DNA of 64,000 nucleotides from Lachnospiraceae bacterium. GTDB taxonomy: Bacteria; Bacillota; Clostridia; Lachnospirales; Lachnospiraceae. The stretch lies in the NCBI GenBank assembly GCA_009774625.1, contig VSOB01000005.1:10061-74060 (forward strand), written 5' to 3'. The notes beneath the pieces are model-generated. The model did no database searches and had not been told where the DNA came from. It saw only the letters and a program-made list of their open reading frames with translations. Within the stretch, counting starts at the first letter, position 1; each line of letters opens with the position of its first letter. Position numbers and translations under genes: made by a program. Positions 1 to 64,000 of this stretch are shown here, one piece after another.

Positions 1-246
1 ATCCTGCTGGCCAAGGCAATTGACGGCGTATACGATGATGATCCCCGTGTCAATCCGGCGGCAAAGCGGTATGACGAAGTTTCCATAGAGGAAGTGATTG
101 CCCGGAATCTACAGGTGGTGGATATGACGGCCTCCATTCTGGCAAGAGACAACCATATGCCTATGTGGGTATTCGGACTGCATGAAGAAAACAGCATTGT
201 AAATACTGTGAAGGGGACCTTTCACGGAACAAAAGTTACGGTATAA
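1..246 (+). CDS. pyrH: UMP kinase, C-terminal fragment (5' end lies outside the window)
   Basis: Frame 1 is open from base 1 to TAA 244-246. The translation ILLAKAIDGVYDDDPRVNPAAKRYDEVSIEEV...HMPMWVFGL resembles the PyrH C-terminus. It sits directly upstream of frr, as in the conserved pyrH-frr pair. Confidence 0.8.
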   Translation: MLLAKAIDGVYDDDPRVNPAAKRYDEVSIEEVIARNLQVVDMTASILARDNHMPMWVFGLHEENSIVNTVKGTFHGTKVTV

Positions 247-261
247 ACAGGAGGAAGGGCA

Positions 262-813
262 ATGGATGAGAGAATAAAAAAATTTGAAGGCAAGATGCAG
301 AAAGCCTATGATTTCTTACTGTCGGATTTTGCGACAATTCGTGCAGGAAGGGCCAATCCCCATGTGCTTGATAAAATAAAAGTGGACTATTACGGGACGC
401 CTACACCGATTCAACAGGTGGGGAATATCTCTGTTCCGGAAGCCAGAATGATTCAGATTGCACCGTGGGAAAAGAATCTTCTGAAAGCGATTGAAAAAGC
501 CATTCAGACATCGGATCTGGGGATCAATCCGTCCAATGACGGCTCTGTGATCCGGCTGGTATTTCCGGAGCTGACAGAGGAACGCAGAAAAGACCTGGTA
601 AAGGAAATCAAAAAGAAAGGTGAGGATAGCAAGGTGGCTGTCAGAAACATCCGCCGGGATGGAAATGATTTCTTTAAAAAACTTGCCAAGACAGAGGTTT
701 CCGAGGATGAAATCAAGCAGTTGGAGGATGAACTGCAGAAACTGACAGATAAATTTATCAAAGAGATCGACAAAGCAGTGGAAGAAAAATCAAAGGATAT
801 TCTGACGGTATAG
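262..813 (+). CDS. frr: ribosome recycling factor
   Basis: 183 aa, typical RRF length and sequence (RAGRANPHVLDKIKVDYYGTPTPI, VAVRNIRRDGND). An RBS (aggagga) lies upstream. Confidence 0.95.
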   Translation: MDERIKKFEGKMQKAYDFLLSDFATIRAGRANPHVLDKIKVDYYGTPTPIQQVGNISVPEARMIQIAPWEKNLLKAIEKAIQTSDLGINPSNDGSVIRLVFPELTEERRKDLVKEIKKKGEDSKVAVRNIRRDGNDFFKKLAKTEVSEDEIKQLEDELQKLTDKFIKEIDKAVEEKSKDILTV

Positions 814-836
814 AAATTTTGTAATTACGAAAGACT

Positions 837-876
837 AAGGGGCGGGCACCGTATTTTGTTATGTTGCCTCCCCCTT
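837..876 (+). other. imperfect GC-rich hairpin between frr and uppS (possible weak terminator or attenuator)
   Basis: AAGGGGCGGGCA (837-848) pairs with TGCCTCCCCCTT (865-876) with two central mismatches and is followed by TCTGTT. There is no clean U-tract. Confidence 0.3.
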
Positions 877-897
877 TCTGTTAAAAGAGGATATACA

Positions 898-1605
898 ATG
901 AAAGTACCGAATCATGTAGCGATCATATTGGATGGAAACGGCCGATGGGCAAAACGCAGAGGGATGCCGAGAAATTATGGCCATGTGCAGGGAGCAAAAC
1001 AGGTGGAGCTGATCTGTGAAAAGGCTTATAAGATGGGGATTCAATATCTGACGGTGTATGCTTTTTCCACAGAGAACTGGAATCGTCCCAGGGACGAAGT
1101 GGATGCATTGATGAAACTGCTGCGCAATTATATGAAAACCTGTTTGAAAACCGCGGAAAAGAACAGAATGTGCGTTCGGGTGATCGGAGACAAAACCGGG
1201 CTGGCCCAGGACATACGGACCCGGATCGCAGAGTTGGAAGAGGCCACCAAAGACAATGACGGACTGCATTTTCAGATTGCCATCAACTATGGCGGCAGAG
1301 ATGAGATCAGACGTGCCGTGAAACAGATCGGCAGTGAGATCGGGGCAGGAAAGCTCAGGCCGGAGGATGTTACAGAAGAACTGATTACAGAGCATCTGGA
1401 TACGGGTGGAATACCGGATCCCGACCTGCTGATCCGTACCTGCGGAGAACAGCGGATTTCAAATTTCCTGCTCTGGCAGCTTGCGTATACGGAATTTTAT
1501 GTGACATCGGTTCCGTGGCCGGATTTTAATGAGGTGGAATTGGGAAAGGCCATAGAAGCATACAATACCAGAGACAGACGTTATGGCGGTGTGGAGGAGG
1601 CTTAG
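898..1605 (+). CDS. uppS: undecaprenyl (isoprenyl) diphosphate synthase
   Basis: Motifs DGNGRWA and RTCGEQRISNFLLWQLAYTEF. I prefer ATG 898 (MKVPNHVAIILDGNGRW), preceded by aaagagga, over the TTG 856 start in the track. Confidence 0.93.
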   Translation: MKVPNHVAIILDGNGRWAKRRGMPRNYGHVQGAKQVELICEKAYKMGIQYLTVYAFSTENWNRPRDEVDALMKLLRNYMKTCLKTAEKNRMCVRVIGDKTGLAQDIRTRIAELEEATKDNDGLHFQIAINYGGRDEIRRAVKQIGSEIGAGKLRPEDVTEELITEHLDTGGIPDPDLLIRTCGEQRISNFLLWQLAYTEFYVTSVPWPDFNEVELGKAIEAYNTRDRRYGGVEEA

Positions 1606-1606
1606 C

Positions 1607-2455
1607 ATGGGCAAGAGGATCGTAAGCGGAGCGGCCGTGCTGGTACTGGCTCTGGCTGCCATACTGACCGGCGGCACCTGTCTGGCAGCGGTACTTTTAG
1701 TCATTTCCTGCGCGGCATACAGAGAGCTCTGCAGAGCTGCAGGCGTACATGTAAAATCCGGGCCGGGTACATTGGAAGCGGCGGGATATCTGGGTATTTT
1801 ACTGTATTATGTGCTGATCTGGCAGGGAGAGAACGGAGCGGCCCTGGCAGAGAGCGGCAGGCTGCCCCTCTTTCTGGGGATGCTGCTGATTGGGGAACTG
1901 ATGCTGCTGATGGCGGTTTATGTGCTGACATTTCCGGCCTATCGTTCGGAACAGGTTATGGCTGCCTTTTTTTGCATTATATATGGTCCGGTGATGCTTT
2001 CTTTTATTTATTTGACAGAAAGAATGCAATATGGCATATATATTGTATGGATGATTTTTATCAGCTCATGGGTATGTGATACCTGCGCTTATTTTACAGG
2101 CGTGACATTGGGAAAACATAAGATGGCTCCGGTACTGAGTCCGAAGAAATCTGTAGAAGGGGCCATCGGCGGCGTGGCTGGTTCTGTACTGGCGGGTATG
2201 CTGTTTTCTCTGCTGGCAGCAAATCAGGCTATTCCTGACAGAAGTGTCACATGGACGTTTGCCGCGTTGGGCGGCATCGGGGCGGTGATCTCTCAGATCG
2301 GTGATCTGGCGGCCTCTGCCATCAAAAGAAATCATGACATTAAGGATTATGGCACCTGTATACCGGGGCATGGCGGCATTATGGACCGGTTCGACAGTGT
2401 GATTTTTACGGCGCCGGTGATTTATTTTCTGGCAAGGATATTAATAGGGGCATAG
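1607..2455 (+). CDS. cdsA: phosphatidate cytidylyltransferase
   Basis: Multi-TM protein with the CdsA signature SPKKSVEGAIGG...GHGGIMDRFDS. ATG 1607 follows GGAGGAGG and lies 1 nt after the uppS stop. Confidence 0.9.
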   Translation: MGKRIVSGAAVLVLALAAILTGGTCLAAVLLVISCAAYRELCRAAGVHVKSGPGTLEAAGYLGILLYYVLIWQGENGAALAESGRLPLFLGMLLIGELMLLMAVYVLTFPAYRSEQVMAAFFCIIYGPVMLSFIYLTERMQYGIYIVWMIFISSWVCDTCAYFTGVTLGKHKMAPVLSPKKSVEGAIGGVAGSVLAGMLFSLLAANQAIPDRSVTWTFAALGGIGAVISQIGDLAASAIKRNHDIKDYGTCIPGHGGIMDRFDSVIFTAPVIYFLARILIGA

Positions 2456-2459
2456 ACAA

Positions 2460-3608
2460 ATGAAAAAGATAGGGATTTTGGGTTCTACCGGTTCTATCGG
2501 AACACAGACACTGGAAATTGTCAGACATTTCAGGGACGAAATACAGGTGGTGGCATTGGCGGCGGGGAGCAACGCAGCGCTGCTGGAGGAACAGATCAGA
2601 GAGTTTTGCCCGAGAGCAGCCGCTCTCTGGGAGGAAACGGCCGCCCATGAGCTGCGGGAGCGGGTCCGGGATCTGGATGTGAAGATCCTGTGCGGTATGG
2701 ATGGCCTGCTGGAAATTGCGGCTATGGAGGATATGGAAGCGCTGGTAACGGCCGTGGTGGGAATGATCGGAGTGCGGCCCACTCTGGAGGCGATTTCCCA
2801 TGGCAAGGATATTCTGCTGGCCAATAAAGAAACACTGGTAACGGCGGGGCATCTGCTGATGCCTCTGGCCAGGGAAAAGGGTGTGTCCATCCTCCCGGTG
2901 GACAGTGAGCACAGTGCTGTTTTTCAGTCTCTGAACGGAGAAAAGAAAAACCGGATCAAAAAGATATTGCTGACAGCCTCCGGCGGTCCGTTCCGGGGAA
3001 AGAAGCAAAGCGAGCTGGAAGGTATGAAGGCGGAAGATGCGCTGCGGCATCCCAACTGGTCTATGGGCAGGAAAATTACCATTGATTCGGCCACGCTTGT
3101 GAATAAGGGACTGGAAGTGATGGAGGCCAAATGGCTGTTTGATGTATCACTTTCTCAGATACAGGTAGTTGTGCAGCCCCAGAGCATTGTGCATTCTATG
3201 GTGGAATATGCGGATGGAAGCGTGATCGCACAGCTTGGTCTGCCGGATATGAAGCTTCCCATCCAATATGCTCTCTTTTATCCTGACAGAAGGCCGATGG
3301 AGATGCCTTCTCTGGATTTTTATAAGCTGTCGCAGATTACCTTTGAAAAGCCCGATACGGAAACCTTTCAGGGACTGGCGCTGGCGTTTGAGGCGATGGA
3401 AGCAGGGGGCAGTATGCCTACGGTTTACAATGCCGCCAATGAAAAGGCTGTCAGCCTGTTCCTGAAGCATCGGATTTCTTTTTTGCAGATACCGGAGCTG
3501 ATCGGAGACTGTATGAGCAGGCATCGGGTGATTGCTCATCCGGATCTGGAGCAGATTCTGGAGACAGAGCGCTGGACCTATGAAACGATTGCCGGGAGAG
3601 GCATCTGA
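2460..3608 (+). CDS. dxr: 1-deoxy-D-xylulose 5-phosphate reductoisomerase
   Basis: GSTGSIGTQTL NADPH-binding loop, LANKE, DSEHSA and HPNWSMG motifs, 382 aa. Confidence 0.95.
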   Translation: MKKIGILGSTGSIGTQTLEIVRHFRDEIQVVALAAGSNAALLEEQIREFCPRAAALWEETAAHELRERVRDLDVKILCGMDGLLEIAAMEDMEALVTAVVGMIGVRPTLEAISHGKDILLANKETLVTAGHLLMPLAREKGVSILPVDSEHSAVFQSLNGEKKNRIKKILLTASGGPFRGKKQSELEGMKAEDALRHPNWSMGRKITIDSATLVNKGLEVMEAKWLFDVSLSQIQVVVQPQSIVHSMVEYADGSVIAQLGLPDMKLPIQYALFYPDRRPMEMPSLDFYKLSQITFEKPDTETFQGLALAFEAMEAGGSMPTVYNAANEKAVSLFLKHRISFLQIPELIGDCMSRHRVIAHPDLEQILETERWTYETIAGRGI

Positions 3609-3675
3609 CGTTCGAAGTCTGTATGGGCAGCCTGTGTTCAGAATGTCAGAGTTATAAATTAAAGAAGGTGTTTTT

Positions 3676-4743
3676 TTGACGATTCTGATTTTTATTATTA
3701 TTATTTGTATCATTGTAATTTCCCATGAGCTGGGACATTTTCTGTTGGCAAAGGCAAACGGTATTACGGTAAAAGAGTTTTTTATTGGGATGGGCCCTAC
3801 ACTCTGTTCCTTTCAGAAGGGCGGAACCAAATATTCTCTGAAGCTGTTTCCTGTGGGCGGCGCCTGTGTGTTTGAAGGAGAGGACGGCAAAACAGAGGAG
3901 GACGAAGAGGGGGAGCAGGTGCCTCTCTCTCAGGGAGCGTTTCCCAATGCGGGTGTCTGGGCAAGGATTTCCACAGTTGTGGCCGGCCCTGTGTTTAATT
4001 TTATTCTGTCTTATCTTCTGGCCCTGGTGATTGTGGGCACTACCTATTCCGACAGGCCGGTGGTACAGGATGTGATCGCCGGATTCCCGGCAGAGGAGGC
4101 CGGCATGCGCAGCGGGGATGTGATTATCCGGCTGGACGGAGAGCGGGTCTATCTTTCCAGAGAGATCGGCCTGATCACCACAGTCAGACAGGGAGAAACG
4201 CTGACAGTGGAGTATGAGCGGGACGGAGAGCGGCGGGAGGCTGTGCTGACTCCCAGACTGGATAAGGAAAGCGGCAGATATCTGCTGGGCTTTCAGGGGT
4301 ATGCGGAGTATTTTGAATGTTCTCCCTGGCAGGTATTTCAGTATGGGTATTATGAGGTGCGCTATGGCCTGAAAGCCACAGTGAAGAGTCTGCAGATGCT
4401 GATACAGGGCAAGGCAGATAAAAACGAGGTATCCGGCCCTATCGGCATTGCGGTGCTGGTGGACGATGTGACGGAACAGACCAGACCCTACGGGATATGG
4501 GTGATGATTGTCAATCTGATGAATCTGGCCATGCTGTTGTCGGTGAATCTGGGTGTGCTGAATCTTCTGCCTCTTCCGGCGCTGGACGGAGGCAGGCTGG
4601 TGTTTTTGCTGCTGGAAGTGATACGGGGCAAACCGATTCCGCCGGAAAAGGAAGGTATGGTACATCTGGCAGGCTTTGCGGTACTGTGCGGCCTGATGGT
4701 TTTGATTATGTACAATGATATTATAAAACTGATACATTCTTAA
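3676..4743 (+). CDS. rseP: RIP site-2 metalloprotease (RseP/RasP family)
   Basis: HELGHF zinc motif in TM1, a central PDZ-like segment and the C-terminal NLLPLPALDGG motif. TTG start after aaagaagg. Conserved position after dxr. Confidence 0.9.
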   Translation: MTILIFIIIICIIVISHELGHFLLAKANGITVKEFFIGMGPTLCSFQKGGTKYSLKLFPVGGACVFEGEDGKTEEDEEGEQVPLSQGAFPNAGVWARISTVVAGPVFNFILSYLLALVIVGTTYSDRPVVQDVIAGFPAEEAGMRSGDVIIRLDGERVYLSREIGLITTVRQGETLTVEYERDGERREAVLTPRLDKESGRYLLGFQGYAEYFECSPWQVFQYGYYEVRYGLKATVKSLQMLIQGKADKNEVSGPIGIAVLVDDVTEQTRPYGIWVMIVNLMNLAMLLSVNLGVLNLLPLPALDGGRLVFLLLEVIRGKPIPPEKEGMVHLAGFAVLCGLMVLIMYNDIIKLIHS

Positions 4744-4755
4744 AAGGAGAAAAGG

Positions 4756-5538
4756 ATGCGGATACAAACCGGTATTTACTGGTCGGGTGCCGCAGGGCCG
4801 GGAAAGAATCAGGATTCTCTTTCTCTGCAGCATATATCTTTGCAGAGGGGAGAATGCCTGCTGGCTCTGGTCTGTGACGGCATCGGCAGCCTTGCCTGTT
4901 CCGAAGAGGCGAGCGGCTGCGTCGTCCACAGTATGACCGACTGGTTTTATCACGAAGGAAAAATGCTGATTTTGCAAAACAGCCCGAAGGAAATGATTTT
5001 GCTGGCTTTGCAAAGGCAGATGTGCCGTCTGCAGGAAAGTCTGAAAATCCTGCAGCGGACACGAAATATACAGACAGGGACCACACTCAGCGGACTTTTG
5101 CTGATCGGAAACAGATATTATCTCATTCATATCGGCGACAGCCGAATCTACCGAATCCGGAAACGAATTATTCCCATATGCAAACAAAAATATCATACGG
5201 TCTGTCTGACAAAAGACGACAGTAGCCGGGAGGGGTACCTTCTGAAATGTCTTGGAATGGCGGGAGAGGACAGGGCTCTGGTGGAAAGCGGCAGGATAAA
5301 GAGAAAAACCGGTTTTCTGCTTTGTACAGACGGTTATTACCGCGGCAGTCAAAGCGCGCGGATCGGGCAGGTGCTGGGGCCGCTTTTATGCCGGAGTGGA
5401 AAAAACAGGCGGCAGAAAGTCCTAAACAGACAAAAACAGAACAGACAGTTTGACCGGCGGCTGGAGCTGCTGGGAGAGCAGGCAGGAAAGGCGGGCGGCA
5501 GGGATCATATGGCCGCAGTGGGCATTTTGATCGGATAG
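4756..5538 (+). CDS. PP2C-family Ser/Thr protein phosphatase
   Basis: PP2C metal-binding motifs by eye (LVCDGIGS, HIGDSRIY, LLCTDG, terminal RDHMAAVGI). Starts 12 nt after the rseP stop. Confidence 0.75.
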   Translation: MRIQTGIYWSGAAGPGKNQDSLSLQHISLQRGECLLALVCDGIGSLACSEEASGCVVHSMTDWFYHEGKMLILQNSPKEMILLALQRQMCRLQESLKILQRTRNIQTGTTLSGLLLIGNRYYLIHIGDSRIYRIRKRIIPICKQKYHTVCLTKDDSSREGYLLKCLGMAGEDRALVESGRIKRKTGFLLCTDGYYRGSQSARIGQVLGPLLCRSGKNRRQKVLNRQKQNRQFDRRLELLGEQAGKAGGRDHMAAVGILIG

Positions 5539-5592
5539 GCGGTCCTGAGAAAAAAGATAAGGTATGCAGCACATTTTGAAGGGAGGATATGG

Positions 5593-6870
5593 ATGGAAGA
5601 AAGGTATCGGATTTTGAAAAAACTGGCGGAAGGAGGAAGTGGAACCACCTATTTGGTCTGGGACAAGCGCCTGGAACGCTGTTGGGCAATGAAGCGGCTT
5701 TTGCTGGGAAAAGAGGGCCAGAAGGAGGCCGTGCAACGGGAGATGGCCGCTCTTTTGCAGATTCGCAGAGAAGGCATTCCCGTGCTGGCGGATGTCTGTT
5801 ATGAAAAGGATGCAGTCTGTCTGATTATGGAGTATATGACAGGTGTGTCATTGGAGGAGAGAATCAGGGAACGGGGGCCGATGGAAGAGAAGGAAGCGGT
5901 TTTTTGTGCCCTGCAGATCGCAGAGCTGGTTGGTTTTCTTCATCAGCTTCCCACAGGTCTGGCACATGGGGATTTAAAGCCCCTGAATCTGATGGTCCAT
6001 CAGGGGAAGATCGCACTCCTGGATTTTGGAGGTGCGTTTGTGCTGCAGGATGACAGGCAGAGTCCGGGCTGCTGTTTTACACCCGGCTATGGGGCGCCGG
6101 AACTGAAAGAGGATGGCAGGCCAACGGTACAAAGCGATGTCTATGCCTTTGGCGCGGTGCTGTTTTTTATGGTGACAGGGGAAAGGCCGGAATCAGATCG
6201 GGGAATCTATCCGGTCCGGGAGCAGCGGCCCCGGCTTTCGCAGGCATTGGAACGGCTGATTCTGAACTGTACCCAGGCAGAGCCGGAGGCGCGTTATGGG
6301 TCGATGGAGGAACTGGGCAAAGAACTGAAAGCACTGCAGAAGCAGCAGGAGGATGCTGTTATCATAAAGAATGGCAGAGGATTTGGAAAGAAGGGGAAGG
6401 GATTTTTCAGAAAAAGTAAAATCACGCAAACAGAAGGACAGCGGTTTGGAAGCATCCGAAGTGTACTGCTGACAGAAGGCACCTACCGGGAGGTAAGGAG
6501 GGATTTGTGTTACAGAGTGGTTTTACTGTTGTTGGCAGGCATTTTTTCTGGGATTTCCGGTATGCCGTCAGACGTGCAGGCGGCGCAGCGGGAAACAGGC
6601 CGGGTACAGACCAGGGAGGCCGGAGAGGTACTGCCCGTCAGCATCCGCTGTCAGAACGGAGAGCGGAAACTGGTGGATTTTGATGCGGTATATTATACGG
6701 ATGAAAATCCCATGTTTGAGCTGCCGCTGCACTATTTTGAAGCAGGACGGGAATATGAAGTGACGATCAGCCAGAGAGAACGGGAAAGCGGACGGCAGAG
6801 GATACGGCGCTTTGTAATCTGTGCCTGTGGGGATGAGACGGGGGAGCCGGTTGTTTTTTCAAAGCATTGA
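5593..6870 (+). CDS. Hanks-type Ser/Thr protein kinase with one TM and a ~100-aa extracytoplasmic tail
   Basis: Gly-loop LAEGGSGTTY, AMK lysine, catalytic loop HGDLKPLN (Gly replaces the Arg of HRD), DFG, GYGAPE. A hydrophobic segment VVLLLLAGIFSGISG is followed by a non-PASTA C-terminal domain. Confidence 0.8.
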   Translation: MEERYRILKKLAEGGSGTTYLVWDKRLERCWAMKRLLLGKEGQKEAVQREMAALLQIRREGIPVLADVCYEKDAVCLIMEYMTGVSLEERIRERGPMEEKEAVFCALQIAELVGFLHQLPTGLAHGDLKPLNLMVHQGKIALLDFGGAFVLQDDRQSPGCCFTPGYGAPELKEDGRPTVQSDVYAFGAVLFFMVTGERPESDRGIYPVREQRPRLSQALERLILNCTQAEPEARYGSMEELGKELKALQKQQEDAVIIKNGRGFGKKGKGFFRKSKITQTEGQRFGSIRSVLLTEGTYREVRRDLCYRVVLLLLAGIFSGISGMPSDVQAAQRETGRVQTREAGEVLPVSIRCQNGERKLVDFDAVYYTDENPMFELPLHYFEAGREYEVTISQRERESGRQRIRRFVICACGDETGEPVVFSKH

Positions 6871-6916
6871 TGGTAAGATAAGACAAAAGCAAACCCATGG
6901 AAAAGGAGGGACTACC

Positions 6917-7972
6917 ATGCATCGTGAGCATACAAAAGTAATCCGGATCGGGGACCGGGTGATCGGCGGCGGCAATCCTGTCCTGATACAGTCCATGACC
7001 AACACCAGAACGGAAGATGTGGCGGCTACTGTAGCCCAGATTCAGAAGCTGGAGGCGGCAGGCTGCGAATTGATCCGCTGTACGGTGCCTGTGACAGAGG
7101 CGGCAGAGGCGATCAGAGAGATTAAAAAGCAAATCAGGATCCCGCTTGTGGCGGACATTCACTTTGATTTTAAAATGGCATTGGCGGCTATGGAAAACGG
7201 GGCGGACAAGATCCGGATCAATCCCGGCAACATCGGAAGCAGAGAGAACGTAAAAGCGGTGGTGGATATGGCCAGAGAACGGGGGGTGCCGATCCGTATC
7301 GGTGTGAACAGCGGTTCTCTGGAGAAGGAGCTGATTGAAAAATATCATGGAGTGACGGCGGAAGGAATCGTGGAGAGTGCACTGGAAAAGGTGTATATGA
7401 TAGAGGATATGGGATATGACAATCTGGTGGTCAGCATCAAATCCTCGGATGTGCTGATGTGCATTCGTGCCCATGAAAAGCTGGCGGAGAAAACCTCCTA
7501 TCCTCTGCATGTAGGTATCACAGAGGCAGGCGGTATGATCAGTGGGAATATCAAATCGGCCGTGGGGCTGGGTGTGATTTTATACCAGGGCATCGGAGAT
7601 ACCATAAGAGTATCCCTGACCGGGGATCCGGTGGAAGAGGTCAAAAGCGCCAGACAGATACTGCGTACTCTCGGACTTCGCAGGGGAGGCATAGAAGTGG
7701 TATCCTGCCCGACCTGTGGCAGGACCAGGATTGATCTGATCGGGCTTGCGGCTCAGGTGGAGGAGATGGTGGCAGACATGCCTCTGGATCTGAAGGTGGC
7801 GGTTATGGGATGTGCGGTGAACGGGCCGGGAGAGGCGAAGGAAGCGGACATCGGCATTGCCGGCGGAGACGGTGAGGGGCTGCTGATCAAAAAAGGAGAA
7901 ATCGTTCGTAAGGTGCCTGAGGACCGGCTGTTGCAGGTGCTCAGAGAAGAGCTGGAAAACTGGCAGGGGTAG
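6917..7972 (+). CDS. ispG: 4-hydroxy-3-methylbut-2-enyl diphosphate synthase
   Basis: IQSMTNT, RINPGNIG and CPTCGR Fe-S motif. ATG 6917 follows AAAAGGAGGG. The track start at 6821 overlaps the kinase 3' end. Confidence 0.93.
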   Translation: MHREHTKVIRIGDRVIGGGNPVLIQSMTNTRTEDVAATVAQIQKLEAAGCELIRCTVPVTEAAEAIREIKKQIRIPLVADIHFDFKMALAAMENGADKIRINPGNIGSRENVKAVVDMARERGVPIRIGVNSGSLEKELIEKYHGVTAEGIVESALEKVYMIEDMGYDNLVVSIKSSDVLMCIRAHEKLAEKTSYPLHVGITEAGGMISGNIKSAVGLGVILYQGIGDTIRVSLTGDPVEEVKSARQILRTLGLRRGGIEVVSCPTCGRTRIDLIGLAAQVEEMVADMPLDLKVAVMGCAVNGPGEAKEADIGIAGGDGEGLLIKKGEIVRKVPEDRLLQVLREELENWQG

Positions 7973-7975
7973 CAT

Positions 7976-10900
7976 ATGGCAAAACAGTTTTTGGAAGTAT
8001 TTCCCACATTGCAGATAAAAGAAGAGAATAAAGCGCTGTTGAAACGGGTGCAGGTGGAGCGGGTCACCGCCACAAAGCGCCGGGATTTTCTGCGCATTTA
8101 TCTGTCCAGCGATCACTTGCTGACCAAGGATGTGATCTTTGGCCTGGAACGGGACATCAAAAAGCAGCTTTTTCCTCAGGCAGATCTGGTGGTCAGGATT
8201 TATGAAAAGTATACTCTGTCTGCGCAGTACAATCCCCGGACCCTGACAGAAGTTTATCGTGACAGTATACTTCTGGAGCTGAAAGAGTACAGCCATATGG
8301 AATATGTGATGTTTAAGGGCGCGGAGATTTCATTTCCGGATGAAAAAAACATTTCCCTGACGGTCAGAGACAGTGTGCCGGCCAGGGAAAAGGGGCCGGA
8401 GCTGGTGCGGATACTGGAAAAGATATATGGGGAGCGGTTTGGGTTTTCTGTCTTTGTAGAGCTGGAATATAAAGAGACGGATCAAACAGACGACGGAGAA
8501 GAGGACAGAAGGATCGCCCTGCAGGTGGCACAGATCGCCGCCAGAGCCGCAATCGAACAGGGCGGCAGAAGCGAAAGCAGCCATTGTGCGGAAAGCGGCG
8601 CAGTACAGCAAAAAGATACAGTAGGACAGAGCGGTCAGGCTGTAAAAGCCGCGGCAGAGCAAACCACAGAAGAGAAGAAAGAGAAGCCGGCACAGAAAAG
8701 GGAACAGGAGAAAAAGAGCGGATGGGGCGGCAGAGGAAAAGGCGATATGGGCAAAAGGCCGCTGCGGCGTTCTGACAATCCGGATGTGATCTATGGCCGG
8801 GATTTTGAAGAGGATGCCATACGGATCGATGAAGTGGTGGGAGAAATGGGAGAAGTGGTGATCCGCGGGATGATCCTGCAGGTGGATGCAAGGGAGCTGC
8901 GAAATGAGCGGACTGTTCTGATTTTTGATGTCACGGATTTTACGGATACGATCACCATAAAACTCTTTGTTACGAATGAGCAGACGGCAGAAATGCTGGG
9001 GCATCTGAAAAAGGGATCTTTTATCAGACTCAAGGGCGTGACCATCATTGACAAGTTTGACAATGAACTGACCCTGGGGTCTATTGCAGGCATTAAGAAA
9101 ATCCCGGATTTTACCGCAGGCCGTATGGACAACAGCGGCAAAAAGCGGGTGGAACTGCACTGCCATACGAAAATGAGCGATATGGACGGTGTTTCTGAGG
9201 CCAGTGACCTGATCAAACGGGCTTATCAGTGGGGCCATCCGGCCATCGCCATTACCGATCACGGTGTGGTCCAGTCCTTTCCCGATGCCAATCATGTATG
9301 GGAAGGGCTGTGGAAGGAGGAAAAGGCCAGACGAAAGACGGCAGGGGAAGAAAATCCGGATCCGCAGGACTTTTTTAAAGTGATCTACGGGATGGAAGCC
9401 TATTTGGTGGATGATCTGAAAGAGGTGGTTACCAATGACTGCGGTCAGGATCTGGATGGGACTTATGTGGTTTTTGATCTGGAGACTACCGGGTTTTCTC
9501 CGGTACAAAATCAGATCATTGAAATCGGTGCAGTCAAAGTAGCCAACGGAGAGATTGCAGACCGGTTTTCCACCTTTGTCAATCCGGGGGTTCCCATTCC
9601 CTTCCGCATTGAACAGCTTACCGGCATCCGGGATGAGGATGTGATGGATGCACCGCCGATAGAGACTGCGCTGCCGGAGTTTCTGGCATTTTGCCGGGGA
9701 TGTGTGCTGGTGGCGCACAATGCGGCTTTTGATATGAGCTTTGTGACAGAGAATGCGGGGCGGCAGGGACTTGACTGTGTATTTACCAGTGTGGATACTG
9801 TGGGCATCGCCCGCCTTTTGCTGCCGGGACAGGCTAAACATACGCTGGATGCGGTGGCAAAGAAGCTGGGGGTTTCTCTGGAGAATCATCACCGGGCGGT
9901 GGACGATGCGGAGGCAACGGCGGAAATCTTTCTGAAATTTCTGCCTATGCTGCAAAAGGAGGGTGTGCAGAAACTGGCAGACATCAACGTCATGTGCGCC
10001 AGCAGCCCGGACACGGTAAAAAGGATGCCAGCCTATCATGCCATTATGCTGGCGCGAAATGATACAGGGAGAGTCAATCTTTATACGATGGTATCCGAGT
10101 CCCATCTGACCTATTTCAGCAAACGTCCCCGGATTCCCAAAAGTCTGTTTCTGAAACACAGGGAAGGGATTTTGCTGGGCAGCGCCTGTGAGGCGGGAGA
10201 GCTGTACCGGGCGCTTCTGGACGGCAGATCAGAGCAAGAGATCGCCCGTATTGTGAATTTCTATGATTATCTGGAAATCCAGCCGGTGGGCAACAATGCG
10301 TTTATGATTGATTCGGAACGGGTGGAAAACATCCATTGTGAGGAGGACATCCGGAAAATCAATCAGAAGATCGTGGAACTGGGAGAACAGTTTCACAAAC
10401 CGGTGGCCGCTACCTGTGATGTACATTTTCTGGATCCGGGCGATGAGGTGTACCGGCGTATTATCATGGCCTGCAAAGGCTTTGGGGATGCGGACAACCA
10501 GGCCCCGCTCTATCTTCGGACGACGGAGGAGATGCTGGAGGAATTTGCCTATCTGGGCAGTGACAAGGCATATGAAGTGGTGGTGGCCAATACCAATCTG
10601 ATTGCGGAACAGATCGAGACCATTTCTCCGGTGCGTCCGGATAAATGTCCGCCGGTGATTCCCGACAGTGACAAGACACTGACGGATATCTGTTATAAAA
10701 AAGCCCATGAGATGTATGGGGATCCGCTGCCGTCCATCGTGCAGGAACGGCTGGAAAAGGAGCTGCATTCCATCATCAGCAATGGGTTTGCCGTGATGTA
10801 TATTATCGCTCAGAAACTGGTCTGGAAATCGGTGGAGGACGGTTATCTGGTAGGCTCCAGAGGCAGCGTCGGGTCCTCTTTTGTGGCTACCATGTCGGGG

Positions 10901-12544
10901 ATTACGGAAGTGAATCCGTTAAGCCCTCATTACTACTGTACGAACTGTTATTACAATGATTTTACTTCTGACGAGGTGAAACAGTATGCGGGCCGGGCGG
11001 GCTGCGATATGCCGGATAAACTGTGTCCGGTATGCGGGAAACCGCTGAAAAAGGACGGTTTCGACATTCCCTTTGAGACATTCCTGGGCTTTAAGGGAGA
11101 TAAGGAGCCGGATATCGATCTGAATTTCTCCGGAGAGTATCAGAGCAAAGCCCATAAGTACACGGAGGTAATCTTCGGGGCAGGCCAGACCTATCGGGCA
11201 GGCACCATCGGCACGCTGGCGGACAAGACGGCATATGGATATGTGAAGCGGTATTATGAAGAGCGGGGTACACGGAAACGGAACTGTGAGATCAACCGGA
11301 TCGTTATGGGCTGCACCGGCATCCGGCGCAGCACGGGACAGCATCCGGGCGGCATTATTGTACTGCCTCTGGGAGAGGATATCAATTCCTTTACCCCGGT
11401 ACAGCATCCGGCGAATGATATGACCACAGATATCGTGACCACGCATTTTGACTATCATTCCATCGATCATAACCTGTTAAAGCTGGATATTCTGGGACAC
11501 GATGATCCTACCATGATCCGTATGCTTCAGGATCTGACCGGCATCGATCCGGTCAAAATTCCGCTGGACGACAAACAGGTCATGACACTGTTCCAGAGTA
11601 CAAAAGCTCTGGGGATTACACCGGATCAGATCGGGGGCTGCCGGCTGGGCTCTCTGGGGATACCTGAGTTCGGGACGGAATTTGCCATGCAGATGCTTCT
11701 GGATACAAAACCCACTTCGTTTTCCGACCTGGTGCGGATCGCCGGACTGGCCCACGGGACAGACGTATGGCTGGGAAATGCGCAGACACTGATAGAAGAA
11801 GGAAAAGCCACTATTTCCACGGCGATCTGTACCAGGGACGATATTATGGTGTATCTGATCGGGATGGGCGTGGAAAGCAGCCTTTCCTTTAAGATCATGG
11901 AATCGGTCAGAAAAGGGAAAGGTCTGCAGCCGGAGATGGAAGAGGCTATGGTGGAAGCGGGAGTGCCGGACTGGTATATCTGGTCCTGCAAGAAGATTAA
12001 GTACATGTTTCCCAAAGCCCATGCGGCAGCCTATGTGATGATGGCATGGCGGATCGCTTATTGTAAGATCAATTATCCTCTGGCGTATTATGCGGCTTAT
12101 TTCAGTATCCGGGCGTCGGCTTTTTCCTATGAGCTGATGTGCCAGGGGCAGGAACATCTGGAGCGTGTGATGGCAGATTACCGGCGCAGAAACGATACGC
12201 TCAGCAAGAAAGAGCAGGACTCCTACAAGGATATGAAGGTGGTGCAGGAAATGTATGTACGGGGGTTTACCTTTGTACCCATTGATATCTTTACAGCCAA
12301 TTCACGTTCGTTCCGGATTACCGAAGGGAAGCTGATGCCTTCCTTAAGCAGCATTGACGGACTGGGAGAGAAGGCGGCGGACGCCATTGTGGAGGCGGCA
12401 AAGGACGGCCCGTTTTTATCCAAAGAGGATTTCCGGGAGCGGACCAGAGTGTCCAAGACCGTAACAGATCTGATGGACAGCCTGCATCTTCTGGGGAATC
12501 TGCCGGAGTCCAATCAGATCAGTCTGTTTGATCTGGTAATCTGA
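7976..12544 (+). CDS. polC: DNA polymerase III alpha subunit, PolC type
   Basis: 1522 aa. PHP domain (HCHTKMSDMDG), inserted 3'-5' exonuclease (VVFDLETTG, HHRAVDDAEA), a Zn-finger-like CxxC pair and the polymerase core. There is an expanded low-complexity K/E/Q/G-rich linker at roughly aa 170-270. Confidence 0.97.
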   Translation: MAKQFLEVFPTLQIKEENKALLKRVQVERVTATKRRDFLRIYLSSDHLLTKDVIFGLERDIKKQLFPQADLVVRIYEKYTLSAQYNPRTLTEVYRDSILLELKEYSHMEYVMFKGAEISFPDEKNISLTVRDSVPAREKGPELVRILEKIYGERFGFSVFVELEYKETDQTDDGEEDRRIALQVAQIAARAAIEQGGRSESSHCAESGAVQQKDTVGQSGQAVKAAAEQTTEEKKEKPAQKREQEKKSGWGGRGKGDMGKRPLRRSDNPDVIYGRDFEEDAIRIDEVVGEMGEVVIRGMILQVDARELRNERTVLIFDVTDFTDTITIKLFVTNEQTAEMLGHLKKGSFIRLKGVTIIDKFDNELTLGSIAGIKKIPDFTAGRMDNSGKKRVELHCHTKMSDMDGVSEASDLIKRAYQWGHPAIAITDHGVVQSFPDANHVWEGLWKEEKARRKTAGEENPDPQDFFKVIYGMEAYLVDDLKEVVTNDCGQDLDGTYVVFDLETTGFSPVQNQIIEIGAVKVANGEIADRFSTFVNPGVPIPFRIEQLTGIRDEDVMDAPPIETALPEFLAFCRGCVLVAHNAAFDMSFVTENAGRQGLDCVFTSVDTVGIARLLLPGQAKHTLDAVAKKLGVSLENHHRAVDDAEATAEIFLKFLPMLQKEGVQKLADINVMCASSPDTVKRMPAYHAIMLARNDTGRVNLYTMVSESHLTYFSKRPRIPKSLFLKHREGILLGSACEAGELYRALLDGRSEQEIARIVNFYDYLEIQPVGNNAFMIDSERVENIHCEEDIRKINQKIVELGEQFHKPVAATCDVHFLDPGDEVYRRIIMACKGFGDADNQAPLYLRTTEEMLEEFAYLGSDKAYEVVVANTNLIAEQIETISPVRPDKCPPVIPDSDKTLTDICYKKAHEMYGDPLPSIVQERLEKELHSIISNGFAVMYIIAQKLVWKSVEDGYLVGSRGSVGSSFVATMSGITEVNPLSPHYYCTNCYYNDFTSDEVKQYAGRAGCDMPDKLCPVCGKPLKKDGFDIPFETFLGFKGDKEPDIDLNFSGEYQSKAHKYTEVIFGAGQTYRAGTIGTLADKTAYGYVKRYYEERGTRKRNCEINRIVMGCTGIRRSTGQHPGGIIVLPLGEDINSFTPVQHPANDMTTDIVTTHFDYHSIDHNLLKLDILGHDDPTMIRMLQDLTGIDPVKIPLDDKQVMTLFQSTKALGITPDQIGGCRLGSLGIPEFGTEFAMQMLLDTKPTSFSDLVRIAGLAHGTDVWLGNAQTLIEEGKATISTAICTRDDIMVYLIGMGVESSLSFKIMESVRKGKGLQPEMEEAMVEAGVPDWYIWSCKKIKYMFPKAHAAAYVMMAWRIAYCKINYPLAYYAAYFSIRASAFSYELMCQGQEHLERVMADYRRRNDTLSKKEQDSYKDMKVVQEMYVRGFTFVPIDIFTANSRSFRITEGKLMPSLSSIDGLGEKAADAIVEAAKDGPFLSKEDFRERTRVSKTVTDLMDSLHLLGNLPESNQISLFDLVI

Positions 12545-12571
12545 CAAAAAAATTTTAAAAATTTTGAAAAA

Positions 12572-12616
12572 AACACTTGCTTTTTCTGCAAAAGTATAAT
12601 AAGATAAGCAAGTGTT
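12572..12616. repeat. perfect 11-bp inverted repeat between polC and the tRNA, with a TATAAT hexamer in the loop
   Basis: AACACTTGCTT (12572-12582) is the exact reverse complement of AAGCAAGTGTT (12606-12616). The 23-nt loop contains TATAAT (12595-12600). An A-tract lies upstream and no T-tract lies downstream. Confidence 0.6.
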
Positions 12617-12622
12617 AAACAT

Positions 12623-12694
12623 GGCGTGTTGGTCAAGAGGTTAAGACGCCGCCCTCTCACGGCGGAATCAGGGGTTCGATTCCCCTACACGCTG
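12623..12694 (+). tRNA. tRNA-Glu, anticodon CUC
   Basis: A 72-nt cloverleaf folded by hand. Acceptor GGCGTGT/ACACGCT (G1-U72 wobble), D-arm GTC-AAGAGGTTAA-GAC, anticodon arm CCGCC-CTCTCAC-GGCGG, T-arm AGGGG-TTCGATT-CCCCT. It is almost colinear with the Bacillus tRNA-Glu scaffold. CCA is not encoded. Confidence 0.85.
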
Positions 12695-12727
12695 CGACTG
12701 TATGATACAGCCCAACCCGGAAAGAAT

Positions 12728-12772
12728 GTTGGAAACCTTGAATTTATGTGGTTTGCAACATTTTTTTATTTT
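12728..12772 (+). terminator. intrinsic terminator after tRNA-Glu
   Basis: GTTGGAAACC (12728-12737) pairs with GGTTTGCAAC (12750-12759), 9 of 10 bp, followed by ATTTTTTTATTTT. Confidence 0.6.
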
Positions 12773-12899
12773 GGGGAAAAGAAGTTTTTACAGAGTGGAA
12801 AGCGATCGACAATTCAACAGACCTTACACTTTGGCTGGCAGCTTTATTCTTTGCTTTTATCAATCTCTGCCAGATTCATACCAAGAGCGGTCAGGCTTT

Positions 12900-12945
12900 C
12901 TGAAAAGGCCTGAAAACCAGTGTTTTCAAGCCCTTTTCAGTTTTG
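12900..12945 (+). terminator. orphan terminator-like compound hairpin in a non-coding spacer
   Basis: Outer helix CTGAAAAGG/CCTTTTCAG stacks on inner helix TGAAAAC/GTTTTCA with loop CAGT, followed by TTTTG. No credible upstream ORF. Confidence 0.45.
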
Positions 12946-13007
12946 TACGGACAGGACAGGGAGGACGGGGCTGGTAACATTTTCTCCGTATAATTGTAGT
13001 GATATTA

Positions 13008-13037
13008 TTGACAATTTGGTCAGTAAAGTGTTATGTT
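13008..13037 (+). promoter_or_regulatory. candidate sigma-A promoter for the signalling operon
   Basis: TTGACA (13008-13013), 18-nt spacer, TG-extended TATGTT (13032-13037), about 50 nt upstream of ATG 13087. Confidence 0.45.
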
Positions 13038-13086
13038 AGTAGAGGGAAAAATTAAAAATGTATAAAGAAATGGTTCAGGAGAAGAG

Positions 13087-14178
13087 ATGAATAGACAGCA
13101 GATATTAATTGTTGACGATGAAGAGGTAAACAGAGAGATACTGAACGAAATGTTCAGAGATGCCAGAGAAGAATATGTGCTGCTTGAGGCAGCCAATGGG
13201 CAGGATGCGATTTTACAGATTGAAAGTCATAATAATATAGCATTGATTTTACTGGATGTGGTCATGCCTGTAATGGATGGTTTCAGTGTATTGGATTATA
13301 TGCATAAGAATAATTTGCTGCAGACCATACCGGTGATCCTGATTACCAGCGAGGATGAGCTGGATACAGACGATCAGGCATATTCCTATGGTGTGGCTGA
13401 TGTGATACATAAACCTTTTTATCCCCATATCGTAAAAAGAAGAAGCAAAAATATCATTGAGCTGTATCAGAGCAGGTTCAATATGGAGAGGCGTCTGCAG
13501 GAACAGGAGGCAGAGATCCGGGCGCAGGTAAAGGAGATTCGGGAAACCAACGAATTTATGATAGATGCGCTCAGTTCTGTGGTAGAGTTCAGAAGTGCGG
13601 AAACCGGTGAGCATACCAGGCGGATCAAGTATTTTACAAGGATTTTGCTGAAATACATGATGAAATATTTCCCCAAATATGGCCTGACATCCTCCAAGAT
13701 CGATATGATCGCAAGGGCGTCGGTTCTGCATGACATTGGCAAGATCGGTATTCCGGATGCGATATTGCTGAAGCCTGATAAACTGACAGAAGAAGAATTT
13801 GAGGTTATCAAAACCCATACGACGATCGGATGCAGCATACTGGAGAGATCTTATAAGAATCAGGCCAGTGAGTTCTATCGTTATTGTTATGAAATTTGCC
13901 GTCATCACCATGAGAGATGGGACGGAAACGGATATCCGGATCATCTGGAGGGAGATGCGATCCCGATCAGTGCACAGATCGTTGCCGTTGCGGATGTTTA
14001 CGATGCACTGGTTAGTCCGAGGGTATACAAGAAACCCTATGTAAATGATACTGCATATGATATGATTTTGAACGGTGAGTGCGGACAGTTTTCGCCGGAT
14101 GTACTTGAGTGCTTTGAACTTGCCAAGGAAGATTTTTTTAATATTGTGGAAGTTATTAAAATGTTTGAGTTCAAATAA
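13087..14178 (+). CDS. response regulator with an HD-GYP output domain (putative c-di-GMP phosphodiesterase)
   Basis: N-terminal REC (ILIVDDEE, LLDVVMP, KPF), a coiled linker, then intact HD-GYP motifs (EHTRRI, LHDIGKIGIPD, HHERWDGNGYP). Confidence 0.85.
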   Translation: MNRQQILIVDDEEVNREILNEMFRDAREEYVLLEAANGQDAILQIESHNNIALILLDVVMPVMDGFSVLDYMHKNNLLQTIPVILITSEDELDTDDQAYSYGVADVIHKPFYPHIVKRRSKNIIELYQSRFNMERRLQEQEAEIRAQVKEIRETNEFMIDALSSVVEFRSAETGEHTRRIKYFTRILLKYMMKYFPKYGLTSSKIDMIARASVLHDIGKIGIPDAILLKPDKLTEEEFEVIKTHTTIGCSILERSYKNQASEFYRYCYEICRHHHERWDGNGYPDHLEGDAIPISAQIVAVADVYDALVSPRVYKKPYVNDTAYDMILNGECGQFSPDVLECFELAKEDFFNIVEVIKMFEFK

Positions 14179-14256
14179 TCCCTTTGAAACAGATAACAGG
14201 CAGTGAAAAGTTCTTCATTTTTACTGCCCTTTTTTCTATGCTATGGGAGGAAGGCT

Positions 14257-15690
14257 ATGAATCAGAGGGAAGATTCCATATTCCCCATGGAAGAGGCGCT
14301 GGAAATGATGTTTGTGTTCGGTGCATCGGGGGAGATTTTATATGCGAATGCCGCAGCGAAAAAAAAGCTGGAATATGGAGACGAACTGTGCGGCAAATAT
14401 ATTTATGATGTGTTTCCCAATACATTTCAGGCCTCCGGAGGAGGCTTTCAGACAGAATATCCTTTTGGGCATACGCCCCGGAATCTGGTGGCATACCGCA
14501 GTAATCTGACATGCTTTCCGGTGGAGGCAAGGATTCTGTCTGTCAGGGAGGCAGAGGATCAGTACATATGTATGGCCAATGATATCCTGGAAAAAGAATT
14601 TCTCAGCCGTGAGGTGGAGCAGGTCAGGGAAGAAGCCAGGCAGGCGCTGAAGGTGAAATCAGAGTTTGTGGCCAATGTGACCCATGAGCTGCGTACACCG
14701 GTGAACGGTGTGCTGGGCAATGTCCGGGAACTGATGGACGATGTGACAGACGAACATACATTAAAGGCGCTGCGGCTGATTGAACGCTGCTGCGGCGATA
14801 TGAATAAGATTATTAATAATATTCTGGATTTTTCCAAGCTGGAAGCCGGGAAATTCACATTGGAACCCCGCAGATTCCATTTCAGGAATATGCTGGATTA
14901 TGTGAAATCTCACCATCTGAATAAGATCACCGAGAAGGGTCTGGGGTTTTTCATGACGGTGTCGCCGCAAGTGCCGGAATATATCATCGGAGATGAGCTG
15001 CGTATCGTACAGATACTGAATAATCTGCTGTCCAATGCGCTGAAATTTACTTCTGTAGGTAAAATCACCGTAGAGGTGATCAGGACCGCGCGGGTCAATG
15101 ACAGGATGGAGCTGTTTTTTATTGTCAAGGATACCGGAATCGGCGTGGATAAGGCGGATCGGGATAAACTGTTCCAGAGTTTTTCCCAGGTGGATGCGTC
15201 TATTTCCAGAAAATACGGGGGAACAGGCCTGGGGCTGAATATCTGCAAACAGCTTGTGGAGCTGATGGGCGGGACGATTGAGGTGGAGAGTGAGAAAAAT
15301 AAGGGCAGTACTTTTTCTTTCTCTATCTGGTCCGGAGTCTGTGAGGAAGATGAGACTACGCTGTCCCAGGACAACGATACAAAGGCTTCGCTGACGATGC
15401 ATGCATCGCCCGGCAGCGACGGGGAAGAAGAGGAAGTGAAAACCTACGGTACGCCGGAAAATCTCAGGACTCTGAAGCGGAATCTTTCCAAGTTGATTCT
15501 CTGCGTGGAAATGGAAAACTGGGAGAAGGCGGAGATGTTTATGGAAACCGTCCGGCAGTTGACGGAAGGGGCGCCGCGGGAGGTGAGCCGCAAGGCGCTC
15601 AGACTCAAAATGGCAATACAGAAAGAAAATTATGATAAAACGGCGGCAGAGTTTCATGAGCTGGAATCTCTGCTGGAAGTACAGCCATAA
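14257..15690 (+). CDS. cytoplasmic PAS-type sensor histidine kinase
   Basis: No TM segment. PAS-like N-terminus, H-box THELRTPVNG, N/G boxes (LLSNALKFT, DTGIGV, GGTGLGL). A ~110-aa helical C-terminal extension has unknown function. ATG 14257 follows GGGAGGAAGG. Confidence 0.85.
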   Translation: MNQREDSIFPMEEALEMMFVFGASGEILYANAAAKKKLEYGDELCGKYIYDVFPNTFQASGGGFQTEYPFGHTPRNLVAYRSNLTCFPVEARILSVREAEDQYICMANDILEKEFLSREVEQVREEARQALKVKSEFVANVTHELRTPVNGVLGNVRELMDDVTDEHTLKALRLIERCCGDMNKIINNILDFSKLEAGKFTLEPRRFHFRNMLDYVKSHHLNKITEKGLGFFMTVSPQVPEYIIGDELRIVQILNNLLSNALKFTSVGKITVEVIRTARVNDRMELFFIVKDTGIGVDKADRDKLFQSFSQVDASISRKYGGTGLGLNICKQLVELMGGTIEVESEKNKGSTFSFSIWSGVCEEDETTLSQDNDTKASLTMHASPGSDGEEEEVKTYGTPENLRTLKRNLSKLILCVEMENWEKAEMFMETVRQLTEGAPREVSRKALRLKMAIQKENYDKTAAEFHELESLLEVQP

Positions 15691-15714
15691 AGAACAAAAA
15701 AAGAAGGTGTGGAT

Positions 15715-16776
15715 ATGTTTAAGCGGGACAGGGGCCTGGGACAGGAAAAAATACTGATTGTGGATGATGTGGAGACAAACCGGCTGGTGCTGGAGGAGAT
15801 TATACAGAGTATGGGCTGTGTACCTGTTCTGGCGGAGAGCGGAGAGCAGGCGCTGGAGCTGGCGGCCTCGGAACACCCTCAGCTTGTGCTGACCGATATT
15901 TCCATGCCTGGCATGGACGGTTATGTGCTGTGCAGGACTTTAAAGGGAAAAGAGGAAACAAAAGATATTCCGGTTATCTTTATTTCGGCATATGATGATC
16001 CGATGGATATTGTGGAAGGACTTTCTCTGGGCGGGGAAGATTATATTACCAAGCCCTTTATTCCGGAAGTGGTGCAGGCGCGGGTCGGTGTACATCTGAG
16101 CCTGCATGTGGCAAAGCGGGATCTGATGGAGATGAACAGGAGGCTTCAGGTTTCTGTCAGTGAGCAGTTACATCAGATGGAGCAGGAGAAAAAGAGTATT
16201 CTGTACGCTCTGGCGGGGATCGCGGCAAAAAATTCTGCTTATGAAAAGGAGCATATGGAACGGCTGGGGAAAAACTGCAGGATTCTGGCGCAGGGGATGC
16301 AGCTTTCGCCTCTGTTTGAAGATAAGATTTCGGACACTTATGTGGATACGATAGAGTTGGCCGCACCGCTTTGCGACATCGGAAATATAGGGGTGCCGAT
16401 GGAGATTTTGCGGAAGCGGGAAGATCTGACACCGGAAGAGTCGGCGGAGATCAGGGCGCATACGGTCATCGGCGCGGGGCTTTTGCGGGATCTGCATGTC
16501 AGTAATGACTATAATGACTTTATCAGTACATCCATTGAAATTGCCCATTATCATCATGAAAACTATGACGGAAGCGGGTATCCGGAAGGGCTGGCAGGGA
16601 CGCGGATTCCGCTGGCGGCGCAGATCGTGTCCATTGCAGATGCATACTGCAGCTTAACCGGTGAGGGCGGTCTTGACGGGGAAGAAGCACTGGAGACTAT
16701 GAGCAGAGAAGCGGGCAGCAGTTTCAATCCGGATATTTTTACGATCTGCCGCAAGATATCGCGCCAGTTATGTTAA
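15715..16776 (+). CDS. response regulator with an HD-GYP-like output domain, HD dyad degenerate (CD)
   Basis: REC (ILIVDDVE, LTDISMPGMDG, KPF) followed by EHMERL...LCDIGNIGVP...HHENYDGSGYP. The HD position reads Cys-Asp. ATG 15715 is better spaced from aagaagg than GTG 15709. Confidence 0.85.
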   Translation: MFKRDRGLGQEKILIVDDVETNRLVLEEIIQSMGCVPVLAESGEQALELAASEHPQLVLTDISMPGMDGYVLCRTLKGKEETKDIPVIFISAYDDPMDIVEGLSLGGEDYITKPFIPEVVQARVGVHLSLHVAKRDLMEMNRRLQVSVSEQLHQMEQEKKSILYALAGIAAKNSAYEKEHMERLGKNCRILAQGMQLSPLFEDKISDTYVDTIELAAPLCDIGNIGVPMEILRKREDLTPEESAEIRAHTVIGAGLLRDLHVSNDYNDFISTSIEIAHYHHENYDGSGYPEGLAGTRIPLAAQIVSIADAYCSLTGEGGLDGEEALETMSREAGSSFNPDIFTICRKISRQLC

Positions 16777-16799
16777 AGTTTTGAGGGGAGGAGTATCAG

Positions 16800-17618
16800 T
16801 TGATTTCAGATGAGGAGTTTTTACGGATCGCGGCTTATATGAAGCAGCGATATGGCATTGACCTGCATCAGAAAAAGGTCATTATCAATGGCAGGCTGGA
16901 AAATCGTATTAAGGCGGAGGGCTTCCAGAGCTTTGATGCTTTTATGAATGCAGTGGAAAGAGACAAATCCGGCAGACTGGAGAAAATGCTGGTCAATGTA
17001 CTGACTACCAACCATACCTATTTTATGAGGGAATTTGAGCATTTTGAATATTTGAAAAATGTGGTGCTGCCCTGGCTGAAAAATAAGGAAAGTGCGAAGA
17101 AAGATCTGCGGATCTGGTGCGGCGCTGCCTCCTCCGGAGAGGAGCCTTATATGATCGCTATGGTTATGGATGATTTTTTCGGACTGGAGCGGGGGCAGTG
17201 GGATAAAAAACTGCTGGCCACGGATTTATCCACGAAGGTACTGCAGCAGGCAATTGCAGGCATTTATAATGCGGAACAGTTGAAGAATCTTCCGGAGCAG
17301 TGGAAAAGGCATTTTTTCAAGGCTTTGGGTACGGGACAGTATCAGGTGACGGAAGAACTGAAAAGGGAAGTGATATTCCGTCAGTTCAATCTTATGAATC
17401 CCTTTCCGTTCAAAAAGAAAATGCACACTGTTTTTTTGCGCAATGTTATGATATATTTTGATGAGAATACAAAGCGGGAGCTGGTGCAGAAGGTATACGA
17501 TGCGCTGGAGCCAGGCGGGTATTTTTTCATAGGGACGACTGAGACGCTGGATCGGAACAGTACGCCGTTTCAGATCATTCAACCGTCTATATTCAGAAAA
17601 AAGGAAGGGAATGGGTAA
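16800..17618 (+). CDS. cheR: chemotaxis protein methyltransferase
   Basis: CheR N-terminal helical domain plus a SAM-dependent methyltransferase fold (RIWCGAASSGEEPY, FLRNVMIYF). TTG start after GAGGGGAGGAG. Confidence 0.9.
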   Translation: MISDEEFLRIAAYMKQRYGIDLHQKKVIINGRLENRIKAEGFQSFDAFMNAVERDKSGRLEKMLVNVLTTNHTYFMREFEHFEYLKNVVLPWLKNKESAKKDLRIWCGAASSGEEPYMIAMVMDDFFGLERGQWDKKLLATDLSTKVLQQAIAGIYNAEQLKNLPEQWKRHFFKALGTGQYQVTEELKREVIFRQFNLMNPFPFKKKMHTVFLRNVMIYFDENTKRELVQKVYDALEPGGYFFIGTTETLDRNSTPFQIIQPSIFRKKEGNG

Positions 17619-17621
17619 TGT

Positions 17622-18656
17622 ATGCAGCCAATTAAAGTATTGATTGTAGAAGATTCCATTGTATTCCGGGAACTGCTGGTGCAGAATCTGAGCAGGGACC
17701 CGGCCATTCAGGTGGTAGGGACTGCCAGGGATCCTTTTGAAGCAAGGGATGCCATACTGGCAAAGAAACCGGATGTTATGACATTGGACGTGGAGCTGCC
17801 GAGGATGAGCGGGATAGAGTTTTTGAGGAAACTGATGCCCCAGTACCCGCTTCCGGTGGTGGTGATCAGCTCGCTGAGTGATAAGGTATTTGATGCACTG
17901 AACGCAGGCGCCGTGGACTTTGTAGCCAAACCGGCGGTATCCAGCAGGGCACAGTTAGAGGATTTTATCCGGAATGAACTGTTGGTGAAGATCAAGATCG
18001 CTTCCACAGCCAAGATCAGCAATATCAAACGAAAGGTGATGGAGCAGGAGCAGCACGGACAGCGGCTCTCCACAAAGCGCAACAATCTGCTTGTGGCAAT
18101 CGGTGCGTCCACAGGAGGCACCGAAGCGATTTTTGCGGTTGCCAAAGAGTATGGAACGGACATTCCGGGCATCGTGGTGGTGCAGCATATGCCGCCCGGC
18201 TTTACTTCCATGTATGCCAAAAGGCTGAATGACCAGTGCCGGATACAGGTCAAGGAGGCACAGACCGGGGATCGGGTCCTGCCGGGCCATATGCTGATTG
18301 CACCGGGAGGGGATCAGCATATGCGGCTTGTAAAGGTAAACGGCGGTTATCAGGTGGAGTGTAAAAGAGGGCCCAGGGTCAATGGACACTGTCCGTCGGT
18401 GGATGTGCTGTTTGAATCAGTGGCCAAAAACGCCGGGGCCGATGCCGTGGGAATCATTCTCACCGGTATGGGGGGCGACGGGGCCAAAGGGCTGCTGGCG
18501 ATGAGAAAAGCCGGCGCCAGAACCATCGGTCAGGATGAATCCACCTGCGTGGTCTATGGTATGCCAAAGGTAGCCTATGATCTGGGCGCGGTGGAGTATC
18601 AGGAAAAATTGACACAGATCGCAGGAAGAACCTATGCGTTGTTGAATAAAATGTAA
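17622..18656 (+). CDS. cheB: protein-glutamate methylesterase/glutaminase
   Basis: REC (VLIVEDS, LDVELP) plus the methylesterase catalytic domain (IGASTGGTEA, VVQHMP, LTGMGGDG). Confidence 0.92.
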   Translation: MQPIKVLIVEDSIVFRELLVQNLSRDPAIQVVGTARDPFEARDAILAKKPDVMTLDVELPRMSGIEFLRKLMPQYPLPVVVISSLSDKVFDALNAGAVDFVAKPAVSSRAQLEDFIRNELLVKIKIASTAKISNIKRKVMEQEQHGQRLSTKRNNLLVAIGASTGGTEAIFAVAKEYGTDIPGIVVVQHMPPGFTSMYAKRLNDQCRIQVKEAQTGDRVLPGHMLIAPGGDQHMRLVKVNGGYQVECKRGPRVNGHCPSVDVLFESVAKNAGADAVGIILTGMGGDGAKGLLAMRKAGARTIGQDESTCVVYGMPKVAYDLGAVEYQEKLTQIAGRTYALLNKM

Positions 18657-18668
18657 AGGAGAGAGGAC

Positions 18669-19061
18669 ATGAAGATTTTATTGGCAGAAGATGATTTTGC
18701 GACAAGGAAGTTTATGGTGAATTTCCTGTCAAAGTATGGCGAATGTGATGCAACTGTGGACGGTATGGAAGCGGTGGACGCATTTATGATGGCTTTGGAG
18801 GATGAGGAACCGTATGATCTGGTATGTCTTGATATTATGATGCCGGTTATGGACGGGTATCAGGCGCTTATGGGGATCCGGAATCTGGAAAAGGACCGGA
18901 ACATTCCTGAGGATCAGGCGGTGAAAGTGATTATGACAACGGCGCTGAATGAGGAAAGAAATGTAAAAATGGCGTTTGAACTGGGCTGTACGATCTATTC
19001 CGGTAAGCCGATTGATCAGGGGCGGTTTGAGCAGGCGCTGAAAAAACTGGGCCTGATCTGA
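18669..19061 (+). CDS. cheY: single-domain CheY-like response regulator
   Basis: 130-aa REC only (LLAEDD, CLDIMMPVMDG, MTTA, GKP). Its position between cheB and cheA fits CheY. Confidence 0.8.
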   Translation: MKILLAEDDFATRKFMVNFLSKYGECDATVDGMEAVDAFMMALEDEEPYDLVCLDIMMPVMDGYQALMGIRNLEKDRNIPEDQAVKVIMTTALNEERNVKMAFELGCTIYSGKPIDQGRFEQALKKLGLI

Positions 19062-19103
19062 GACAAAAGAACATAGATTGGAATATGCAGGAAAGGAGAA
19101 TGT

Positions 19104-21272
19104 ATGGCTGAGGAATTTAGTACGGAAGGCATGCTTGACATGTATCTGTTTGAAAACGAACAGCTTCTGGAGCAGCTTCAGGAGATGGTTCTGGAACAGA
19201 AGGATGCGGAATGCTTTGACGAGGACAGCATCAATGAAATATTCAGAACCATGCATACCATCAAAGGCTCATCCGGTATCATGATGTTCGACAATATAAC
19301 GGCGATATCGCATAAGCTGGAGGATGTATTTTATTATTTGAGAGAATCTCATCCGGAAAATGTACCCCATGTGGATCTGGTGGCGCATGTACTGCGGGTG
19401 GAGGATTTTATCTCCAATGAGATGGAAAAGATCCGGGGAGGCGATTCGCCGGACGGAGATCCGGGAGAGATCATAGCGGATCTGGACCGTTTTCTGGAGC
19501 AGCTTAAAAGTGGCGGAGAAGAAAAGGGTGCGGAGCCGCCGCCGGAGAATGTCTATGTGGCGCCGAAACAGTTTTATATAGCGCCGGTTGCCACCAGTGC
19601 CAGCCGCTTTTACAAAATATATATTCACTTTTTCCCGGAAACAGAGATGGCAAATGTGCATGCTTACAAAGCGGTGTACGCTCTGAAGGAAGTGGCGGAA
19701 GATCTTTTGTATTCCCCGGAGGATATTATCTCGGATGCTGAAAGCGCTGCCGCTATTCTGAAGGATGGTTTCCGGATTCTGTTGCAGGCCCAGTGCAGTG
19801 AAGAAGAAGTGCGCAAGATTATCGGCGTGGGCTATGATATTGAAAAGGTGGATGTTTTTGAGTGCAGGGCAGAGGAGTTTCTGCAGGGCTTTGATTTCGG
19901 AGAAAACGATGATCTGTTGCAGATTGATCTGGACTCCAGTGTGGAGGACATCGAGGCGCGGATCGAGGATGCTTCTGCAGAAGAAAGTGTTCAGCCGGCA
20001 AAATCAAAACCCGCGAAGCCGGCCATAGCGCCTGGTGATTTTGTCATAAAATCCAGGGAACCCGGCAAACAGAAAAAGCTGGCTAAGGATAAGCCGAAAG
20101 GAGAGAAAGCCTCCTTTATCGGCGTGAATGTGAGCAAAATGGATCAGTTGATGGAGCTGATCGGAGAGCTGGTAATTTCGGAGTCGGTTGTACTACAGAA
20201 TCCGGATCTGAAGGTGCCGGGCTTAAACCTTGACAATTTTAACAAAGCAGCGGCACAGCTTTCCAAGATTTCCACAGATTTGCAGAATGTGATTATGTCC
20301 ATGCGCATGGTGCCGTTAACCAATACGTTCCAGAAGATGAACCGAATCGTATTTGACGTTTCCCGGAAGCTGGGCAAAGACATCGAATTTGTAATGGTGG
20401 GAGAACAGACCGAGGTAGATAAGAATATCATTGAGCATATTTCGGATCCGCTGATGCATCTGGTGAGAAATGCGGTGGACCATGGAATAGAAACCAATGA
20501 AGAGCGTATAGAAAGCGGCAAGCCGGATAAGGGTAAAGTGACGCTTTCTGCCAGGACAGAGGCCGGTAAGGTATGGATCAGTGTAGAGGACAACGGTCAG
20601 GGACTTGACAGAAATAAGATATTGGAAAAAGCCAGAAAGCAGGGACTGCTTGAGGAAGGCAAGCCGGACAGTTCTTACTCCGATAAGGAAGTGTATCAGT
20701 TTATTACTTATCCGGGCTTTTCCACCAATGAACAGATTACCGAGTATTCGGGCCGGGGCGTGGGTATGGATGTGGTGGTGCAGAACATACAGGCAATCGG
20801 CGGTACACTGGATATAGAAAGTACGCCGGGCTTTGGCAGCATTATGAGCCTGAAGATTCCGCTGACCCTTGCCATTATCGACGGCATTGTGATGGAAACC
20901 GGAAACTCCTCCTTTGTGATGGAAACAGGTATGATCAAGGAGTTTGTCCGTGTAAAGGAAGATATGATGATTCATGAACCTGACGGAGAGGAATACATCA
21001 TGATACGCGGCGAATGTTACCCGGTATTGCGTCTGGGCAGATGGTACGGCCTGACACAGTATCAGGAGTCCGTAGAGGACGGGGTTATGCTGATTCTGGA
21101 GGTAGAGGATAAGAGGGTATGTCTGTTGGTGGATAAACTGATTGGAGAACAGGAGATCGTAGTCAAACCGATTCCCTCTTATATCAAAAAGGTCAAAGGT
21201 CTGTCCGGCTGTACGCAGCTTGGCGACGGCAGTATCGCGCTGATTTTGGATGCAGGCGGGCTGATCGAATAA
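19104..21272 (+). CDS. cheA: chemotaxis histidine kinase CheA
   Basis: P1 Hpt (FRTMHTIKGSSG), a dimerisation segment, HATPase (HLVRNAVDHGIE, DNGQGLD, GRGVGMDVV) and a C-terminal CheW-like P5 domain. Confidence 0.93.
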   Translation: MAEEFSTEGMLDMYLFENEQLLEQLQEMVLEQKDAECFDEDSINEIFRTMHTIKGSSGIMMFDNITAISHKLEDVFYYLRESHPENVPHVDLVAHVLRVEDFISNEMEKIRGGDSPDGDPGEIIADLDRFLEQLKSGGEEKGAEPPPENVYVAPKQFYIAPVATSASRFYKIYIHFFPETEMANVHAYKAVYALKEVAEDLLYSPEDIISDAESAAAILKDGFRILLQAQCSEEEVRKIIGVGYDIEKVDVFECRAEEFLQGFDFGENDDLLQIDLDSSVEDIEARIEDASAEESVQPAKSKPAKPAIAPGDFVIKSREPGKQKKLAKDKPKGEKASFIGVNVSKMDQLMELIGELVISESVVLQNPDLKVPGLNLDNFNKAAAQLSKISTDLQNVIMSMRMVPLTNTFQKMNRIVFDVSRKLGKDIEFVMVGEQTEVDKNIIEHISDPLMHLVRNAVDHGIETNEERIESGKPDKGKVTLSARTEAGKVWISVEDNGQGLDRNKILEKARKQGLLEEGKPDSSYSDKEVYQFITYPGFSTNEQITEYSGRGVGMDVVVQNIQAIGGTLDIESTPGFGSIMSLKIPLTLAIIDGIVMETGNSSFVMETGMIKEFVRVKEDMMIHEPDGEEYIMIRGECYPVLRLGRWYGLTQYQESVEDGVMLILEVEDKRVCLLVDKLIGEQEIVVKPIPSYIKKVKGLSGCTQLGDGSIALILDAGGLIE

Positions 21273-21297
21273 AATAGCAGAAAGGAACAGGAAACAT

Positions 21298-21834
21298 ATG
21301 AGTGAAATGAGCGAATTGAAGAGACAGGAAGAGGCCGCTTCAAATGAGCATGATACGCAAAAGGGTAAGTATATGACCTTTAAATCCGGAAACGAGTATT
21401 TCGGGCTGGAGATTCAGTATGTCAATGAGATCATTCAGTTTCAGACGATTACGGCCATACCGGAGACAGAGGATTATATCAAGGGCCTGATCAACCTGAG
21501 AGGAAAGGTGATCCCGGTAGTGGATGTACGCCTGCGTTTCAAACAGGAACCCTTTGAGTACAATGACAGGACCTGTATTATTGTAATCAATGTGAAATCC
21601 ATGATGGTGGGGCTGATTGTGGAGAAAATTGCCGAAGTGGTGGAAATCAAGGAAGAGAACATACTGCCTCCGCCCAACATTGGCCGCGCCGATAAATCCC
21701 ATCACAAATATGTGTATGGAATCGGTAAGGTTGGCAATGCGGTGAAACTTTTGCTGGATCCGGATAAGTTGCTGAATGATGATGACCTGTCGGTTATGGA
21801 ACAGGCCAATGATATGATATTAGAAGAAGAATGA
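21298..21834 (+). CDS. cheW: chemotaxis coupling protein CheW
   Basis: A single CheW-like domain ([35 protein letters not shown]) with a ~25-aa N-terminal extension. Confidence 0.88.
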
Positions 21835-21847
21835 GGGGGAGAAACAC

Positions 21848-23206
21848 ATGAAAAACTTGAAAATGAAAACAAAATTAATTTTGGGCTTTCTGGTGCCGAT
21901 TGCGATCACCGTGATCAATATCCTGATCAGTAATCTGACCACCAAATGGGCCGCTTCTATTAAAGATCATACAGAACGGGATATCTTTACCAACGTTGCC
22001 GCAGTTGCAACAATTGTTTTTGCCGCCATTTCTGTATTGGTTACCATATTGATCGCACTGGCACTGATTAAAACCATTGAAAAGTCGGTGAAGCAGCTTT
22101 CTGATGCCGCAAAAGAAATCGCTATGGGCCGCGTGGATATTAACCTGGTTAAGTACAATAACGACGAATTTGGCGAACTGGTGGATGAATACAACAATGT
22201 GATTGAAAATATCAAGTATCAGGCCGAGATCGCAGAGGCGGTATCCAACGGGAACCTGACAGTACAGGTAAATCCCAAATCTTCGGATGACCTGCTGGGC
22301 AATTCGTTAAAGAAACTGGTGGAAGATAACTTAAATGCGCTGACCAATATCAGCGACGCAGGATCTCAGGTAACGGTCAGCTCCTCTCAGGTGGCAAGTG
22401 CAAGCCAGGCGCTGGCACAGGGTTCCACACAGCAGGCAAGTGCCATTGAAGAGATTACAGCATCCATTGACGAGATTGCAGAAAAGACAAAACAGAACGC
22501 AGAAGAAGCCAACCAGGCCGCCGGACTGGTGGCACAGGCTATTTCGGATGTACAGCAGGGGAATGGCCAGATGCAGAATATGATGGTGGCAATGCAGAGC
22601 ATCAACAAATCATCAGAAAGCATTTCCAAGATTATCAAAGTGATTGATGATATTGCATTCCAGACCAACATTCTGGCGCTGAATGCAGCAGTGGAAGCTG
22701 CAAGGGCAGGGGAAGCCGGAAAAGGGTTTGCGGTAGTGGCAGAGGAAGTCAGAAGTCTGGCAGCAAAGAGCGCTTCTGCAGCAGCAGAGACGGCGGAGCT
22801 GATTGAGGATTCCATTGAGAAGGTCAACGCAGGCACCAAGATTGCGGATGAAACCGTAAAATCTATGGAAGCGATTACAAAGAGAGTACAGGACAGCGAA
22901 ATGATTATCAATGGCATCGCAGAATCTTCCAATTATCAGGCGACTGCGGTGGCACAGATTGAGCAGGCGATCACGCAGGTATCCCAGGTAGTACAGACCA
23001 ATTCCGCTACCAGCCAGCAGTGTGCGGCAGCCAGTGAAGAACTGTCCAATCAGGCGTCCAGAATGCGTGAAATGCTTGCCATCTATAATCTGGGAGCAGG
23101 CAATTCCTATTCTTCCTCTCTTAAGAGTGATTCCTATTCCTACTCTTCAGCATCCAATGTAAATGAACAGGTGATATCTCTGGGAGATGATTTTGGAAAA
23201 TACTGA
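21848..23206 (+). CDS. methyl-accepting chemotaxis protein with a minimal extracytoplasmic loop
   Basis: Two TM helices separated by only ~25 aa, HAMP, and the conserved signalling hairpin ([37 protein letters not shown]). A Ser-rich tail ends in DDFGKY. Confidence 0.92.
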
Positions 23207-23220
23207 AGCAGATAAATCAT

Positions 23221-23250
23221 GACACAGGGACGAAAGCCCTGTGTCTTTTA
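23221..23250 (+). terminator. intrinsic terminator after the MCP gene
   Basis: GACACAGGG (23221-23229) and CCCTGTGTC (23237-23245) form a perfect 9-bp stem with a 7-nt loop, followed by TTTTA. Confidence 0.7.
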
Positions 23251-23323
23251 TGTGTATATGCAGGGAAGTTTTGGAAATTTTTCCTGTATGATAGCAAGAA
23301 AGGAAAAAGGAGAGTGATTGCAA

Positions 23324-23677
23324 ATGGCTTTATTTGAGGAATTAAAAGCTCTGGGTGTGGATGTAGACGGAGGGCTGAAACGGATCAATAACAATGAGAA
23401 ACTTTATACAAGACTGCTGGGTTCTTTTGTCAAGTCGATTGAATCTCAGTATGTGCAGCCGGATTTTGATGCTGCCGAGTGCGAAGGGGCAATTGAAAAG
23501 GCCCATGCTATCAAGGGAACGGCAGGTAATCTGTCTATTACGCCGGTATATGAAGCCTACACCGAAGTGGTGAATCTGCTCCGGAAAGGACAGATCGAAG
23601 AGGCCAGACCGATTCTGACCAGGATACTTCCCATCCAGAATGAGATTGCCGCCTGCATCAAAAGTCATATGGCATAA
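23324..23677 (+). CDS. stand-alone Hpt phosphotransfer protein
   Basis: 117 aa, helical, with the Hpt signature EKAHAIKGTAGNLSI. ATG 23324 follows AAAGGAGAG. Confidence 0.75.
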   Translation: MALFEELKALGVDVDGGLKRINNNEKLYTRLLGSFVKSIESQYVQPDFDAAECEGAIEKAHAIKGTAGNLSITPVYEAYTEVVNLLRKGQIEEARPILTRILPIQNEIAACIKSHMA

Positions 23678-23714
23678 AGTTACTGCATAATGCTGACACA
23701 TTGGAGCGAAAAGA

Positions 23715-26255
23715 ATGAATAAAAGGATAAACAATTTTTTCAGGAGCAGTGTTGTGGCTGTTGTGGCTGTGTGTGTGGTAGTATTTATTTTTCTGACTTC
23801 TTTTATGACCCATCAGACCAAGCGGACGGTTATGGAAATCAGCGACAAATACATGGCTGAGATGAGCAGACAGATTAAACAGAAGTTTGAGGCGATTATT
23901 ATGCTGCGGCTGAGTCAGGTGGAAGGCATGATAATGCGTACTCCTCCGGAAGAGGCAGAATATGGCGCCGAAATGCTGGAAGAGTTGATGATGAGTGCCG
24001 AGATCCGGAACTTTTCCTGGCTGGGACTGTATGACAGGGACGGCAAGATCGAAAAGATTTATGGTGAGGAGATTGAGATCGTCAATGACGGAGATATGCT
24101 GAGTTCCCTTGAAGAGGATGGTATGCTGGTAGAAGAGGGAAAAACTTCTGAAGGAGAAAAACTGCTACTTCTGGGAGCAAAGGCGGCTTATCCTATGGGG
24201 AACGGCAACACCAGTGCGGCGCTGGTTGCCGGACTTCCGATGGATTATCTGGGTATGGTACTGTTTCTGAATGAAAATGATGCGATGGTGTATTCGCATA
24301 TCATAGACGGCGAAGGGAATTTTGTAGTCCGGAGTGCGGATGCGTTCCGGGAGAACTATTTTACCCGGATGCGGGAACAGTTTGAGGTGTTCGAAGGCAA
24401 AGAAGCAGAGGAATATGTCAGTGAGTTGCAGGAGGCTATATCGAACCGCAGTGTGTATTCTACAATGGTTTCCATGGAGGGAGAGCAGTTGCATCTGTAT
24501 TGTCTGCCACTTTCGGAAAACACTTCCTGGTATCTGATCTCTGCCCTGCCCAACGGATATATGGAAGAGTCTGTTTCCAGGCTGGACAGCATGCGTACCC
24601 TGGTGATGGTATGTTCTGTGGGAATGATCCTGCTGGTGATGTCGGTGATTTTTGTGATCTATTACCGGCTGTCCAAACAGCAGATCAGAGATCTGGACCA
24701 GGCTATGGGAGAAGCAGTGCATGCCAATATGGCTAAGAGTGAATTTCTCTCCAGTATGAGTCATGATATCCGGTCTCCGATGAATGCTATTATCGGTATG
24801 ACGGAGATTGCCCAGAGAAATATTGACGATAAAGCCAGGGTGAAGGACTGTCTGCACAAAGTGTCGCTGTCCAGCAAGCATCTGCTGGGGCTGATCAACG
24901 ATGTGCTGGATATGTCCAAGATTGAAAGCGGAAAGATGACCCTGAATGAGGTGCCCATGTCTCTCAGGGAAGTGATGGATGATATTGTCAACATCATACT
25001 GCCTCAGGTCAAAGCCAGGGCACAGCAGTTTGATATTTATATTCAGAAAATCATGACGGAGAATGTATACTGCGATACTGTGCGTCTGAATCAGGTACTG
25101 ATCAATCTGCTTACCAATGCGGTCAAGTTTACGCCGGAAGGCGGCCGGGTGGATGTGCATGTATTCCAGGAAGCCTCTCCTTTAGGGGAGGAATATATCC
25201 GAAACCATTTTGAGGTGGAGGATACGGGTATCGGTATGTCGGAGGACTTTCAGAAAAAGATATGGGATACCTTTTCCAGAGAAGAAACTGATGAGGTGCG
25301 GCATATTGTGGGAGCCGGCCTGGGTACTTCCATTACGAAAAAAATCATTGAACTGATGGGCGGCAACATTGAACTGAAAAGTAAACTCGGAAAGGGCAGC
25401 ACCTTCCATGTGACGCTTGACCTGAGAAAAGCGGATGCCAGCGAAATGGAGATGAGACTGCCCGAATGGAATATTCTGGTGGTGGATGATAATGAATGGC
25501 TGTGCCTGAGTGCGGTTTCTAATCTGGAGGAACTGGGAGTTCATGCGGAGTGGACGCTGGATGGCCGGGATGCCGTCAGGATAATTGAAGAGCGCCATAA
25601 CAAAGGAGAGGACTACCGGTTTGTGCTGGTAGACTGGAAGATGCCCAATATGGACGGCATTGAAACCATCCGGGAAATCCGTAAACGGGTGGGCAGAAGT
25701 GTTTCTATTTTCCTGATTTCGGCCTATGACTGGAATGAACTGGGAGAGGATGTGGCGCCGGAGATCGAAGGCTTTATTTCCAAACCGCTCTTTAAATCCA
25801 CATTGTACGAGTGGCTGAAGCAGTATACGGAAGGATATGATGCACAGTCGGAGGAAAAAGAGGAGGAGGTGGACTTCACAGGGAAGCACATTCTTCTGGC
25901 AGAAGATATGGACATTAACTGGGAAGTGGCTTATGAGATCCTTTCCATTACCGGAATGGTGCTGGATCGGGCCGAAAACGGACAGATCTGCGTGGATATG
26001 TTCCAGAAGTCCGAGGTGGGCTACTATGATGCCATTTTGATGGATCTGCGTATGCCTGTAATGAACGGATACGACGCCACAAAGGCGATCCGCGCACTGG
26101 GGCGTCCGGATAATAATCTGCCGATCATAGCGATGACCGCAGATGCCTTTTCGGACGATGCAGAGCATTGTCTGCAGTGTGGCATGAATGCCCACATTCC
26201 CAAGCCGCTGGACATCGGTGAATGCATGAGGGTACTGCAGAAGTTCCTGGGCTGA
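23715..26255 (+). CDS. hybrid sensor histidine kinase (large extracytoplasmic sensor, HisKA, HATPase, two REC domains)
   Basis: TM1, a ~260-aa extracytoplasmic Cache-like region and TM2. H-box SHDIRSPMNAI, HATPase (LTNAVKFTP, DTGIGM, GAGLGT). Then two receivers (ILVVDD...VDWKMPNMDG and ILLAEDM...MDLRMPVMNG...KP). Confidence 0.9.
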   Translation: MNKRINNFFRSSVVAVVAVCVVVFIFLTSFMTHQTKRTVMEISDKYMAEMSRQIKQKFEAIIMLRLSQVEGMIMRTPPEEAEYGAEMLEELMMSAEIRNFSWLGLYDRDGKIEKIYGEEIEIVNDGDMLSSLEEDGMLVEEGKTSEGEKLLLLGAKAAYPMGNGNTSAALVAGLPMDYLGMVLFLNENDAMVYSHIIDGEGNFVVRSADAFRENYFTRMREQFEVFEGKEAEEYVSELQEAISNRSVYSTMVSMEGEQLHLYCLPLSENTSWYLISALPNGYMEESVSRLDSMRTLVMVCSVGMILLVMSVIFVIYYRLSKQQIRDLDQAMGEAVHANMAKSEFLSSMSHDIRSPMNAIIGMTEIAQRNIDDKARVKDCLHKVSLSSKHLLGLINDVLDMSKIESGKMTLNEVPMSLREVMDDIVNIILPQVKARAQQFDIYIQKIMTENVYCDTVRLNQVLINLLTNAVKFTPEGGRVDVHVFQEASPLGEEYIRNHFEVEDTGIGMSEDFQKKIWDTFSREETDEVRHIVGAGLGTSITKKIIELMGGNIELKSKLGKGSTFHVTLDLRKADASEMEMRLPEWNILVVDDNEWLCLSAVSNLEELGVHAEWTLDGRDAVRIIEERHNKGEDYRFVLVDWKMPNMDGIETIREIRKRVGRSVSIFLISAYDWNELGEDVAPEIEGFISKPLFKSTLYEWLKQYTEGYDAQSEEKEEEVDFTGKHILLAEDMDINWEVAYEILSITGMVLDRAENGQICVDMFQKSEVGYYDAILMDLRMPVMNGYDATKAIRALGRPDNNLPIIAMTADAFSDDAEHCLQCGMNAHIPKPLDIGECMRVLQKFLG

Positions 26256-26276
26256 TCCGGGAGATTCTGGGAAGTC

Positions 26277-26305
26277 TTGCTTTTATGACAGACCGGTGGT
26301 ATACT
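26277..26305 (+). promoter_or_regulatory. sigma-A-like promoter hexamers upstream of the stator-like pair
   Basis: TTGCTT (26277-26282), exactly 17 nt, TATACT (26300-26305). This architecture matches the element at 28417-28445. Confidence 0.35.
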
Positions 26306-26327
26306 GAAACAGAATCAAGGGAAGAAC

Positions 26328-26360
26328 GAAAAAGAGTGGAATGCGTTCCACTCTTTTTTC
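26328..26360 (+). terminator. strong hairpin with U-tract (terminator of the hybrid-kinase operon and/or leader attenuator of the stator pair)
   Basis: GAAAAAGAGTGGAA / TGCG loop / TTCCACTCTTTTTTC, about 13 bp. The ATG 26341 in the ORF track lies inside the loop region, so it is unlikely to be a real start. Confidence 0.65.
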
Positions 26361-26376
26361 TAAAGAGGAGGTTTTT

Positions 26377-27507
26377 ATGAGAAACAAATGGTATATTCTG
26401 TTGATTGTAGTTTATATTCTGACCTTTGGCTTTATCCTGGATATCAATGGGGTGTTTGCCGGGGAAGTGGTGCTGACAGCCAATCTGGTGATCAATGTGT
26501 CCTTTCTGGCCATTATCGGTATTCTGTTTCTGTTTTCCATCATCAGCTTTATCCGGCTGAATTCCCTGACAGGTGCGATGGCGAGGGCGGCAGGTGAGAT
26601 GGAGCGGCAGTTTGAGCCGGACCGGAAAAATCTCTGGCCGGATTACCGGAAGAAACCGGAGCCTTTTTCCAATACTACCTTAAACCGCAGGTTTGCCATG
26701 TATCAGAAGCATGTGAGTGTACATACGGATAAAAAAGGGAATGTGACAGACGCCTGTCCGGTGGAAACCTACATAAATGAAGCGCTGGTGAATCAGGTGG
26801 GCAGGACTTGGTTCAACACGAATATTTCCGGCGCTATGACAGGACTGGGCATCCTGGGAACTTTTCTGGGCCTGTCGCTGGGGCTGAGTTCCTTTTCGGG
26901 CAATGATATTTTTACGATATCCGAAAATATCGCACCGCTGCTGGATGGTATGAAAGTGGCTTTCCATACATCCGTGTATGGTATTTTCTTTTCTCTGATC
27001 TTTTCTTTTGTATACCGGAGTCTGATGTCCGATGCCTATGATAAGCTGGACCGGTTTTTGGATGCGTTTCATGAGTATGTGCAGCCCAAAGTTCACACCA
27101 GACAGGAGGCACTTGGCAGTATGCTGTTGTATCAGGCAAATATGGCGGGTTCTCTTCGGAAGATACAGGAGCTTTTGCAGGGCAACGCACAGGCGCAGCT
27201 TGAAGGAGTGGAGCAGATCGTCCGTCAGTTTATGACATGTATGTCGGAAACTATGGGGACAGAGCTGGGAAAGCTGGGCAGGAGCCTGGAGCAGTCCTGT
27301 GAAGCACAGGGAAACTGCGGGGAAGAGCTGCGGCAGTTAACAGAAAGGATGCAGAAGATGCTGGAGTCCTGTAATACACTGAATGAGGTACTGGCGCATA
27401 CAGTGGACCGACAGAAAAAAGTGGAGGACACGCTCTCTGATACATGCGAAAGAATCGGCAATGAGCTGTATGCACTGGGACAGATGAGGGATATGTATGA
27501 GAAATAA
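26377..27507 (+). CDS. MotA/TolQ/ExbB-family ion-channel protein with a C-terminal coiled-coil tail
   Basis: 376 aa from ATG 26377 (RBS AAAGAGGAGG). Two N-terminal TM helices and a ~100-aa loop, then family-signature helices ISGAMTGLGILGTFLGLSLGL and MKVAFHTSVYGIFFSLIFSFVY, then ~140 aa of heptad-like sequence. Confidence 0.75.
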   Translation: MRNKWYILLIVVYILTFGFILDINGVFAGEVVLTANLVINVSFLAIIGILFLFSIISFIRLNSLTGAMARAAGEMERQFEPDRKNLWPDYRKKPEPFSNTTLNRRFAMYQKHVSVHTDKKGNVTDACPVETYINEALVNQVGRTWFNTNISGAMTGLGILGTFLGLSLGLSSFSGNDIFTISENIAPLLDGMKVAFHTSVYGIFFSLIFSFVYRSLMSDAYDKLDRFLDAFHEYVQPKVHTRQEALGSMLLYQANMAGSLRKIQELLQGNAQAQLEGVEQIVRQFMTCMSETMGTELGKLGRSLEQSCEAQGNCGEELRQLTERMQKMLESCNTLNEVLAHTVDRQKKVEDTLSDTCERIGNELYALGQMRDMYEK

Positions 27508-28393
27508 AAGAAAAGAGATATTTGAAGAGCCAGGTTACTGGCAGTCTTATTCGGATATGATGGCGGCGCTTTTGCTGATCTTTATTCTGCTGATTGCCAT
27601 TACCCTTTTTGTCTACAAACAGAAACGGACAGATCTGGAGGCGGCCCAGTTACAGTTGGATACGACACGGCAGGAACTGGAGGCATCAGAGCTGGAGCTT
27701 TTGAATTCCATGAAGGAACTGGAGGAGGCCTATGCAAAGGCCACTATGACAGAGGATGAGCTGGCAGCGGCCTACCAGCGGATTGATGAGGCACAGGCGG
27801 AGCTGGATTCCACCAGAAGTGAGCTGCGGGATATCGTGGGCATCCGGACGGATATCATCGGAGAGCTGCAGAAGCGGTTCGATAATTCATCCATGAAGGT
27901 GGATGCCCAGACAGGGACCATTACCTTTTCTTCGGATGTGCTGTTCCGTTATAACAGTGCCAGACTGACGCCGGAGAGCAAGGCCACATTACAGGAAATC
28001 ATCCCCATGTATCTGGGAGTTCTGCTGCAGGATACATTCCGTCCTTATATTTCGGAAATCATTATCGAAGGCCATACGGATACGGACGGAGATTATCAGA
28101 GCAATATGGTGCTGTCCACCAACCGGGCGGATTCGGTGGCCCAGTTCTGTCTGGATGCGGAAAACGGTCTGACAGAGGAACAGATCGGGCAGCTCCAGGA
28201 GATGCTGACCGTGAACGGACGCTCCTACAGTGTACCCATCTATGAAGCAGGTACCGGTGAGGTGAATATGGCGGCTTCCCGCCGGGTGGAAATCAAGTTC
28301 CGCCTGAAGGAAGAGGAGATGATCGAAAAGATTACGGAGATTCTGGAACAGGACGGAGAGGAGGCGCAGTCCGGACAGGAAGCGTCGGAATAA
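27497..28393 (+). CDS. MotB/OmpA-family protein (TM with conserved Asp, coiled coil, peptidoglycan-binding OmpA-like domain)
   Basis: Overlaps the upstream gene by 11 nt. YSDMMAALLLIFILL places an Asp (GAT 27554-27556) at the TM entrance, as in MotB. A ~80-aa coiled coil follows. OmpA-like motifs IIIEGHTDTDGDYQSNMVLSTNRADSVAQF and SRRVEIKF. Confidence 0.8.
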   Translation: MRNKRKEIFEEPGYWQSYSDMMAALLLIFILLIAITLFVYKQKRTDLEAAQLQLDTTRQELEASELELLNSMKELEEAYAKATMTEDELAAAYQRIDEAQAELDSTRSELRDIVGIRTDIIGELQKRFDNSSMKVDAQTGTITFSSDVLFRYNSARLTPESKATLQEIIPMYLGVLLQDTFRPYISEIIIEGHTDTDGDYQSNMVLSTNRADSVAQFCLDAENGLTEEQIGQLQEMLTVNGRSYSVPIYEAGTGEVNMAASRRVEIKFRLKEEEMIEKITEILEQDGEEAQSGQEASE

Positions 28394-28416
28394 CGTCATA
28401 ATTTTTCCAAAAATGC

Positions 28417-28445
28417 TTGCAAATACTGGATAAAAGTGCTATACT
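28417..28445 (+). promoter_or_regulatory. candidate sigma-A promoter of the rimP-nusA-infB operon
   Basis: TTGCAA (28417-28422), 17 nt, TATACT (28440-28445). Confidence 0.5.
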
Positions 28446-28479
28446 GTATAAGATTTAATAGTATAAGACAGAAAGTGTG

Positions 28480-28510
28480 AAGAGTGGAACGAGTTCCACT
28501 CTTTGTTTTT
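28480..28510 (+). terminator. hairpin with U-tract in the rimP leader (terminator of the stator pair and/or leader attenuator)
   Basis: AAGAGTGGAA / CGAG loop / TTCCACTCTT followed by TGTTTTTGG. The stem core is identical to the hairpin at 26328-26360. Confidence 0.6.
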
Positions 28511-28565
28511 GGTACATAGGTGAATATATGGCATAAATTCAGATGGAAGATAAAGGGGTGATTGT

Positions 28566-29027
28566 ATGGCAAAGAAAAAGTATGAGGAGAGAACGCAGGA
28601 GCTGCTTGTGCCGATTGCAGAGGAGGCAGGAGTGGGGATCTATGATGTGGAATATGTAAAGGAAGGCAGAGAGTTTTATCTGCGGGCTTATATTGATAAA
28701 GAAGGGGGCGTTACGATCCAGGACTGTGAAAGGGTCAGCAGGGCACTTTCTGACAGGCTGGATGAAGAGGACTTTATTGAAGATGCCTATATTCTGGAGG
28801 TTAGCAGTCCCGGACTGGGAAGGACATTGAAAAAAGACCGGCATCTGCAGATGAGCATGGGGGAGACTGTGGAAGTGAAAACCTATGTGCCCATAGACAA
28901 ACAGAAAGAATTTACAGGGGATTTAAAGGCATTTGATGAGGATACCATTACGATAGAAACAGACGGTGTGCCGAGGGTTTTTGCAAGGAAAGAGGTTGCG
29001 CGGATCAAACTGGCGCTGGATTTTTAG
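28566..29027 (+). CDS. rimP: ribosome maturation factor RimP
   Basis: 153 aa, RimP-like (YDVEYVKEGREFYLRAYIDKEGGVTIQDCERVSRALSDRLD, EVSSPGLGR). Conserved position before nusA. Confidence 0.9.
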   Translation: MAKKKYEERTQELLVPIAEEAGVGIYDVEYVKEGREFYLRAYIDKEGGVTIQDCERVSRALSDRLDEEDFIEDAYILEVSSPGLGRTLKKDRHLQMSMGETVEVKTYVPIDKQKEFTGDLKAFDEDTITIETDGVPRVFARKEVARIKLALDF

Positions 29028-29057
29028 GAGAAAAGGAATTAGGAGGAATCGGAAAAA

Positions 29058-30344
29058 ATGAACAAAGAGTTAATGGAAGCGCTTGATATTTTGGAGAGAG
29101 AAAAAGAAATCAGCAAAGACACTTTGTTTGAGGCAATTGAAAATTCTCTGATTACGGCATGCAAAAATCATTTCGGCAAATCAGATAATATCAAAGTTGA
29201 AATTGACAGGGAAACTTGTGATTTTGTCTGTTATGCGGAAAAAGAAGTGGTGGAGGAAGTGGAGGATGACTGCCTGCAGATTTCTCTGGAGGATGCCAGG
29301 GAAGTCTCGCATAACGCTCAGTTGGGCGATATGATTCATATCGAGATCAAATCCAAAGAGTTTGGCCGTATCGCAACCCAGAATGCCAAAAATGTAATTC
29401 TGCAGAAAATCCGGGAAGAAGAAAAAAGTGTGATTTACAATCAGTACTGCAAAAAGGAAAAGGATATCGTAACAGGTGTGGTACAGCGGTATCTGGGACG
29501 GAACATCAGCATCAATCTGGGAAAGGCGGATGCGATTCTGACAGAGAGTGAGCAGATCAAAGGAGAGGTATTCAAACCTACGGAGAGGATTAAGGTCTAT
29601 ATTCTTGAAGTGCGGAATATGTCCAAAGAACCCAAGATTCTGGTGAGCCGGACCCACCCGGAGATGGTAAAGCGTCTGTTTGAAGCGGAAGTAACCGAGA
29701 TCAAGGACGGAACGGTGGAGATCAAAAGCATTGCCAGAGAGGCGGGCAGCCGGACGAAGATTGCGGTGTGGTCCAGAAATCCCAATGTGGATGCGGTGGG
29801 TGCCTGCGTGGGGATGAACGGCGCCAGAGTCAATGCCATCGTGGAGGAGCTGAGAGGGGAAAAGATTGATATTATCAACTGGGATGAAAACCCCGGCAAT
29901 CTGATTCAAAATGCCCTTTCTCCTGCGAAAATCGTTGCGGTATTTGCGGATCCGGATGAAAAGACAGCCAAAGTGGTGGTGCCTGATTATCAGCTTTCCC
30001 TTGCCATCGGAAAGGAAGGGCAGAATGCAAGACTGGCGGCGCGGCTGACCGGTTATAAAATAGACATCAAGAGCGAGACACAGGCAAAGGATACACCCGG
30101 ATTCCGGTACGAGGACTATATGGATGAGTACGAGGATGACTATGAGGAGGAAGAGGGCCTGGATTTTGAAGATTCTTATGAAGAGACAGAAGAGGGCCTT
30201 GTAGAGCAGGGACAGGAGCCGGAAGGAGATATAAGTATAAAAGAAGAAGGCCTTGTTTTTGGAGAAGAACAGGAAGAGACATATGATCTGCCTGAGGAAG
30301 GAGAAGCGGAATGGGACGGTTCGGGAGAAGTCTATGAAGAGTAA
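29058..30344 (+). CDS. nusA: transcription termination/antitermination factor NusA
   Basis: NusA N-terminal domain, S1 and two KH domains (RTKIAVWS, PNVDAVGACVGMNGARV, LSLAIGKEGQNARLAARLTGYKIDI). The C-terminal tail is strongly acidic. Confidence 0.95.
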   Translation: MNKELMEALDILEREKEISKDTLFEAIENSLITACKNHFGKSDNIKVEIDRETCDFVCYAEKEVVEEVEDDCLQISLEDAREVSHNAQLGDMIHIEIKSKEFGRIATQNAKNVILQKIREEEKSVIYNQYCKKEKDIVTGVVQRYLGRNISINLGKADAILTESEQIKGEVFKPTERIKVYILEVRNMSKEPKILVSRTHPEMVKRLFEAEVTEIKDGTVEIKSIAREAGSRTKIAVWSRNPNVDAVGACVGMNGARVNAIVEELRGEKIDIINWDENPGNLIQNALSPAKIVAVFADPDEKTAKVVVPDYQLSLAIGKEGQNARLAARLTGYKIDIKSETQAKDTPGFRYEDYMDEYEDDYEEEEGLDFEDSYEETEEGLVEQGQEPEGDISIKEEGLVFGEEQEETYDLPEEGEAEWDGSGEVYEE

Positions 30345-30606
30345 GAAGGTTCCGCTCAGACAATGTATCGGCTGTGGGGAGATGAAGGCCAAGAGTGAGA
30401 TGATGCGCGTTTTGAAGGATGCGCAGGGCGAGATCACATTGGATGTAACAGGCAGGAAAAACGGAAGAGGCGCTTATCTTTGTGTTTCCGAAGCATGCCT
30501 GCAAAGCGCAAGAAAGAACAAAGGACTGGAGCGTTCTTTCAGGATGAGCATTCCGGAGCAAGTTTATGAGAATCTGGAAAAGGAGTTTCAGAGGAACAGA
30601 GAATGA
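30334..30606 (+). CDS. ylxR: YlxR family RNA-binding protein (DUF448)
   Basis: PLRQCIGCGE...GRGAYLC motif. ATG 30334 overlaps the nusA stop. The track start at 30253 lies inside nusA. Confidence 0.85.
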   Translation: MKSKKVPLRQCIGCGEMKAKSEMMRVLKDAQGEITLDVTGRKNGRGAYLCVSEACLQSARKNKGLERSFRMSIPEQVYENLEKEFQRNRE

Positions 30607-30911
30607 ACAATAAGATACTGTCGTTGCTGGGACTGGCAACCAGATCCGGAAATCTGGTCAGCGGAGAGTTTATGACGGAGAAGGCGGTAAAAGAGCGGAA
30701 AGCCTTTCTCGTGGTCGTAAGCAGCGAAGCATCCGGCAATACGAAAAAGAAATTTACAAATATGTGCAGCTTTTATGAAGTGCCTCTGTATTTCTATGGA
30801 ACGATGGAAGCGTTGGGACACAGTATAGGAAAAGAATTTCGGGCGTCGATCGCAGTGACGGACGAAGGGTTTGCAAAGAACATCATAAATAAGCTGGAAT
30901 GTGAAAAATAA
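30603..30911 (+). CDS. ylxQ: L7Ae/L30e-family RNA-binding protein (YlxQ-like)
   Basis: 102 aa, [15 protein letters not shown] motif. Conserved slot between ylxR and infB. ATGA overlap with ylxR. Confidence 0.8.
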
Positions 30912-30931
30912 CGAATACGGAGGTAGTGAGT

Positions 30932-33730
30932 ATGGCGAAAATAAAAGTACACGAGCTTGCAAAAGAAGTGGATAAACAAAGTAAGGAAGTGATTGCTTTT
31001 TTACAGAATAAAGGAATCGAGGTAAAGGCGGCGCAGAGCAGTGTGGAGGAAGCGGCAGCCGATATGGTCCGCAGAGAGCTGGGAAAAAAGACTGCCGTAC
31101 CGGAGCCTGCCGGAGAAGCGAAAACTGCAGAAAAAGCAAAGACAGGCGACGGGCCGAAGGCGGGAGACGGCGGGAAGGCGCAGTCCCGTCCGGAAACGGC
31201 CAGGGGTGAGCGTACCAAACAGGAGCCTGTGAAGAAAAAGAAAAACATTATCTTTGTCAGCAATCCCCATAACAGCAAGCTGCCTCAGCGTTCCGGCGCC
31301 GGATCGGGCTCCGGGGCGGGTGCATCTGGAAATGGAAACCGGCGCGGAAGAAATAATAATAACAATGACCCTATGCGCCGTCCGCTGATCCGTCCGCTGA
31401 CACCGCCGTCTCCGGCGCCGTCTGTAGGACAGATCAAACCGACCAATCCGCCGAAACGCAGTCAGGCGAAAAATCAGGAAACGGCACGCCCGCAGCAGGA
31501 GACTATGCCGCAGAAAAACGTTTCCAGAACACCGGGCATGGAAGGCAGACAGGACCGGAGAGGGCAGGAAAGAACAGAGAGACAGGACAGACAGGAGAGA
31601 ACAGGTGGGAGCAATGATTATAGAAGCCGTCAGACGGATAATCGCTCCGGCGGCAGCCGTTTTCATAAGGATGCTGGCAGCCGTCCGGGCGGCGCGGGCC
31701 GCGGCCGGAATTTTAATGATAGCGGCCGCTCTGAAAAAGGAACTGGCAGGGAGGACAATAAATTCAGAAAGCCTTTGGGGGCGAAAACCTTTGCGGCGGA
31801 GACCCCTGTCAAAGACGGAGAAAAGCATCGTGACGATGAAAAACGCCGTATGAATCAGGAACGTGACAAACGTTCCAAAAAGGATGCCATCTATGAGGAC
31901 GGCAACGGCAAGAATAAAAACAAACCGGGCAGATTTATCAAACCGGAGAAAAAGGCAGAGGAAAAACAGGAAGAAAAGATCAAGACCATTACGCTGCCGG
32001 AGACACTTACCGTGAAAGAGCTGGCGGATAAGATGAAGATTCAGCCGTCGGTGATCGTAAAGAAGCTGTTTTTACAGGGCCAGGTCGTTACGGTCAACCA
32101 GGAAATCAGCTTTGAAACGGCGGAAGAAATTGCTATCGAATATGAAATCATCTGCGAGAAGGAAGTAAAAGTGGATGTGATCGAAGAGCTTCTCCGGGAA
32201 GAGGAAGAGGACGAAAGGAATATGGTAAAGCGTCCTCCTGTTATCTGTGTTATGGGGCATGTGGATCATGGTAAGACCTCACTTCTGGATGCCATCCGTA
32301 AAACCAATGTGACAGACCGGGAAGCAGGCGGTATCACGCAGCATATTGGCGCGTATACTGTCAATATTAAGAATGAAAAGATCACTTTCCTGGACACACC
32401 CGGCCATGAAGCATTTACGGCCATGCGTATGCGGGGCGCCAATTCCACGGACATTGCCATCTTAGTGGTGGCGGCGGATGACGGTGTGATGCCCCAGACA
32501 GTGGAGGCAATCAACCATGCCAAAGCGGCAGGGATTGAGATCATTGTGGCAGTCAATAAGATCGATAAGCCGGGCGCCAACATCGACAGAGTGAAGCAGG
32601 AATTGACCGAACATGAGCTGATCCCGGTGGACTGGGGCGGAAGTACGGAATTTGTACCTGTATCCGCCAAGTCGGGAGAAGGCATAGAGACATTGCTGGA
32701 GACGATACTTCTGACTGCGGAGATCCTGGAGCTGAAGGCAAATCCCGGACGCCGGGCAAGAGGCCTTGTGATCGAGGCGGAGCTGGACAGAGGCCGCGGC
32801 CCGGTGGCTACGGTGCTGGTACAGAAGGGTATGCTACATGTGGGCGACTTTATTTCCGCAGGTTCCAGCCATGGCAAGGTAAGAGCCATGATCGACGATA
32901 AGGGACGGAGAGTTAAGGAAGCAGGACCGTCCACGCCGGTGGAGATACTGGGCCTTTCCGACGTACCCAATGCAGGGGAAATCTTTATTGCCCATGAGAA
33001 TGATAAGACGGCCAAATCCTATGCGGAAACGTATCTGGCACAGAATAAAGAGAAAAAGCTGGAGGAAACCAAATCCAAAATGTCTCTGGATGATCTGTTC
33101 AGCCAGATTCAGGCCGGCAATCTGAAGGAACTGAACCTGATCATCAAGGCGGATGTACAGGGCAGTGTGGAGGCTGTGAAGCAGAGTCTGCTGAAACTGA
33201 CCAATGAAGAGGTCGTGGTGAAATGCATCCACGGCGGTGTGGGCGCCATCAACGAGTCGGATGTGACGCTGGCATCGGCATCCAACGCGATTATCATCGG
33301 CTTTAATATCCGCCCGGATGCCACAGCTAAGACGATTGCGGAACGGGAAGGCGTGGACATCAGACTGTATAAGGTGATCTATCAGGCCATTGAGGATGTG
33401 GAAGCGGCCATGAAGGGTATGCTGGATCCGGTCTTTGAAGAAAAGGTGATCGGCCATGCCGAGGTGCGTCAGTTGTTCCGTGCGTCTGCAGTGGGGAATA
33501 TTGCAGGTTCCTATGTGCTGGACGGTGTATTCCAGAGAGGCTGCAAGATTCGGATTACCAGGGAAGGAAAGCAGATTTTCGAAGGCGGCCTGGCATCTCT
33601 GAAGCGGTTTAAAGATGATGTAAAGGAAGTGAAGGCCGGGTTTGAATGCGGTCTTGTGTTTGAGGGCTTTGACCAGATGCAGGAGCTGGATATTGTAGAG
33701 GCTTATATTATGGTGGAAGTACCCAGATAG
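30932..33730 (+). CDS. infB: translation initiation factor IF-2
   Basis: [13 protein letters not shown]-terminus, a long low-complexity R/G/K-rich linker, G domain ([24 protein letters not shown]). ATG 30932 is 8 nt after GGAGG. GTG 30926 in the track is only 2 nt after it. Confidence 0.96.
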
Positions 33731-33749
33731 ACAGAAAGTAAGGAATGGA

Positions 33750-34139
33750 ATGAAAAAAAACAGTATTAAAAATACAAGAATCAACGGTGAGGTACAGAGA
33801 GTGCTGGCGGATATTATCCGCAGCCAGATCAAAGATCCCCGTATCGCACCGCTGACTTCGGTGGTATCGGTGGAAGTGGCGCCGGATCTAAAGACCTGCA
33901 AGGCGTGGATCAGCGTGCTGGGGGATGAAAAAACAGCAGCGGATACATTGGAGGGCCTTACCAGTGCGGAAGGCTTTATCCGGACGAAGCTGGCCAGAGA
34001 GCTGAATCTGCGCTATACACCGGATCTGCGGTTTATTATGGACCAATCCATAGCCTATGGAGTATCCATGTCCCGAAAAATCGAGGAAGTGAACCGGAAT
34101 TTGAACAGAGAGAACGGGGAAGAGGACTTGTCGGAATAG
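33750..34139 (+). CDS. rbfA: ribosome-binding factor A
   Basis: 129 aa, RbfA-like (RINGEVQRVLADIIRSQIKDPRI, LRYTPDLRF). Conserved position after infB. Confidence 0.9.
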   Translation: MKKNSIKNTRINGEVQRVLADIIRSQIKDPRIAPLTSVVSVEVAPDLKTCKAWISVLGDEKTAADTLEGLTSAEGFIRTKLARELNLRYTPDLRFIMDQSIAYGVSMSRKIEEVNRNLNRENGEEDLSE

Positions 34140-34178
34140 CCTGTACAGGGAATCGACAGCCCGGAAGAAAGGGGTAGT

Positions 34179-35138
34179 ATGTTTCAGTTATCAGAAGAGA
34201 TAAAAGGGGCAAAGACAATTGGGATAGGCGGCCATATCCGGCCGGACGGCGACTGCGTGGGCTCCTGTATGGCACTGTATCTGTATTTGAAAAAATGTGC
34301 GGCGCCGGGTACTGAAGTATCCGTTTACCTGGAGTCCGTCCCTGACATTTTTGATGAGATTGCGGGTGTATCAAAGATACGGAAGGCAGAAGAGGCAGAA
34401 GCGCCGGATATATTTTTTGCCCTGGACTGCGAAAGCAGCAGGCTGGGCAGTGCGCAGCGGCTGTTTGAAGGAGCCGGAAAACGGATCAACATCGATCATC
34501 ATATCAGCAATATGGGATGCGGCACAGTCAATTATATTGATCCGAAGGCCAGCTCCACCAGCGAGCTGGTGTACCGGCTGTTTCAACGGGAGCTGATGGA
34601 CGGGGAGATTGCGAAGGCTGTGTACATCGGTATGATTCACGACACCGGCGTGTTTCAGTATTCCAACACAGCGCCGGAAACGCTGCGGGCCGCGGCCGAT
34701 CTGATCAGTTATGGATTTGACTTTTCCGGCATTATCGAAAAGACATTTTATGAAAAGACCTATGTACAAAATCAGATCATGGGCCGGGCGCTGCTGGAAA
34801 GTATTTTGTTTCTTCACGGCAGATGCATTGTCAGCGCTGTGGACCGGAAGCTGATGCAGTTTTACCATGCGGAGCCTCAGGATCTGGACGGCATTGCCAG
34901 TCTGCTGAAAAATACAAGAGGTGTGGAATGCGCCATCTTTATGTATGAAACGGATGTGATGCAGTATAAAGTAAGCATGCGTTCCACGGATAAGGTGGAT
35001 GTGGCAAAAATCGCTTCCTATTTCGGGGGCGGCGGTCATAAAAAGGCAGCAGGATGCTCGATGTCAGGAACGTTTCATGATGTGGTCAACAATCTGTCTT
35101 TACATATTGAAAAGCAATTGCATGAGGAAGATGAGTGA
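34179..35138 (+). CDS. DHH/DHHA1-family phosphoesterase (NrnA-like)
   Basis: DHH motifs GGHIRPDGDCVGS, ALDC, IDHHISN and the DHHA1 motif GGGGHKKAAG. Confidence 0.8.
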   Translation: MFQLSEEIKGAKTIGIGGHIRPDGDCVGSCMALYLYLKKCAAPGTEVSVYLESVPDIFDEIAGVSKIRKAEEAEAPDIFFALDCESSRLGSAQRLFEGAGKRINIDHHISNMGCGTVNYIDPKASSTSELVYRLFQRELMDGEIAKAVYIGMIHDTGVFQYSNTAPETLRAAADLISYGFDFSGIIEKTFYEKTYVQNQIMGRALLESILFLHGRCIVSAVDRKLMQFYHAEPQDLDGIASLLKNTRGVECAIFMYETDVMQYKVSMRSTDKVDVAKIASYFGGGGHKKAAGCSMSGTFHDVVNNLSLHIEKQLHEEDE

Positions 35139-36064
35139 AAACGGAGAAAACCGTGCAGAACGGAGTTATTAATGTATATAAAGAAAGAGGTTACACTTCC
35201 CACGATGTGGTAGCCCGGCTCCGGGGGATACTGAAGCTGAAGAAGATAGGGCATACAGGCACGCTGGATCCGGAGGCAGAGGGTGTGCTTCCTGTATGTC
35301 TGGGAAACGGCACCAGGCTCTGCGGCATGCTGACAGATAAGGAAAAAGAATATCAGGCAGAGCTTTTGCTGGGTGTGACAACCAACACGCAGGATATGAC
35401 CGGCCGGATACTTGCCAGACGGGACGTATGCGTCACCAGGGAAGAGACGGAAAAAGCGGTGATGGGATTTCTGGGAACTTATGAACAGCTTCCGCCTATG
35501 TATTCCGCCTGCAGGGTGGAAGGAAAGCGTCTGTATGAGCTGGCAAGAGAAGGAAAAGAAGTGGAGCGGAAGAGAAGGCCTGTGACCATCCATGAGCTGG
35601 AAATATGTTCCATAGAGCTGCCCAGGGTCAGGATGCGTGTGGTCTGTTCCAAAGGGACTTATATCAGAACGTTGTGTCACGACATCGGAGAGAGGCTGGG
35701 CTGCGGCGGTACTATGGCGAGCCTGCTTCGCACCCGTGTGGACCGTTTCACACTAAAGGAGGCGAAGAGGCTGGATGAGATCGAGGCGGCGGCTGCGGCC
35801 GGTGAAGCCGGCACACTGATCCTGCCTGTGGAGGAGATGTTTTCCGCATTGCCGGTGATCACAGTCAAAGAGGCATATACATCGGCTGTACGCAACGGCA
35901 ATCCGCTGTTTCTGCGTCAGATCACGGGGAAGTCCGGCTGGATGGATGGAGAACAGGTAAGAATACATGATTCACAGGGGCGTTTTTACGGAATCTATGG
36001 ATTTGAGGTGATGAAGGGCAGGTTTGTGCCTGTTAAAATGTTTTTGCCCTCAGAATCCTGCTGA
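35135..36064 (+). CDS. truB: tRNA pseudouridine-55 synthase
   Basis: GVINVYKERGYTSHD and the catalytic GHTGTLDPEAEGVL motif. GTG start overlaps the upstream stop. Confidence 0.92.
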   Translation: MKTEKTVQNGVINVYKERGYTSHDVVARLRGILKLKKIGHTGTLDPEAEGVLPVCLGNGTRLCGMLTDKEKEYQAELLLGVTTNTQDMTGRILARRDVCVTREETEKAVMGFLGTYEQLPPMYSACRVEGKRLYELAREGKEVERKRRPVTIHELEICSIELPRVRMRVVCSKGTYIRTLCHDIGERLGCGGTMASLLRTRVDRFTLKEAKRLDEIEAAAAAGEAGTLILPVEEMFSALPVITVKEAYTSAVRNGNPLFLRQITGKSGWMDGEQVRIHDSQGRFYGIYGFEVMKGRFVPVKMFLPSESC

Positions 36065-36083
36065 GAATAAAGAAGGAGATACC

Positions 36084-37007
36084 ATGCGTCTGATACAGGG
36101 CAGAACAGACTTTTGTCTGGATAAGGCATGCGCAGTTGCCATCGGGAAATTTGACGGCATTCACAGAGGCCACCAGGCGCTGCTGTCGCATATATTGGAA
36201 AAAAAGAAAAGCGGATTGGAGTCTGCAGTGTTTACCTTTGATCCTGTACCGGCGGTTTTTTTCGGTAAGGGACAGGTGCGGGAACTGACTACAAGAGAAG
36301 AAAAACGCAGGATTTTTCAGCGGCTGGGTGTGGATGTGCTGATTGAATTTCCCCTGCGTGCGGATACCGCGGCCATCTCACCGGCTGCTTTTATTGAAGA
36401 GATCCTGGCTCGGAGGATGCGTGCGGCGTATGTGGCGGCCGGGACGGATGTTACTTTCGGGGCAGGCGGCGCAGGAGACGGCGCTATGCTGGCGGCCTAT
36501 GGGGATCGGCTGGGATTTGCGGTGGAAGTGATCGACAAAGTGTGCGCGGACGGCAGGGAGATCAGCTCCAGCCGGATCCGCAGGGCATTGGAAGCAGGAG
36601 AGATGGAGCAGGTGACGGAATTGATCGGGTTTCCCTATAGCGTAACCGGAACGGTGGTGCACGGCAGGCGGCTGGGCAGGACCATCGGGATGCCCACAGT
36701 CAATCTGCTGCCGCCCGGGGACAAGCTGCTGCCGCCCAGAGGGGTGTATTTTTCCAATGTTTCCTATGGAGGGAATCATTACAGAAGCATTACCAACATT
36801 GGCTGTAAGCCCACGGTCAGCAGGGAAAAGGTTATGGGCGTGGAAACCTATCTGTATGATTTTAATGAGGATATATACGGCAGGGAGATTACAGTCAATC
36901 TGCTTGGGTTTAAACGGCCTGAAATGAAGTTTGATTCGGTGGAAGAACTGAAGCGGCAGATGGAAAAGGATATTGCAGAAGGTAAAATGGTAAATTGGTA
37001 CTTGTAA
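36084..37007 (+). CDS. ribF: bifunctional riboflavin kinase / FMN adenylyltransferase
   Basis: IGKFDGIHRGHQ nucleotidyltransferase motif, SSSRIR, and the riboflavin kinase part GRRLGRTIGMPTVN. ATG 36084 follows AGAAGGAGA. Confidence 0.92.
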   Translation: MRLIQGRTDFCLDKACAVAIGKFDGIHRGHQALLSHILEKKKSGLESAVFTFDPVPAVFFGKGQVRELTTREEKRRIFQRLGVDVLIEFPLRADTAAISPAAFIEEILARRMRAAYVAAGTDVTFGAGGAGDGAMLAAYGDRLGFAVEVIDKVCADGREISSSRIRRALEAGEMEQVTELIGFPYSVTGTVVHGRRLGRTIGMPTVNLLPPGDKLLPPRGVYFSNVSYGGNHYRSITNIGCKPTVSREKVMGVETYLYDFNEDIYGREITVNLLGFKRPEMKFDSVEELKRQMEKDIAEGKMVNWYL

Positions 37008-37121
37008 CTTTGTTTCTTATCACGTACAATAATGTAGGGAATGCATGAAATTTGTGGAATCCACAGGAAAATGTGTTCATACCGCAGGGATTTCCAGCGA
37101 TCAGACGAAAGGGTACATAAG

Positions 37122-38786
37122 ATGAATGCTTCAGTACTATTATCTATGGCAGGCGGACTTGGCCTGTTTCTGTTTGGCATGAAACTCATGAGCGAGGGCA
37201 TTGAGAAAGCGGCAGGTGCAAAACTGCGCGGGATTCTTGAGTTTTTTACCACCAACCGCTTTACGGGAATGCTGGTGGGTATTGTGTTTACTGCTGTGAT
37301 CCAGTCCTCCAGTGCCTGTACGGTTATGGTAGTCAGTTTTGTAAATTCCGGCCTGATGAATCTGTATCAGGCTGCCGGCGTGATTCTGGGCGCCAATATC
37401 GGTACAACGGTTACTTCTCAGCTTGTGTCTTTTAACTTATCCGAAATTGCTCCGGTATTTTTGCTTGGCGGCGTGATTGCCGTTATGTTTGTGAAAAACA
37501 ATATGATTAAAAAGATCGGCGAGATCGTTCTCGGTTTTGGCGTACTGTTTATGGGCCTGTCCGGGATGTCAGGTGCAATGGCAGGTCTGAAGGAGGATCC
37601 GGCTCTGGTACATTTGTTTGCTTCTCTTACCAGTCCGCTTCTGGCAGTGCTGCTGGGGACGGTGGTGACAACGGTGATCCAGAGCTCTTCCGTGACAGTC
37701 AGCATTATCCTTTTGATGGCCAACCAGGGTCTGCTGGGCCTGCCGATCTGTATGTATATTATGCTGGGCTGCAACATTGGCGCCTGTGCATCGGCCACCT
37801 TGGCCAGTCTGGCCGGCAAGAAAGATGCCAAACGGGCGGCTATGATCCATCTTTTGTTCAATGTGGTGGGTACGATTATTTTTTATGTGATCTTCCTGAT
37901 TGCGGTGGAGCCTATCGTGGATTTTTTCAACAGTATTTCCGGCGGCAATCCGGGCCGATGTGTGGCAAATGCCCATACCATCATCAAGATACTGCAGGTA
38001 CTGTTGCTGTTTCCGTTTTCCGGGCTGCTGGTCAGGATGACTTATGTCTTCGTACCGGGTGATGACAAGAAGGTGGGCTACCGGGACAGCTTTCAGCTCA
38101 AATACATTGGCGATAAGGTGGTGTTCAATCCTGCCACAGCAGTGGTGGAGGTCATTAAGGAGATCGAACGGATGGCGGACCTGGCCAGTGAAAACCTGAA
38201 CCGGGCCATGAACGCGCTGATCACACTGGATGATGAGGACATAGAAGAGGTGTATGCAGTGGAGAAAAACATTAACTTTTTGAACCATGCCATCACCAAT
38301 TATCTGGTTAAGATCAATCAGACCACATTGCCGATTGAGGATCTGAAAAGTATCGGCGCCCTGTTTCATGTGGTAAATGATATTGAGCGGATCGGAGATC
38401 ATGCGGAGAATGTGGCAGATTCTGCCCGTCAGCGAAAAGAAAAGGGAACCAGTTTCAGCCGGGAAGCCCAGAACGAGCTGGGGGAGATGCTGGAGATGGT
38501 CAATAAGATCGTAAGATATTCTATAGATATGTTTGCCAGAAGCAATGAAGAGCATATGGGTGAGATCATAGAGCTGGAAGATGCCATAGATGAAAAGGAG
38601 CGGGAGCTGCAGCAGTTCCATGTGGAGCGTTTGACGAAAAACGAGTGTACGCCGGAAGCAGGTATGCTGTTTTCCGATGTTGTATCCGGCCTGGAAAGAG
38701 TGTCGGACCATGCCACTAATATTGCATTTGCAATTCTTCATAGTGACAGCGACGATGCCGAGGAGAAAAAAACGGCAACGGCATAG
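37122..38786 (+). CDS. Na/Pi cotransporter family protein with C-terminal PhoU-like repeats
   Basis: Duplicated GANIGTTVT / GCNIGACAS transporter motifs in a multi-TM N-terminal half. Two PhoU-like helical repeats (DIERIGDHAENV, LERVSDHATNI). ATG 37122 gives the typical N-terminus LSMAGGLGLFLFGMKLMSEG. Confidence 0.85.
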   Translation: MNASVLLSMAGGLGLFLFGMKLMSEGIEKAAGAKLRGILEFFTTNRFTGMLVGIVFTAVIQSSSACTVMVVSFVNSGLMNLYQAAGVILGANIGTTVTSQLVSFNLSEIAPVFLLGGVIAVMFVKNNMIKKIGEIVLGFGVLFMGLSGMSGAMAGLKEDPALVHLFASLTSPLLAVLLGTVVTTVIQSSSVTVSIILLMANQGLLGLPICMYIMLGCNIGACASATLASLAGKKDAKRAAMIHLLFNVVGTIIFYVIFLIAVEPIVDFFNSISGGNPGRCVANAHTIIKILQVLLLFPFSGLLVRMTYVFVPGDDKKVGYRDSFQLKYIGDKVVFNPATAVVEVIKEIERMADLASENLNRAMNALITLDDEDIEEVYAVEKNINFLNHAITNYLVKINQTTLPIEDLKSIGALFHVVNDIERIGDHAENVADSARQRKEKGTSFSREAQNELGEMLEMVNKIVRYSIDMFARSNEEHMGEIIELEDAIDEKERELQQFHVERLTKNECTPEAGMLFSDVVSGLERVSDHATNIAFAILHSDSDDAEEKKTATA

Positions 38787-38800
38787 GATATGCGCAGTGC

Positions 38801-38835
38801 GGGCACCTGTTGGAAACGGGTGCCCTTCCATATTT
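38801..38835 (+). terminator. possible intrinsic terminator after the Na/Pi transporter gene
   Basis: GGGCACCTG / CGGGTGCCC form a 9-bp stem (one G-U) with a 7-nt loop. The U-tract is poor (TTCCATATTT). Confidence 0.45.
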
Positions 38836-38878
38836 ACAGTTTGCGGCAAAATTGGCATATTCCAAATCAGAAATGACA

Positions 38879-38907
38879 TTGATGGACATAAAAAACTTCT
38901 TTATAAT
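38879..38907 (+). promoter_or_regulatory. candidate sigma-A promoter of the LytTR two-component operon
   Basis: TTGATG (38879-38884), 17 nt, TATAAT (38902-38907), about 55 nt upstream of ATG 38962. Confidence 0.5.
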
Positions 38908-38961
38908 CAGGAATGTCGGTTTACAGTAGGGAGAAATGACTGAAATGAAAGGGCTTTTTTT

Positions 38962-39660
38962 ATGAAAATTGCGATATGTGACGATTGCCGTCAGGATGCT
39001 GTGAGGCTGCAGAATATGTTAAGTGGTATACATGATACCCGGCTGTATCAAAGCGCGGAACAGCTTCTGACAGATGTCAAAGACGACAGGGTGCATTACG
39101 ATTTGTATTTGTTGGATATTTATCTTGAGGTCATGGATGGAATCGAGCTGGCAAAACAGCTCCGGCAGATGGATGAGTATGGGGCAGTCTGCTTTATTTC
39201 CTTCAGTGACGCGTTTTACCGGGAAGCATATGATCTGTATGCGGTGCAGTATCTTTTGAAGCCGATACGGCCTGAGGACATCAGAAAATTACTGGAGCGG
39301 GTTTCCAAGGACATTGTCAGGAACAGAGAGCTTTCCCTGTATTTTAAATGGCGGGGGAAGATCGGTTCCATACCGTATAATAAGATTCTGTATATCAGCA
39401 GCAGAGGACATACGCTCTCTATTCACTGCAGGGATGGTTCTGTACAGGAATGCACCGGCAGGCTGGATGAGATCGCAGGGCGGGTATCGGACGGCGTATT
39501 CTGCCGCTGTCACCAGAGCTATCTGGCCAATATGCACTATGCGGATAATCTGGAGGGCAGTGAGCTGGTAGTGGCCGGTGTGAGCATTCCGGTATCCAGA
39601 CGTTATTTTGCAGATGTGAAAAAAAGATATCAGGAGATTTTGTTTGAGGAGATGGATTGA
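38962..39660 (+). CDS. LytTR-family response regulator (AgrA/ComE-like)
   Basis: REC (IAICDD, LLDIYLEVMDG, KP) plus a C-terminal LytTR DNA-binding domain (ILYISSRGHTLSIHC...HQSYLANM). Confidence 0.88.
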   Translation: MKIAICDDCRQDAVRLQNMLSGIHDTRLYQSAEQLLTDVKDDRVHYDLYLLDIYLEVMDGIELAKQLRQMDEYGAVCFISFSDAFYREAYDLYAVQYLLKPIRPEDIRKLLERVSKDIVRNRELSLYFKWRGKIGSIPYNKILYISSRGHTLSIHCRDGSVQECTGRLDEIAGRVSDGVFCRCHQSYLANMHYADNLEGSELVVAGVSIPVSRRYFADVKKRYQEILFEEMD

Positions 39661-40967
39661 TGCATGACACGATACTGCGGGATTTATCTGTTATATGGTG
39701 CCTGTTTCATATATTGATTGTATTTATGCTGCTTTATCGTTCCCGTTTTTCACGCAGAAAAACCCTGCTGCTGACAGGAACCTGTATGGTACCGCTGATC
39801 GCGGGCAATGTGTCAGGGCTGATTCTTCTGGGTTCTGCACGGATGGGGCAGCTTTTTTTTCTGACCTGTACGCTTCCCAGCCTGGTTTTTTATTACTATA
39901 TGTCAAAAGACCGGCGGGGACGTTTCCTGTTTACCTTTTGTCTGTCCGATACAGTGGCATACTGGATTATCATTGTGACCAATCTGCTGGATTTCTATTT
40001 TGGCGGTGATGATTATCTGCTGATGTTTTTAAGCAGACTGGTTTTATTTCCGCTGCTTGAATGGGGTGTATACAGACTGCTGCGTAAACCGTACATGGAG
40101 CTGCAGGAATCTGTGGACAGAGGGTGGAATGTATTTGCGGCTATGTCGGCGCTGTATTATATTCTGTTGGTTGTAACGGCTAATTTTCCGGTTATCATAA
40201 CCAGCAGATCCCAGGAGCTTTTGGGTTTTCTGCTGATTCTGCTTCTGATGCCGATGAACTATGCCACCATTTTTGTCGCTATGTACCGACAGCTTCTTCT
40301 GTACCGCAGACAGAAAAGTGAACATATTCTGCAGGAGGTAAGGCAGCAGATGGAGATACAACTGGACAATCAGCGTCGTATCCAGCGGATCAGGCATGAT
40401 ATGAAGGCCCATACCATTACGTTGTCAGGCCTGCTGGCACAGGGTAAGGCAGAGGAAGCTCAGGAATATCTGAATAAAGCCATCTCTGTGAAGAAAGTAT
40501 ATGAAGAACAGTTCTGTGTCAATCCCTATCTGAATGCGGTGCTCAGTTATTATGTGATGAAGTTTGATGAGCTGGGGATTCCGGTTCATCTGGACATCCG
40601 GACCGGTGAAGAAAGGCTGCAGCATGTGGAGCTGTGTCAGATTCTTTCCAACGGGCTGGAAAATGCCTGCGATGCCACCAGCCGCCTTCCATCGGCTGTA
40701 GAAAAGATGGTTTCCGTACAGATGCGGTATCAGCGCGGCTGGCTGATTATCCGGATCAAGAACCGCTGCCGGGATGATCTTCGAGTTGAAAAGGGGAGGC
40801 TTCCGGAGACAGAGAAAAAAGAAACCGGACACGGATTTGGTTTGCAGACCATACAGGAAGCGGCAAAGCGAATGAAGGGAGAAATGTTCTGTTATACGGA
40901 GCAGGGCTTTTTCATCCTGGATGTAATGGTAAGGGGAGATGATGGAGTATGGCTGATGAGGAATTGA
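39660..40967 (+). CDS. AgrC/HPK10-type membrane sensor histidine kinase (GHKL ATPase)
   Basis: About 6 TM helices, H-box IRHDMKAHT, N-box SNGLENACDA, G-box GHGFGLQTI. ATG 39660 shares one base with the upstream TGA. The track uses TTG 39657. Confidence 0.85.
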   Translation: MHDTILRDLSVIWCLFHILIVFMLLYRSRFSRRKTLLLTGTCMVPLIAGNVSGLILLGSARMGQLFFLTCTLPSLVFYYYMSKDRRGRFLFTFCLSDTVAYWIIIVTNLLDFYFGGDDYLLMFLSRLVLFPLLEWGVYRLLRKPYMELQESVDRGWNVFAAMSALYYILLVVTANFPVIITSRSQELLGFLLILLLMPMNYATIFVAMYRQLLLYRRQKSEHILQEVRQQMEIQLDNQRRIQRIRHDMKAHTITLSGLLAQGKAEEAQEYLNKAISVKKVYEEQFCVNPYLNAVLSYYVMKFDELGIPVHLDIRTGEERLQHVELCQILSNGLENACDATSRLPSAVEKMVSVQMRYQRGWLIIRIKNRCRDDLRVEKGRLPETEKKETGHGFGLQTIQEAAKRMKGEMFCYTEQGFFILDVMVRGDDGVWLMRN

Positions 40968-41539
40968 AGAAACCGGTGTTTGCCGGATTATCTTATATTT
41001 GTATTATGGTGGATGATGTAAATGAGGCATTTCAGTATTATGAAAGACTTTTGGGTGCAGCTCCAAGAGAATATTTCCCTTACTGGAGAAATAAGGGATT
41101 CTTCAAGGGGATGGGATTTCTGAAAGAGGCAGGAGAAAGCGAAGTATCCGTGGGCATCATGGATCTGCCCGGTACGAAACTGACACTTACGCTGATGCGT
41201 TTTCACTATCCGGAAGGGAGAAAGACTCCTGTTCTGTTTAAGGCCAATGATATGAGCGGTGTCAGATTTGTTTCTCTGGAGACAGAAAATATAGAAGAAG
41301 CGTTTGCATATATCAGTTCGCAGCCGGATATTACGCTGATCAATACCAGCGGCGATTATAAGGTAACACAGCTCAGTGTTACCAGACCCTTTGATTTCCT
41401 GTGTTTTGACTGGAATATGGAAGGAAACTTCGATAAAAAACAGGAAGAATCGGAGCGGATCAGCAGCCGGCGCTTTTTTCACTTTATCGATCGATACGGA
41501 GTCCAGTGGGAGCTGACACAGGAGCGTCGGGAACTGTAA
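40949..41539 (+). CDS. VOC (glyoxalase/bleomycin-resistance-fold) family protein
   Basis: 196 aa. N-terminal beta-alpha-beta-beta-beta-like pattern LSYICIMVDDVNEAFQYYERLLGA and a second module VRFVSLETENIEEAFAYI. Assigned on fold-family resemblance only. Confidence 0.65.
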   Translation: MADEELKKPVFAGLSYICIMVDDVNEAFQYYERLLGAAPREYFPYWRNKGFFKGMGFLKEAGESEVSVGIMDLPGTKLTLTLMRFHYPEGRKTPVLFKANDMSGVRFVSLETENIEEAFAYISSQPDITLINTSGDYKVTQLSVTRPFDFLCFDWNMEGNFDKKQEESERISSRRFFHFIDRYGVQWELTQERREL

Positions 41540-41582
41540 CCGGGCCGGGCCTGTCCCGGTAAGAAAGGAAAAGGGAAATGAT

Positions 41583-41804
41583 ATGGATGAAACAATCAGA
41601 GCAGCAGAGGCAGACATCGAAGCGGTAATGAAGATTCTGGACGGGTTTGCAGCAGGCGGGGAGAGCCGGATGAAGCTGGAGGCCGTCCAGGGAGTGGAGG
41701 AAGGCAGTGTATCAAAGGCATATCATCATGGCAGATGCGACATTGGCAGTCCCTGGGCGCGGGGAGAGTGCTTTGATGCGGCTGAGAAGGACTGTGACAG
41801 ATAA
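41583..41804 (+). CDS. small hypothetical protein, 73 aa, acidic with three Cys
   Basis: ATG preceded by AAGGAAAAGGGA. Codon usage looks coding. Sequence ...KAYHHGRCDIGSPWARGECFDAAEKDCDR. I recognise no family. Confidence 0.4.
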   Translation: MDETIRAAEADIEAVMKILDGFAAGGESRMKLEAVQGVEEGSVSKAYHHGRCDIGSPWARGECFDAAEKDCDR

Positions 41805-41866
41805 AAGGCAGATGAAAAACGACTGTATTTCCCGCCTTAGAACATAATGGAAATGTATGGGGTGGA

Positions 41867-41895
41867 TTGACAGGATTTTCTGAATTTGTTACAAT
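41867..41895 (+). promoter_or_regulatory. near-consensus sigma-A promoter of the NlpC/P60 gene
   Basis: TTGACA (41867-41872), 17 nt, TACAAT (41890-41895), about 55 nt upstream of ATG 41950. Confidence 0.55.
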
Positions 41896-41932
41896 TCGTT
41901 ACAGGTGTAATAAATTTGTAACAAATTCAGAA
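41878..41932. repeat. perfect 17-bp inverted repeat straddling the -10 box and early leader of the NlpC/P60 gene (candidate operator)
   Basis: TTCTGAATTTGTTACAA (41878-41894) is the exact reverse complement of TTGTAACAAATTCAGAA (41916-41932), with a 21-nt spacer. Confidence 0.7.
41906..41922 (+). promoter_or_regulatory. WalR-type direct repeat TGTAAT-N5-TGTAAC
   Basis: Exact fit to the published WalR/YycF consensus TGT(A/T)A(A/T/C)-N5-TGT(A/T)A(A/T/C). A related pair TGTTAC-N4-CGTTAC lies at 41887-41902. It sits upstream of a cell-wall hydrolase gene. Confidence 0.45.
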
Positions 41933-41949
41933 AAGGAAATGATGCATAT

Positions 41950-43104
41950 ATGAAAAAAAGGACAGCAGGCAGAACCGGGATACTTGTGGCAGTGATATTG
42001 TCGGGCGCCGGTATAAGGATACAAGCAGTTTCCGCAGACGGAATCGTGCGGGTGACAGCGGGATTTGACCGTATGGTCGCTGATGCGGGGACAACGGATC
42101 CGGAAACGGAGCGGAGGGCCGGAGCGGCGGTACAGGACGGAATCAGGGAGAAAGAGGCAGCCAGAGAAGCGGAACAGGCGGCCATGCAGGAGCCGGAAGA
42201 GCCAATAGACCAGGAAGTGCTGGATACGGCCCAGGCTCAGAAAGAGGCCAACAGTGTGAACAATCTCTGGGGATATACCAATCTGGGCATTGCCCAGGTG
42301 GACAACCATCTGAATGTACGGGACAAGGCCGGAGAGGACGGCGAGCTGGTGGGGAAGATGACGAAAAATGCTGCCTGTGAGATCCTTTCCATAGACGGAG
42401 ACTGGGCCTATGTAAAGTCGGGCAAGGTGGAAGGCTATGTGCACATGGATTATCTTCTGACCGGAGAGGCGGCAAAAAATAAGGCACAGGAAGTAGTCTA
42501 CACAGTGGCCAAGGTCAACACTCAGACACTGAAAGTACGGGAGCAGCCCAGTACGGAGTGTCCTGTGATCACGCTGGTGGCGCAGGATGAGCGGCTGGAG
42601 GTGGTGGAGCAGCAGCCTGAGGGATGGGCCAAGATCATGCTGGACGACGAGGAAGCCTATGTATCCACAGATTATTGTGTGGTGGAGGAAGAGCTGGAGA
42701 CGGCAGTGACTATGAAGGAACTGTTATACGGAAGCGGTATCTCCAATACACGGATTGATCTGTGCCAGTATGCAAAACAGTTTGTGGGCAATCCTTACGT
42801 ATGGGGCGGCACCAGCCTGACCAAAGGCGCTGACTGTTCCGGTTTTGTACAGAGTGTATTTAAAAAGTTCGGGGTATCTCTGCCGCGTACTTCCAGAGAA
42901 CAGGCAGGAGTGGGAACCAAGATTTCTCTGGCGGATGCCAAACCGGGGGATTTGATTTTCTATGCCAAGGGTGGTACGATCAATCATGTGGCGCTGTATA
43001 TCGGCGACGGACAGGTGGTACATGCCAGCAATCCCAGAACGGGTATTCGTATTTCCAATGCCACGTATCGGTCCCCGGCGACCATCAGACGGGTTCTGCC
43101 CTGA
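41950..43104 (+). CDS. secreted NlpC/P60-family peptidoglycan hydrolase with SH3-like repeats
   Basis: Signal peptide, an acidic linker and two SH3b-like modules (LNVRDKAGEDGELVGKM..., LKVREQPSTECPVI...). C-terminal NlpC/P60 catalytic domain (YVWGGTSLTKGADCSGFV, HVALYIGDGQVVHAS). Confidence 0.88.
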   Translation: MKKRTAGRTGILVAVILSGAGIRIQAVSADGIVRVTAGFDRMVADAGTTDPETERRAGAAVQDGIREKEAAREAEQAAMQEPEEPIDQEVLDTAQAQKEANSVNNLWGYTNLGIAQVDNHLNVRDKAGEDGELVGKMTKNAACEILSIDGDWAYVKSGKVEGYVHMDYLLTGEAAKNKAQEVVYTVAKVNTQTLKVREQPSTECPVITLVAQDERLEVVEQQPEGWAKIMLDDEEAYVSTDYCVVEEELETAVTMKELLYGSGISNTRIDLCQYAKQFVGNPYVWGGTSLTKGADCSGFVQSVFKKFGVSLPRTSREQAGVGTKISLADAKPGDLIFYAKGGTINHVALYIGDGQVVHASNPRTGIRISNATYRSPATIRRVLP

Positions 43105-43144
43105 GTAAAGCACAGGAAAAGCGCGGGTTTTTTATAAATCAGGC

Positions 43145-43173
43145 TTTACATTAAAATAAGAATGTGTTAAAAT
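43145..43173 (+). promoter_or_regulatory. candidate sigma-A promoter of rpsO
   Basis: TTTACA (43145-43150), 17 nt, TG-extended TAAAAT (43168-43173). Leaves an ~85-nt leader. Confidence 0.5.
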
Positions 43174-43262
43174 GGTCAAGTATGGAATTTACCGTCGCTC
43201 GGAAACGGGAGGTTCTGGCCCTTTCTTAGTGACAGGCGTATCAGTGACAGGAGGAAAGAAAC

Positions 43263-43529
43263 GTGATTTCTAAGGAAAAGAAAACAACAATTATCAAAGA
43301 ATATGCAAGAAGTGAAGGCGATACCGGTTCACCGGAGGTGCAGATTGCAGTTCTGACAGCGAGGATTGAGGAGCTGACCGGGCATTTGAAAAACAATCCG
43401 AAAGACCATCATTCCAGAAGAGGTCTTTTGATGATGGTTGGACAGAGACGTGGTTTGCTTGCTTATTTGAAGCAGAAAGATATTACAAGATATCGTGCTC
43501 TGATAGAGAGACTGGGACTTCGTAAATAG
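43263..43529 (+). CDS. rpsO: 30S ribosomal protein S15
   Basis: 88 aa, [11 protein letters not shown]...[24 protein letters not shown] start after AGGAGGAAAG. Confidence 0.95.
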
Positions 43530-43540
43530 GAATGCAGAAT

Positions 43541-43570
43541 AGGCGGATTGATTTTTCATCCGCCTTTTCC
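43541..43570 (+). terminator. intrinsic terminator/attenuator between rpsO and pnp
   Basis: AGGCGGAT (43541-43548) pairs with ATCCGCCT (43558-43565), followed by TTTTCC. Confidence 0.65.
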
Positions 43571-43680
43571 ATATGGCAGAGGAGTGCTTCCGAGACCACT
43601 GAGGTGGATACAGGAGACTGCGTGCAGCTCAGTAGTTTCGGCATCTTCTGCCTGAGAATATCAGTGAAAAGGAGAAGAAT

Positions 43681-45771
43681 ATGTTCAAAACTTACACAAT
43701 GGAACTTGCCGGCCGTACCTTAAAGGTGGAGATCGGCAAAGTGGGAAAGCAGGCAAACGGCTGTGCTTTTATGCAGTATGGGGAGACGACTGTGCTGAGC
43801 ACGGCGACGGCTTCCGAAAAACCCAGGGAAGGGATTGATTTCTTTCCTCTGAGTGTGGAATTTGAAGAGAAGCTGTATGCAGTGGGGAAGATTCCCGGCG
43901 GTTTTAATAAGAGAGAGGGAAAGGCTTCCGAAAATGCGGTTCTGACCAGCCGCGTGATTGACAGGCCCATGCGCCCTCTGTTTCCCAAGGATTACAGAAA
44001 TGACGTGACATTAAACAATATGGTGATGTCGGTGGATCCGGGGTGCCGTCCTGAGCTGGTGGCTATGCTGGGTGCATCCATTGCCACCTGTATTTCCGAT
44101 ATCCCCTTTGCAGGACCCTGTGCGATGACGCAGATCGGTATGATCGACAGGGAATTTATTGTGAATCCTTCTCAGGAAGAATGGAAAAACGGAGATCTGA
44201 AACTGACCGTTGCATCCACCAGAGAAAAAGTGATTATGATTGAAGCAGGCGCCAATGAGGTGCCGGAAACCATTATGCTGGAAGCGATTTACAAGGCGCA
44301 TGAGATCAACCAGACGATAATTGCGTTTATTGATCAGATCGTTTCTGAGGTGGGCAAGCCCAAGCATATCTATACAAGCTGTGCCATCCCGGAAGAGATG
44401 TTCGCCCGGATCCGGGAAACCGTAACGCCGGAAGAGATGGAAACAGCAGTGTTCACGGATGAAAAGCAGGTTCGTGAGGAGAATATCAGACAGATTACCC
44501 AGCGGCTGGAAGAAGCGTTTGCGGAAAATGAAGAATGGCTGGCCGTACTGGATGAGGCAATTTATCAGTATCAGAAAAAGACAGTCCGGAAGATGATTCT
44601 GCAGGACGGCAAACGTCCCGATGGCCGTGAGATGACACAGATCCGTCCGTTAGCGGCAGAGGTGGATACCATTCCCAGAGTACACGGTTCCGCCATGTTT
44701 ACCAGAGGGCAGACGCAGATCTGCAATGTGACCACACTGGCGCCTCTTTCGGAAGTACAGAAGCTGGATGGTCTGGATGAAAATGTAGTAAGCAAGCGTT
44801 ATATGCATCATTATAATTTCCCGTCCTATTCGGTGGGAGAAACCAAACCTTCCAGAGGGCCGGGACGCCGTGAGATCGGACATGGCGCACTGGCAGAGCG
44901 GGCATTGCTCCCGGTGCTGCCTTCCACAGAGGAGTTCCCTTATGCGATTCGTTCCGTTTCGGAAACTTTTGAATCCAACGGTTCCACCTCTATGGCGTCC
45001 ACCTGTGCGTCCTGTATGTCCCTGATGGCAGCAGGCGTGCCGATTAAAAAGATGGTGGCAGGCATTTCCTGCGGACTGGTAACAGGAGAAACCAACGATG
45101 ACTATGTGCTTCTGACAGATATCCAGGGACTGGAGGATTTCTTCGGGGATATGGACTTTAAAGTAACCGGTACGACGGAAGGCATTACGGCGATCCAGAT
45201 GGATATTAAGATTCACGGATTGACCAGGGAAATTGTGGAAGGTGCGATTGCAAGATGCCGGGAGGCCAGATTGTTCATTATGGATACGTGTATGAAGCCG
45301 GCGATTGCTTCACCCCGTCAAAGCATAAGTCAGTATGCGCCCAAGATCGTACAGATTCAGATTGATCCGGAAAAGATCGGTGATGTGGTGGGACAGCGCG
45401 GGAAAACCATCAATACGATTATTGAAAGAACCGGCGTAAAGATCGATATTACCGATGACGGAGCGGTATCCGTATGCGGTACAGATCAGGCGATGATTGA
45501 CAAAGCCATTGAGATGATTAAAATTATTGTGACTGAGTTTGAAGCGGGACAGGTATTCAACGGCACGGTGGTAAGTATTAAGGAGTTTGGCGCCTTTATC
45601 GAGTTTGCGCCCGGTAAGGAGGGTATGGTGCATATTTCCAAGATCGCAAGAGAGCGGATCAATCATGTGGAGGATGTGCTGACACTGGGCGATAAGGTAA
45701 CGGTGGTCTGTCTCGGTAAGGATAAGATGGGGCGGATCAGCTTTTCCATGAAGGATGTAGCACAGAAATAA
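43681..45771 (+). CDS. pnp: polyribonucleotide nucleotidyltransferase (PNPase)
   Basis: 696 aa, two RNase PH domains, KH and S1 (GTVVSIKEFGAFIEFAPGKEGMVHIS). Confidence 0.96.
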   Translation: MFKTYTMELAGRTLKVEIGKVGKQANGCAFMQYGETTVLSTATASEKPREGIDFFPLSVEFEEKLYAVGKIPGGFNKREGKASENAVLTSRVIDRPMRPLFPKDYRNDVTLNNMVMSVDPGCRPELVAMLGASIATCISDIPFAGPCAMTQIGMIDREFIVNPSQEEWKNGDLKLTVASTREKVIMIEAGANEVPETIMLEAIYKAHEINQTIIAFIDQIVSEVGKPKHIYTSCAIPEEMFARIRETVTPEEMETAVFTDEKQVREENIRQITQRLEEAFAENEEWLAVLDEAIYQYQKKTVRKMILQDGKRPDGREMTQIRPLAAEVDTIPRVHGSAMFTRGQTQICNVTTLAPLSEVQKLDGLDENVVSKRYMHHYNFPSYSVGETKPSRGPGRREIGHGALAERALLPVLPSTEEFPYAIRSVSETFESNGSTSMASTCASCMSLMAAGVPIKKMVAGISCGLVTGETNDDYVLLTDIQGLEDFFGDMDFKVTGTTEGITAIQMDIKIHGLTREIVEGAIARCREARLFIMDTCMKPAIASPRQSISQYAPKIVQIQIDPEKIGDVVGQRGKTINTIIERTGVKIDITDDGAVSVCGTDQAMIDKAIEMIKIIVTEFEAGQVFNGTVVSIKEFGAFIEFAPGKEGMVHISKIARERINHVEDVLTLGDKVTVVCLGKDKMGRISFSMKDVAQK

Positions 45772-45801
45772 AGGCTGATCCCTTTGTTTGGAGGAACGGA
45801 C

Positions 45802-47766
45802 ATGAAAATCACGTTAAAAGACGGAAGCAGCAGAGAATATGCGCAGGCAATGTGTGTATATGACATTGCCGCAGACATCAGTGAAGGACTGGCAAGAGCG
45901 GCCTGCGCAGGAGAAGTGGATGGAGAGGTTGTGGATCTGCGAACTGTGATAGACAGAGACTGCACGCTGCAGATTCTGACAGTCAGGGATGAGGCGGGAC
46001 TTCGGACGGTGCGGCACACCTGTTCTCATGTGTTGGCACAGGCGGTAAAACGGCTGTTTCCTGATGCCAGAGTGACAATCGGTCCTTCCATTGATGAAGG
46101 GTTTTATTACGACTTTGACCATGCGCCTTTTTCCAGGGAGGATCTTGATAACCTGGAAAAAGAAATGAAAAAGATCATAAAGGAAGGCCATAAACTGGAG
46201 CGTTTTACCTTGTCCAGAGAAGAGGCCGTGAAGTATATGGAGAAGGCCGGAGAGCCTTATAAGGTGGAGCTGATCCGGGATCTGCCGGAAGGGGCGGAAA
46301 TCTCTTTCTATGACCAGGGCGGCTTTGTGGATCTGTGCGCAGGCCCCCATCTGATGAGTACAAAGGGCATTAAGGCGTTTAAGCTGATCTCTTCTTCTAT
46401 GGCATACTGGAGAGGGGATTCGGATAAGGCGCAGCTCCAGCGTATCTATGGGACGGCGTTTGCCTCCAAAGAAGAGCTGGCAGCCTATCTGGCCCACCTG
46501 GAGGATATTAAGAAGCGGGACCACAACCGGCTGGGCCGGGAGATGGAGCTGTTCACCACTGTGGATGTGGTGGGACAGGGACTGCCTCTGCTGATGCCCA
46601 AGGGAACCAAAATGGTGATGAAGCTGCAGCGCTGGATTGAGGATCTGGAGGACCGGGAGTGGGGCTATGTACGGACCAAAACGCCTTTTATGGCCAAAAG
46701 CGATCTGTATAAAATTTCCGGCCACTGGGATCATTATAAAGAAGGTATGTTTGTGCTGGGAGATGAGGAAAAGGATAAGGAAGTGTTTGCCCTGCGTCCC
46801 ATGACCTGTCCTTTTCAGTACTATTGCTACAAAAACGGACAGCATTCCTATCGGGATCTGCCCATCCGCTATGGCGAAACCTCCACTCTGTTCAGAAATG
46901 AGGATTCCGGTGAGATGCATGGGCTGACCAGAGTGCGTCAGTTTACCATATCAGAGGGACATCTGGTGATCCGTCCGGATCAGGCAGAGGAAGAGCTGAA
47001 AAGCTGCCTGAACCTGGCCAATTATGTCTTGGGTGTACTGGGGCTTCTGGAGGATGTGACCTATCGCCTGTCCAAGTGGGATCCGGAAAACAGAGAGAAA
47101 TATCTGGGAGACGAGGCGTACTGGGAAAAGACACAGGATGCCCTGCGTCAGATTTTACAGGAAAACAGCCTGCCTTTTACCGAAGCGGACGGCGAGGCTG
47201 CGTTTTATGGACCCAAGATTGATATTCAGGCCAAAAATGTATATGGTAAAGAAGATACCATGATTACCATTCAGTTGGATTGTGCCATTGCCGAAAACTT
47301 TGATATGTATTACATTGACCAGAATGGGGATAAGATCCGCCCTTACATTATCCATCGGACTTCCTTGGGCTGTTATGAACGGACGCTGGCATGGCTGATT
47401 GAAAAGTATGCCGGTAAGTTTCCCACATGGCTCTGTCCGGAGCAGGTGCGTATCCTGACGATTTCCGAAAAATTCAATGAGTATGCGGAAATGGTGAGAA
47501 AAGAGCTGGCAGCGGCAGGCATCGATGTTACGGTGGACAACCGCTCTGAAAAGATCGGTTATAAGATCAGAGAGGCCAGAATGGCCAAACTTCCTTATAT
47601 GCTGGTGGTGGGAGCCAGTGAAGAAGAAAACGGGCTGGTCAGTGTGAGAAGCCGTTTTGCAGGTGATGAAGGCCAGAAGAGTGTGGCAGAGTTTATGGAA
47701 CAGATCCTCCGGGAGATTCAGACTAAGGAGATCCGCAGAGAGCTGCCGGAAGAAGAACGGAAATAA
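45802..47766 (+). CDS. thrS: threonine--tRNA ligase
   Basis: TGS domain (MKITLKDGS), editing domain, class II core (FRNEDSGEMHGLTRVRQF, HRTSLG) and anticodon-binding domain. ATG 45802 follows GGAGGA. Confidence 0.95.
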   Translation: MKITLKDGSSREYAQAMCVYDIAADISEGLARAACAGEVDGEVVDLRTVIDRDCTLQILTVRDEAGLRTVRHTCSHVLAQAVKRLFPDARVTIGPSIDEGFYYDFDHAPFSREDLDNLEKEMKKIIKEGHKLERFTLSREEAVKYMEKAGEPYKVELIRDLPEGAEISFYDQGGFVDLCAGPHLMSTKGIKAFKLISSSMAYWRGDSDKAQLQRIYGTAFASKEELAAYLAHLEDIKKRDHNRLGREMELFTTVDVVGQGLPLLMPKGTKMVMKLQRWIEDLEDREWGYVRTKTPFMAKSDLYKISGHWDHYKEGMFVLGDEEKDKEVFALRPMTCPFQYYCYKNGQHSYRDLPIRYGETSTLFRNEDSGEMHGLTRVRQFTISEGHLVIRPDQAEEELKSCLNLANYVLGVLGLLEDVTYRLSKWDPENREKYLGDEAYWEKTQDALRQILQENSLPFTEADGEAAFYGPKIDIQAKNVYGKEDTMITIQLDCAIAENFDMYYIDQNGDKIRPYIIHRTSLGCYERTLAWLIEKYAGKFPTWLCPEQVRILTISEKFNEYAEMVRKELAAAGIDVTVDNRSEKIGYKIREARMAKLPYMLVVGASEEENGLVSVRSRFAGDEGQKSVAEFMEQILREIQTKEIRRELPEEERK

Positions 47767-47787
47767 TCATAAAGAGCATAAAAAAGC

Positions 47788-47826
47788 GCAAAAACGCCGT
47801 GTTGAGAGACAGGGCGTTTTTGCATT
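47788..47826 (+). terminator. intrinsic terminator after thrS
   Basis: GCAAAAACGCC (47788-47798) and GGCGTTTTTGC (47812-47822) form a perfect 11-bp stem whose 3' arm carries the U-run. Confidence 0.7.
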
Positions 47827-47984
47827 TCTGGTACTTATTCTCCAATAGCAGGATGAAAAGAAATTGTAAAAAATGCTTAATAAATTTTTAATATTTTCGC
47901 CGAAAATGTTCTGAAAACGCCTGAATCTGCTGTTTTTGTCGTCTTTTGTCACTTGAAAAACACCATGATAAACATAAGTTCGGG

Positions 47985-48013
47985 TTGTCACAGACCCCGA
48001 TACGGGGTAAAAT
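47985..48013 (+). promoter_or_regulatory. candidate dcw-cluster (mraZ) promoter
   Basis: TTGTCA (47985-47990), 17 nt, TAAAAT (48008-48013), immediately upstream of the AAGTGG repeat array. Confidence 0.5.
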
Positions 48014-48021
48014 ATGTGTAC

Positions 48022-48066
48022 AAGTGGTGGAAAGTGGTTAAAAGTGGCTTGAAGTGGTGAAAGCGG
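48022..48066 (+). promoter_or_regulatory. array of 10-bp-phased AAGTGG direct repeats (candidate MraZ operator)
   Basis: AAGTGG occurs at 48022, 48032, 48042 and 48052, an exact 10-bp phase. A degenerate AAGCGG follows at 61 in the same numbering (48061). The array lies between the candidate promoter and mraZ. Confidence 0.6.
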
Positions 48067-48120
48067 AATTAAGAGGGCCAGACCGTTGTCCGTGGCAGAC
48101 CACTTGGGCAGGTGAACATT

Positions 48121-48552
48121 ATGTTTATGGGAGAATACAACCACACAATTGATGCAAAAGGCAGGATTATTGTACCTTCCAAATTCCGGGAAATACTGGG
48201 TGATGAATTTGTGGTCACCAAGGGATTGGATGGGTGCTTATTTGTGTATGACAATCATGAGTGGGCTGCATTTGAAGAGAAACTGAAAGCCCTGCCGATT
48301 ACCAATAAAGATGCGAGAGCTTTTGTCCGTTTTTTTCTGGCAGGAGCTGCCAGTGTGGAAGTGGACAAGCAGGGAAGAATATTACTGCCAGGCTCACTGC
48401 GGGAGTTTGCATCACTTCAGAAAGATGCAGTGCTGATTGGAGTGGGAAGCAGGATAGAGATCTGGAGCAGAGAAAGATGGGAGGACGTGGCATCCTTTGA
48501 GGATATGGACACCGTTGCCGAACATATGGCGGATTTAGGTCTGAGTATATAA
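48121..48552 (+). CDS. mraZ: transcriptional regulator MraZ
   Basis: [24 protein letters not shown] plus the second SpoVT/AbrB-like repeat [18 protein letters not shown] 48121 is preferred over GTG 48112. Confidence 0.92.
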
Positions 48553-48595
48553 CTTCTGCACACGGGGCAAATGTCCTGGAAGGAGGATACGATGC

Positions 48596-49534
48596 ATGGA
48601 ATTTCGGCATAAGCCGGTATTACTGGAGGAAACGATAACAAATTTGCGGATCAGACCGGATGGTATCTATGTGGATGGGACTCTGGGAGGAGGCGGACAC
48701 AGCAGCCGCATTGCGGAGCTGCTTTCCGAAAAGGGCAGGCTGATCGGGATCGATCAGGATGATGCAGCCATGCAGGCGGCCGCTAAGCGGCTGGAGCCGT
48801 ATGGACAGAGAGTGCGGCTGGTCCGGAGCAATTTCTGCCAGATGGCGCAGGTGCTTAAGGAATGCGGCAGCATGGCGGCAGACGGGATCCTGTTGGATTT
48901 GGGGGTTTCCTCTTATCAGTTGGATACATTGGAGCGGGGATTTTCCTATAAGTACGATACGGTACTGGATATGCGGATGGACAGGCGTCAGACGCTGACT
49001 GCAAAGGAAATTGTCAATACATATTCCATGCAGGAACTGTTTCATATCATCCGGGAGTACGGGGAAGAGAAATTTGCGCAGAATATTGCCCGGCATATTG
49101 TCAGGGCAAGGGAGAAGGAAGAGATTGAAACGACAGGACAGTTGAATGAGATTATCCGGGCTGCCATTCCGACAAAGGTGAGAGCAGGAGGAGGACATCC
49201 GTCTAAAAAGACCTTTCAGGCGATTCGGATTGCCTGCAACCGGGAGCTGGAAGTATTGCAGGATGCACTGGACTCTATGACAGATCTGCTCAGTCCGGGC
49301 GGCAGACTCTGTGTGATTACGTTTCATTCTCTGGAGGACAGAATCGTAAAGACGGCAATGCGCGGATGGGAAAATCCGTGTATCTGCCCGCCGGAGTTTC
49401 CGGTTTGTACATGTGGGAGGAAATCTAAGGGGAGAGTCATTACCAGGAAGCCGATATTGCCGACGGATGGGGAGATGACAGAAAATAAAAGAGCAAAAAG
49501 TGCAAAACTCAGGGTATTTGAAAAGAGGGAGTAA
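48596..49534 (+). CDS. rsmH: 16S rRNA (cytosine1402-N4)-methyltransferase
   Basis: [41 protein letters not shown]. Confidence 0.94.
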
Positions 49535-49536
49535 CT

Positions 49537-50040
49537 ATGGCCGCAAGAAATCAGAAAAGACCATACGAAAGCAGAAGGACAGGTACTGGAAACAATACAA
49601 CACGAAACAACATATATATATATGGAAATACAGCAAGACAACTGGATGTAAGAACAGCGATTCGGGAAAAGCCGAAGCGGGCAAAAAACAACGCCATCAG
49701 AAGAAACAGGGAAAAGGCGATGCGGATGAATCCGGCCTATGTATTGTTCCTGGCGTTTGCCCTGGTGGTTTCAGGCGGGATATTGATCAGTTATATTCAT
49801 CTGCAGTCTGACATTACGAACAGCATCAATCACATTGCGGCTCTGGAGAGTGAGCTGAATGACCTGAGGCTGTCCAATGACGAGGAGTACAGCCGGATCG
49901 AAAGCAGTGTGGATTTGGAAGAAATCAAAAGGATTGCCATCGAAGAACTGGGGATGACATATGCGGCAGAGGGACAGGTCGTGGAGTATGCTTCCGAAGG
50001 AAGTGATTATGTGAGACAGATAGCAGATATTCCCGAATAA
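49537..50040 (+). CDS. ftsL: FtsL-like cell division protein
   Basis: Basic N-terminus with the YIYGNTARQL motif common in clostridial FtsL-position proteins. One TM, then a coiled coil. The position after rsmH is conserved. Confidence 0.65.
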   Translation: MAARNQKRPYESRRTGTGNNTTRNNIYIYGNTARQLDVRTAIREKPKRAKNNAIRRNREKAMRMNPAYVLFLAFALVVSGGILISYIHLQSDITNSINHIAALESELNDLRLSNDEEYSRIESSVDLEEIKRIAIEELGMTYAAEGQVVEYASEGSDYVRQIADIPE

Positions 50041-50053
50041 GATAGCAGGTGTT

Positions 50054-52237
50054 TTGGTGAGAAAGATCATACAGAGTAACAAATTCACAACAAAGATGCA
50101 AAAGAAGCTGGTAGTACTGTTTTTATTTGTACTGTCAGCTTTCATCGGGTTAAGCACCCGTTTGATCCTGATTAACCGGGACAACGGGGAACGCTATAAG
50201 AGGCAGGTGCTTTCACAGCAGAGATATGACAGCCGCGTCATTCCTTTTAAACGGGGCGACATCGTGGACTGCAAAGGTACAAAACTGGCGGTCAGCGAAA
50301 AGGTGTACAATGTGATTCTGGATGCCAGTCTGATGACGGAAAAGGAAGAATACATCGAGGCAACGCTGCAGGCGCTGGGAAGCTGCTTTGGTCTGGATAC
50401 ATCGGAGATACGGTCCTTTGTGGCATCCAATCCCACTTCCAAGTACCGGGTGCTGGCAAAGAGACTTTCCTATGATGAGATCAGTCCTTTCGTGGAGCTG
50501 CAGAATGATACGGAGAACAATCCGAATATTAAAGGCGTCTGGTTTGAGGAAGAATATGAGCGGAAGTATCCGGGCGGCAGTCTTGCCTGTGATCTGATCG
50601 GCTTCACTGGCAAGGACAATGCAGGTACATATGGGCTGGAAGAATATTATAATGATACACTCAACGGAATTAACGGAAGAGAATATGGGTATCTTAATGG
50701 TGATTCCACACTGGAACGGACCACCAAGTCAGCGATTGACGGCAATACCATCGTGACCACCATTGATGCCAATATTCAGAGTATAGTGGAAAAGCATCTG
50801 AAACAATTCAATGAGGACAACCAAAATGCAGTAAGGGACGGGAACGGCGCCCACAACGTAGGCTGCATTATTATGAATGTGAATACCGGTGAGATTCTGG
50901 CGATGGCCAGCTATCCTTTCTATGACCTGAACGATATATATAATCCGAAGGTGCTTCTGGGGATGAACAGGCTGGATGAGGACGGAAAGGAAACGGATGT
51001 GGTCATCACCCAGCCGATGATTGATGCCATGGACGAAGATACTCTTTATACACATTTGAATGCAGTCTGGAAAAACTTCTGCATTACCAGTACCTATGAG
51101 CCGGGTTCCACAGCCAAGCCTTTTACCGTGGCAATGGGGCTGGAAAGCGGAAAAATGTCAGGCAATGAGACGTATTTCTGCGGCGGTTCTCTCTGGTACG
51201 GCGGTCATGAGATCCATTGCCATCAGCGTATGGGAGACGGTATGCTGACGGTTAAGCAGGCAGTGGAAAAGTCCTGCAATGTGGCGCTGATGCAGATGGG
51301 CGAAGCCATAGGCAAAGATAATTTTCTGACCTTTCAGGAAGCCTTCGGCTGGGGTCTTCGGACCAATATTGATCTGGCTGGAGAGGCGCGGACAGTGGGT
51401 CTTGTGTACACTTCTTCCAATATGAGAGAAGCGGAGCTGGCCACTGCCACTTTTGGTCAGGGATTTAATGTGACTATGATACAGATGATAGCAGGTTTTT
51501 CTTCGTTGGTGAACGGCGGTTATTATTATGAACCCCATGTGGTCAGCAAGATACTCAGTCCTGACGGCACCACGATTAAAAATATAGAACCGCGGCTGTT
51601 AAAGCAGACCATATCTGCCAGCACTTCGGAAAAGATTGTGGATTACTGCAACGGCGTGGTAACAGAGGGGACCGGTACCACAGCCAGACCTGCGGGCTAC
51701 GCCATCGGCGGCAAGACAGGAACGGCGGAGATGGTTCCCCGTACCAAAAGAGATTATGTATGCTCTTTTATGGGCTATGCCCCGGCGGATGATCCTCAGA
51801 TCGCCATTTATGTGGTGGTGGACAGGCCTAATTCGGCAAAACAGGACGACGCCAAGTATGCCACCCGGATTGTCCGGGGAATCCTGACAGAAGTGCTGCC
51901 TTATCTGCATTATTTTATGACCGAAGAACTGTCGGAGGATGAAACTACCGAAATCAGTCAAAGCGGACTGGCCGTACAGGCGCCGGGCATAGAGCCGGCA
52001 GAGGGTGAAGAAGGTTCGGAAGGGGATCCTCAGGATCCGGAAGAGTTGGAAATCACCGGCCGGGAGGACGGAGAAGAAGGCGTGGAAGAGATGTCGGAGG
52101 AAGAACGGGAATGGCGGGAACGGATTGCAGGCTATGAAACCGATCCGGAAACCGGCTACCTGATCGAACCGGAAACCGGTGTAAAAATTGATCCTGTTAC
52201 CGGGCAGGCGGTGGAAAGTGTGCCGCTGATGGATTAG
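50054..52237 (+). CDS. class B penicillin-binding protein (PbpB/FtsI position) with an acidic repeat tail
   Basis: TM anchor, PBP dimerisation domain, transpeptidase motifs STAK (GSTAKPF), SCN, KTGT. There is no recognisable PASTA domain. Instead there is a ~120-aa D/E-rich tail. Confidence 0.9.
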   Translation: MVRKIIQSNKFTTKMQKKLVVLFLFVLSAFIGLSTRLILINRDNGERYKRQVLSQQRYDSRVIPFKRGDIVDCKGTKLAVSEKVYNVILDASLMTEKEEYIEATLQALGSCFGLDTSEIRSFVASNPTSKYRVLAKRLSYDEISPFVELQNDTENNPNIKGVWFEEEYERKYPGGSLACDLIGFTGKDNAGTYGLEEYYNDTLNGINGREYGYLNGDSTLERTTKSAIDGNTIVTTIDANIQSIVEKHLKQFNEDNQNAVRDGNGAHNVGCIIMNVNTGEILAMASYPFYDLNDIYNPKVLLGMNRLDEDGKETDVVITQPMIDAMDEDTLYTHLNAVWKNFCITSTYEPGSTAKPFTVAMGLESGKMSGNETYFCGGSLWYGGHEIHCHQRMGDGMLTVKQAVEKSCNVALMQMGEAIGKDNFLTFQEAFGWGLRTNIDLAGEARTVGLVYTSSNMREAELATATFGQGFNVTMIQMIAGFSSLVNGGYYYEPHVVSKILSPDGTTIKNIEPRLLKQTISASTSEKIVDYCNGVVTEGTGTTARPAGYAIGGKTGTAEMVPRTKRDYVCSFMGYAPADDPQIAIYVVVDRPNSAKQDDAKYATRIVRGILTEVLPYLHYFMTEELSEDETTEISQSGLAVQAPGIEPAEGEEGSEGDPQDPEELEITGREDGEEGVEEMSEEEREWRERIAGYETDPETGYLIEPETGVKIDPVTGQAVESVPLMD

Positions 52238-52328
52238 GCCCTGAGGGAAACCGGTTCTTAAGGCCTGACGGAGCATAACCTGCGCCTTTGCCACATAAAA
52301 TGGTATAAACTGTTTTTATGAGGCCTGT

Positions 52329-54059
52329 GTGGAAAAGAACAAAACATTTCACCGAAAAAAGATTCTGGTTTCCTTTGTGATTTTTTTTCTGTCCTTTGTG
52401 GGACTGATGACACGGCTTTCGTATCTGATGGTGAGCCGTTCCCAATATTATGCGCAGCAGGCCAAAGAGCTGCATGAGCGGGAGAGAAGCATCAAGGCTG
52501 CCAGAGGCAGGATACTGGACCGGAACGGTGTGGTGCTGGCGGACAATAAAACCGTATGTACCATTTCCGTGATTCACAGTCAGATCAGGGACAAAGAAGC
52601 GGTGATCGATATGCTCTGCCGGGAGCTTTCTCTGGATGAGGAGTATGTGAGCAAGCGGGTGGAAAAGGTTTCTGCCATTGAGCGGATCAAAAGCAATGTG
52701 GAAAAAGAGGTCGGGGACCGGATCCGGGACCATAATCTGCCCGGTGTGAAAGTGGATGAGGACTTTAAACGGTATTATCCCTATGGAGAGCTGGCTTCTA
52801 AGGTACTGGGATTTACCGGAGGGGACAATCAGGGGATCATTGGCCTGGAGGTGACGTATGATTCCATTCTGGAAGGGGAGCCGGGCACCATACTGACGGT
52901 TACGGATGCCAGAGGCATCGAACTGGATGCGGCGGGTGAAAGCCGGATCGAACCGGTGGACGGCAGAGATCTGGTCATATCCATGGATATGAATATACAG
53001 AAATATGCAACACAGCTTGCGTATCAGGCAATGGAAACAAAAGAGGCGGACAGTGTATCCATCATTGTGATGAACCCTCAGAACGGTGAGATCCTGGCAA
53101 TGGTGAATGTACCGGAATTTGATTTGAATGAGCCATTTGAGCTGAAAGGGATCCAGACTGCGGGGATGACCGAACAGCAGAGGCAGGATGCCCTCAACGG
53201 AATGTGGAGAAACGGCTGTATCAACGATACGTATGAGCCGGGTTCCACTTTTAAGACGGTGACGGCTGCCGCCGGTCTGGAAGCGGGTGTTGTGCATACA
53301 TCAGATACATTTCACTGTCCCGGTTATATTATGGTGGAAGATCGGAGGATCCGATGTCATAAAGTGGGCGGGCATGGCAGTGAGGATTTTATACAGGCCA
53401 CAATGAACTCCTGCAATCCGGTATTTGTGACAGTGGGAATGCGGCTTGGAAGTGACCAATATTATGAGTATTTTAAAAAATTCGGCCTTCTGGAAAAGAC
53501 CGGCATTGATCTGCCGGGGGAAGCGGCCACTATCATGCACAAAAAGGAAAACATAGGCATGGTGGAACTGGCGACGATTTCTTTTGGACAGTCCTTCCAG
53601 ATTACGCCGATACAGCTTGTGACAACAGCGGCTTCCTTAGTCAATGGAGGCAGGCGTGTGACACCTCATTTTGCGCTGCGGGCTTCTTCCCAGGGGGAAG
53701 AGGCGCAGGAGGAGTTTACGTATCCGGTCAGGGAACATATTGTGTCCCTGGAGACATCGGAAACGATGAAGATGATGCTGGAGCAGGTGGTGGCCAATGG
53801 GGGCGGAAAAAATGCCATCGTGGAAGGCTATCGGGTAGGAGGCAAAACAGCCACCAGCCAGACCCTGCCCAGAGGAAGTGGCAGATATATCTCTTCTTTT
53901 CTGGGGTTTGCCCCGGCGGACGATCCTCAGGTAATGGCCATAGCCATTATCAACAATCCTCAGGGAGTCTATTACGGCGGACAGATTGCGGCTCCTGTGG
54001 TCAGACAGTTGTTTGAAAACATTCTTCCTTATCTGGAAAGAACGGCAGAGCAGAGGTGA
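52329..54059 (+). CDS. class B penicillin-binding protein (SpoVD position)
   Basis: GTG start, TM anchor, transpeptidase motifs STFK, SCN, KTAT. Ends right after the transpeptidase domain with no PASTA. Confidence 0.9.
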   Translation: MEKNKTFHRKKILVSFVIFFLSFVGLMTRLSYLMVSRSQYYAQQAKELHERERSIKAARGRILDRNGVVLADNKTVCTISVIHSQIRDKEAVIDMLCRELSLDEEYVSKRVEKVSAIERIKSNVEKEVGDRIRDHNLPGVKVDEDFKRYYPYGELASKVLGFTGGDNQGIIGLEVTYDSILEGEPGTILTVTDARGIELDAAGESRIEPVDGRDLVISMDMNIQKYATQLAYQAMETKEADSVSIIVMNPQNGEILAMVNVPEFDLNEPFELKGIQTAGMTEQQRQDALNGMWRNGCINDTYEPGSTFKTVTAAAGLEAGVVHTSDTFHCPGYIMVEDRRIRCHKVGGHGSEDFIQATMNSCNPVFVTVGMRLGSDQYYEYFKKFGLLEKTGIDLPGEAATIMHKKENIGMVELATISFGQSFQITPIQLVTTAASLVNGGRRVTPHFALRASSQGEEAQEEFTYPVREHIVSLETSETMKMMLEQVVANGGGKNAIVEGYRVGGKTATSQTLPRGSGRYISSFLGFAPADDPQVMAIAIINNPQGVYYGGQIAAPVVRQLFENILPYLERTAEQR

Positions 54060-54141
54060 TATGAGCTGCAGGACATTACGATGTACCAGAAAAAGAGTCT
54101 GCCTGTGAGAGGCAGAAAAGAACCGGAAAGGACAAAAAGAT

Positions 54142-55104
54142 ATGAAGCTCAACAGTTCGGTAGCGATACCGGTTATTATAGCATTTGCAATCAGTGTCAT
54201 AGCAGGACCGATGATCATTCCTTTTTTGAAAAGGCTCCATGTGGGTCAGACGGAACGGGAAGAGGGGCCTAAGTCTCATCTGAAAAAGTCCGGTACTCCC
54301 ACGATGGGCGGTATTCTGATCCTGGGCAGTGTACTGCTGACCTCTCTGCCGTATGTGAAAAGTTACCCGAAGATTATTCCGGTCCTGTTTCTTACATTGG
54401 GATTTGGAATCATCGGATTTCTGGATGACTACATCAAGGTGGTGTTGAAACGTTCTCTTGGGCTGACACCGGTTCAGAAAATGGCGGGACAGATTGTGGT
54501 AACAGCTATATTCGCCTATTATCTGCTGCATTTTACGGATGTGAATCTGGCGATGAAAGTTCCCTTTTTTCCGGAAAAATATCTGGATTTTGGGATATTG
54601 AATATTCCGATTCTGTTTTTTGTGGTCATCGGCACGGCCAACGGTACCAATTTTACAGATGGTCTGGATGGTCTGGCAAGCAGTGTGACCATTATGGTAG
54701 CTACCTTTTTTACGGTGGTGGCCATTGGCACAGGCAGCGGCATTGATCCGGTAACCTGTGCGGTGGCAGGATCGTTGCTGGGATTTCTGCTGTTCAATGT
54801 CTATCCGGCCAGAGTTTTTATGGGAGATACCGGTTCTCTGGCGCTGGGAGGTTTTGTGGCCTCCTGTGCCTATATGATGCAGATGCCTCTGTTTATCGTA
54901 ATTGTGGGCTTTATCTATCTGGCAGAGGTGCTGTCGGTAATCATTCAGGTGAGTTATTTCAAAGCCACAGGGGGAAAGCGTATCTTCAAAATGGCCCCGA
55001 TCCATCATCACTTTGAACTGTGCGGATGGTCGGAGACACGTGTGGTGGCTGTTTTTTCGATTGTGACGGCGGTCCTGTGCCTGATCGGCCTGATGGCGCT
55101 GTAG
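54142..55104 (+). CDS. mraY: phospho-N-acetylmuramoyl-pentapeptide transferase
   Basis: 10-TM protein with the MraY motifs GTPTMGG, DDYIKV, NGTNFTDGLDGLA, PIHHHFE. Confidence 0.93.
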   Translation: MKLNSSVAIPVIIAFAISVIAGPMIIPFLKRLHVGQTEREEGPKSHLKKSGTPTMGGILILGSVLLTSLPYVKSYPKIIPVLFLTLGFGIIGFLDDYIKVVLKRSLGLTPVQKMAGQIVVTAIFAYYLLHFTDVNLAMKVPFFPEKYLDFGILNIPILFFVVIGTANGTNFTDGLDGLASSVTIMVATFFTVVAIGTGSGIDPVTCAVAGSLLGFLLFNVYPARVFMGDTGSLALGGFVASCAYMMQMPLFIVIVGFIYLAEVLSVIIQVSYFKATGGKRIFKMAPIHHHFELCGWSETRVVAVFSIVTAVLCLIGLMAL

Positions 55105-55128
55105 GGCGGAAACAAAGGAGTGGATGAG

Positions 55129-56505
55129 ATGGAGTTGAAGGGGAAAAATGTTCTGATTATCGGTTCCGGCATCAGCGGTGTCAGTGCGGCGAAGCTGGTG
55201 GCGGAAGCAGGCGGATATGAGGCATCTATTACAGTGTTCGACGGAAACAGCGAACTGACTGCGGAGGAAGTTAAGCAGCGGTTTCCCAGGTCGCTGGTAG
55301 GGGAAGTGTATACAGGCGCCCTGCCGGAGCCGGCCAGATCACAGGCCCAGCTTGTGATTGTCAGTCCGGGCGTACCGGTGGACTCGGCGCTGGTTGTGGA
55401 GTTTCAAAAGAGAGGCATACCGGTCTGGGGAGAAATCGAGCTGGCTTATCACTTTGCCAGAGGCAGGCTGATTGCCATTACCGGAACCAACGGCAAGACC
55501 ACCACCACCGCATTGACAGGACAGATTCTGAAAGACTGGGGGGCGGATGTGTATGTTGCCGGCAACATCGGGATTCCGTATACCTCCGTTGCGGGAAAGA
55601 CAAGTGAAAAATCCATTACAGTGGCGGAAATCAGCAGCTTTCAGTTGGAGACGATCCATGACTTCACACCGGATGTATCTGCGGTTCTGAATATTACGCC
55701 GGATCATCTTAACCGGCATCATACGATGGAGTGCTATGTGGCGATGAAAGAGTCCATCGCTAAAAATCAAAAGAAAAACAGCCGCTGTGTGTTGAATTAT
55801 GAGGATCCTTATACCAGATCATTCGGTGAGCGGACATCTGCAGAGCCTTTCTGGTTTTCATCGGCCAGGATACTGGAGAAGGGAATCTATCTGGCAGACG
55901 GGGTGATTTATCTGGCGGACGGGGACGGGAAGGAACCAGTCCCGGTGATACAAATTGGCGAAGCCAGACTGCCCGGCATCCACAATGCGGAAAATATCAT
56001 GGCGGCCATCGCCATGACCTACTGCATGGGGGTGCCGCTTACCCAGATCGCAGAGTCTGTCAGAGGGTTTCGGGCGGTGGAACACAGGATAGAATATGTG
56101 GCCACAAAAAAAGGTGTGATGTACTATAACGATTCCAAAGGGACCAATCCCGATGCTGCCATCCGGGGGATCCGGGCGATGGACCGGCCCACCGTCCTGA
56201 TCGGCGGCGGCTATGATAAGGACAGCGACTATGATGAATGGGTGGAGGCCTTTGCAGGGAAGGCAACTTGGCTGGTGCTTTTGGGGCAGACAAAGGAAAA
56301 AATAGCAGCATGCGCCAGAAAGCACGGCTTTACCAATATTATCATGGCGGACTCTCTGGAAGAGACGGTACAGATCTGCGCCGGAAAGGCCCGGCCGGGC
56401 GACGCCGTACTGTTATCCCCTGCCTGTGCGAGCTGGGGAATGTTTCCCAATTATGAAGTAAGAGGGAATCTGTTTAAAGAACTGGTGAATCAACTGGAGG
56501 ATTGA
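55129..56505 (+). CDS. murD: UDP-N-acetylmuramoylalanine--D-glutamate ligase
   Basis: IIGSGISGVS Rossmann loop and the GTNGKTTT P-loop. ATG 55129 is 8 nt after AAAGGAG. The track uses GTG 55120. Confidence 0.92.
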   Translation: MELKGKNVLIIGSGISGVSAAKLVAEAGGYEASITVFDGNSELTAEEVKQRFPRSLVGEVYTGALPEPARSQAQLVIVSPGVPVDSALVVEFQKRGIPVWGEIELAYHFARGRLIAITGTNGKTTTTALTGQILKDWGADVYVAGNIGIPYTSVAGKTSEKSITVAEISSFQLETIHDFTPDVSAVLNITPDHLNRHHTMECYVAMKESIAKNQKKNSRCVLNYEDPYTRSFGERTSAEPFWFSSARILEKGIYLADGVIYLADGDGKEPVPVIQIGEARLPGIHNAENIMAAIAMTYCMGVPLTQIAESVRGFRAVEHRIEYVATKKGVMYYNDSKGTNPDAAIRGIRAMDRPTVLIGGGYDKDSDYDEWVEAFAGKATWLVLLGQTKEKIAACARKHGFTNIIMADSLEETVQICAGKARPGDAVLLSPACASWGMFPNYEVRGNLFKELVNQLED

Positions 56506-57671
56506 TTTTGGATAGATTCAGGGAAAGGAGAAGGAAGAAAGCGGCGGATCATTATTTTGATTACAGTCTGCTTTTCATTGTACTGTTTTTGCTTGGCTTC
56601 GGAATGATTATGATTTACTCCACCAGCTCTTACGAGGCCAGCAAGGATTATGGGGACGCGGCCTATTATCTGAAAAAGCAGGCGGTGGCTACGGCCCTGG
56701 GCATTGCCGCTATGATATTCACAGCCAATGTCCCTTATCATTTCTGGGAAAAATTTGCCGTACCGGGCTATCTGGTATCGGCCGTGCTGATCTGTCTTGT
56801 GCTGACGCCTCTGGGCGTTAAGGTAAAGGGCGCGAGACGGTGGCTGGATTTTGGCATCGGGCTGCGTCTGCAGCCTGCGGAGATCGCAAAGCTGTGTATG
56901 ATCCTGTTTCTTGCCAGCATGGTATGTAAAATGGGAAAAAGCATACGGAGCAGAAAGGGGTTTTTCAGTATCCTTCTCGTTCCGCTGCCGATCAGTATTA
57001 TGATCTGGAAAATAACCGATAACCTGAGTTCAGCCATTATCGTATTCGGGATTGCGGTACTGATGCTCTTTGTGGCCAGTCCGGATTATAAAAAGTTTTT
57101 TCTGATGGGCTTTGCGGGAGCCGGAGCAGCAGCCGGCATCGTATACATAATTACCAGACTGGCTTCTTCGGACAGTCTGGGCTTCCGGGGAGAACGTATT
57201 CTGGCCTGGCTGGATCCGGAGGCTTATGCCAGCGGAAAAGGATTTCAGACTCTGCAGGCGCTTTATGCGATCGGATCCGGCGGCATTTTCGGCAAAGGCC
57301 TGGGACAGAGTATGCAGAAACTGGGATTTATCCCGGAGGCGCAGAACGACATGATCTTCTCTATTATCTGTGAAGAGTTGGGGCTGTTCGGCGCCATAGC
57401 GATCATTTTGTTGTTTTTGCTTCTGATCTGGCGGTTTATGATTGTGGCCAACAATGCACCGGATCTGTTCGGTGCGCTGCTGGTGGTGGGGGTGATGGGA
57501 CATATCGCCATTCAGGTGATCCTGAACATTGCGGTGGTGACCAACACCATTCCCAATACGGGGATTTCACTGCCTTTTATCAGTTACGGCGGCTCCTCTG
57601 TTATGTTTCTGTTAATAGAAATCGGTCTGGTGCTGAGTGTGTCCCATTCCATACGGTTCAAGGAAGTTTAA
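56502..57671 (+). CDS. ftsW: SEDS-family peptidoglycan polymerase FtsW/SpoVE
   Basis: Multi-TM SEDS protein (LQPAEIAKL, PEAQNDMIFSII, ISLPFISYGGSS). The slot after murD corresponds to spoVE in sporeformers. Confidence 0.88.
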   Translation: MILDRFRERRRKKAADHYFDYSLLFIVLFLLGFGMIMIYSTSSYEASKDYGDAAYYLKKQAVATALGIAAMIFTANVPYHFWEKFAVPGYLVSAVLICLVLTPLGVKVKGARRWLDFGIGLRLQPAEIAKLCMILFLASMVCKMGKSIRSRKGFFSILLVPLPISIMIWKITDNLSSAIIVFGIAVLMLFVASPDYKKFFLMGFAGAGAAAGIVYIITRLASSDSLGFRGERILAWLDPEAYASGKGFQTLQALYAIGSGGIFGKGLGQSMQKLGFIPEAQNDMIFSIICEELGLFGAIAIILLFLLLIWRFMIVANNAPDLFGALLVVGVMGHIAIQVILNIAVVTNTIPNTGISLPFISYGGSSVMFLLIEIGLVLSVSHSIRFKEV

Positions 57672-57765
57672 GACAGGGCAGCCTGTGTAGTACAAGATAC
57701 CAAAAAGGAAATCTGTCATAGGATAGAATAGGTCTTTTTCATCAAAATCGTAAGAGGGTGAATCA

Positions 57766-59010
57766 GTGGATTCTATTCATATCTGCGGCGGATATCCGCT
57801 GTCTGGTGAAACACGGATACAGGGGTCCAAAAATGCGGTGCTGCCGATCCTGGCAGCCACTGTTCTTGTAGACGGGGTGAGTACGCTTGATAATTGTCCG
57901 GATATAGCCGATGTACAGTGTATGGTAAGACTGCTGCAAAGCGTTGGCTGTGTCGTGGAATGGGAGAACGGACAGATTCGGGTGGATGCCCGTCACATAG
58001 GAGGGATCAGCCTGCCGCAGAAGTATGTGAGCCGGATGCGCTCTTCGGTGGTGATGATGGGAGCGATTCTGGGCAGGATGGGCAGGGTTACCATCAGCTA
58101 TCCGGGTGGATGTGTGATAGGAAAACGGCCGATTGACATGCACCTGGAGGCATTTGCCCGTATGGGGGTGGCTCTTTCGGAAGAAGGAAATACACTGACG
58201 GCATGGACCCGCGGGCTGTCGGGAAATACGGTGACGCTTGCATTTCCCAGTGTGGGAGCCACGGAAAATGTGATATTGGCTGGGGTGCTGGCGGAGGGAG
58301 AAACCCTGATTCGGAATGCGGCCAGAGAACCGGAAATCGAAGCTCTGTGCGGATTTCTGAAATGTGCCGGCGCCGACATACAAAAGGAGGCGGGAGGCAG
58401 TATGCTGCGTATCCGGGGTGTGAGTCGGCTGAGCGGCTGTCGTTATCGGGTACCGGCTGACAGAATTGTGGCAGGCACATATCTTTTGGGCTGTATGGCG
58501 GCAGGAGGCAGTGTCTGTTTAAAGGGAGCCGACAGTGATGCGCTTTCTGCCGTGCTGGCAGTGATTGCAGGAATGGGAGGAAAATATCAGTGCGGCCAGG
58601 ATGGGATTACGCTTACCGCGCCTGAAAGAGTGCAGGCCATTTCTTATGTGAAAACCGAAGTCTATCCGGGATATCCCACGGATCTGCAGTCTCAGCTTCT
58701 GGCAGCGCTGGCTTTGGCGGACGGAGAAAGCATCGTGGAGGAAACGGTTTTCGAAAATCGTTTTCGGGTGGTTCCGGAACTGGTCAGAATGGGTGCCTGC
58801 ATGGAGACAGAAAAAAACCGGGTGATCATTCGGGGCGTGCGCGCGCTGTATGGCAAAAAGGTGGCTGCAGAAGAGCTGCGGGGAGGCGCCGCGCTCTGTA
58901 TGGCGGCTCTGGCGGCACAGGGCGATACGCATATTGCAAACCGTCATTTTATCGACAGGGGTTATCAGGCAATAGAGCAGGATATCAGAAACCTGGGAGG
59001 CAGAATATGA
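57766..59010 (+). CDS. murA: UDP-N-acetylglucosamine 1-carboxyvinyltransferase
   Basis: GETRIQGSKNAVLPILAA and the catalytic Cys loop PGGCVIGKRPIDMH, 414 aa, GTG start. Confidence 0.9.
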   Translation: MDSIHICGGYPLSGETRIQGSKNAVLPILAATVLVDGVSTLDNCPDIADVQCMVRLLQSVGCVVEWENGQIRVDARHIGGISLPQKYVSRMRSSVVMMGAILGRMGRVTISYPGGCVIGKRPIDMHLEAFARMGVALSEEGNTLTAWTRGLSGNTVTLAFPSVGATENVILAGVLAEGETLIRNAAREPEIEALCGFLKCAGADIQKEAGGSMLRIRGVSRLSGCRYRVPADRIVAGTYLLGCMAAGGSVCLKGADSDALSAVLAVIAGMGGKYQCGQDGITLTAPERVQAISYVKTEVYPGYPTDLQSQLLAALALADGESIVEETVFENRFRVVPELVRMGACMETEKNRVIIRGVRALYGKKVAAEELRGGAALCMAALAAQGDTHIANRHFIDRGYQAIEQDIRNLGGRI

Positions 59011-59729
59011 GGAAACGGACAGCCATACTGCTGAGCATATGCGGTGTATTTCTCACGATGGGAATACTGGCGGCTCTGGCGCTGCGGTATTATCGGGTGA
59101 CTACCGTATATGTGGAAGGAAATGTACATTACAGCAATGAAGAAATCATGGATATGGTGATGACGGGGACGCTGGGAGACAATTCTCTCTATCTGGCGCT
59201 GAAATATAAAAACAAAGGGGTGGACTCCATCCCCTTTGTACAGCGGATGGATGTGGATATCCTGTCCCCCGACACCATCAAAATCACCATATATGAAAAG
59301 GCGATGGCAGGTTACATAGAGTATCTGGGCAGATATATGTATTTTGACAAGGATGGCATCATTGTGGAGGCGTCGGATCAGAAAACAAGCGGGATCCCAC
59401 AGGTAACGGGGCTTTCCTTCGGATATGTGATCATGCATGAAAAACTGCCTGTGGAGAATCCGGAAATATTTGAAGATATTCTGGATATTACCCAGCTTTT
59501 GAATAAATATGGCGTACAGGCGGACAAGATCCGGTTTGATAAGGCGATGCATAAGACGCTGTACTTTGGAGAAGCAAGAGTCAGTCTTGGTTCCAATGAG
59601 AATATAGGCGAAAAAATTATGAAGCTGAAAGGGATTTTGCCGGAACTGGAAGGAAAAAAGGGAATGTTGAGAATGGACAATTATTCGGAGGAGATGCAGA
59701 ATGTTACCTTTGAATTGGATGCGGAATAG
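59007..59729 (+). CDS. ftsQ: FtsQ/DivIB-type cell division protein
   Basis: N-terminal TM, a POTRA-like segment (YRVTTVYVEGNVHYSNEEI) and a beta-rich C-terminal domain. Conserved position. Confidence 0.75.
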   Translation: MRKRTAILLSICGVFLTMGILAALALRYYRVTTVYVEGNVHYSNEEIMDMVMTGTLGDNSLYLALKYKNKGVDSIPFVQRMDVDILSPDTIKITIYEKAMAGYIEYLGRYMYFDKDGIIVEASDQKTSGIPQVTGLSFGYVIMHEKLPVENPEIFEDILDITQLLNKYGVQADKIRFDKAMHKTLYFGEARVSLGSNENIGEKIMKLKGILPELEGKKGMLRMDNYSEEMQNVTFELDAE

Positions 59730-59762
59730 AGGGCCTTAAATCAAAGAAAAATGAAAAAACAG

Positions 59763-59791
59763 TTGATTAATTAGGCAAAAGATAATAATAT
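59763..59791 (+). promoter_or_regulatory. possible ftsZ-proximal promoter
   Basis: TTGATT (59763-59768), 17 nt, TAATAT (59786-59791), within an AT-rich spacer. Confidence 0.35.
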
Positions 59792-59833
59792 AGATTATAT
59801 GTAGTTATTTGGAACTATAAAGGAGGACTACCT

Positions 59834-61078
59834 TTGTTAGAGATTAAGACAAACGATGCTGAGTCTGCAGCCAAAATTATTGTGGTTGGTGTTGGTGGTG
59901 CAGGTAACAATGCTGTGAATAGAATGATAGATGAAAGTATTGATGGTGTGGACTTTATCGGTATTAATACGGACAAGCAGGCCCTGCAGCTCTGTAAGGC
60001 TCCCAGGCTGCTTCAGATCGGTGAGAAGCTGACAAAGGGACTGGGTGCGGGCGCCAAGCCGGAGGTTGGTGAAAAGGCGGCTGAAGAAAACATTGAAGAG
60101 ATTACGGAAGCGCTGAAAGGCGCGGATATGGTATTTGTAACATGTGGAATGGGCGGCGGGACCGGAACCGGTGCGGCGCCGGTGATTGCGGGGATTTCCA
60201 AGGAGATGGGGATCCTGACGGTAGGAGTGGTGACCAAACCCTTTCGTTTTGAGGCAAAGGCCAGGATGATCAATGCGGTGGGAGGCATTGAACGCCTGAA
60301 AGAGAATGTGGATACGCTGATTGTCATTCCCAATGACAAGCTGCTGCAGATTGTTGACAGACGGACGACTATGCCGGATGCTCTGAAAAAGGCGGATGAG
60401 GTACTGCAGCAGGCAGTACAGGGCATTACGGATCTGATCAACCTTCCGGCAATTATCAATCTGGATTTTGCGGATGTACAGACTGTTATGAAAGACAAAG
60501 GCATTGCCCATATCGGCATCGGCTCCGGCAAAGGGGACGATAAGGCGGCGGATGCCGTGAAGATGGCAGTGGAAAGCCCGTTGCTTGAGACGACTATTTC
60601 CGGCGCCAGCCATGTGATTATTAATGTTTCCGGTGATATTACGCTGGCGGATGCGGCGGATGCGGCGGATTATGTACAGAGTCTGGCGGGAGATGATGTG
60701 AATATTATCTTCGGTGCCATGTATGACGAAACGGCAACAGACAGTTGTTCGATTACGGTGATTGCCACCGGGCTGGAGGCCAGCGTACCGCCCAGGATTA
60801 CACCCAATAATTACCAGACTTATAAGGCACAGCCTGTGAGACCCGTGAGCAGTAAAAATGTAAACATGAACATGAACCCCAATATGGGTACGGCGCCGAT
60901 ACCACAGCAGGTACAGGTACAGGCGCCGGTACAGCCCCAGGTTCCCACACAGGCTCCGAAGCCTGCTGCACAGACCATGAATGTGCAGCCTCTTTCCGGC
61001 ATCAGACGGCCGGGCAACATTAAGAGCAATGTGGAAGAAAAGACATTGAGCATTCCCAGCTTTCTGCAGAAAAAATAG
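59834..61078 (+). CDS. ftsZ: cell division GTPase FtsZ
   Basis: [13 protein letters not shown], the tubulin signature [13 protein letters not shown], and the C-terminal conserved peptide [13 protein letters not shown] start 7 nt after AGGAGG. Confidence 0.96.
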
Positions 61079-61127
61079 GACGGCAGATTCCGGGAGCAGA
61101 ACAACGGCATCATAAAATTTTCAGCAG

Positions 61128-61164
61128 ACCCTGAAAAGGAATTTTCCTTTTCAGGGTTTTTTGT
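61128..61164 (+). terminator. strong intrinsic terminator after ftsZ
   Basis: ACCCTGAAAAGGAA (61128-61141) and TTCCTTTTCAGGGT (61144-61157) form a perfect 14-bp stem, followed by TTTTTTG. Confidence 0.85.
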
Positions 61165-61204
61165 AGTTTTTTGTCACGAAATATTCCGGGACCCAGGTTC
61201 GATT

Positions 61205-61237
61205 TTGACAAAATATTCGCCTGAGAATTCTTATAAT
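61205..61237 (+). promoter_or_regulatory. spoIIG-type promoter with an over-long spacer
   Basis: Consensus TTGACA (61205-61210) and TATAAT (61232-61237) are separated by 21 nt. Imperfect Spo0A-box-like heptamers lie nearby (TGACAAA 61206-61212; TTCGCCT 61216-61222, the reverse of AGGCGAA). Confidence 0.5.
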
Positions 61238-61264
61238 GGAACCAGTGAGAAATACGGGAGGTGA

Positions 61265-62089
61265 GTGGTGAAGTATAAACTGTATATTGATGCATTTTTC
61301 CTGCTGAATTTTTTTATGGATACCTTACTGTTATTTCTCATAAGAAAGGTTCTTAACTGCACTGCCACACGGTTAAGGGTGCTTTTAGGCGGTGCGTTTG
61401 GTGCGGGGATGACATGTGTTGTTACGGTTGTTCCGTATGTACCTGCATGGATCAAGCTATTGGCAGGGTATGGATTCATCAGTATATGTATGATCAGAAT
61501 CAGCTTTTCGGGGATGAATTTCCGGATGGCGCTCAGAGCCTCTTTGTATCTGTATGGATTTGCCTTTTTGCTGGGAGGGGTCCTGCAGGCGGTGTGGATG
61601 CAGATTCCGTTTTTCCGTAAATACGGCATGGGAATCCTGTCGGTCTGCATGACCGGCACAGCCGTTTATATCCTGTTTGCATTTTGCTATACAGCAAGGC
61701 AGAGGCGCAGGCGCTGCGGTATTTTCCCGGTGAGAGTGGTCTGGAACGGAAAGGAGACAACGCTCAAGGCTCTGGTGGACACCGGGAACAGCCTGTTCGA
61801 ACCCATCAGTCACAAACCGGTTTCCATCGTGGAAAAGCAGGCGCTGGAACTGGTTTTCGGGGAAGAGAGGCCCGGCTTGTTTCGTGCCATTCCGTTTCAC
61901 AGCATTGGCAGGTCCAACGGGATTCTGGACGGATATGAACTGACGGAGCTGATTATTTTTGGGGAGAATGAAAAAATAAAGATAGATAAGCCGATGGTGG
62001 GACTGTATGACGGAAAGCTGTCAGCAGGAGCGGCGTATCAGATGATATTACATCCCGCATTAACAGAAAAACAGGAGGAGTGTTCATGA
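61265..62089 (+). CDS. spoIIGA: sigma-E processing aspartic peptidase SpoIIGA
   Basis: N-terminal multi-TM half ([20 protein letters not shown]) and a C-terminal protease half with [11 protein letters not shown] start after GGGAGGTGAG. Confidence 0.88.
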
Positions 62090-62826
62090 TTTTTAAGGTT
62101 GCAATACCAGGCAAGATACAGTTTCGGATGATACGCAGAGAAGCCGGCCTTTTGATGCGCAGACAGGGGGATGTCCATTACATAGGAGGGGCGGAGGTGC
62201 TTCCGCCGCCGCTGGAGGCAACAGAGGAAGAGGAAGTGATCAATGACCTGGGCACGGAGGATGAACAGGAAGCAAAGGCCACGCTGATCGAACATAATCT
62301 GCGCCTCGTGGTGTACATAGCCAAGAAATTCGACAATACAGGAGTGGGTGTGGAGGATCTGATCTCCATCGGCACCATCGGTCTGATCAAATCCATCAAC
62401 ACCTTTAACCCCGGTAAAAATATTAAGCTGGCAACCTATGCATCCAGGTGTATTGAAAATGAAATCTTAATGTACCTTCGGAAAAACAGTAAGGCTAAGG
62501 TGGAAGTATCCATTGATGAGCCGCTGAACGTGGACTGGGATGGAAATGAGCTTCTTTTATCGGATATTCTGGGGACAGATGAGGATGTGATCTACAGAGA
62601 CATTGAAAATGAAGTGGAAAGGGGGCTTTTGTTTAAGGCAGTCAACAAACTGTCGGAGCGGGAGAGGACAATCATCAATCTCCGGTTTGGCCTGAATACA
62701 CCCGATGGAGAAGAAATGACGCAAAAGGAGGTGGCAGCGCTGCTGGGAATTTCCCAGTCTTACATTTCCAGACTGGAAAAGAAGATTATTAAAAGACTGA
62801 AAAAGGAGATGGTAAAAGAGGTGTAG
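62086..62826 (+). CDS. sigE: sporulation sigma factor SigE (pro-sigma-E)
   Basis: A pro-sequence of about 30 aa, then [13 protein letters not shown] and [16 protein letters not shown]...[18 protein letters not shown], almost colinear with Bacillus pro-sigma-E. The ATGA overlaps the spoIIGA stop. Confidence 0.93.
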
Positions 62827-62937
62827 AAATTCGTCGTCAGCCGACGAAAAGAAACTTACGAAAAATTGAAAAACCACGCATAGTTCAGCGCCATAGTGAG
62901 AATCATTTTACTGAAGAACATTGTAGGAGGAATCGCT

Positions 62938-63717
62938 ATGGCGCTTAATAAAGTAGAGATTTGCGGGGTCAATACGGCAAAACTTCCTTCCCTGTCCAAT
63001 GAGCAGAGAACGAAGCTGTTTCAACGAATCAAAGAAGGCGATATGGAAGCCAGAAACGAGTATACGGAAGGAAACCTGCGGCTTGTGTTAAGCGTAATCA
63101 AACGGTTCTCCGGCAGCAATGAAAATCCGGATGACCTGTTCCAGATCGGCTGTATCGGTCTGATGAAGGCCATTGACAATTTCAATACAGAACTGGATGT
63201 TAAATTTTCAACCTATGCGGTTCCCATGATTATCGGAGAGATCCGCCGCTTCCTTCGGGACAACAACAGCATCCGGGTCAGCCGTTCTCTCAAGGATACT
63301 GCCTACAAAGCCATCTATGCCAAAGAAAACCTGACCAAAAAGAATCTGAAAGAGCCGACTATCATGGAAATTGCAGAAGAGATCGGTGTTTCCAAAGAGG
63401 ACATCGTCTATGCGCTGGATGCTATCCAGAATCCCATGAGCCTGTATGAACCGGTCTATACCGACGGCGGCGATACCCTTTATGTTATGGACCAGGTCAG
63501 CGATAAAAAGAACAAAGAAGAAACATGGGTGGAGCACCTGTCTCTGAGAGAAGCCATGAAACGCCTGAACGAGAGAGAAAACGAGATCATCACACTGCGG
63601 TTCTTCGAAGGTAAGACCCAGATGGAGGTGGCGGAAATCATCGGCATCTCTCAGGCACAGGTATCCAGACTGGAAAAAAACGCCCTGAAGGTAATGCGGA
63701 ATTATCTGGCAGGGTAA
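62938..63717 (+). CDS. sigG: sporulation sigma factor SigG
   Basis: MALNKVEICGVNTAKLP...GNLRLVLSVIKRF...KFSTYAVPMIIGEIRRFLRDNNSIRVSRS, matching SigG. ATG 62938 follows AGGAGGAA. Confidence 0.93.
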   Translation: MALNKVEICGVNTAKLPSLSNEQRTKLFQRIKEGDMEARNEYTEGNLRLVLSVIKRFSGSNENPDDLFQIGCIGLMKAIDNFNTELDVKFSTYAVPMIIGEIRRFLRDNNSIRVSRSLKDTAYKAIYAKENLTKKNLKEPTIMEIAEEIGVSKEDIVYALDAIQNPMSLYEPVYTDGGDTLYVMDQVSDKKNKEETWVEHLSLREAMKRLNERENEIITLRFFEGKTQMEVAEIIGISQAQVSRLEKNALKVMRNYLAG

Positions 63718-63763
63718 GAAGAGATCAAAATGTATCAACCTATACGCTTGTTCCGAATTTGCC

Positions 63764-63795
63764 AAAACAGGGGAATGACAGACCCCTGTTTTTGT
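63764..63795 (+). terminator. intrinsic terminator after sigG
   Basis: AAAACAGGGG / CCCCTGTTTT stem with a 9-nt loop, followed by TG and T-rich sequence. Confidence 0.75.
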
Positions 63796-63870
63796 AGTAT
63801 ACTGAAAACAATGAGCAGTGAGGGAACACCTGATGATCCCGCTGCGGCAAAGATAAAATGAGGAACTTTT

Positions 63871-64000
63871 ATGACTTCCAAACAGCGTATTACATATCTG
63901 GATATGGCCAAAGGGGTGGGCATCGTGCTGATGGTGACGGGACATCTGGTAGGTTCGCTCCAGACAATTGATAACAAACCGTATTTTTCTCCTCTTTATC
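63871..64000 (+). CDS. N-terminal fragment of a membrane protein, possibly acyltransferase-3 family (3' end lies outside the window)
   Basis: ATG 63871 follows GAGGA. The frame is open to the window end. MTSKQRITYLDMAKGVGIVLMVTGHL resembles the N-terminal motif of the acyltransferase-3 family. Confidence 0.4.
   Translation, partial: MTSKQRITYLDMAKGVGIVLMVTGHLVGSLQTIDNKPYFSPLY

Follow-up and report, generated by a model that had tools for sequence, protein, structure and literature searches.

Chemosensory (Che) pathways that act through an enzyme fused to a receiver (REC) domain are already known, Wsp being an example, and a CheA-REC hybrid is typical of Wsp-type systems. Receptors with 36H signalling domains have been linked to the F7 class (PMC9321776). 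The hydrolysis of c-di-GMP in clostridia depends mainly on HD-GYP domains, and altered relatives of this family have been described in other bacteria: HnoD, a degenerate REC-HD-GYP protein, inhibits a phosphodiesterase (bioRxiv 10.1101/2021.11.05.467447), and PA2572 of P. aeruginosa, a REC-YN-GYP protein, binds the receptor PA2573 (PMC3411652). Our literature search found no published description of an arrangement in which Che genes, a PAS kinase and HD-GYP receivers stand together. The island described here, found in a window of 64,000 nucleotides of DNA from a mouse-gut Lachnospiraceae bacterium, is a genuine, conserved and uncharacterised node of Che, two-component and c-di-GMP components.

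Gene content and transcription signals

The plus strand between positions 13008 and 23250 carries nine co-directional genes, one fewer than originally predicted, with the predicted order and domains, from REC-HD-GYP to the receptor (MCP), borne out by Pfam. The features of the island are as follows.

13008-13037, plus strand: sigma-70-like promoter candidate 5′ of G1 (TTGACA, 18 nt, TG-n-TATGTT; pattern match only)
13087-14178, plus strand: G1, REC-HD-GYP response regulator (Pfam Response_reg and HD_5/HD)
14199-14228, plus strand: terminator-like hairpin and T-run between G1 and G2 (pattern scan)
14257-15690, plus strand: G2, soluble PAS histidine kinase, PAS-HisKA-HATPase (Pfam HisKA, HATPase_c, weak PAS)
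15709-16776 (start 15709 or 15715), plus strand: G3, REC and degenerate HD-GYP (Pfam Response_reg and HD_5/HD)
16800-17618, plus strand: CheR methyltransferase (Pfam CheR_N and CheR, E 2e-55)
17622-18656, plus strand: CheB methylesterase, REC and CheB_methylest (Pfam, E 7e-62)
18669-19061, plus strand: single-domain REC in the "CheY" position (Pfam Response_reg only, 58.9 bits)
19104-21272, plus strand: CheA histidine kinase, five domains (Pfam Hpt, P2, dimerisation, HATPase, CheW-like)
21298-21834, plus strand: CheW coupling protein (Pfam CheW, E 2e-36)
21848-23206, plus strand: MCP with two TM segments, two HAMP domains and a 36H signalling domain (Pfam and structure alignments)
23221-23245, plus strand: terminator-like hairpin 3′ of the MCP gene (nine-pair stem, 6 G-C pairs, then TTTTAT)
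23318-23677, plus strand: stand-alone HPt, 119 aa, linked but beyond position 23250 (Pfam Hpt)
23715-26255, plus strand: membrane hybrid histidine kinase, beyond position 23250 (Pfam weak dCache, HisKA, HATPase, two REC stretches)

The intergenic gaps from G1 to the MCP gene measure 78, 24, 23, 3, 12, 42, 25 and 13 nt, in agreement with the predicted 3 to 78 nt. Positions 13008-23250 encode four REC domains; the earlier count of six is reached only when the hybrid kinase (23715-26255), with its two REC stretches, is added. The idea of a single promoter-to-terminator unit fares less evenly: the promoter candidate is the top-scoring plus-strand site of a consensus scan (10/12 with extended -10), and a hairpin does follow the MCP gene, but another hairpin, GGCAGYRAAAA...TTTTTRCTGCC followed by a T-run, parts G1 from G2 and is kept in 46 of 65 species loci. 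This hairpin ends only about 25 nt before the start codon of G2 and, judged from its sequence, is a possible attenuator or module boundary. With regard to co-transcription, metatranscriptome contigs were uninformative or DNA-like. As had been predicted, no flagellar genes and no cheC, cheD, cheV, cheX or cheZ were found among the window ORFs of at least 150 aa, the others of which are housekeeping and cell-division genes, and we saw no diguanylate cyclase or c-di-GMP effector in the window or the annotated flanks.

Conservation and a possible two-module organisation

The recurrence check suggested with the original prediction was run, and the cassette gene order was found in about 70 Lachnospiraceae species, the cultured Acetatifactor muris among them, with unrelated sequences on its flanks; it is not by chance that the Che set adjoins a PAS kinase and HD-GYP-type receivers. 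In a comparison of 79 species loci, G2 occurs in 71, G3 in 72, and the genes from CheR to the MCP in 74 to 77 (74 for CheR and 76 for CheB), while G1 is present in 65. An eight-gene core (PAS kinase, REC-HD-GYP-like protein, CheR, CheB, REC, CheA, CheW and MCP) is kept at around 60% CheA identity in Anaerosporobacter faecicola, Petralouisia muris and another lineage, and relatives of this CheA occur in at least 543 species. About seven closely related species, as well as the distant relatives, lack G1, which is an add-on of one clade (Acetatifactor-like).

Our preferred reading, held tentatively and with somewhat less than even confidence, is that this Lachnospiraceae-wide island consists of two adjacent modules, which feed several inputs into c-di-GMP turnover and a REC output. 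Module B (14257-23206) would be the ancient core, comprising the PAS kinase, a catalytically eroded REC-HD-GYP-like receiver and a complete Che set with one 36H di-HAMP receptor. Module A, which would have been gained in the Acetatifactor-like clade, would comprise G1 (13087-14178) together with the HPt and the Cache-type hybrid kinase (23318-26255).

Properties of the encoded proteins

The five domains of CheA are P1 (Hpt), P2, P3, P4 and P5, with P3-P5 scoring 329 bits against E. coli CheA and 302 bits against T. maritima CheA. The cassette has only one receptor, which lacks a sensor domain and, as predicted, has almost no outside loop, its two hydrophobic segments being around 12 to 20 residues apart. 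A gap-free alignment to E. coli Tsr (1QU7; E 1e-43) covers MCP residues 194-415, whereas the alignment to the 44H receptor TM1143 shows a 21-residue length difference; the MCP is of the 36H class, with F7-type length. Its first HAMP domain is a Pfam match, and a second is given by residues 129-170, which can be aligned to the HAMP of 3ZX6. With its 36H receptor, a CheA containing P2 and a dedicated single REC, the system looks F7-like rather than Wsp- or ACF-like. The methylation-based adaptation that had been suggested is plausible given CheR and CheB, the retained Tsr-equivalent methylation site pairs (QQ/EE/DE/QQ) and a conserved C-terminal tether (...FGKY), which follows a variable, Ser-rich linker and whose motif occurs in more than 70 of 77 orthologues as well as in distant clusters.

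No protein of the cassette is better conserved than the single REC (83-98% identity across species). The acidic pocket and the acceptor Asp, Thr and Lys can be recognised in its sequence, with an aromatic switch residue three positions ahead of the conserved Lys, and what it matches best in the PDB is the REC domain of hybrid kinases (Sln1-type) rather than CheY.

G1 aligns to PmGH (4MCW) and PA4781 (4R8Z), and its equivalents of E185, H189, HD, H250, HHE, D305, GYP, K and RxYK are invariant in 66 orthologues, and its REC D/D/D/T/K residues are conserved; these motifs indicate a probable c-di-GMP phosphodiesterase with an intact catalytic site. G3 is different. Aligned to 4MCW, it has E185 replaced by Y, H221 by C, K225 by N and YDAL by YCSL, and RxYK is missing. 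Among 73 orthologues, the C is found in 71, the N in 66 and the Y in 65, the H189 position is H in 41 and Y in 25, and the D305 position is variable, while H250, HHE and GYP are invariant and the REC acceptor residues are conserved. The only HD-GYP protein of the distant cores is the orthologue of G3 (40% identity to G3 versus 30% to G1), and these copies each lack a different ligand (D305 to G, HHE to RYA, D305 to C). By these substitutions, G3 is probably a regulator rather than an enzyme, although the Cys replacing the HD histidine could still hold metal and an altered activity might be retained. Because the sole constant HD-GYP partner, G3, is short of several metal ligands both in this genome and in distant orthologues, the control of c-di-GMP degradation proposed in the original prediction cannot be deduced for the core system.

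G3 directly follows the PAS kinase (median G2-G3 gap of 14 nt across species loci), the typical layout of a cognate kinase/regulator pair. The kinase core of G2 is nearest to BarA/TorS/LuxQ-type kinases, and its H-box, N, G1, F and G2 motifs (names of kinase motifs, not of genes) are conserved. Its tail (15421-15687) is predicted to form a four-helix bundle (pLDDT 89); HPt proteins were among the best matches of a fold search, none of them significant, and the bundle has no conserved His.

Directly downstream of the cassette, the first reading had missed the stand-alone HPt (23318-23677) and, immediately after it, the Cache-type hybrid kinase, which has TorS/BarA-like NCBIfam matches. The Pfam Hpt match of the former (E 1.7e-4, 22.2 bits) is below the cut-off of 24.6, and the H, K, G, G and N of its motif AHAIKGTAGNL are invariant in 36 orthologues. 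In the 54 species loci with enough flank, the HPt adjoins the cassette in 47 and the hybrid kinase, on either side, in 20. G1 and HPt co-occur across these loci (46 with both, 4 with G1 only, 1 with HPt only, 3 with neither; Fisher p = 0.005), in a sample of related species with only four loci lacking G1. Anaerosporobacter faecicola has HPt and hybrid kinase and lacks G1; in loci L088/L089, the hybrid kinase and then HPt come directly before G1, G2 and the rest of the cassette down to the MCP, and a contiguous hybrid kinase-HPt-G1 set is found 5′ of the conserved hairpin in other species. Since G1 is a clade add-on, has its own conserved terminator hairpin and covaries with the HPt gene, it probably belongs to the hybrid-kinase phosphorelay, which, rather than CheA, would be its phosphodonor.

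Possible signal routes

Flagella are found in many mouse-gut Lachnospiraceae, and the genes could be independent neighbours, which we regard as a serious but rather unlikely alternative: the Che set would serve ordinary F7-type flagellar chemotaxis, with the single REC binding the motor switch, PAS kinase-G3 and hybrid kinase/HPt-G1 would be separate circuits, and the adjacency would be kept only because lowering c-di-GMP and expressing chemotaxis both serve a motile lifestyle. The P2 domain of CheA and the aromatic switch residue of the dedicated REC, which could be an ordinary motor-binding CheY, fit this, as do the cognate-looking kinase partners of both HD-GYP receivers and the flagella driven by 36H receptors and F7 systems in enterics and Arcobacter. 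Nevertheless, the core genes have stayed linked through rearrangement and through divergence to 60% CheA identity, a closer association than simple co-regulation usually produces, the lone receptor has no sensor domain, the REC is closer to phosphorelay receivers than to CheY, and none of six annotated contexts places flagellar genes next to the cassette. Furthermore, a 44H-like dCache receptor is encoded just upstream of the window region on a 99.7% identical conspecific contig; as a second receptor class in the same species, it hints at a separate second chemosensory system, which suggests that taxis is served elsewhere.

The mirror image of Wsp originally envisaged, with CheA directly phosphorylating both REC-HD-GYP outputs to degrade c-di-GMP and the PAS kinase as a second input, would agree with the strong synteny, the intact catalytic site of G1, the HD-GYP receivers being the only enzymatic output domains of the cassette, and the REC-enzyme outputs of pathways such as Wsp. 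It seems improbable to us, as the universally linked G3 lacks metal ligands and RxYK, G1 is clade-specific, set off by its hairpin and tracks HPt, both receivers have more obvious kinase partners, and CheA is not a CheA-REC hybrid. We consider very unlikely a multistep relay from CheA through the single REC and HPt to G1 (perhaps G3), with the hybrid kinase feeding HPt in parallel. In its favour, the REC is closest to receivers of the Sln1 type, whose partners in phosphate exchange are HPt proteins, the HPt here has an invariant histidine, and, with HPt adjacent far more often than the hybrid kinase, the only nearby free REC donors in most species come from the cassette; yet hybrid kinases may be encoded elsewhere in those genomes, and distant core cassettes retain the REC with no adjacent HPt.

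The sequence comparisons establish which genes are present, the state of their motifs, the class of the receptor, and how far the genes are conserved and occur together; the phosphotransfer routes and activities of the preferred two-module reading are inferred, and would run as follows. The receptor/CheW/CheA array, adapted by CheR and CheB, would sense a membrane or cytoplasmic cue, with CheA phosphorylating both CheB and the single REC. The hybrid kinase would use HPt to switch G1, which would lower c-di-GMP, so that the island would integrate several inputs and not form a simple line from CheA to phosphodiesterase. The PAS kinase would phosphorylate the adjoining G3, which would not hydrolyse c-di-GMP and would act through protein contacts with the G1 phosphodiesterase and/or the receptor array, in a manner resembling HnoD and PA2572.

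Gene content and conservation of the cassette

The interval 13008-23250 contains nine genes instead of the ten of the original prediction, and the domains and order claimed for them hold. On the forward strand, these are a REC-HD-GYP protein (G1), a PAS-HisKA-HATPase histidine kinase (G2), a REC-HD-GYP-like protein (G3), CheR, CheB, a single REC protein, CheA, CheW and one MCP, separated by gaps of 78, 24, 23, 3, 12, 42, 25 and 13 nt, in agreement with the 3-78 nt expected. The interval has four REC domains, and the predicted six require the two REC stretches that a hybrid kinase located downstream (23715-26255) would contribute. CheA, with its Hpt, dimerisation, HATPase and CheW-like domains, is above the curated Pfam cut-offs, as are CheW and the signalling domain of the MCP; by Pfam, CheA is a five-domain protein with P2 and without a REC domain. 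The cassette is bounded and interrupted by the following features.

12623-12695, tRNA-Glu (CTC), between polC and the island
13008-13037, + strand, sigma-70-like site, a good match in a pattern scan
14199-14228, + strand, terminator-like hairpin with a T-run, in the 78-nt gap directly 3′ of the G1 stop
23221-23245, + strand, hairpin with a T-run after the MCP, from a pattern scan

The remainder of the window consists of housekeeping and cell division genes (frr, uppS, cdsA, dxr, rseP, ispG and polC on one side; rimP, nusA, infB ... ftsZ, spoIIGA and sigE on the other), and the window lacks flagellar genes and further che genes, as had been claimed. Neither GGDEF nor EAL genes were found within it, and an Rfam scan of the window returned only tRNA, with no c-di-GMP riboswitch. 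In the frr-to-polC block, which is otherwise conserved, rseP and ispG are separated by a pair formed by a PP2C phosphatase and a Ser/Thr protein kinase (4756-6870). An Agr-like two-component pair at 38962-40967 combines a GHKL (HATPase_c_5) kinase with a LytTR response regulator, and after it come a glyoxalase-family protein and an NlpC/P60-SH3 hydrolase.

An identical CheA within the same gene order is present on many mouse-gut metagenome contigs. One metagenome strain, with an otherwise identical cassette, has cheR called as two ORFs of 105 and 155 aa (contig L002, 7753-8515), which reflects either a frameshift or an error of assembly. In a distribution scan with one genome per species, relatives of this CheA were found in at least 543 species, and the best 79 loci were compared. 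All of these belong to Lachnospiraceae, with CheA 80-94% identical, and they include the cultured Acetatifactor muris DSM 23669, in which the whole cassette is present. The order from G1 to the MCP is kept in the compared loci, with G1 found in 65 of the 79, G2 in 71, G3 in 72 and the genes from CheR to the MCP in 74-77, several loci ending at contig edges; around seven species have G2 and G3 without G1. No protein of the cassette is more conserved than the single REC. The polC/rimP context is common to only three loci, while elsewhere the neighbours are unrelated (e.g., LacI or glycogen phosphorylase), and, given that the flanking genes differ between species, the cassette behaves as a unit. 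As to whether the neighbourhood recurs in other genomes, it does so robustly in Lachnospiraceae loci with varied flanks; the linkage between the Che genes, the PAS kinase and the HD-GYP proteins is real and robustly conserved. Apart from this species, only three close relatives have the whole island (Che cassette, HPt, hybrid kinase and a ZorAB-like pair) at the site between polC/tRNA and rimP, which suggests an insertion or rearrangement there.

The next CheA lineage, around 60% identical, includes Anaerosporobacter faecicola and Petralouisia muris and was reached through homologue searches and contig look-ups; a metagenome scan with its representative P0121 gave a single, irrelevant match of 28%. 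Its members carry an eight-gene core without G1, comprising a PAS kinase, a REC-HD-GYP protein, CheR, CheB, REC, CheA, CheW and an MCP. Further away, a sister family with 51% CheA identity is spread across Clostridia in the order cheY-cheA-cheW-mcp-cheR-(cheB)-(cheD); after these genes come a multi-PAS hybrid kinase and then a single REC, and no HD-GYP protein was found in these sister clusters.

An internal hairpin and two proposed modules

The original prediction described the cassette as one promoter-to-terminator unit, but this is insecure because the terminator-like hairpin at 14199-14228, which splits G1 from G2, is conserved, an equivalent whose loop varies being found after G1 in 46 of 65 species. 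The start of G2 lies only about 25 nt past the hairpin, so transcription from G2 to the MCP must either read through the hairpin or start inside G1. Four runs labelled as mouse-gut metatranscriptomes contain the cassette. Three of them (X3, X4 and X6) have a flat depth of around 60x over genes and intergenic DNA (12400-28600) and contigs of 70-110 kb; these behave like DNA libraries and are unfit as expression evidence. Only run X10 is uneven, with a depth of 7-36 over the cassette and about 1 in the flanks.

Downstream of the MCP terminator, the following features were found.

23318-23677, candidate stand-alone HPt of 119 aa, just after the MCP terminator (Pfam Hpt 22.2 bits, under the 24.6 cut-off)
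23715-26255, membrane hybrid kinase with a weak dCache match and two receivers, directly after the HPt ORF
26341-28393, ZorA-like and ZorB-like pair after the hybrid kinase and followed by rimP and nusA (PADLOC ZorB1 227 bits)

The H, K and G of the AHAIKG motif of the HPt ORF (HxxKG type) are invariant in 36 orthologues, and its counterpart in A. faecicola also scores below the 24.6 cut-off, at 21.5 bits. We surveyed the flanks of 54 species loci with at least 3.3 kb on both sides, and the HPt adjoins the cassette in 47 of them and the hybrid kinase in 20. Both G1 and the HPt are found in 46 loci, G1 alone in 4, the HPt alone in 1 and neither in 3 (Fisher p = 0.005, although the species are related and no more than four of the loci are without G1). 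Some species have the genes in the order hybrid kinase, HPt, G1, G2 ... MCP. For their part, G2 and G3 always stand next to each other, the median gap being 14 nt, and cognate kinase/regulator pairs are usually adjacent. Given the G2-G3 adjacency, the co-occurrence of G1 and HPt and the order hybrid kinase-HPt-G1, the island is read as two modules: module A, with the hybrid kinase, the HPt and the predicted active phosphodiesterase G1, and module B, in which the Che set is combined with the PAS kinase and the degenerate G3. That the two modules lie side by side is likewise a conserved feature. More generally, two modules with different kinases can hide inside a single "operon".

The C-terminal 89 residues of G2 (15421-15687) are among its most conserved parts (LSKLILCVEMENWEKAEMFMET...LRLKMA.QKENY) and are confidently predicted as a four-helix bundle (pLDDT 89). 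This tail has no conserved His of the kind that acts as phospho-acceptor in HPt domains. A fold search placed HPt among the top matches, but none was significant (best E 0.09) and PsbQ and cytochrome c′ bundles scored equally. The tail is tentatively called HPt-like, perhaps a pseudo-HPt docking domain.

The ZorAB-like pair could have been taken for a MotA/MotB-like part of the signalling system; this was rejected, the pair being ZorAB-like and found only in three close species. It is not a Zorya system either, as no ZorC, ZorD or ZorE lies beside it and the ZorA-like protein is short (388 aa), and it may be an orphan stator-like unit in a Gram-positive host.

The HD-GYP proteins and the receptor array

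G1 and G3 were aligned to PmGH (4MCW) and PA4781 (4R8Z). In G1, all of the metal ligands (E, H, HD, H, HHE, D), the GYP motif and the substrate-binding K/RxYK are kept and are invariant in 66 orthologues, and it is probably an active c-di-GMP phosphodiesterase, as predicted from these residues. G1 also matches V-cGAP3 (5Z7C), and cGAMP may be a substrate. G3 is different from the references: E185 is replaced by Y, H221 (the HD histidine) by C and K225 by N, YD reads YC, and RxYK is absent. The substitutions are kept in 62-71 of its 73 orthologues (C in 71, N in 66 and Y in 65), in which the H189 and D305 positions vary, while H250, HHE and GYP are invariant. G3 orthologues of the distant cassettes keep HD, but every copy is without some other ligand. 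Since ligands have been lost in both close and distant orthologues, the Che-linked HD-GYP lineage appears to have been repeatedly impaired as an enzyme, yet it is under selection, and this combination, as read from the alignments, is the expected signature of a regulatory or interaction domain. G3 fits the degenerate REC-HD-GYP regulator type (HnoD/PA2572), with degenerate motifs under purifying selection and a conserved REC D/D/D/S/K. The phospho-acceptor residues are kept in the receivers of both G1 and G3, and both proteins match a NosR-family REC-HD-GYP model, below its cut-off.

Residues 194-415 of the MCP align without gaps to E. coli Tsr (1QU7), and there is a 21-residue length difference with the 44H receptor TM1143 of T. 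maritima; the MCP is therefore 36H, a heptad count that was part of the checks proposed originally and was obtained here by alignment length. The receptor has two HAMP domains and a short loop outside the membrane, as claimed, but the loop has around 12-20 residues between the membrane segments instead of about 25 aa. In the same gap-free alignment, the MCP presents the Glx pairs QQ/EE/DE/QQ at the methylation-site positions of Tsr, and CheR and CheB are present as Pfam matches. The tail of the MCP (23092-23206) is formed by a variable Ser-rich linker and an invariant ...NEQVISLGD[DG]FGKY. An ending in ...[DE]FGKY is also found in distant core cassettes and in the 36H receptor of the Mobilitalea cluster of the sister family (contig L091, 12679-14355), and ...FGKY looks like a clostridial counterpart of the CheR/CheB-tethering (NWETF-type) pentapeptide, for which it is a candidate.

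The Che class was judged from receptor length and from similarity to PDB and NCBIfam entries. The 329 and 302 bits that CheA scores to the E. coli and T. maritima proteins, respectively, are too similar to tell its class. 36H receptors are specific to F7 systems (PMC9321776), and, by receptor length and gene set instead of class models, the anatomy of the cassette resembles that of the ancestral F7 arrays of gamma-proteobacteria. It does not look like an ACF/Wsp-like system, as the window has no GGDEF domain and CheA has P2 but no REC.

A contig that is 99.7% identical to positions 1-10815 of the window (L097) extends upstream into another receptor.

L097 4868-6946, dCache-HAMP receptor of 692 aa, around 3 kb upstream of frr

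The signalling domain of this receptor has the 44H T. maritima receptor as its best match and has no gap-free fit to the 36H domain, and the receptor lacks the FGKY tail, which means that two or more classes of receptor exist in the species. This one receptor suggests that another Che system, able to serve flagellar taxis, exists in the same species, and, if that second system serves taxis, the 36H cassette would be an accessory pathway.

Possible wiring and related systems

We tentatively favour a reading in which the adapting 36H array and the PAS kinase would act together with the degenerate REC-HD-GYP regulator G3, and in which these would be functionally coupled to the HPt-fed, predicted active phosphodiesterase G1, several inputs thereby converging on c-di-GMP turnover plus REC output. 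It is somewhat unlikely that these are independent neighbours, with the Che set as an ordinary taxis pathway.

The original prediction was that of a Che pathway controlling c-di-GMP degradation, with CheA acting directly on the phosphodiesterase. Such control is supported only in part: it is in line with the conserved linkage and with the intact catalytic residues of G1, but the universal Che-linked protein, G3, is degenerate and G1 tracks the HPt, and we consider the direct route quite improbable. A relay from CheA to REC, HPt and G1 would pass through the HPt that G1 tracks, and the single REC resembles Sln1-type phosphorelay receivers more closely than CheY, judging by similarity; nevertheless, we regard it as very improbable. 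A further reading, in which a phosphorelay from CheA through the single REC and the HPt to the REC-HD-GYP protein would set c-di-GMP hydrolysis in a new adapting pathway with a non-motor output, G3 and the PAS kinase, whose HPt-like tail has no His, being built-in modulators, is rather improbable. If this non-motor phosphorelay were true, no Che pathway before it would have been known to drive the degradation of c-di-GMP, and F7-like, sensor-less 36H arrays, which still have no known role in proteobacteria, could gain a function.

Few Che-like pathways have non-motility outputs, and most of these are proteobacterial; c-di-GMP in Firmicutes governs the flagella/pili/biofilm switch. The cassette keeps a complete Che set in fixed association with a PAS kinase and HD-GYP-type receivers in an abundant gut-commensal family, and the cultured carrier A. 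muris DSM 23669 makes it a tractable case, which could teach us how adaptation-capable arrays plug into Firmicute second-messenger control and what the role of degenerate HD-GYP receivers is. Our literature searches (HD-GYP with che genes, Lachnospiraceae, Clostridia) found no description of this arrangement, in accordance with the original prediction, which knew of no characterised example. All of the components belong to known families, and the design elements have precedents in HnoD, PA2572, Wsp and the Geobacter HD proteins.

The ancestral (stage 1-2) F7 systems, such as P. aeruginosa Che2, V. cholerae cluster III and S. oneidensis Che1, have functions that are still unknown, and the role of sensor-less 36H arrays of this type is an acknowledged open question (PMC7184735). 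Like them, the cassette has a dedicated CheY-type REC, CheR and CheB but no CheZ, its 36H receptor has several HAMP domains and lacks a periplasmic sensor, another receptor class exists in the same genome and extra signalling genes are embedded in the cluster. It differs in its Firmicute host, in the order cheR-cheB-REC-cheA-cheW-mcp and in having a PAS kinase and HD-GYP-type receivers instead of CheD, a PAS-heme receptor or STAS and PP2C partner-switch genes. The clostridial sister clusters (Mobilitalea, Desulfosporosinus and Ruminiclostridium) are similar in their 51% CheA identity, their 36H receptor ending in ...EFGKY and the presence of a PAS-containing histidine kinase inside the Che cluster. 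However, this kinase is a large hybrid that itself carries a REC and precedes a single REC; HD-GYP is absent, the receptor has a 4HB sensor and the gene order is another.

Pseudomonas Wsp, an ACF-class system that controls c-di-GMP, also combines a full Che set and methylation-based adaptation with a tie to a REC protein bearing a c-di-GMP-turnover-type domain. In Wsp, however, a CheA-REC hybrid phosphorylates the output protein, a REC-GGDEF synthase, while the CheA of the cassette has P2 but lacks REC, the domains linked to the Che set are of the HD-GYP type (one being degenerate) and separate kinases are available (the PAS kinase, and the hybrid kinase with the HPt). In the H-NOX network of Shewanella and Vibrio (HnoK, the REC-EAL protein HnoB and HnoD), HnoD is a REC-degenerate HD-GYP protein that is inactive and inhibits the active phosphodiesterase (bioRxiv 10.1101/2021.11.05.467447). 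The combination of a soluble kinase, an active REC-phosphodiesterase and a REC-degenerate HD-GYP protein is the same, with activities that are predicted in our case. The differences are that the cassette has no H-NOX/NosP sensor, that the predicted active enzyme is HD-GYP and not EAL, that the module is embedded in a Che operon and that the degenerate residues are CD and YC in G3 versus SE and QLE in HnoD.

PA2572 of P. aeruginosa (REC-YN-GYP) is without phosphodiesterase activity, and its REC binds the cytoplasmic part of the receptor PA2573 (PMC3411652). As in the cassette, a kinase (PA2571), a REC-degenerate HD-GYP protein and a chemoreceptor stand side by side, but that receptor is an orphan without CheA/W/R/B, the three genes are separate transcription units and there is neither a second, active HD-GYP protein nor an HPt. 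Finally, the group-alpha che clusters of Geobacter each have an HD-superfamily protein of unknown role (PMC2577667); this protein stands alone, neither a REC nor a GYP motif is reported for it, and the phylum and the Che class differ from those of the cassette.

What the first reader, a model, noticed from the sequence alone, without database searches (positions are those of the whole stretch)
26377..28393. An orphan MotA/MotB-like stator unit with coiled-coil extensions and no rotor, TonB/Tol or Zorya partners nearby
The two genes overlap by 11 nt and so appear translationally coupled. The first encodes a MotA/ExbB-family channel protein. It has MotA-like topology (TM1-2, a ~100-aa loop, TM3-4 with the GILGTFLG and AFHTSVYGIF helices) and an unusual ~140-aa coiled-coil tail. 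The second encodes a MotB-type partner with the proton-relay Asp at the TM entrance (YSDMMAALLL). It also has an ~80-aa coiled coil and an OmpA-like peptidoglycan-binding domain. The pair sits on its own between hairpins at the end of a chemosensory and c-di-GMP island. Nothing in the 64 kb encodes flagellar, TonB/TolA/Pal, gliding or Zorya effector (ZorC-G-like) components. A tailed MotA-like subunit is reminiscent of ZorA, but the context differs. It could be an ion-driven motor coupled to an unidentified envelope process.
Basis: partly seen in the sequence, partly recalled or inferred. Interest (0 to 1): 0.7.

Follow-up and report, generated by a model that had tools for sequence, protein, structure and literature searches.

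The report
Orphan Zorya-type motor pair, Lachnospiraceae
These two overlapping genes encode a wall-anchored, ion-driven rotary motor of the type used by the Zorya anti-phage system, but it has a short tail, a long stalk and no effector genes, and it is conserved like a housekeeping gene across many gut Lachnospiraceae, so its job is unknown.

Summary
Two translationally coupled genes (26377-27507 and 27497-28393, 11-nt overlap) encode a MotA/ExbB-superfamily channel with a helical tail. Its partner has a transmembrane Asp, a coiled coil and an OmpA-like domain.

By profile, sequence and predicted fold, both proteins belong to the ZorA/ZorB (Zorya) branch. They do not belong to MotAB, PomAB, ExbBD or TolQR.

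They fail several defining Zorya features:
- The tail is about 160 aa, against the long tails reported for all Zorya types.
- ZorB carries a 70-110-aa stalk whose length changes only in steps of 7 residues (71 of 71 species).
- No effector gene follows the pair in any of 77 species.
- The contexts are housekeeping, not defence islands.
- There are no plasmid or phage copies.
- dN/dS (0.06-0.11) equals that of infB and rimP.
- The pair is present in all 18 conspecific contigs read.

Longer-tailed, unstalked relatives at about 30% identity do sit in a defence island.

In most lineages the pair has a TTTAAG-N5-TTTAAG operator upstream. In this window that operator is replaced by a copy of the rimP-nusA promoter and leader hairpin.

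The ion-path residues match the Na+ triad of PomA.

Verdict: a new, effector-less variant of a Zorya-type 5:2 motor that behaves as a core gene. Its role, envelope surveillance or stand-alone defence, is unresolved.

The parts
26277..26305 (+). Promoter of the pair: -35 TTGCTT (26277-26282), 17-nt spacer, extended -10 TGgTATACT (26297-26305)
   Evidence: Read. It aligns with the rimP promoter (cTTGCaa-17-TGcTATACT), which the consensus scan reports at 28417-28445. Function is inferred.
26334..26361 (+). Leader hairpin GAGTGGAATGCGTTCCACTC plus a T-run, between the promoter and the RBS. It looks like an attenuator or terminator and is a copy of the rimP leader hairpin.
   Evidence: Only two copies in the window, 0 expected by chance. 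Alignment with the rimP leader. The same hairpin lies upstream of A in L018, L020, L023 and L024 and upstream of rimP in all six related species loci examined, L018-L022 and L024. No Rfam family matches.
26362..26371 (+). Ribosome-binding site AAAGAGGAGG for the ZorA-like gene
   Evidence: It is conserved upstream of the orthologs.
26377..27507 (+). ZorA-like gene (376 aa). Helices 6-23 and 34-60, cytoplasmic domain 61-143 with a beta-hairpin near 117-123, TM 144-171 (GxxGTxxG, T162), outside loop 173-190, TM 191-215 (A195-x-x-T198-S199), helical tail about 217-376 ending in a conserved NELYxxxQMRDxYEK tip.
26806..27024 (+). Ion-conducting core of A (aa 144-216), the most conserved part (71-89% identity across 49 orthologs). 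T162 is nt 26860-26862; T198 and S199 are nt 26968-26973.
   Evidence: Compared with PomA T158/T185/T186 and with ZorA T147/S184.
27025..27504 (+). Cytoplasmic helical tail of A (aa about 217-376)
   Evidence: AlphaFold2 helices 178-235, 242-268 and 274-375. Length varies among species in steps of +7 or +11 residues.
27497..27507 (+). 11-nt overlap ATGAGAAATAA between A's stop and B's start, implying translational coupling
   Evidence: The same overlap is seen in orthologous loci (A ends at 11131 and B starts at 11121 in L007-L010 and L019-L022).
27497..28393 (+). ZorB-like gene (298 aa). Short cytoplasmic N-terminus, TM about 15-40 with Asp20 (nt 27554-27556), extracellular coiled-coil stalk about 41-127, OmpA-like peptidoglycan-binding domain about 130-270 (TDxxG...NxxLSxxRA), conserved C-terminal helix and an acidic end.
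27617..27877 (+). Coiled-coil stalk of B (aa about 41-127). The window has the shortest length class.
   Evidence: The distance from SDMM to IVGIRTD is 94, 101, 108, 115, 122, 129 or 136 residues in 71 species. All values differ by multiples of 7. Heptad repeats LEASxAD are inserted in orthologs.
28417..28511 (+). rimP-nusA promoter (28417-28445) and leader hairpin plus T-run (28477-28511). The hairpin is also the first terminator after the ZorB-like gene.

Best explanation
The pair encodes a Zorya-type (ZorAB-like) ion-driven rotary motor. By analogy with the solved ZorA5B2 complexes it should have 5:2 stoichiometry. In a large clade of Lachnospiraceae it has become a vertically inherited, effector-less core module.

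Proposed mechanism:
- A dimer of the ZorB-like protein is held to the thick Gram-positive wall by its OmpA-like domains.
- Those domains sit at the end of a rigid coiled-coil stalk whose register is preserved.
- Ions flow past Asp20 of B and T162/T198/S199 of A. This hydroxyl triad is the one that binds Na+ in PomA, so the ion may be Na+ rather than H+.
- The ion flow turns the ZorA-like pentamer and its cytoplasmic helical tail around the anchored B dimer. The tail contains a 102-residue helix, which would be about 15 nm long.

Because the pair behaves like a housekeeping gene, I think it most likely works as a cell-envelope surveillance or transduction device. On this view, wall state gates motor activity and the output is tail rotation or ion flux, serving normal envelope physiology. 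It is not a flagellar stator and not a classical defence-island Zorya system.

Shown here: gene structure, family placement, predicted folds, conserved residues, distribution, contexts and selection. Inferred: stoichiometry, rotation, coupling ion, regulation and biological role.
For: Family placement:
- A carries PF28082 ZorA-like_t1 and matches PADLOC ZorA2 at E 6e-20.
- A's only significant PDB sequence matches are ZorA chains: 8VVN at 2.5e-12 and 8QYD at 9e-10.
- The Foldseek best hits for A are ZorA at E 1e-7 and TM 0.62-0.70. TolQ scores 3e-2, PomA 8e-2 and MotA 0.16.
- B matches PADLOC ZorB1 at 227 bits, E 5e-68. Its best PDB matches by sequence and by fold are ZorB.

Motor residues:
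- D20 aligns to ZorB D26 and is invariant.
- T162 and S199 correspond to ZorA T147 and S184.
- GxxGTxxG and A-x-x-T-S copy PomA G154-G161/T158 and A182/T185/T186.
- The OmpA motif TDxxG...NxxLSxxRA is intact.

Stalk and tail:
- The stalk is heptad-quantised in 71 of 71 species.
- The tail varies in steps of 7 or 11 residues.

Core-gene behaviour:
- 574 GTDB species genomes encode a relative. The best 80 are full-length, at least 44% identical, and essentially all from Lachnospiraceae.
- B follows A in 72 of 75 loci by automatic ORF calling. Two of the three loci where A was not called were checked by hand and held an intact A hidden by a long antisense ORF.
- No third gene is conserved. There are about six lineage-specific contexts: rimP-nusA, argG/argJ/argC, copA-csoR/clpB, nrdD, speE-like/mntR and a PGA_cap operon.
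- Conservation equals that of the neighbours. Against L022, A is 71% identical, B 84%, RimP 73%, IF2 81% and NusA 88%.
- dN/dS is 0.08-0.11 for A and 0.06-0.08 for B, against 0.07 for infB.
- All 18 contigs carrying the identical RimP have the order HK-A-B-rimP.
- No plasmid or phage copies were found.

Regulation:
- A conserved operator travels with the pair. TTTAAG-N5-TTTAAG with at most 1 mismatch occurs upstream of A in 13 of 74 loci, against 0 of 311 other intergenic upstream regions.
- An exact TTAAGA occurs in 55 of 76 against 86 of 1083.
- This is the consensus bound by the envelope-stress regulator CiaR in streptococci.
Against: - There is no experimental data on any member.
- No output partner was identified, so 'surveillance or transduction' is a role without a known target.
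- Homology to a defence motor is itself an argument for a defence role. So is the defence-island location of the closest long-tailed relative.
- Scores are below NCBIfam's curated ZorA/ZorB cut-offs: 59.9 against 100, and 86.7 against 400.
- The models are monomers, so the 5:2 assembly and the pentameric tail bundle are assumed from ZorAB structures.
- dS is saturated (above 1), so the dN/dS values are only qualitative.
- The operator is absent in the window itself, and its regulator is unknown.
- The Na+ inference rests on three residues only.
- The fraction of Lachnospiraceae that carry the pair was not measured.
Confidence: 0.5

Rival explanations
1. The same machine is a self-sufficient two-gene anti-phage system, a minimal Zorya. 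Phage damage to the wall lets the ZorB-like domain engage or disengage. The opened channel then dissipates the ion gradient (abortive infection), or the short tail acts directly, with no dedicated effector.
For: - Both proteins are ZorA/ZorB-branch.
- The nearest long-tailed relative (33% identity) lies beside a type I restriction-modification system and is followed by GajB-like UvrD helicases.
- ZorAB was originally proposed to act as a depolarising channel (PADLOC paper).
- The pair sits in different places in different genera, so it has moved at least several times.
Against: - In characterised Zorya systems ZorAB alone gives no defence, and every tail truncation abolished it.
- The pair is never in a defence island in the 77 species loci.
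- It has no plasmid or phage copies.
- It is fixed in all 18 conspecific contigs read.
- It evolves as slowly as infB and nusA. Defence genes are usually patchy and fast-evolving (general knowledge).
Confidence: 0.3
2. The pair is the sensor half of a split Zorya-like system. Its effectors (nuclease or helicase) are encoded elsewhere in the genome and are recruited by the conserved tail tip.
For: - The tail tip is conserved (NELYTFxQMRDLYEK). In E. coli Zorya the tail tip is needed to recruit ZorD.
- No partner is adjacent in any locus.
Against: - Known Zorya types keep their effectors in the operon.
- The tail is a fraction of the length reported as essential.
- Core-gene behaviour argues against it, as in the previous rival.
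- It cannot be tested without whole genomes.
Confidence: 0.1
3. It is an ordinary or alternative flagellar stator (MotAB or MotPS-like) for a flagellum encoded elsewhere, placed next to a chemotaxis operon.
For: - A che operon lies immediately upstream in the window lineage.
- The general architecture fits: an Asp in the TM helix and an OmpA-like domain.
- Weak NCBIfam matches to MotB, MotS and MotD.
- Flagella are common in Lachnospiraceae (general knowledge).
Against: - A has no sequence match to any MotA or PomA structure. Its fold matches them six orders of magnitude worse than ZorA.
- Its cytoplasmic domain has the ZorA-type beta-hairpin and a long C-terminal tail rather than a FliG-binding domain.
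- MotB-family scores are far below their cut-offs: 38 against 283 and 33 against 264.
- The che linkage is absent in all more distant orthologs.
- No flagellar gene occurs in any of the neighbourhoods.
Confidence: 0.03
4. It is a decaying remnant of a Zorya system that lost its effectors and most of its tail.
For: A short tail and no effectors.
Against: - Intact reading frames in all 80 species loci.
- A fixed length of 376 aa in most of the 120 closest clusters.
- dN/dS of 0.06-0.11.
- A conserved overlap, RBS and operator.
Confidence: 0.02

Closest known systems
ZorA/ZorB core of Zorya anti-phage systems (E. coli type I, PDB 8QYD; Shewanella type I, 8VVN; Sulfuricurvum type II, 8VVI)
   Same: - These are the best sequence, profile and fold matches for both proteins.
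- The TM Asp matches (D20 = D26), as do the Thr/Ser ion filter (T162 = T147, S199 = S184) and the cytoplasmic domain with a beta-hairpin.
- A has a C-terminal helical tail.
- B has an OmpA-like peptidoglycan-binding domain, and no MotB-type plug was demonstrated.
- The genes are adjacent in the order A then B.
   Different: - The tail is about 160 aa, against about 280-500 aa.
- B has a heptad-quantised stalk of 70-110 aa, whereas EcZorB's domain is fused without a linker.
- There are no ZorC/D, ZorE or ZorF/G genes.
- The host is a monoderm, where Zorya is reported as under-represented.
- The context is core-genome, with slow evolution and fixation within the species.
- An extra polar residue (T198) completes a PomA-like Na+ triad.
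- Scores fall below NCBIfam's ZorA/ZorB cut-offs.
Flagellar stators MotAB, PomAB and MotPS
   Same: - The same 5:2 motor superfamily.
- The B subunit has a TM Asp and an OmpA-like wall anchor.
- The GxxGTxxG and A-x-x-T-(T/S) motifs are like those of Na+-driven PomA.
- The genes are coupled in the order A then B.
   Different: - There is no detectable MotA-type cytoplasmic torque domain.
- The tail and the stalk are absent from flagellar stators.
- No flagellar genes lie nearby.
- Similarity is far weaker than to ZorAB.
ExbBD-TonB and TolQR-TolA-Pal
   Same: - The same superfamily.
- They use ion flow to do work on the envelope through an elongated protein.
- TolQ is the next-best structural match after ZorA (E about 3e-2).
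   Different: - ExbD and TolR lack an OmpA-like domain.
- They require TonB or TolA and outer-membrane partners, which a monoderm lacks.
- No such genes are present in the window.
Long-tailed ZorA-like/ZorB-like operons of uncultured bacteria (for example locus L016)
   Same: - These are the closest relatives outside the short-tail clade, at about 30-33% identity.
- They share the same Pfam family and the same invariant motor residues.
   Different: - The tail is 450-900 aa.
- ZorB is 248 aa and has no stalk.
- The pair is followed by a 417-aa protein and two GajB-like UvrD helicases.
- It lies beside a type I restriction-modification system.

Membership tests
Zorya (ZorAB-based anti-phage system) | The A subunit is of ZorA type rather than MotA, ExbB or TolQ type | tested here: met
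   PF28082 ZorA-like_t1. PADLOC ZorA2 at E 6e-20. The only PDB sequence matches are ZorA. Foldseek scores ZorA at 1e-7 against TolQ at 3e-2 and MotA at 0.16.
Zorya (ZorAB-based anti-phage system) | The proteins reach curated family thresholds for ZorA and ZorB | tested here: not met
   NCBIfam ZorA_2 scores 59.9 bits against a cut-off of 100. ZorB1 scores 86.7 against 400.
Zorya (ZorAB-based anti-phage system) | The B subunit is of ZorB type, with the essential TM aspartate and a peptidoglycan-binding domain | tested here: met
   PADLOC ZorB1 at 227 bits, E 5e-68, full length. D20 aligns with D26 and is invariant. The best fold matches are ZorB chains. N, L and R of the ZorB peptidoglycan-binding residues are kept, while Y151 is replaced by Ser.
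Zorya (ZorAB-based anti-phage system) | A long cytoplasmic ZorA tail, reported in all Zorya types; truncations abolish defence | tested here: not met
   The tail is about 160 aa, against residues 223-729 in EcZorA. Relatives beyond 36% identity are 450-911 aa long.
Zorya (ZorAB-based anti-phage system) | The ZorB peptidoglycan-binding domain is fused to the TM helix without a linker | tested here: not met
   A helical stalk of about 85 aa here and up to about 130 aa in orthologs, varying only by heptads. See for EcZorB.
Zorya (ZorAB-based anti-phage system) | Adjacent effector genes (ZorC/ZorD, ZorE or ZorF/ZorG) | tested here: not met
   None in the window. None in the 77 orthologous species loci.
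Zorya (ZorAB-based anti-phage system) | Defence-island or mobile context and patchy distribution | tested here: not met
   Housekeeping neighbours. No plasmid or phage hits. Present in 18 of 18 conspecific contigs. Evolves at a housekeeping rate.
Zorya (ZorAB-based anti-phage system) | Protects against phage | not testable with these tools
   Needs phage challenge of deletion strains or of strains expressing the pair.
Zorya (ZorAB-based anti-phage system) | Ca2+ site linking the cytoplasmic domains (EcZorA E86/E89) | not tested
   The region was not aligned by phmmer and no structural superposition was available.
5:2 ion-driven rotary motors (MotAB/ExbBD/TolQR/ZorAB superfamily) | A-subunit channel domain plus a single-pass B subunit with a conserved Asp, encoded by adjacent genes | tested here: met
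   PF01618 is above its cut-off. Asp20 is invariant. The 11-nt overlap is confirmed.
5:2 ion-driven rotary motors (MotAB/ExbBD/TolQR/ZorAB superfamily) | A5B2 stoichiometry and rotation | not testable with these tools
   Only monomer models could be made.
Flagellar stator (MotAB, PomAB, MotPS) | MotA-type cytoplasmic domain that engages FliG | tested here: not met
   No MotA or PomA sequence match. Fold E-values are 0.08-0.16. The cytoplasmic domain has the beta-hairpin typical of Zorya proteins.
Flagellar stator (MotAB, PomAB, MotPS) | MotB plug helix after the TM segment | tested here: inconclusive
   PF13677 scores 22.0 bits, under its cut-off of 24, and covers only the TM part. The coiled coil starts directly after the TM helix.
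Flagellar stator (MotAB, PomAB, MotPS) | Part of a flagellar gene set | tested here: inconclusive
   No flagellar gene occurs in the 64 kb or in any orthologous neighbourhood.
ExbBD-TonB / TolQR-TolA | An ExbD/TolR-type B subunit and a TonB or TolA partner | tested here: not met
   B has an OmpA-like domain. No TonB, TolA or Pal gene is in the window.

The most novel reading that the evidence does not exclude
A Zorya-type rotary motor has been domesticated in monoderm gut Lachnospiraceae as a core, effector-less, possibly Na+-driven, wall-anchored machine that works outside phage defence. One candidate role is sensing or maintaining the gap between membrane and peptidoglycan, under a CiaR-like envelope two-component regulon. 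In that case the defence systems and this module would be two uses of one envelope-surveillance motor.
Probability: 0.4. Interest if true: 0.8.

Novelty: new variant of a known kind. Interest (0 to 1): 0.62.

Why it matters
Zorya is the only known immune system thought to detect phage at the envelope with a rotary motor. It is described as needing a very long tail and dedicated effectors, and as rare in single-membrane bacteria.

Here a branch of the same motor family has a short tail, a rigid length-quantised stalk and no effectors. It is kept under housekeeping-level selection in at least 80, and probably hundreds, of abundant gut commensal species.

If it is not a defence system, it reveals a new physiological use of 5:2 motors in Gram-positive envelopes and hints at what Zorya evolved from. 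If it is one, it is the simplest Zorya-like system known, and a two-gene model for how wall state gates the motor.

The stalk-length series, 94 to 136 residues in steps of 7, is a ready-made natural experiment on how far the anchor must reach.

Tried and rejected
- A third conserved component. The 119-aa protein upstream of the hybrid kinase is an Hpt domain (HAIKGTAGNL), not the small LysM membrane protein found upstream in another lineage. Clustering 1520 neighbouring ORFs found no gene shared across contexts.
- A functional link to the chemosensory island. The link holds only in the closest relatives (at least 80% identity). Hpt, hybrid kinase, A and B stay together down to 71% identity (L022), and beyond that the link is gone.
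- The regulon of the TTTAAG-N5-TTTAAG operator. The 80 loci examined were mostly AT-rich chance matches from unrelated environments, and none encoded A or B. One SPFH-protein promoter and weak sites near a Peptidase_C39_2 gene are too few to use.
- A known RNA element in the leader. Nothing passed an Rfam threshold.
- Plasmid or phage carriage. None found.
- Motility of cultured carriers from their published descriptions. Motility is not stated.
- Literature on orphan ZorAB in Firmicutes. Nothing was found in the held library.
- Apparent absences of A. My simple ORF caller missed A in three loci. The two I checked (L024 and L038) had A intact, hidden by a long antisense ORF. They were not real absences.


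Full report
OBSERVATION

The two ORFs are real. Gene A is best started at the ATG at 26377. That start has a strong AAAGAGGAGG ribosome-binding site and gives 376 aa, the length of nearly all of the 120 closest protein clusters. Gene B starts at 27497, 11 nt before A's stop at 27507.

Pfam finds MotA_ExbB in A (28.1 bits, cut-off 22.9). In B it finds OmpA (47.3 bits) and a sub-threshold MotB_plug match that covers only the membrane segment.

AlphaFold2 of A (99-sequence alignment, pLDDT 78) gives:
- hydrophobic helices at 6-23, 34-60, 144-171 and 191-215;
- a cytoplasmic domain of about 85 aa with a small beta-hairpin;
- a helical C-terminal region ending in a single 102-residue helix, 274-375.

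AlphaFold2 of B gives one long helix from residue 14 to 127 with a single break, then a confident OmpA-like fold (130-270) and a C-terminal helix.

The rest of the window is ordinary Firmicutes core chromosome:
- pyrH, frr, uppS, cdsA, dxr, rseP, ispG, polC;
- a tRNA;
- a 16-kb signalling block: two response regulators with HD-GYP domains, a kinase, cheRBYAW, an MCP, an Hpt protein and a hybrid kinase;
- the pair;
- rimP, nusA, ylxR, an L7Ae-family gene, infB, rbfA, nrnA, truB, ribF;
- later the mraZ-ftsZ cell-wall cluster, spoIIGA, sigE and sigG.

The window contains no flagellar, Ton/Tol, gliding or Zorya-effector gene.

WHAT FAMILY IT IS

Every test places both proteins on the ZorA/ZorB branch of the 5:2-motor superfamily.

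For A:
- It carries the recent Pfam family PF28082 'ZorA-like_t1' in the precomputed annotation.
- It hits 23 PADLOC ZorA models, the best at E 6e-20.
- Its only significant solved-structure relatives by sequence are ZorA chains: 8VVN at 2.5e-12 and 8QYD at 9e-10. No MotA, PomA, ExbB or TolQ appears.
- By predicted fold, ZorA leads at E 1e-7 with TM-score 0.62-0.70. TolQ scores 3e-2, PomA 8e-2, MotA 0.16 and ExbB 0.15.

For B:
- It matches a PADLOC ZorB1 model over its full length (227 bits, E 5e-68).
- Its best solved relatives by sequence and by fold are ZorB chains, ahead of YfiB, MotS, PomB and MotB.

Both proteins remain below NCBIfam's curated ZorA/ZorB thresholds. They are relatives, not orthologs, of the characterised proteins.

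Asp20 of B aligns with the essential ZorB Asp26. T162 and S199 of A align with ZorA T147 and S184, the ion filter described by Hu et al..

HOW IT DIFFERS FROM ZORYA

Hu et al. report long tails in all Zorya types, loss of defence on any tail truncation, and a ZorB wall-binding domain fused to the membrane helix without a linker. They also report that Zorya is under-represented in single-membrane bacteria.

Here the tail is about 160 aa.

B has a helical stalk between the membrane and the wall-binding domain. Across 71 species the distance from the SDMM motif to the IVGIRTD motif takes only the values 94, 101, 108, 115, 122, 129 and 136. Every difference is a multiple of seven. The insertions are LEASxAD heptads. 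That is the signature of a continuous coiled coil whose register must be kept. Over the observed range its length would change by about 6 nm.

The A tail varies in steps of +7 and +11 residues.

The search of 50%-identity representatives shows a compact short clade (368-401 aa) down to 36% identity. Beyond that, relatives are 450-911 aa long.
- One of these, 572 aa at 33% identity, has an unstalked 248-aa ZorB. It lies next to a type I restriction-modification system. It is followed by an unknown 417-aa protein and two GajB-like UvrD helicases.
- Another, 475 aa, has a stalked 327-aa B and is again an orphan pair between a NUDIX gene and a glycosidase gene.

The numbers are small. Still, the two effector-less relatives examined here pair a shorter tail with a stalked B, and the one defence-island relative pairs a long tail with an unstalked B.

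DISTRIBUTION, CONTEXT AND SELECTION

The best 80 are full-length and 44-94% identical. They come from Lachnospiraceae such as Acetatifactor, Hominiventricola, Alitiscatomonas and Kineothrix. Three bins carry Bacteroidales, Odoribacter or Muribaculum labels; the high identity of their pair to Lachnospiraceae orthologs suggests they may be mis-binned contigs, which I did not check.
- I called ORFs in these loci and clustered 1520 proteins. B follows A in 72 of 75 loci, and no other gene is shared across contexts.
- Contexts are lineage-specific and ordinary: hybrid kinase and rimP-nusA; an SNF transporter, a small LysM protein, an ABC-type ATPase and a tyrosine recombinase; argG, argJ and argC; csoR-copA and clpB; nrdD; a DtxR-family repressor and a spermidine-synthase-like gene; and a PGA_cap operon next to LUD-domain and EF-G-like genes.
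- There are no plasmid or phage copies.
- In the window's lineage the pair diverges in step with its neighbours. Against L022, A is 71% identical, B 84%, RimP 73%, NusA 88%, IF2 81% and NrnA 74%.
- dN/dS is 0.08-0.11 for A and 0.06-0.08 for B. It is 0.07 for infB and 0.07-0.11 for rimP. dS is saturated, so these values are qualitative.
- B is notably better conserved than A: 70-76% against 50-58% at the same evolutionary distance.
- All 18 contigs read that carry the identical RimP protein have the order kinase-A-B-rimP.

This is how a core gene behaves, not a typical defence island gene.

REGULATION

In most lineages the region upstream of A has a common architecture, whatever gene lies before it:
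- two or three direct repeats of TTTAAG spaced by 5 nt (11-nt period);
- about 15 nt further on, a weak -35 (TTGTxx);
- after a 17-nt spacer, an extended -10 (TGnTAnnnT).

An exact TTAAGA occurs within 260 nt upstream of A in 55 of 76 species, against 86 of 1083 other genes. TTTAAG-N5-TTTAAG with at most one mismatch occurs in 13 of 74, against 0 of 311 other intergenic upstream regions and 1 of 713 intra-operon ones.

This repeat is the published consensus for CiaR, an OmpR-family envelope-stress regulator of streptococci. I infer control by an OmpR-family regulator of similar specificity. The regulator itself is unidentified.

The window and its nearest relative lack this operator. Instead, the 120 nt before A align with the region before rimP. 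Both have a cTTGC -35, a TGnTATACT -10 and the hairpin GAGTGGAAnnnGTTCCACTC followed by a T-run. That hairpin precedes rimP in all six related species loci examined, L018-L022 and L024. It precedes A in the window, L018, L020, L023 and L024.

The upstream 'flanking hairpin' is therefore inside A's own 5' leader, between the promoter and the RBS. The pair appears to have been inserted into, or to have copied, the rimP-nusA leader.

From memory, leader terminators of the nusA operon are sites of NusA autoregulation in Bacillus subtilis and E. coli. If that holds here, the pair would share that control. This was not tested.

ION

PomA binds Na+ through T158 in a GxxGTxxG zipper and through A182, T185 and T186. 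In H+ stators T158 and T185 are alanine. EcZorA has Gly at the T185 position and was judged H+-driven for lack of the extra polar residue.

The window protein has G158-x-x-G161-T162-x-x-G165 and A195-x-x-T198-S199. Of these, G158, T162, G165, A195, T198 and S199 are invariant in 99 sequences, and G161 is nearly so. All three hydroxyl positions are present. Na+ coupling is therefore a reasonable but unproven inference.

MOST LIKELY MECHANISM

A B dimer is fixed to the thick wall by its OmpA-like domains, through a rigid stalk of defined length. Ion flow past Asp20 turns an A pentamer and its short cytoplasmic tail. The tail's conserved tip (NELYTFxQMRDLYEK) is the likely output surface.

- Identity as a Zorya-type motor: about 0.9.
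- Effector-less and self-contained at the locus: about 0.9.
- Role in normal envelope surveillance or transduction rather than classical defence: about 0.45-0.5.
- Stand-alone two-gene defence: about 0.3.
- Split system with distant effectors: about 0.1.
- Flagellar stator or decaying remnant: a few per cent together.

NOVELTY

Databases already recognise the homology, through Pfam ZorA-like_t1 and the PADLOC hits. NCBI calls the proteins only 'MotA/TolQ/ExbB proton channel family protein' and 'OmpA family protein'.

I found no paper on effector-less ZorAB-like pairs, on their spread in Lachnospiraceae, or on the stalk.

It is a new variant of a known kind of machine.

Noticed in passing
window 26256-26376 and 28394-28565: The regions upstream of the ZorA-like gene and of rimP are homologous: same -35, same extended -10, and the same 8-bp-stem hairpin plus T-run in the 5' leader. 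The hairpin occurs only twice in 64 kb. It is conserved before rimP in all six related species loci examined and is copied before the pair in four other related loci (L018, L020, L023, L024). This suggests a shared attenuator, possibly NusA-dependent.
   Followed up: partly
loci L025-L097, 40-110 nt upstream of the ZorA-like gene (e.g. L037 9908, L040 9909, L050 2727, L055 1608): A conserved operator of TTTAAG-N5-TTTAAG direct repeats (the CiaR-box consensus) lies upstream of a weak -35 and an extended -10. It travels with the pair across unrelated contexts. It is lost in the window and L018, and reduced to one box beside the RBS in L019-L021, L023 and L024.
   Followed up: partly
window 12545-28565: polC and rimP-nusA are usually adjacent in Firmicutes (from memory). 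Here they are separated by a tRNA (12623-12694) and a 16-kb block of signalling genes plus the pair. This looks like an old insertion next to a tRNA, but no integrase is present.
   Followed up: no
L016 7227-16945 (also L017): A long-tailed ZorA-like (572 aa) and an unstalked ZorB-like (248 aa) are followed by an unknown 417-aa protein, two GajB-like UvrD helicases and a protein of more than 620 aa with no PADLOC match. The operon lies beside a type I restriction-modification system. It may be an undescribed Zorya-like subtype.
   Followed up: partly
L099 9001-11416: A second kind of orphan pair (ZorA-like 475 aa, stalked ZorB-like 327 aa) lies between a NUDIX hydrolase gene and a GH3 glycosidase gene. 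Effector-less pairs are therefore not limited to the 376-aa clade.
   Followed up: no
window 23318-26255: A small Hpt protein (HAIKGTAGNL) and a hybrid histidine kinase with two receiver domains stay next to the pair down to 71% identity (L022), even where the che operon is missing. The link could be functional or simply inherited synteny.
   Followed up: partly
L027 17915, L028 17718, L034 16091 (minus strand); L054 7649: Weaker versions of the same repeat lie upstream of a 296-343-aa gene cluster that I take to be the Peptidase_C39_2-type gene seen at the equivalent position in L009 (not checked directly). Another lies upstream of a PGA_cap gene that heads a five-gene operon ending in the pair. 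These are possible further members of the same regulon.
   Followed up: no
L048, L059, L085: Contigs carrying pairs 45-47% identical to the window's, like those of Lachnospiraceae loci, sit in bins labelled Bacteroidales, Odoribacter splanchnicus and Muribaculum. These may be binning errors in the public MAGs; I did not check the rest of the contigs.
   Followed up: no
window, whole length (e.g. 29181-30437 minus, 3652-5352 minus); L024 10854-12125 minus: Every real gene is on the + strand, with strongly positive GC skew throughout. Very long stop-free antisense ORFs (up to 566 aa) shadow real genes. One of them fooled a length-based ORF picker into dropping the ZorA-like gene.
   Followed up: yes
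L006 13417-16700 and L228 6347-8462 (GCA_949068665.1): In one MAG the infB gene is replaced by several short ORFs. This is probably frameshifts or assembly damage rather than biology.
   Followed up: no
window 38962-43104: An agr-like LytTR response regulator and GHKL kinase pair is followed, after a glyoxalase-family gene, by an NlpC/P60 wall hydrolase with SH3 domains, 10-15 kb downstream of the pair. No link to the pair was found.
   Followed up: no
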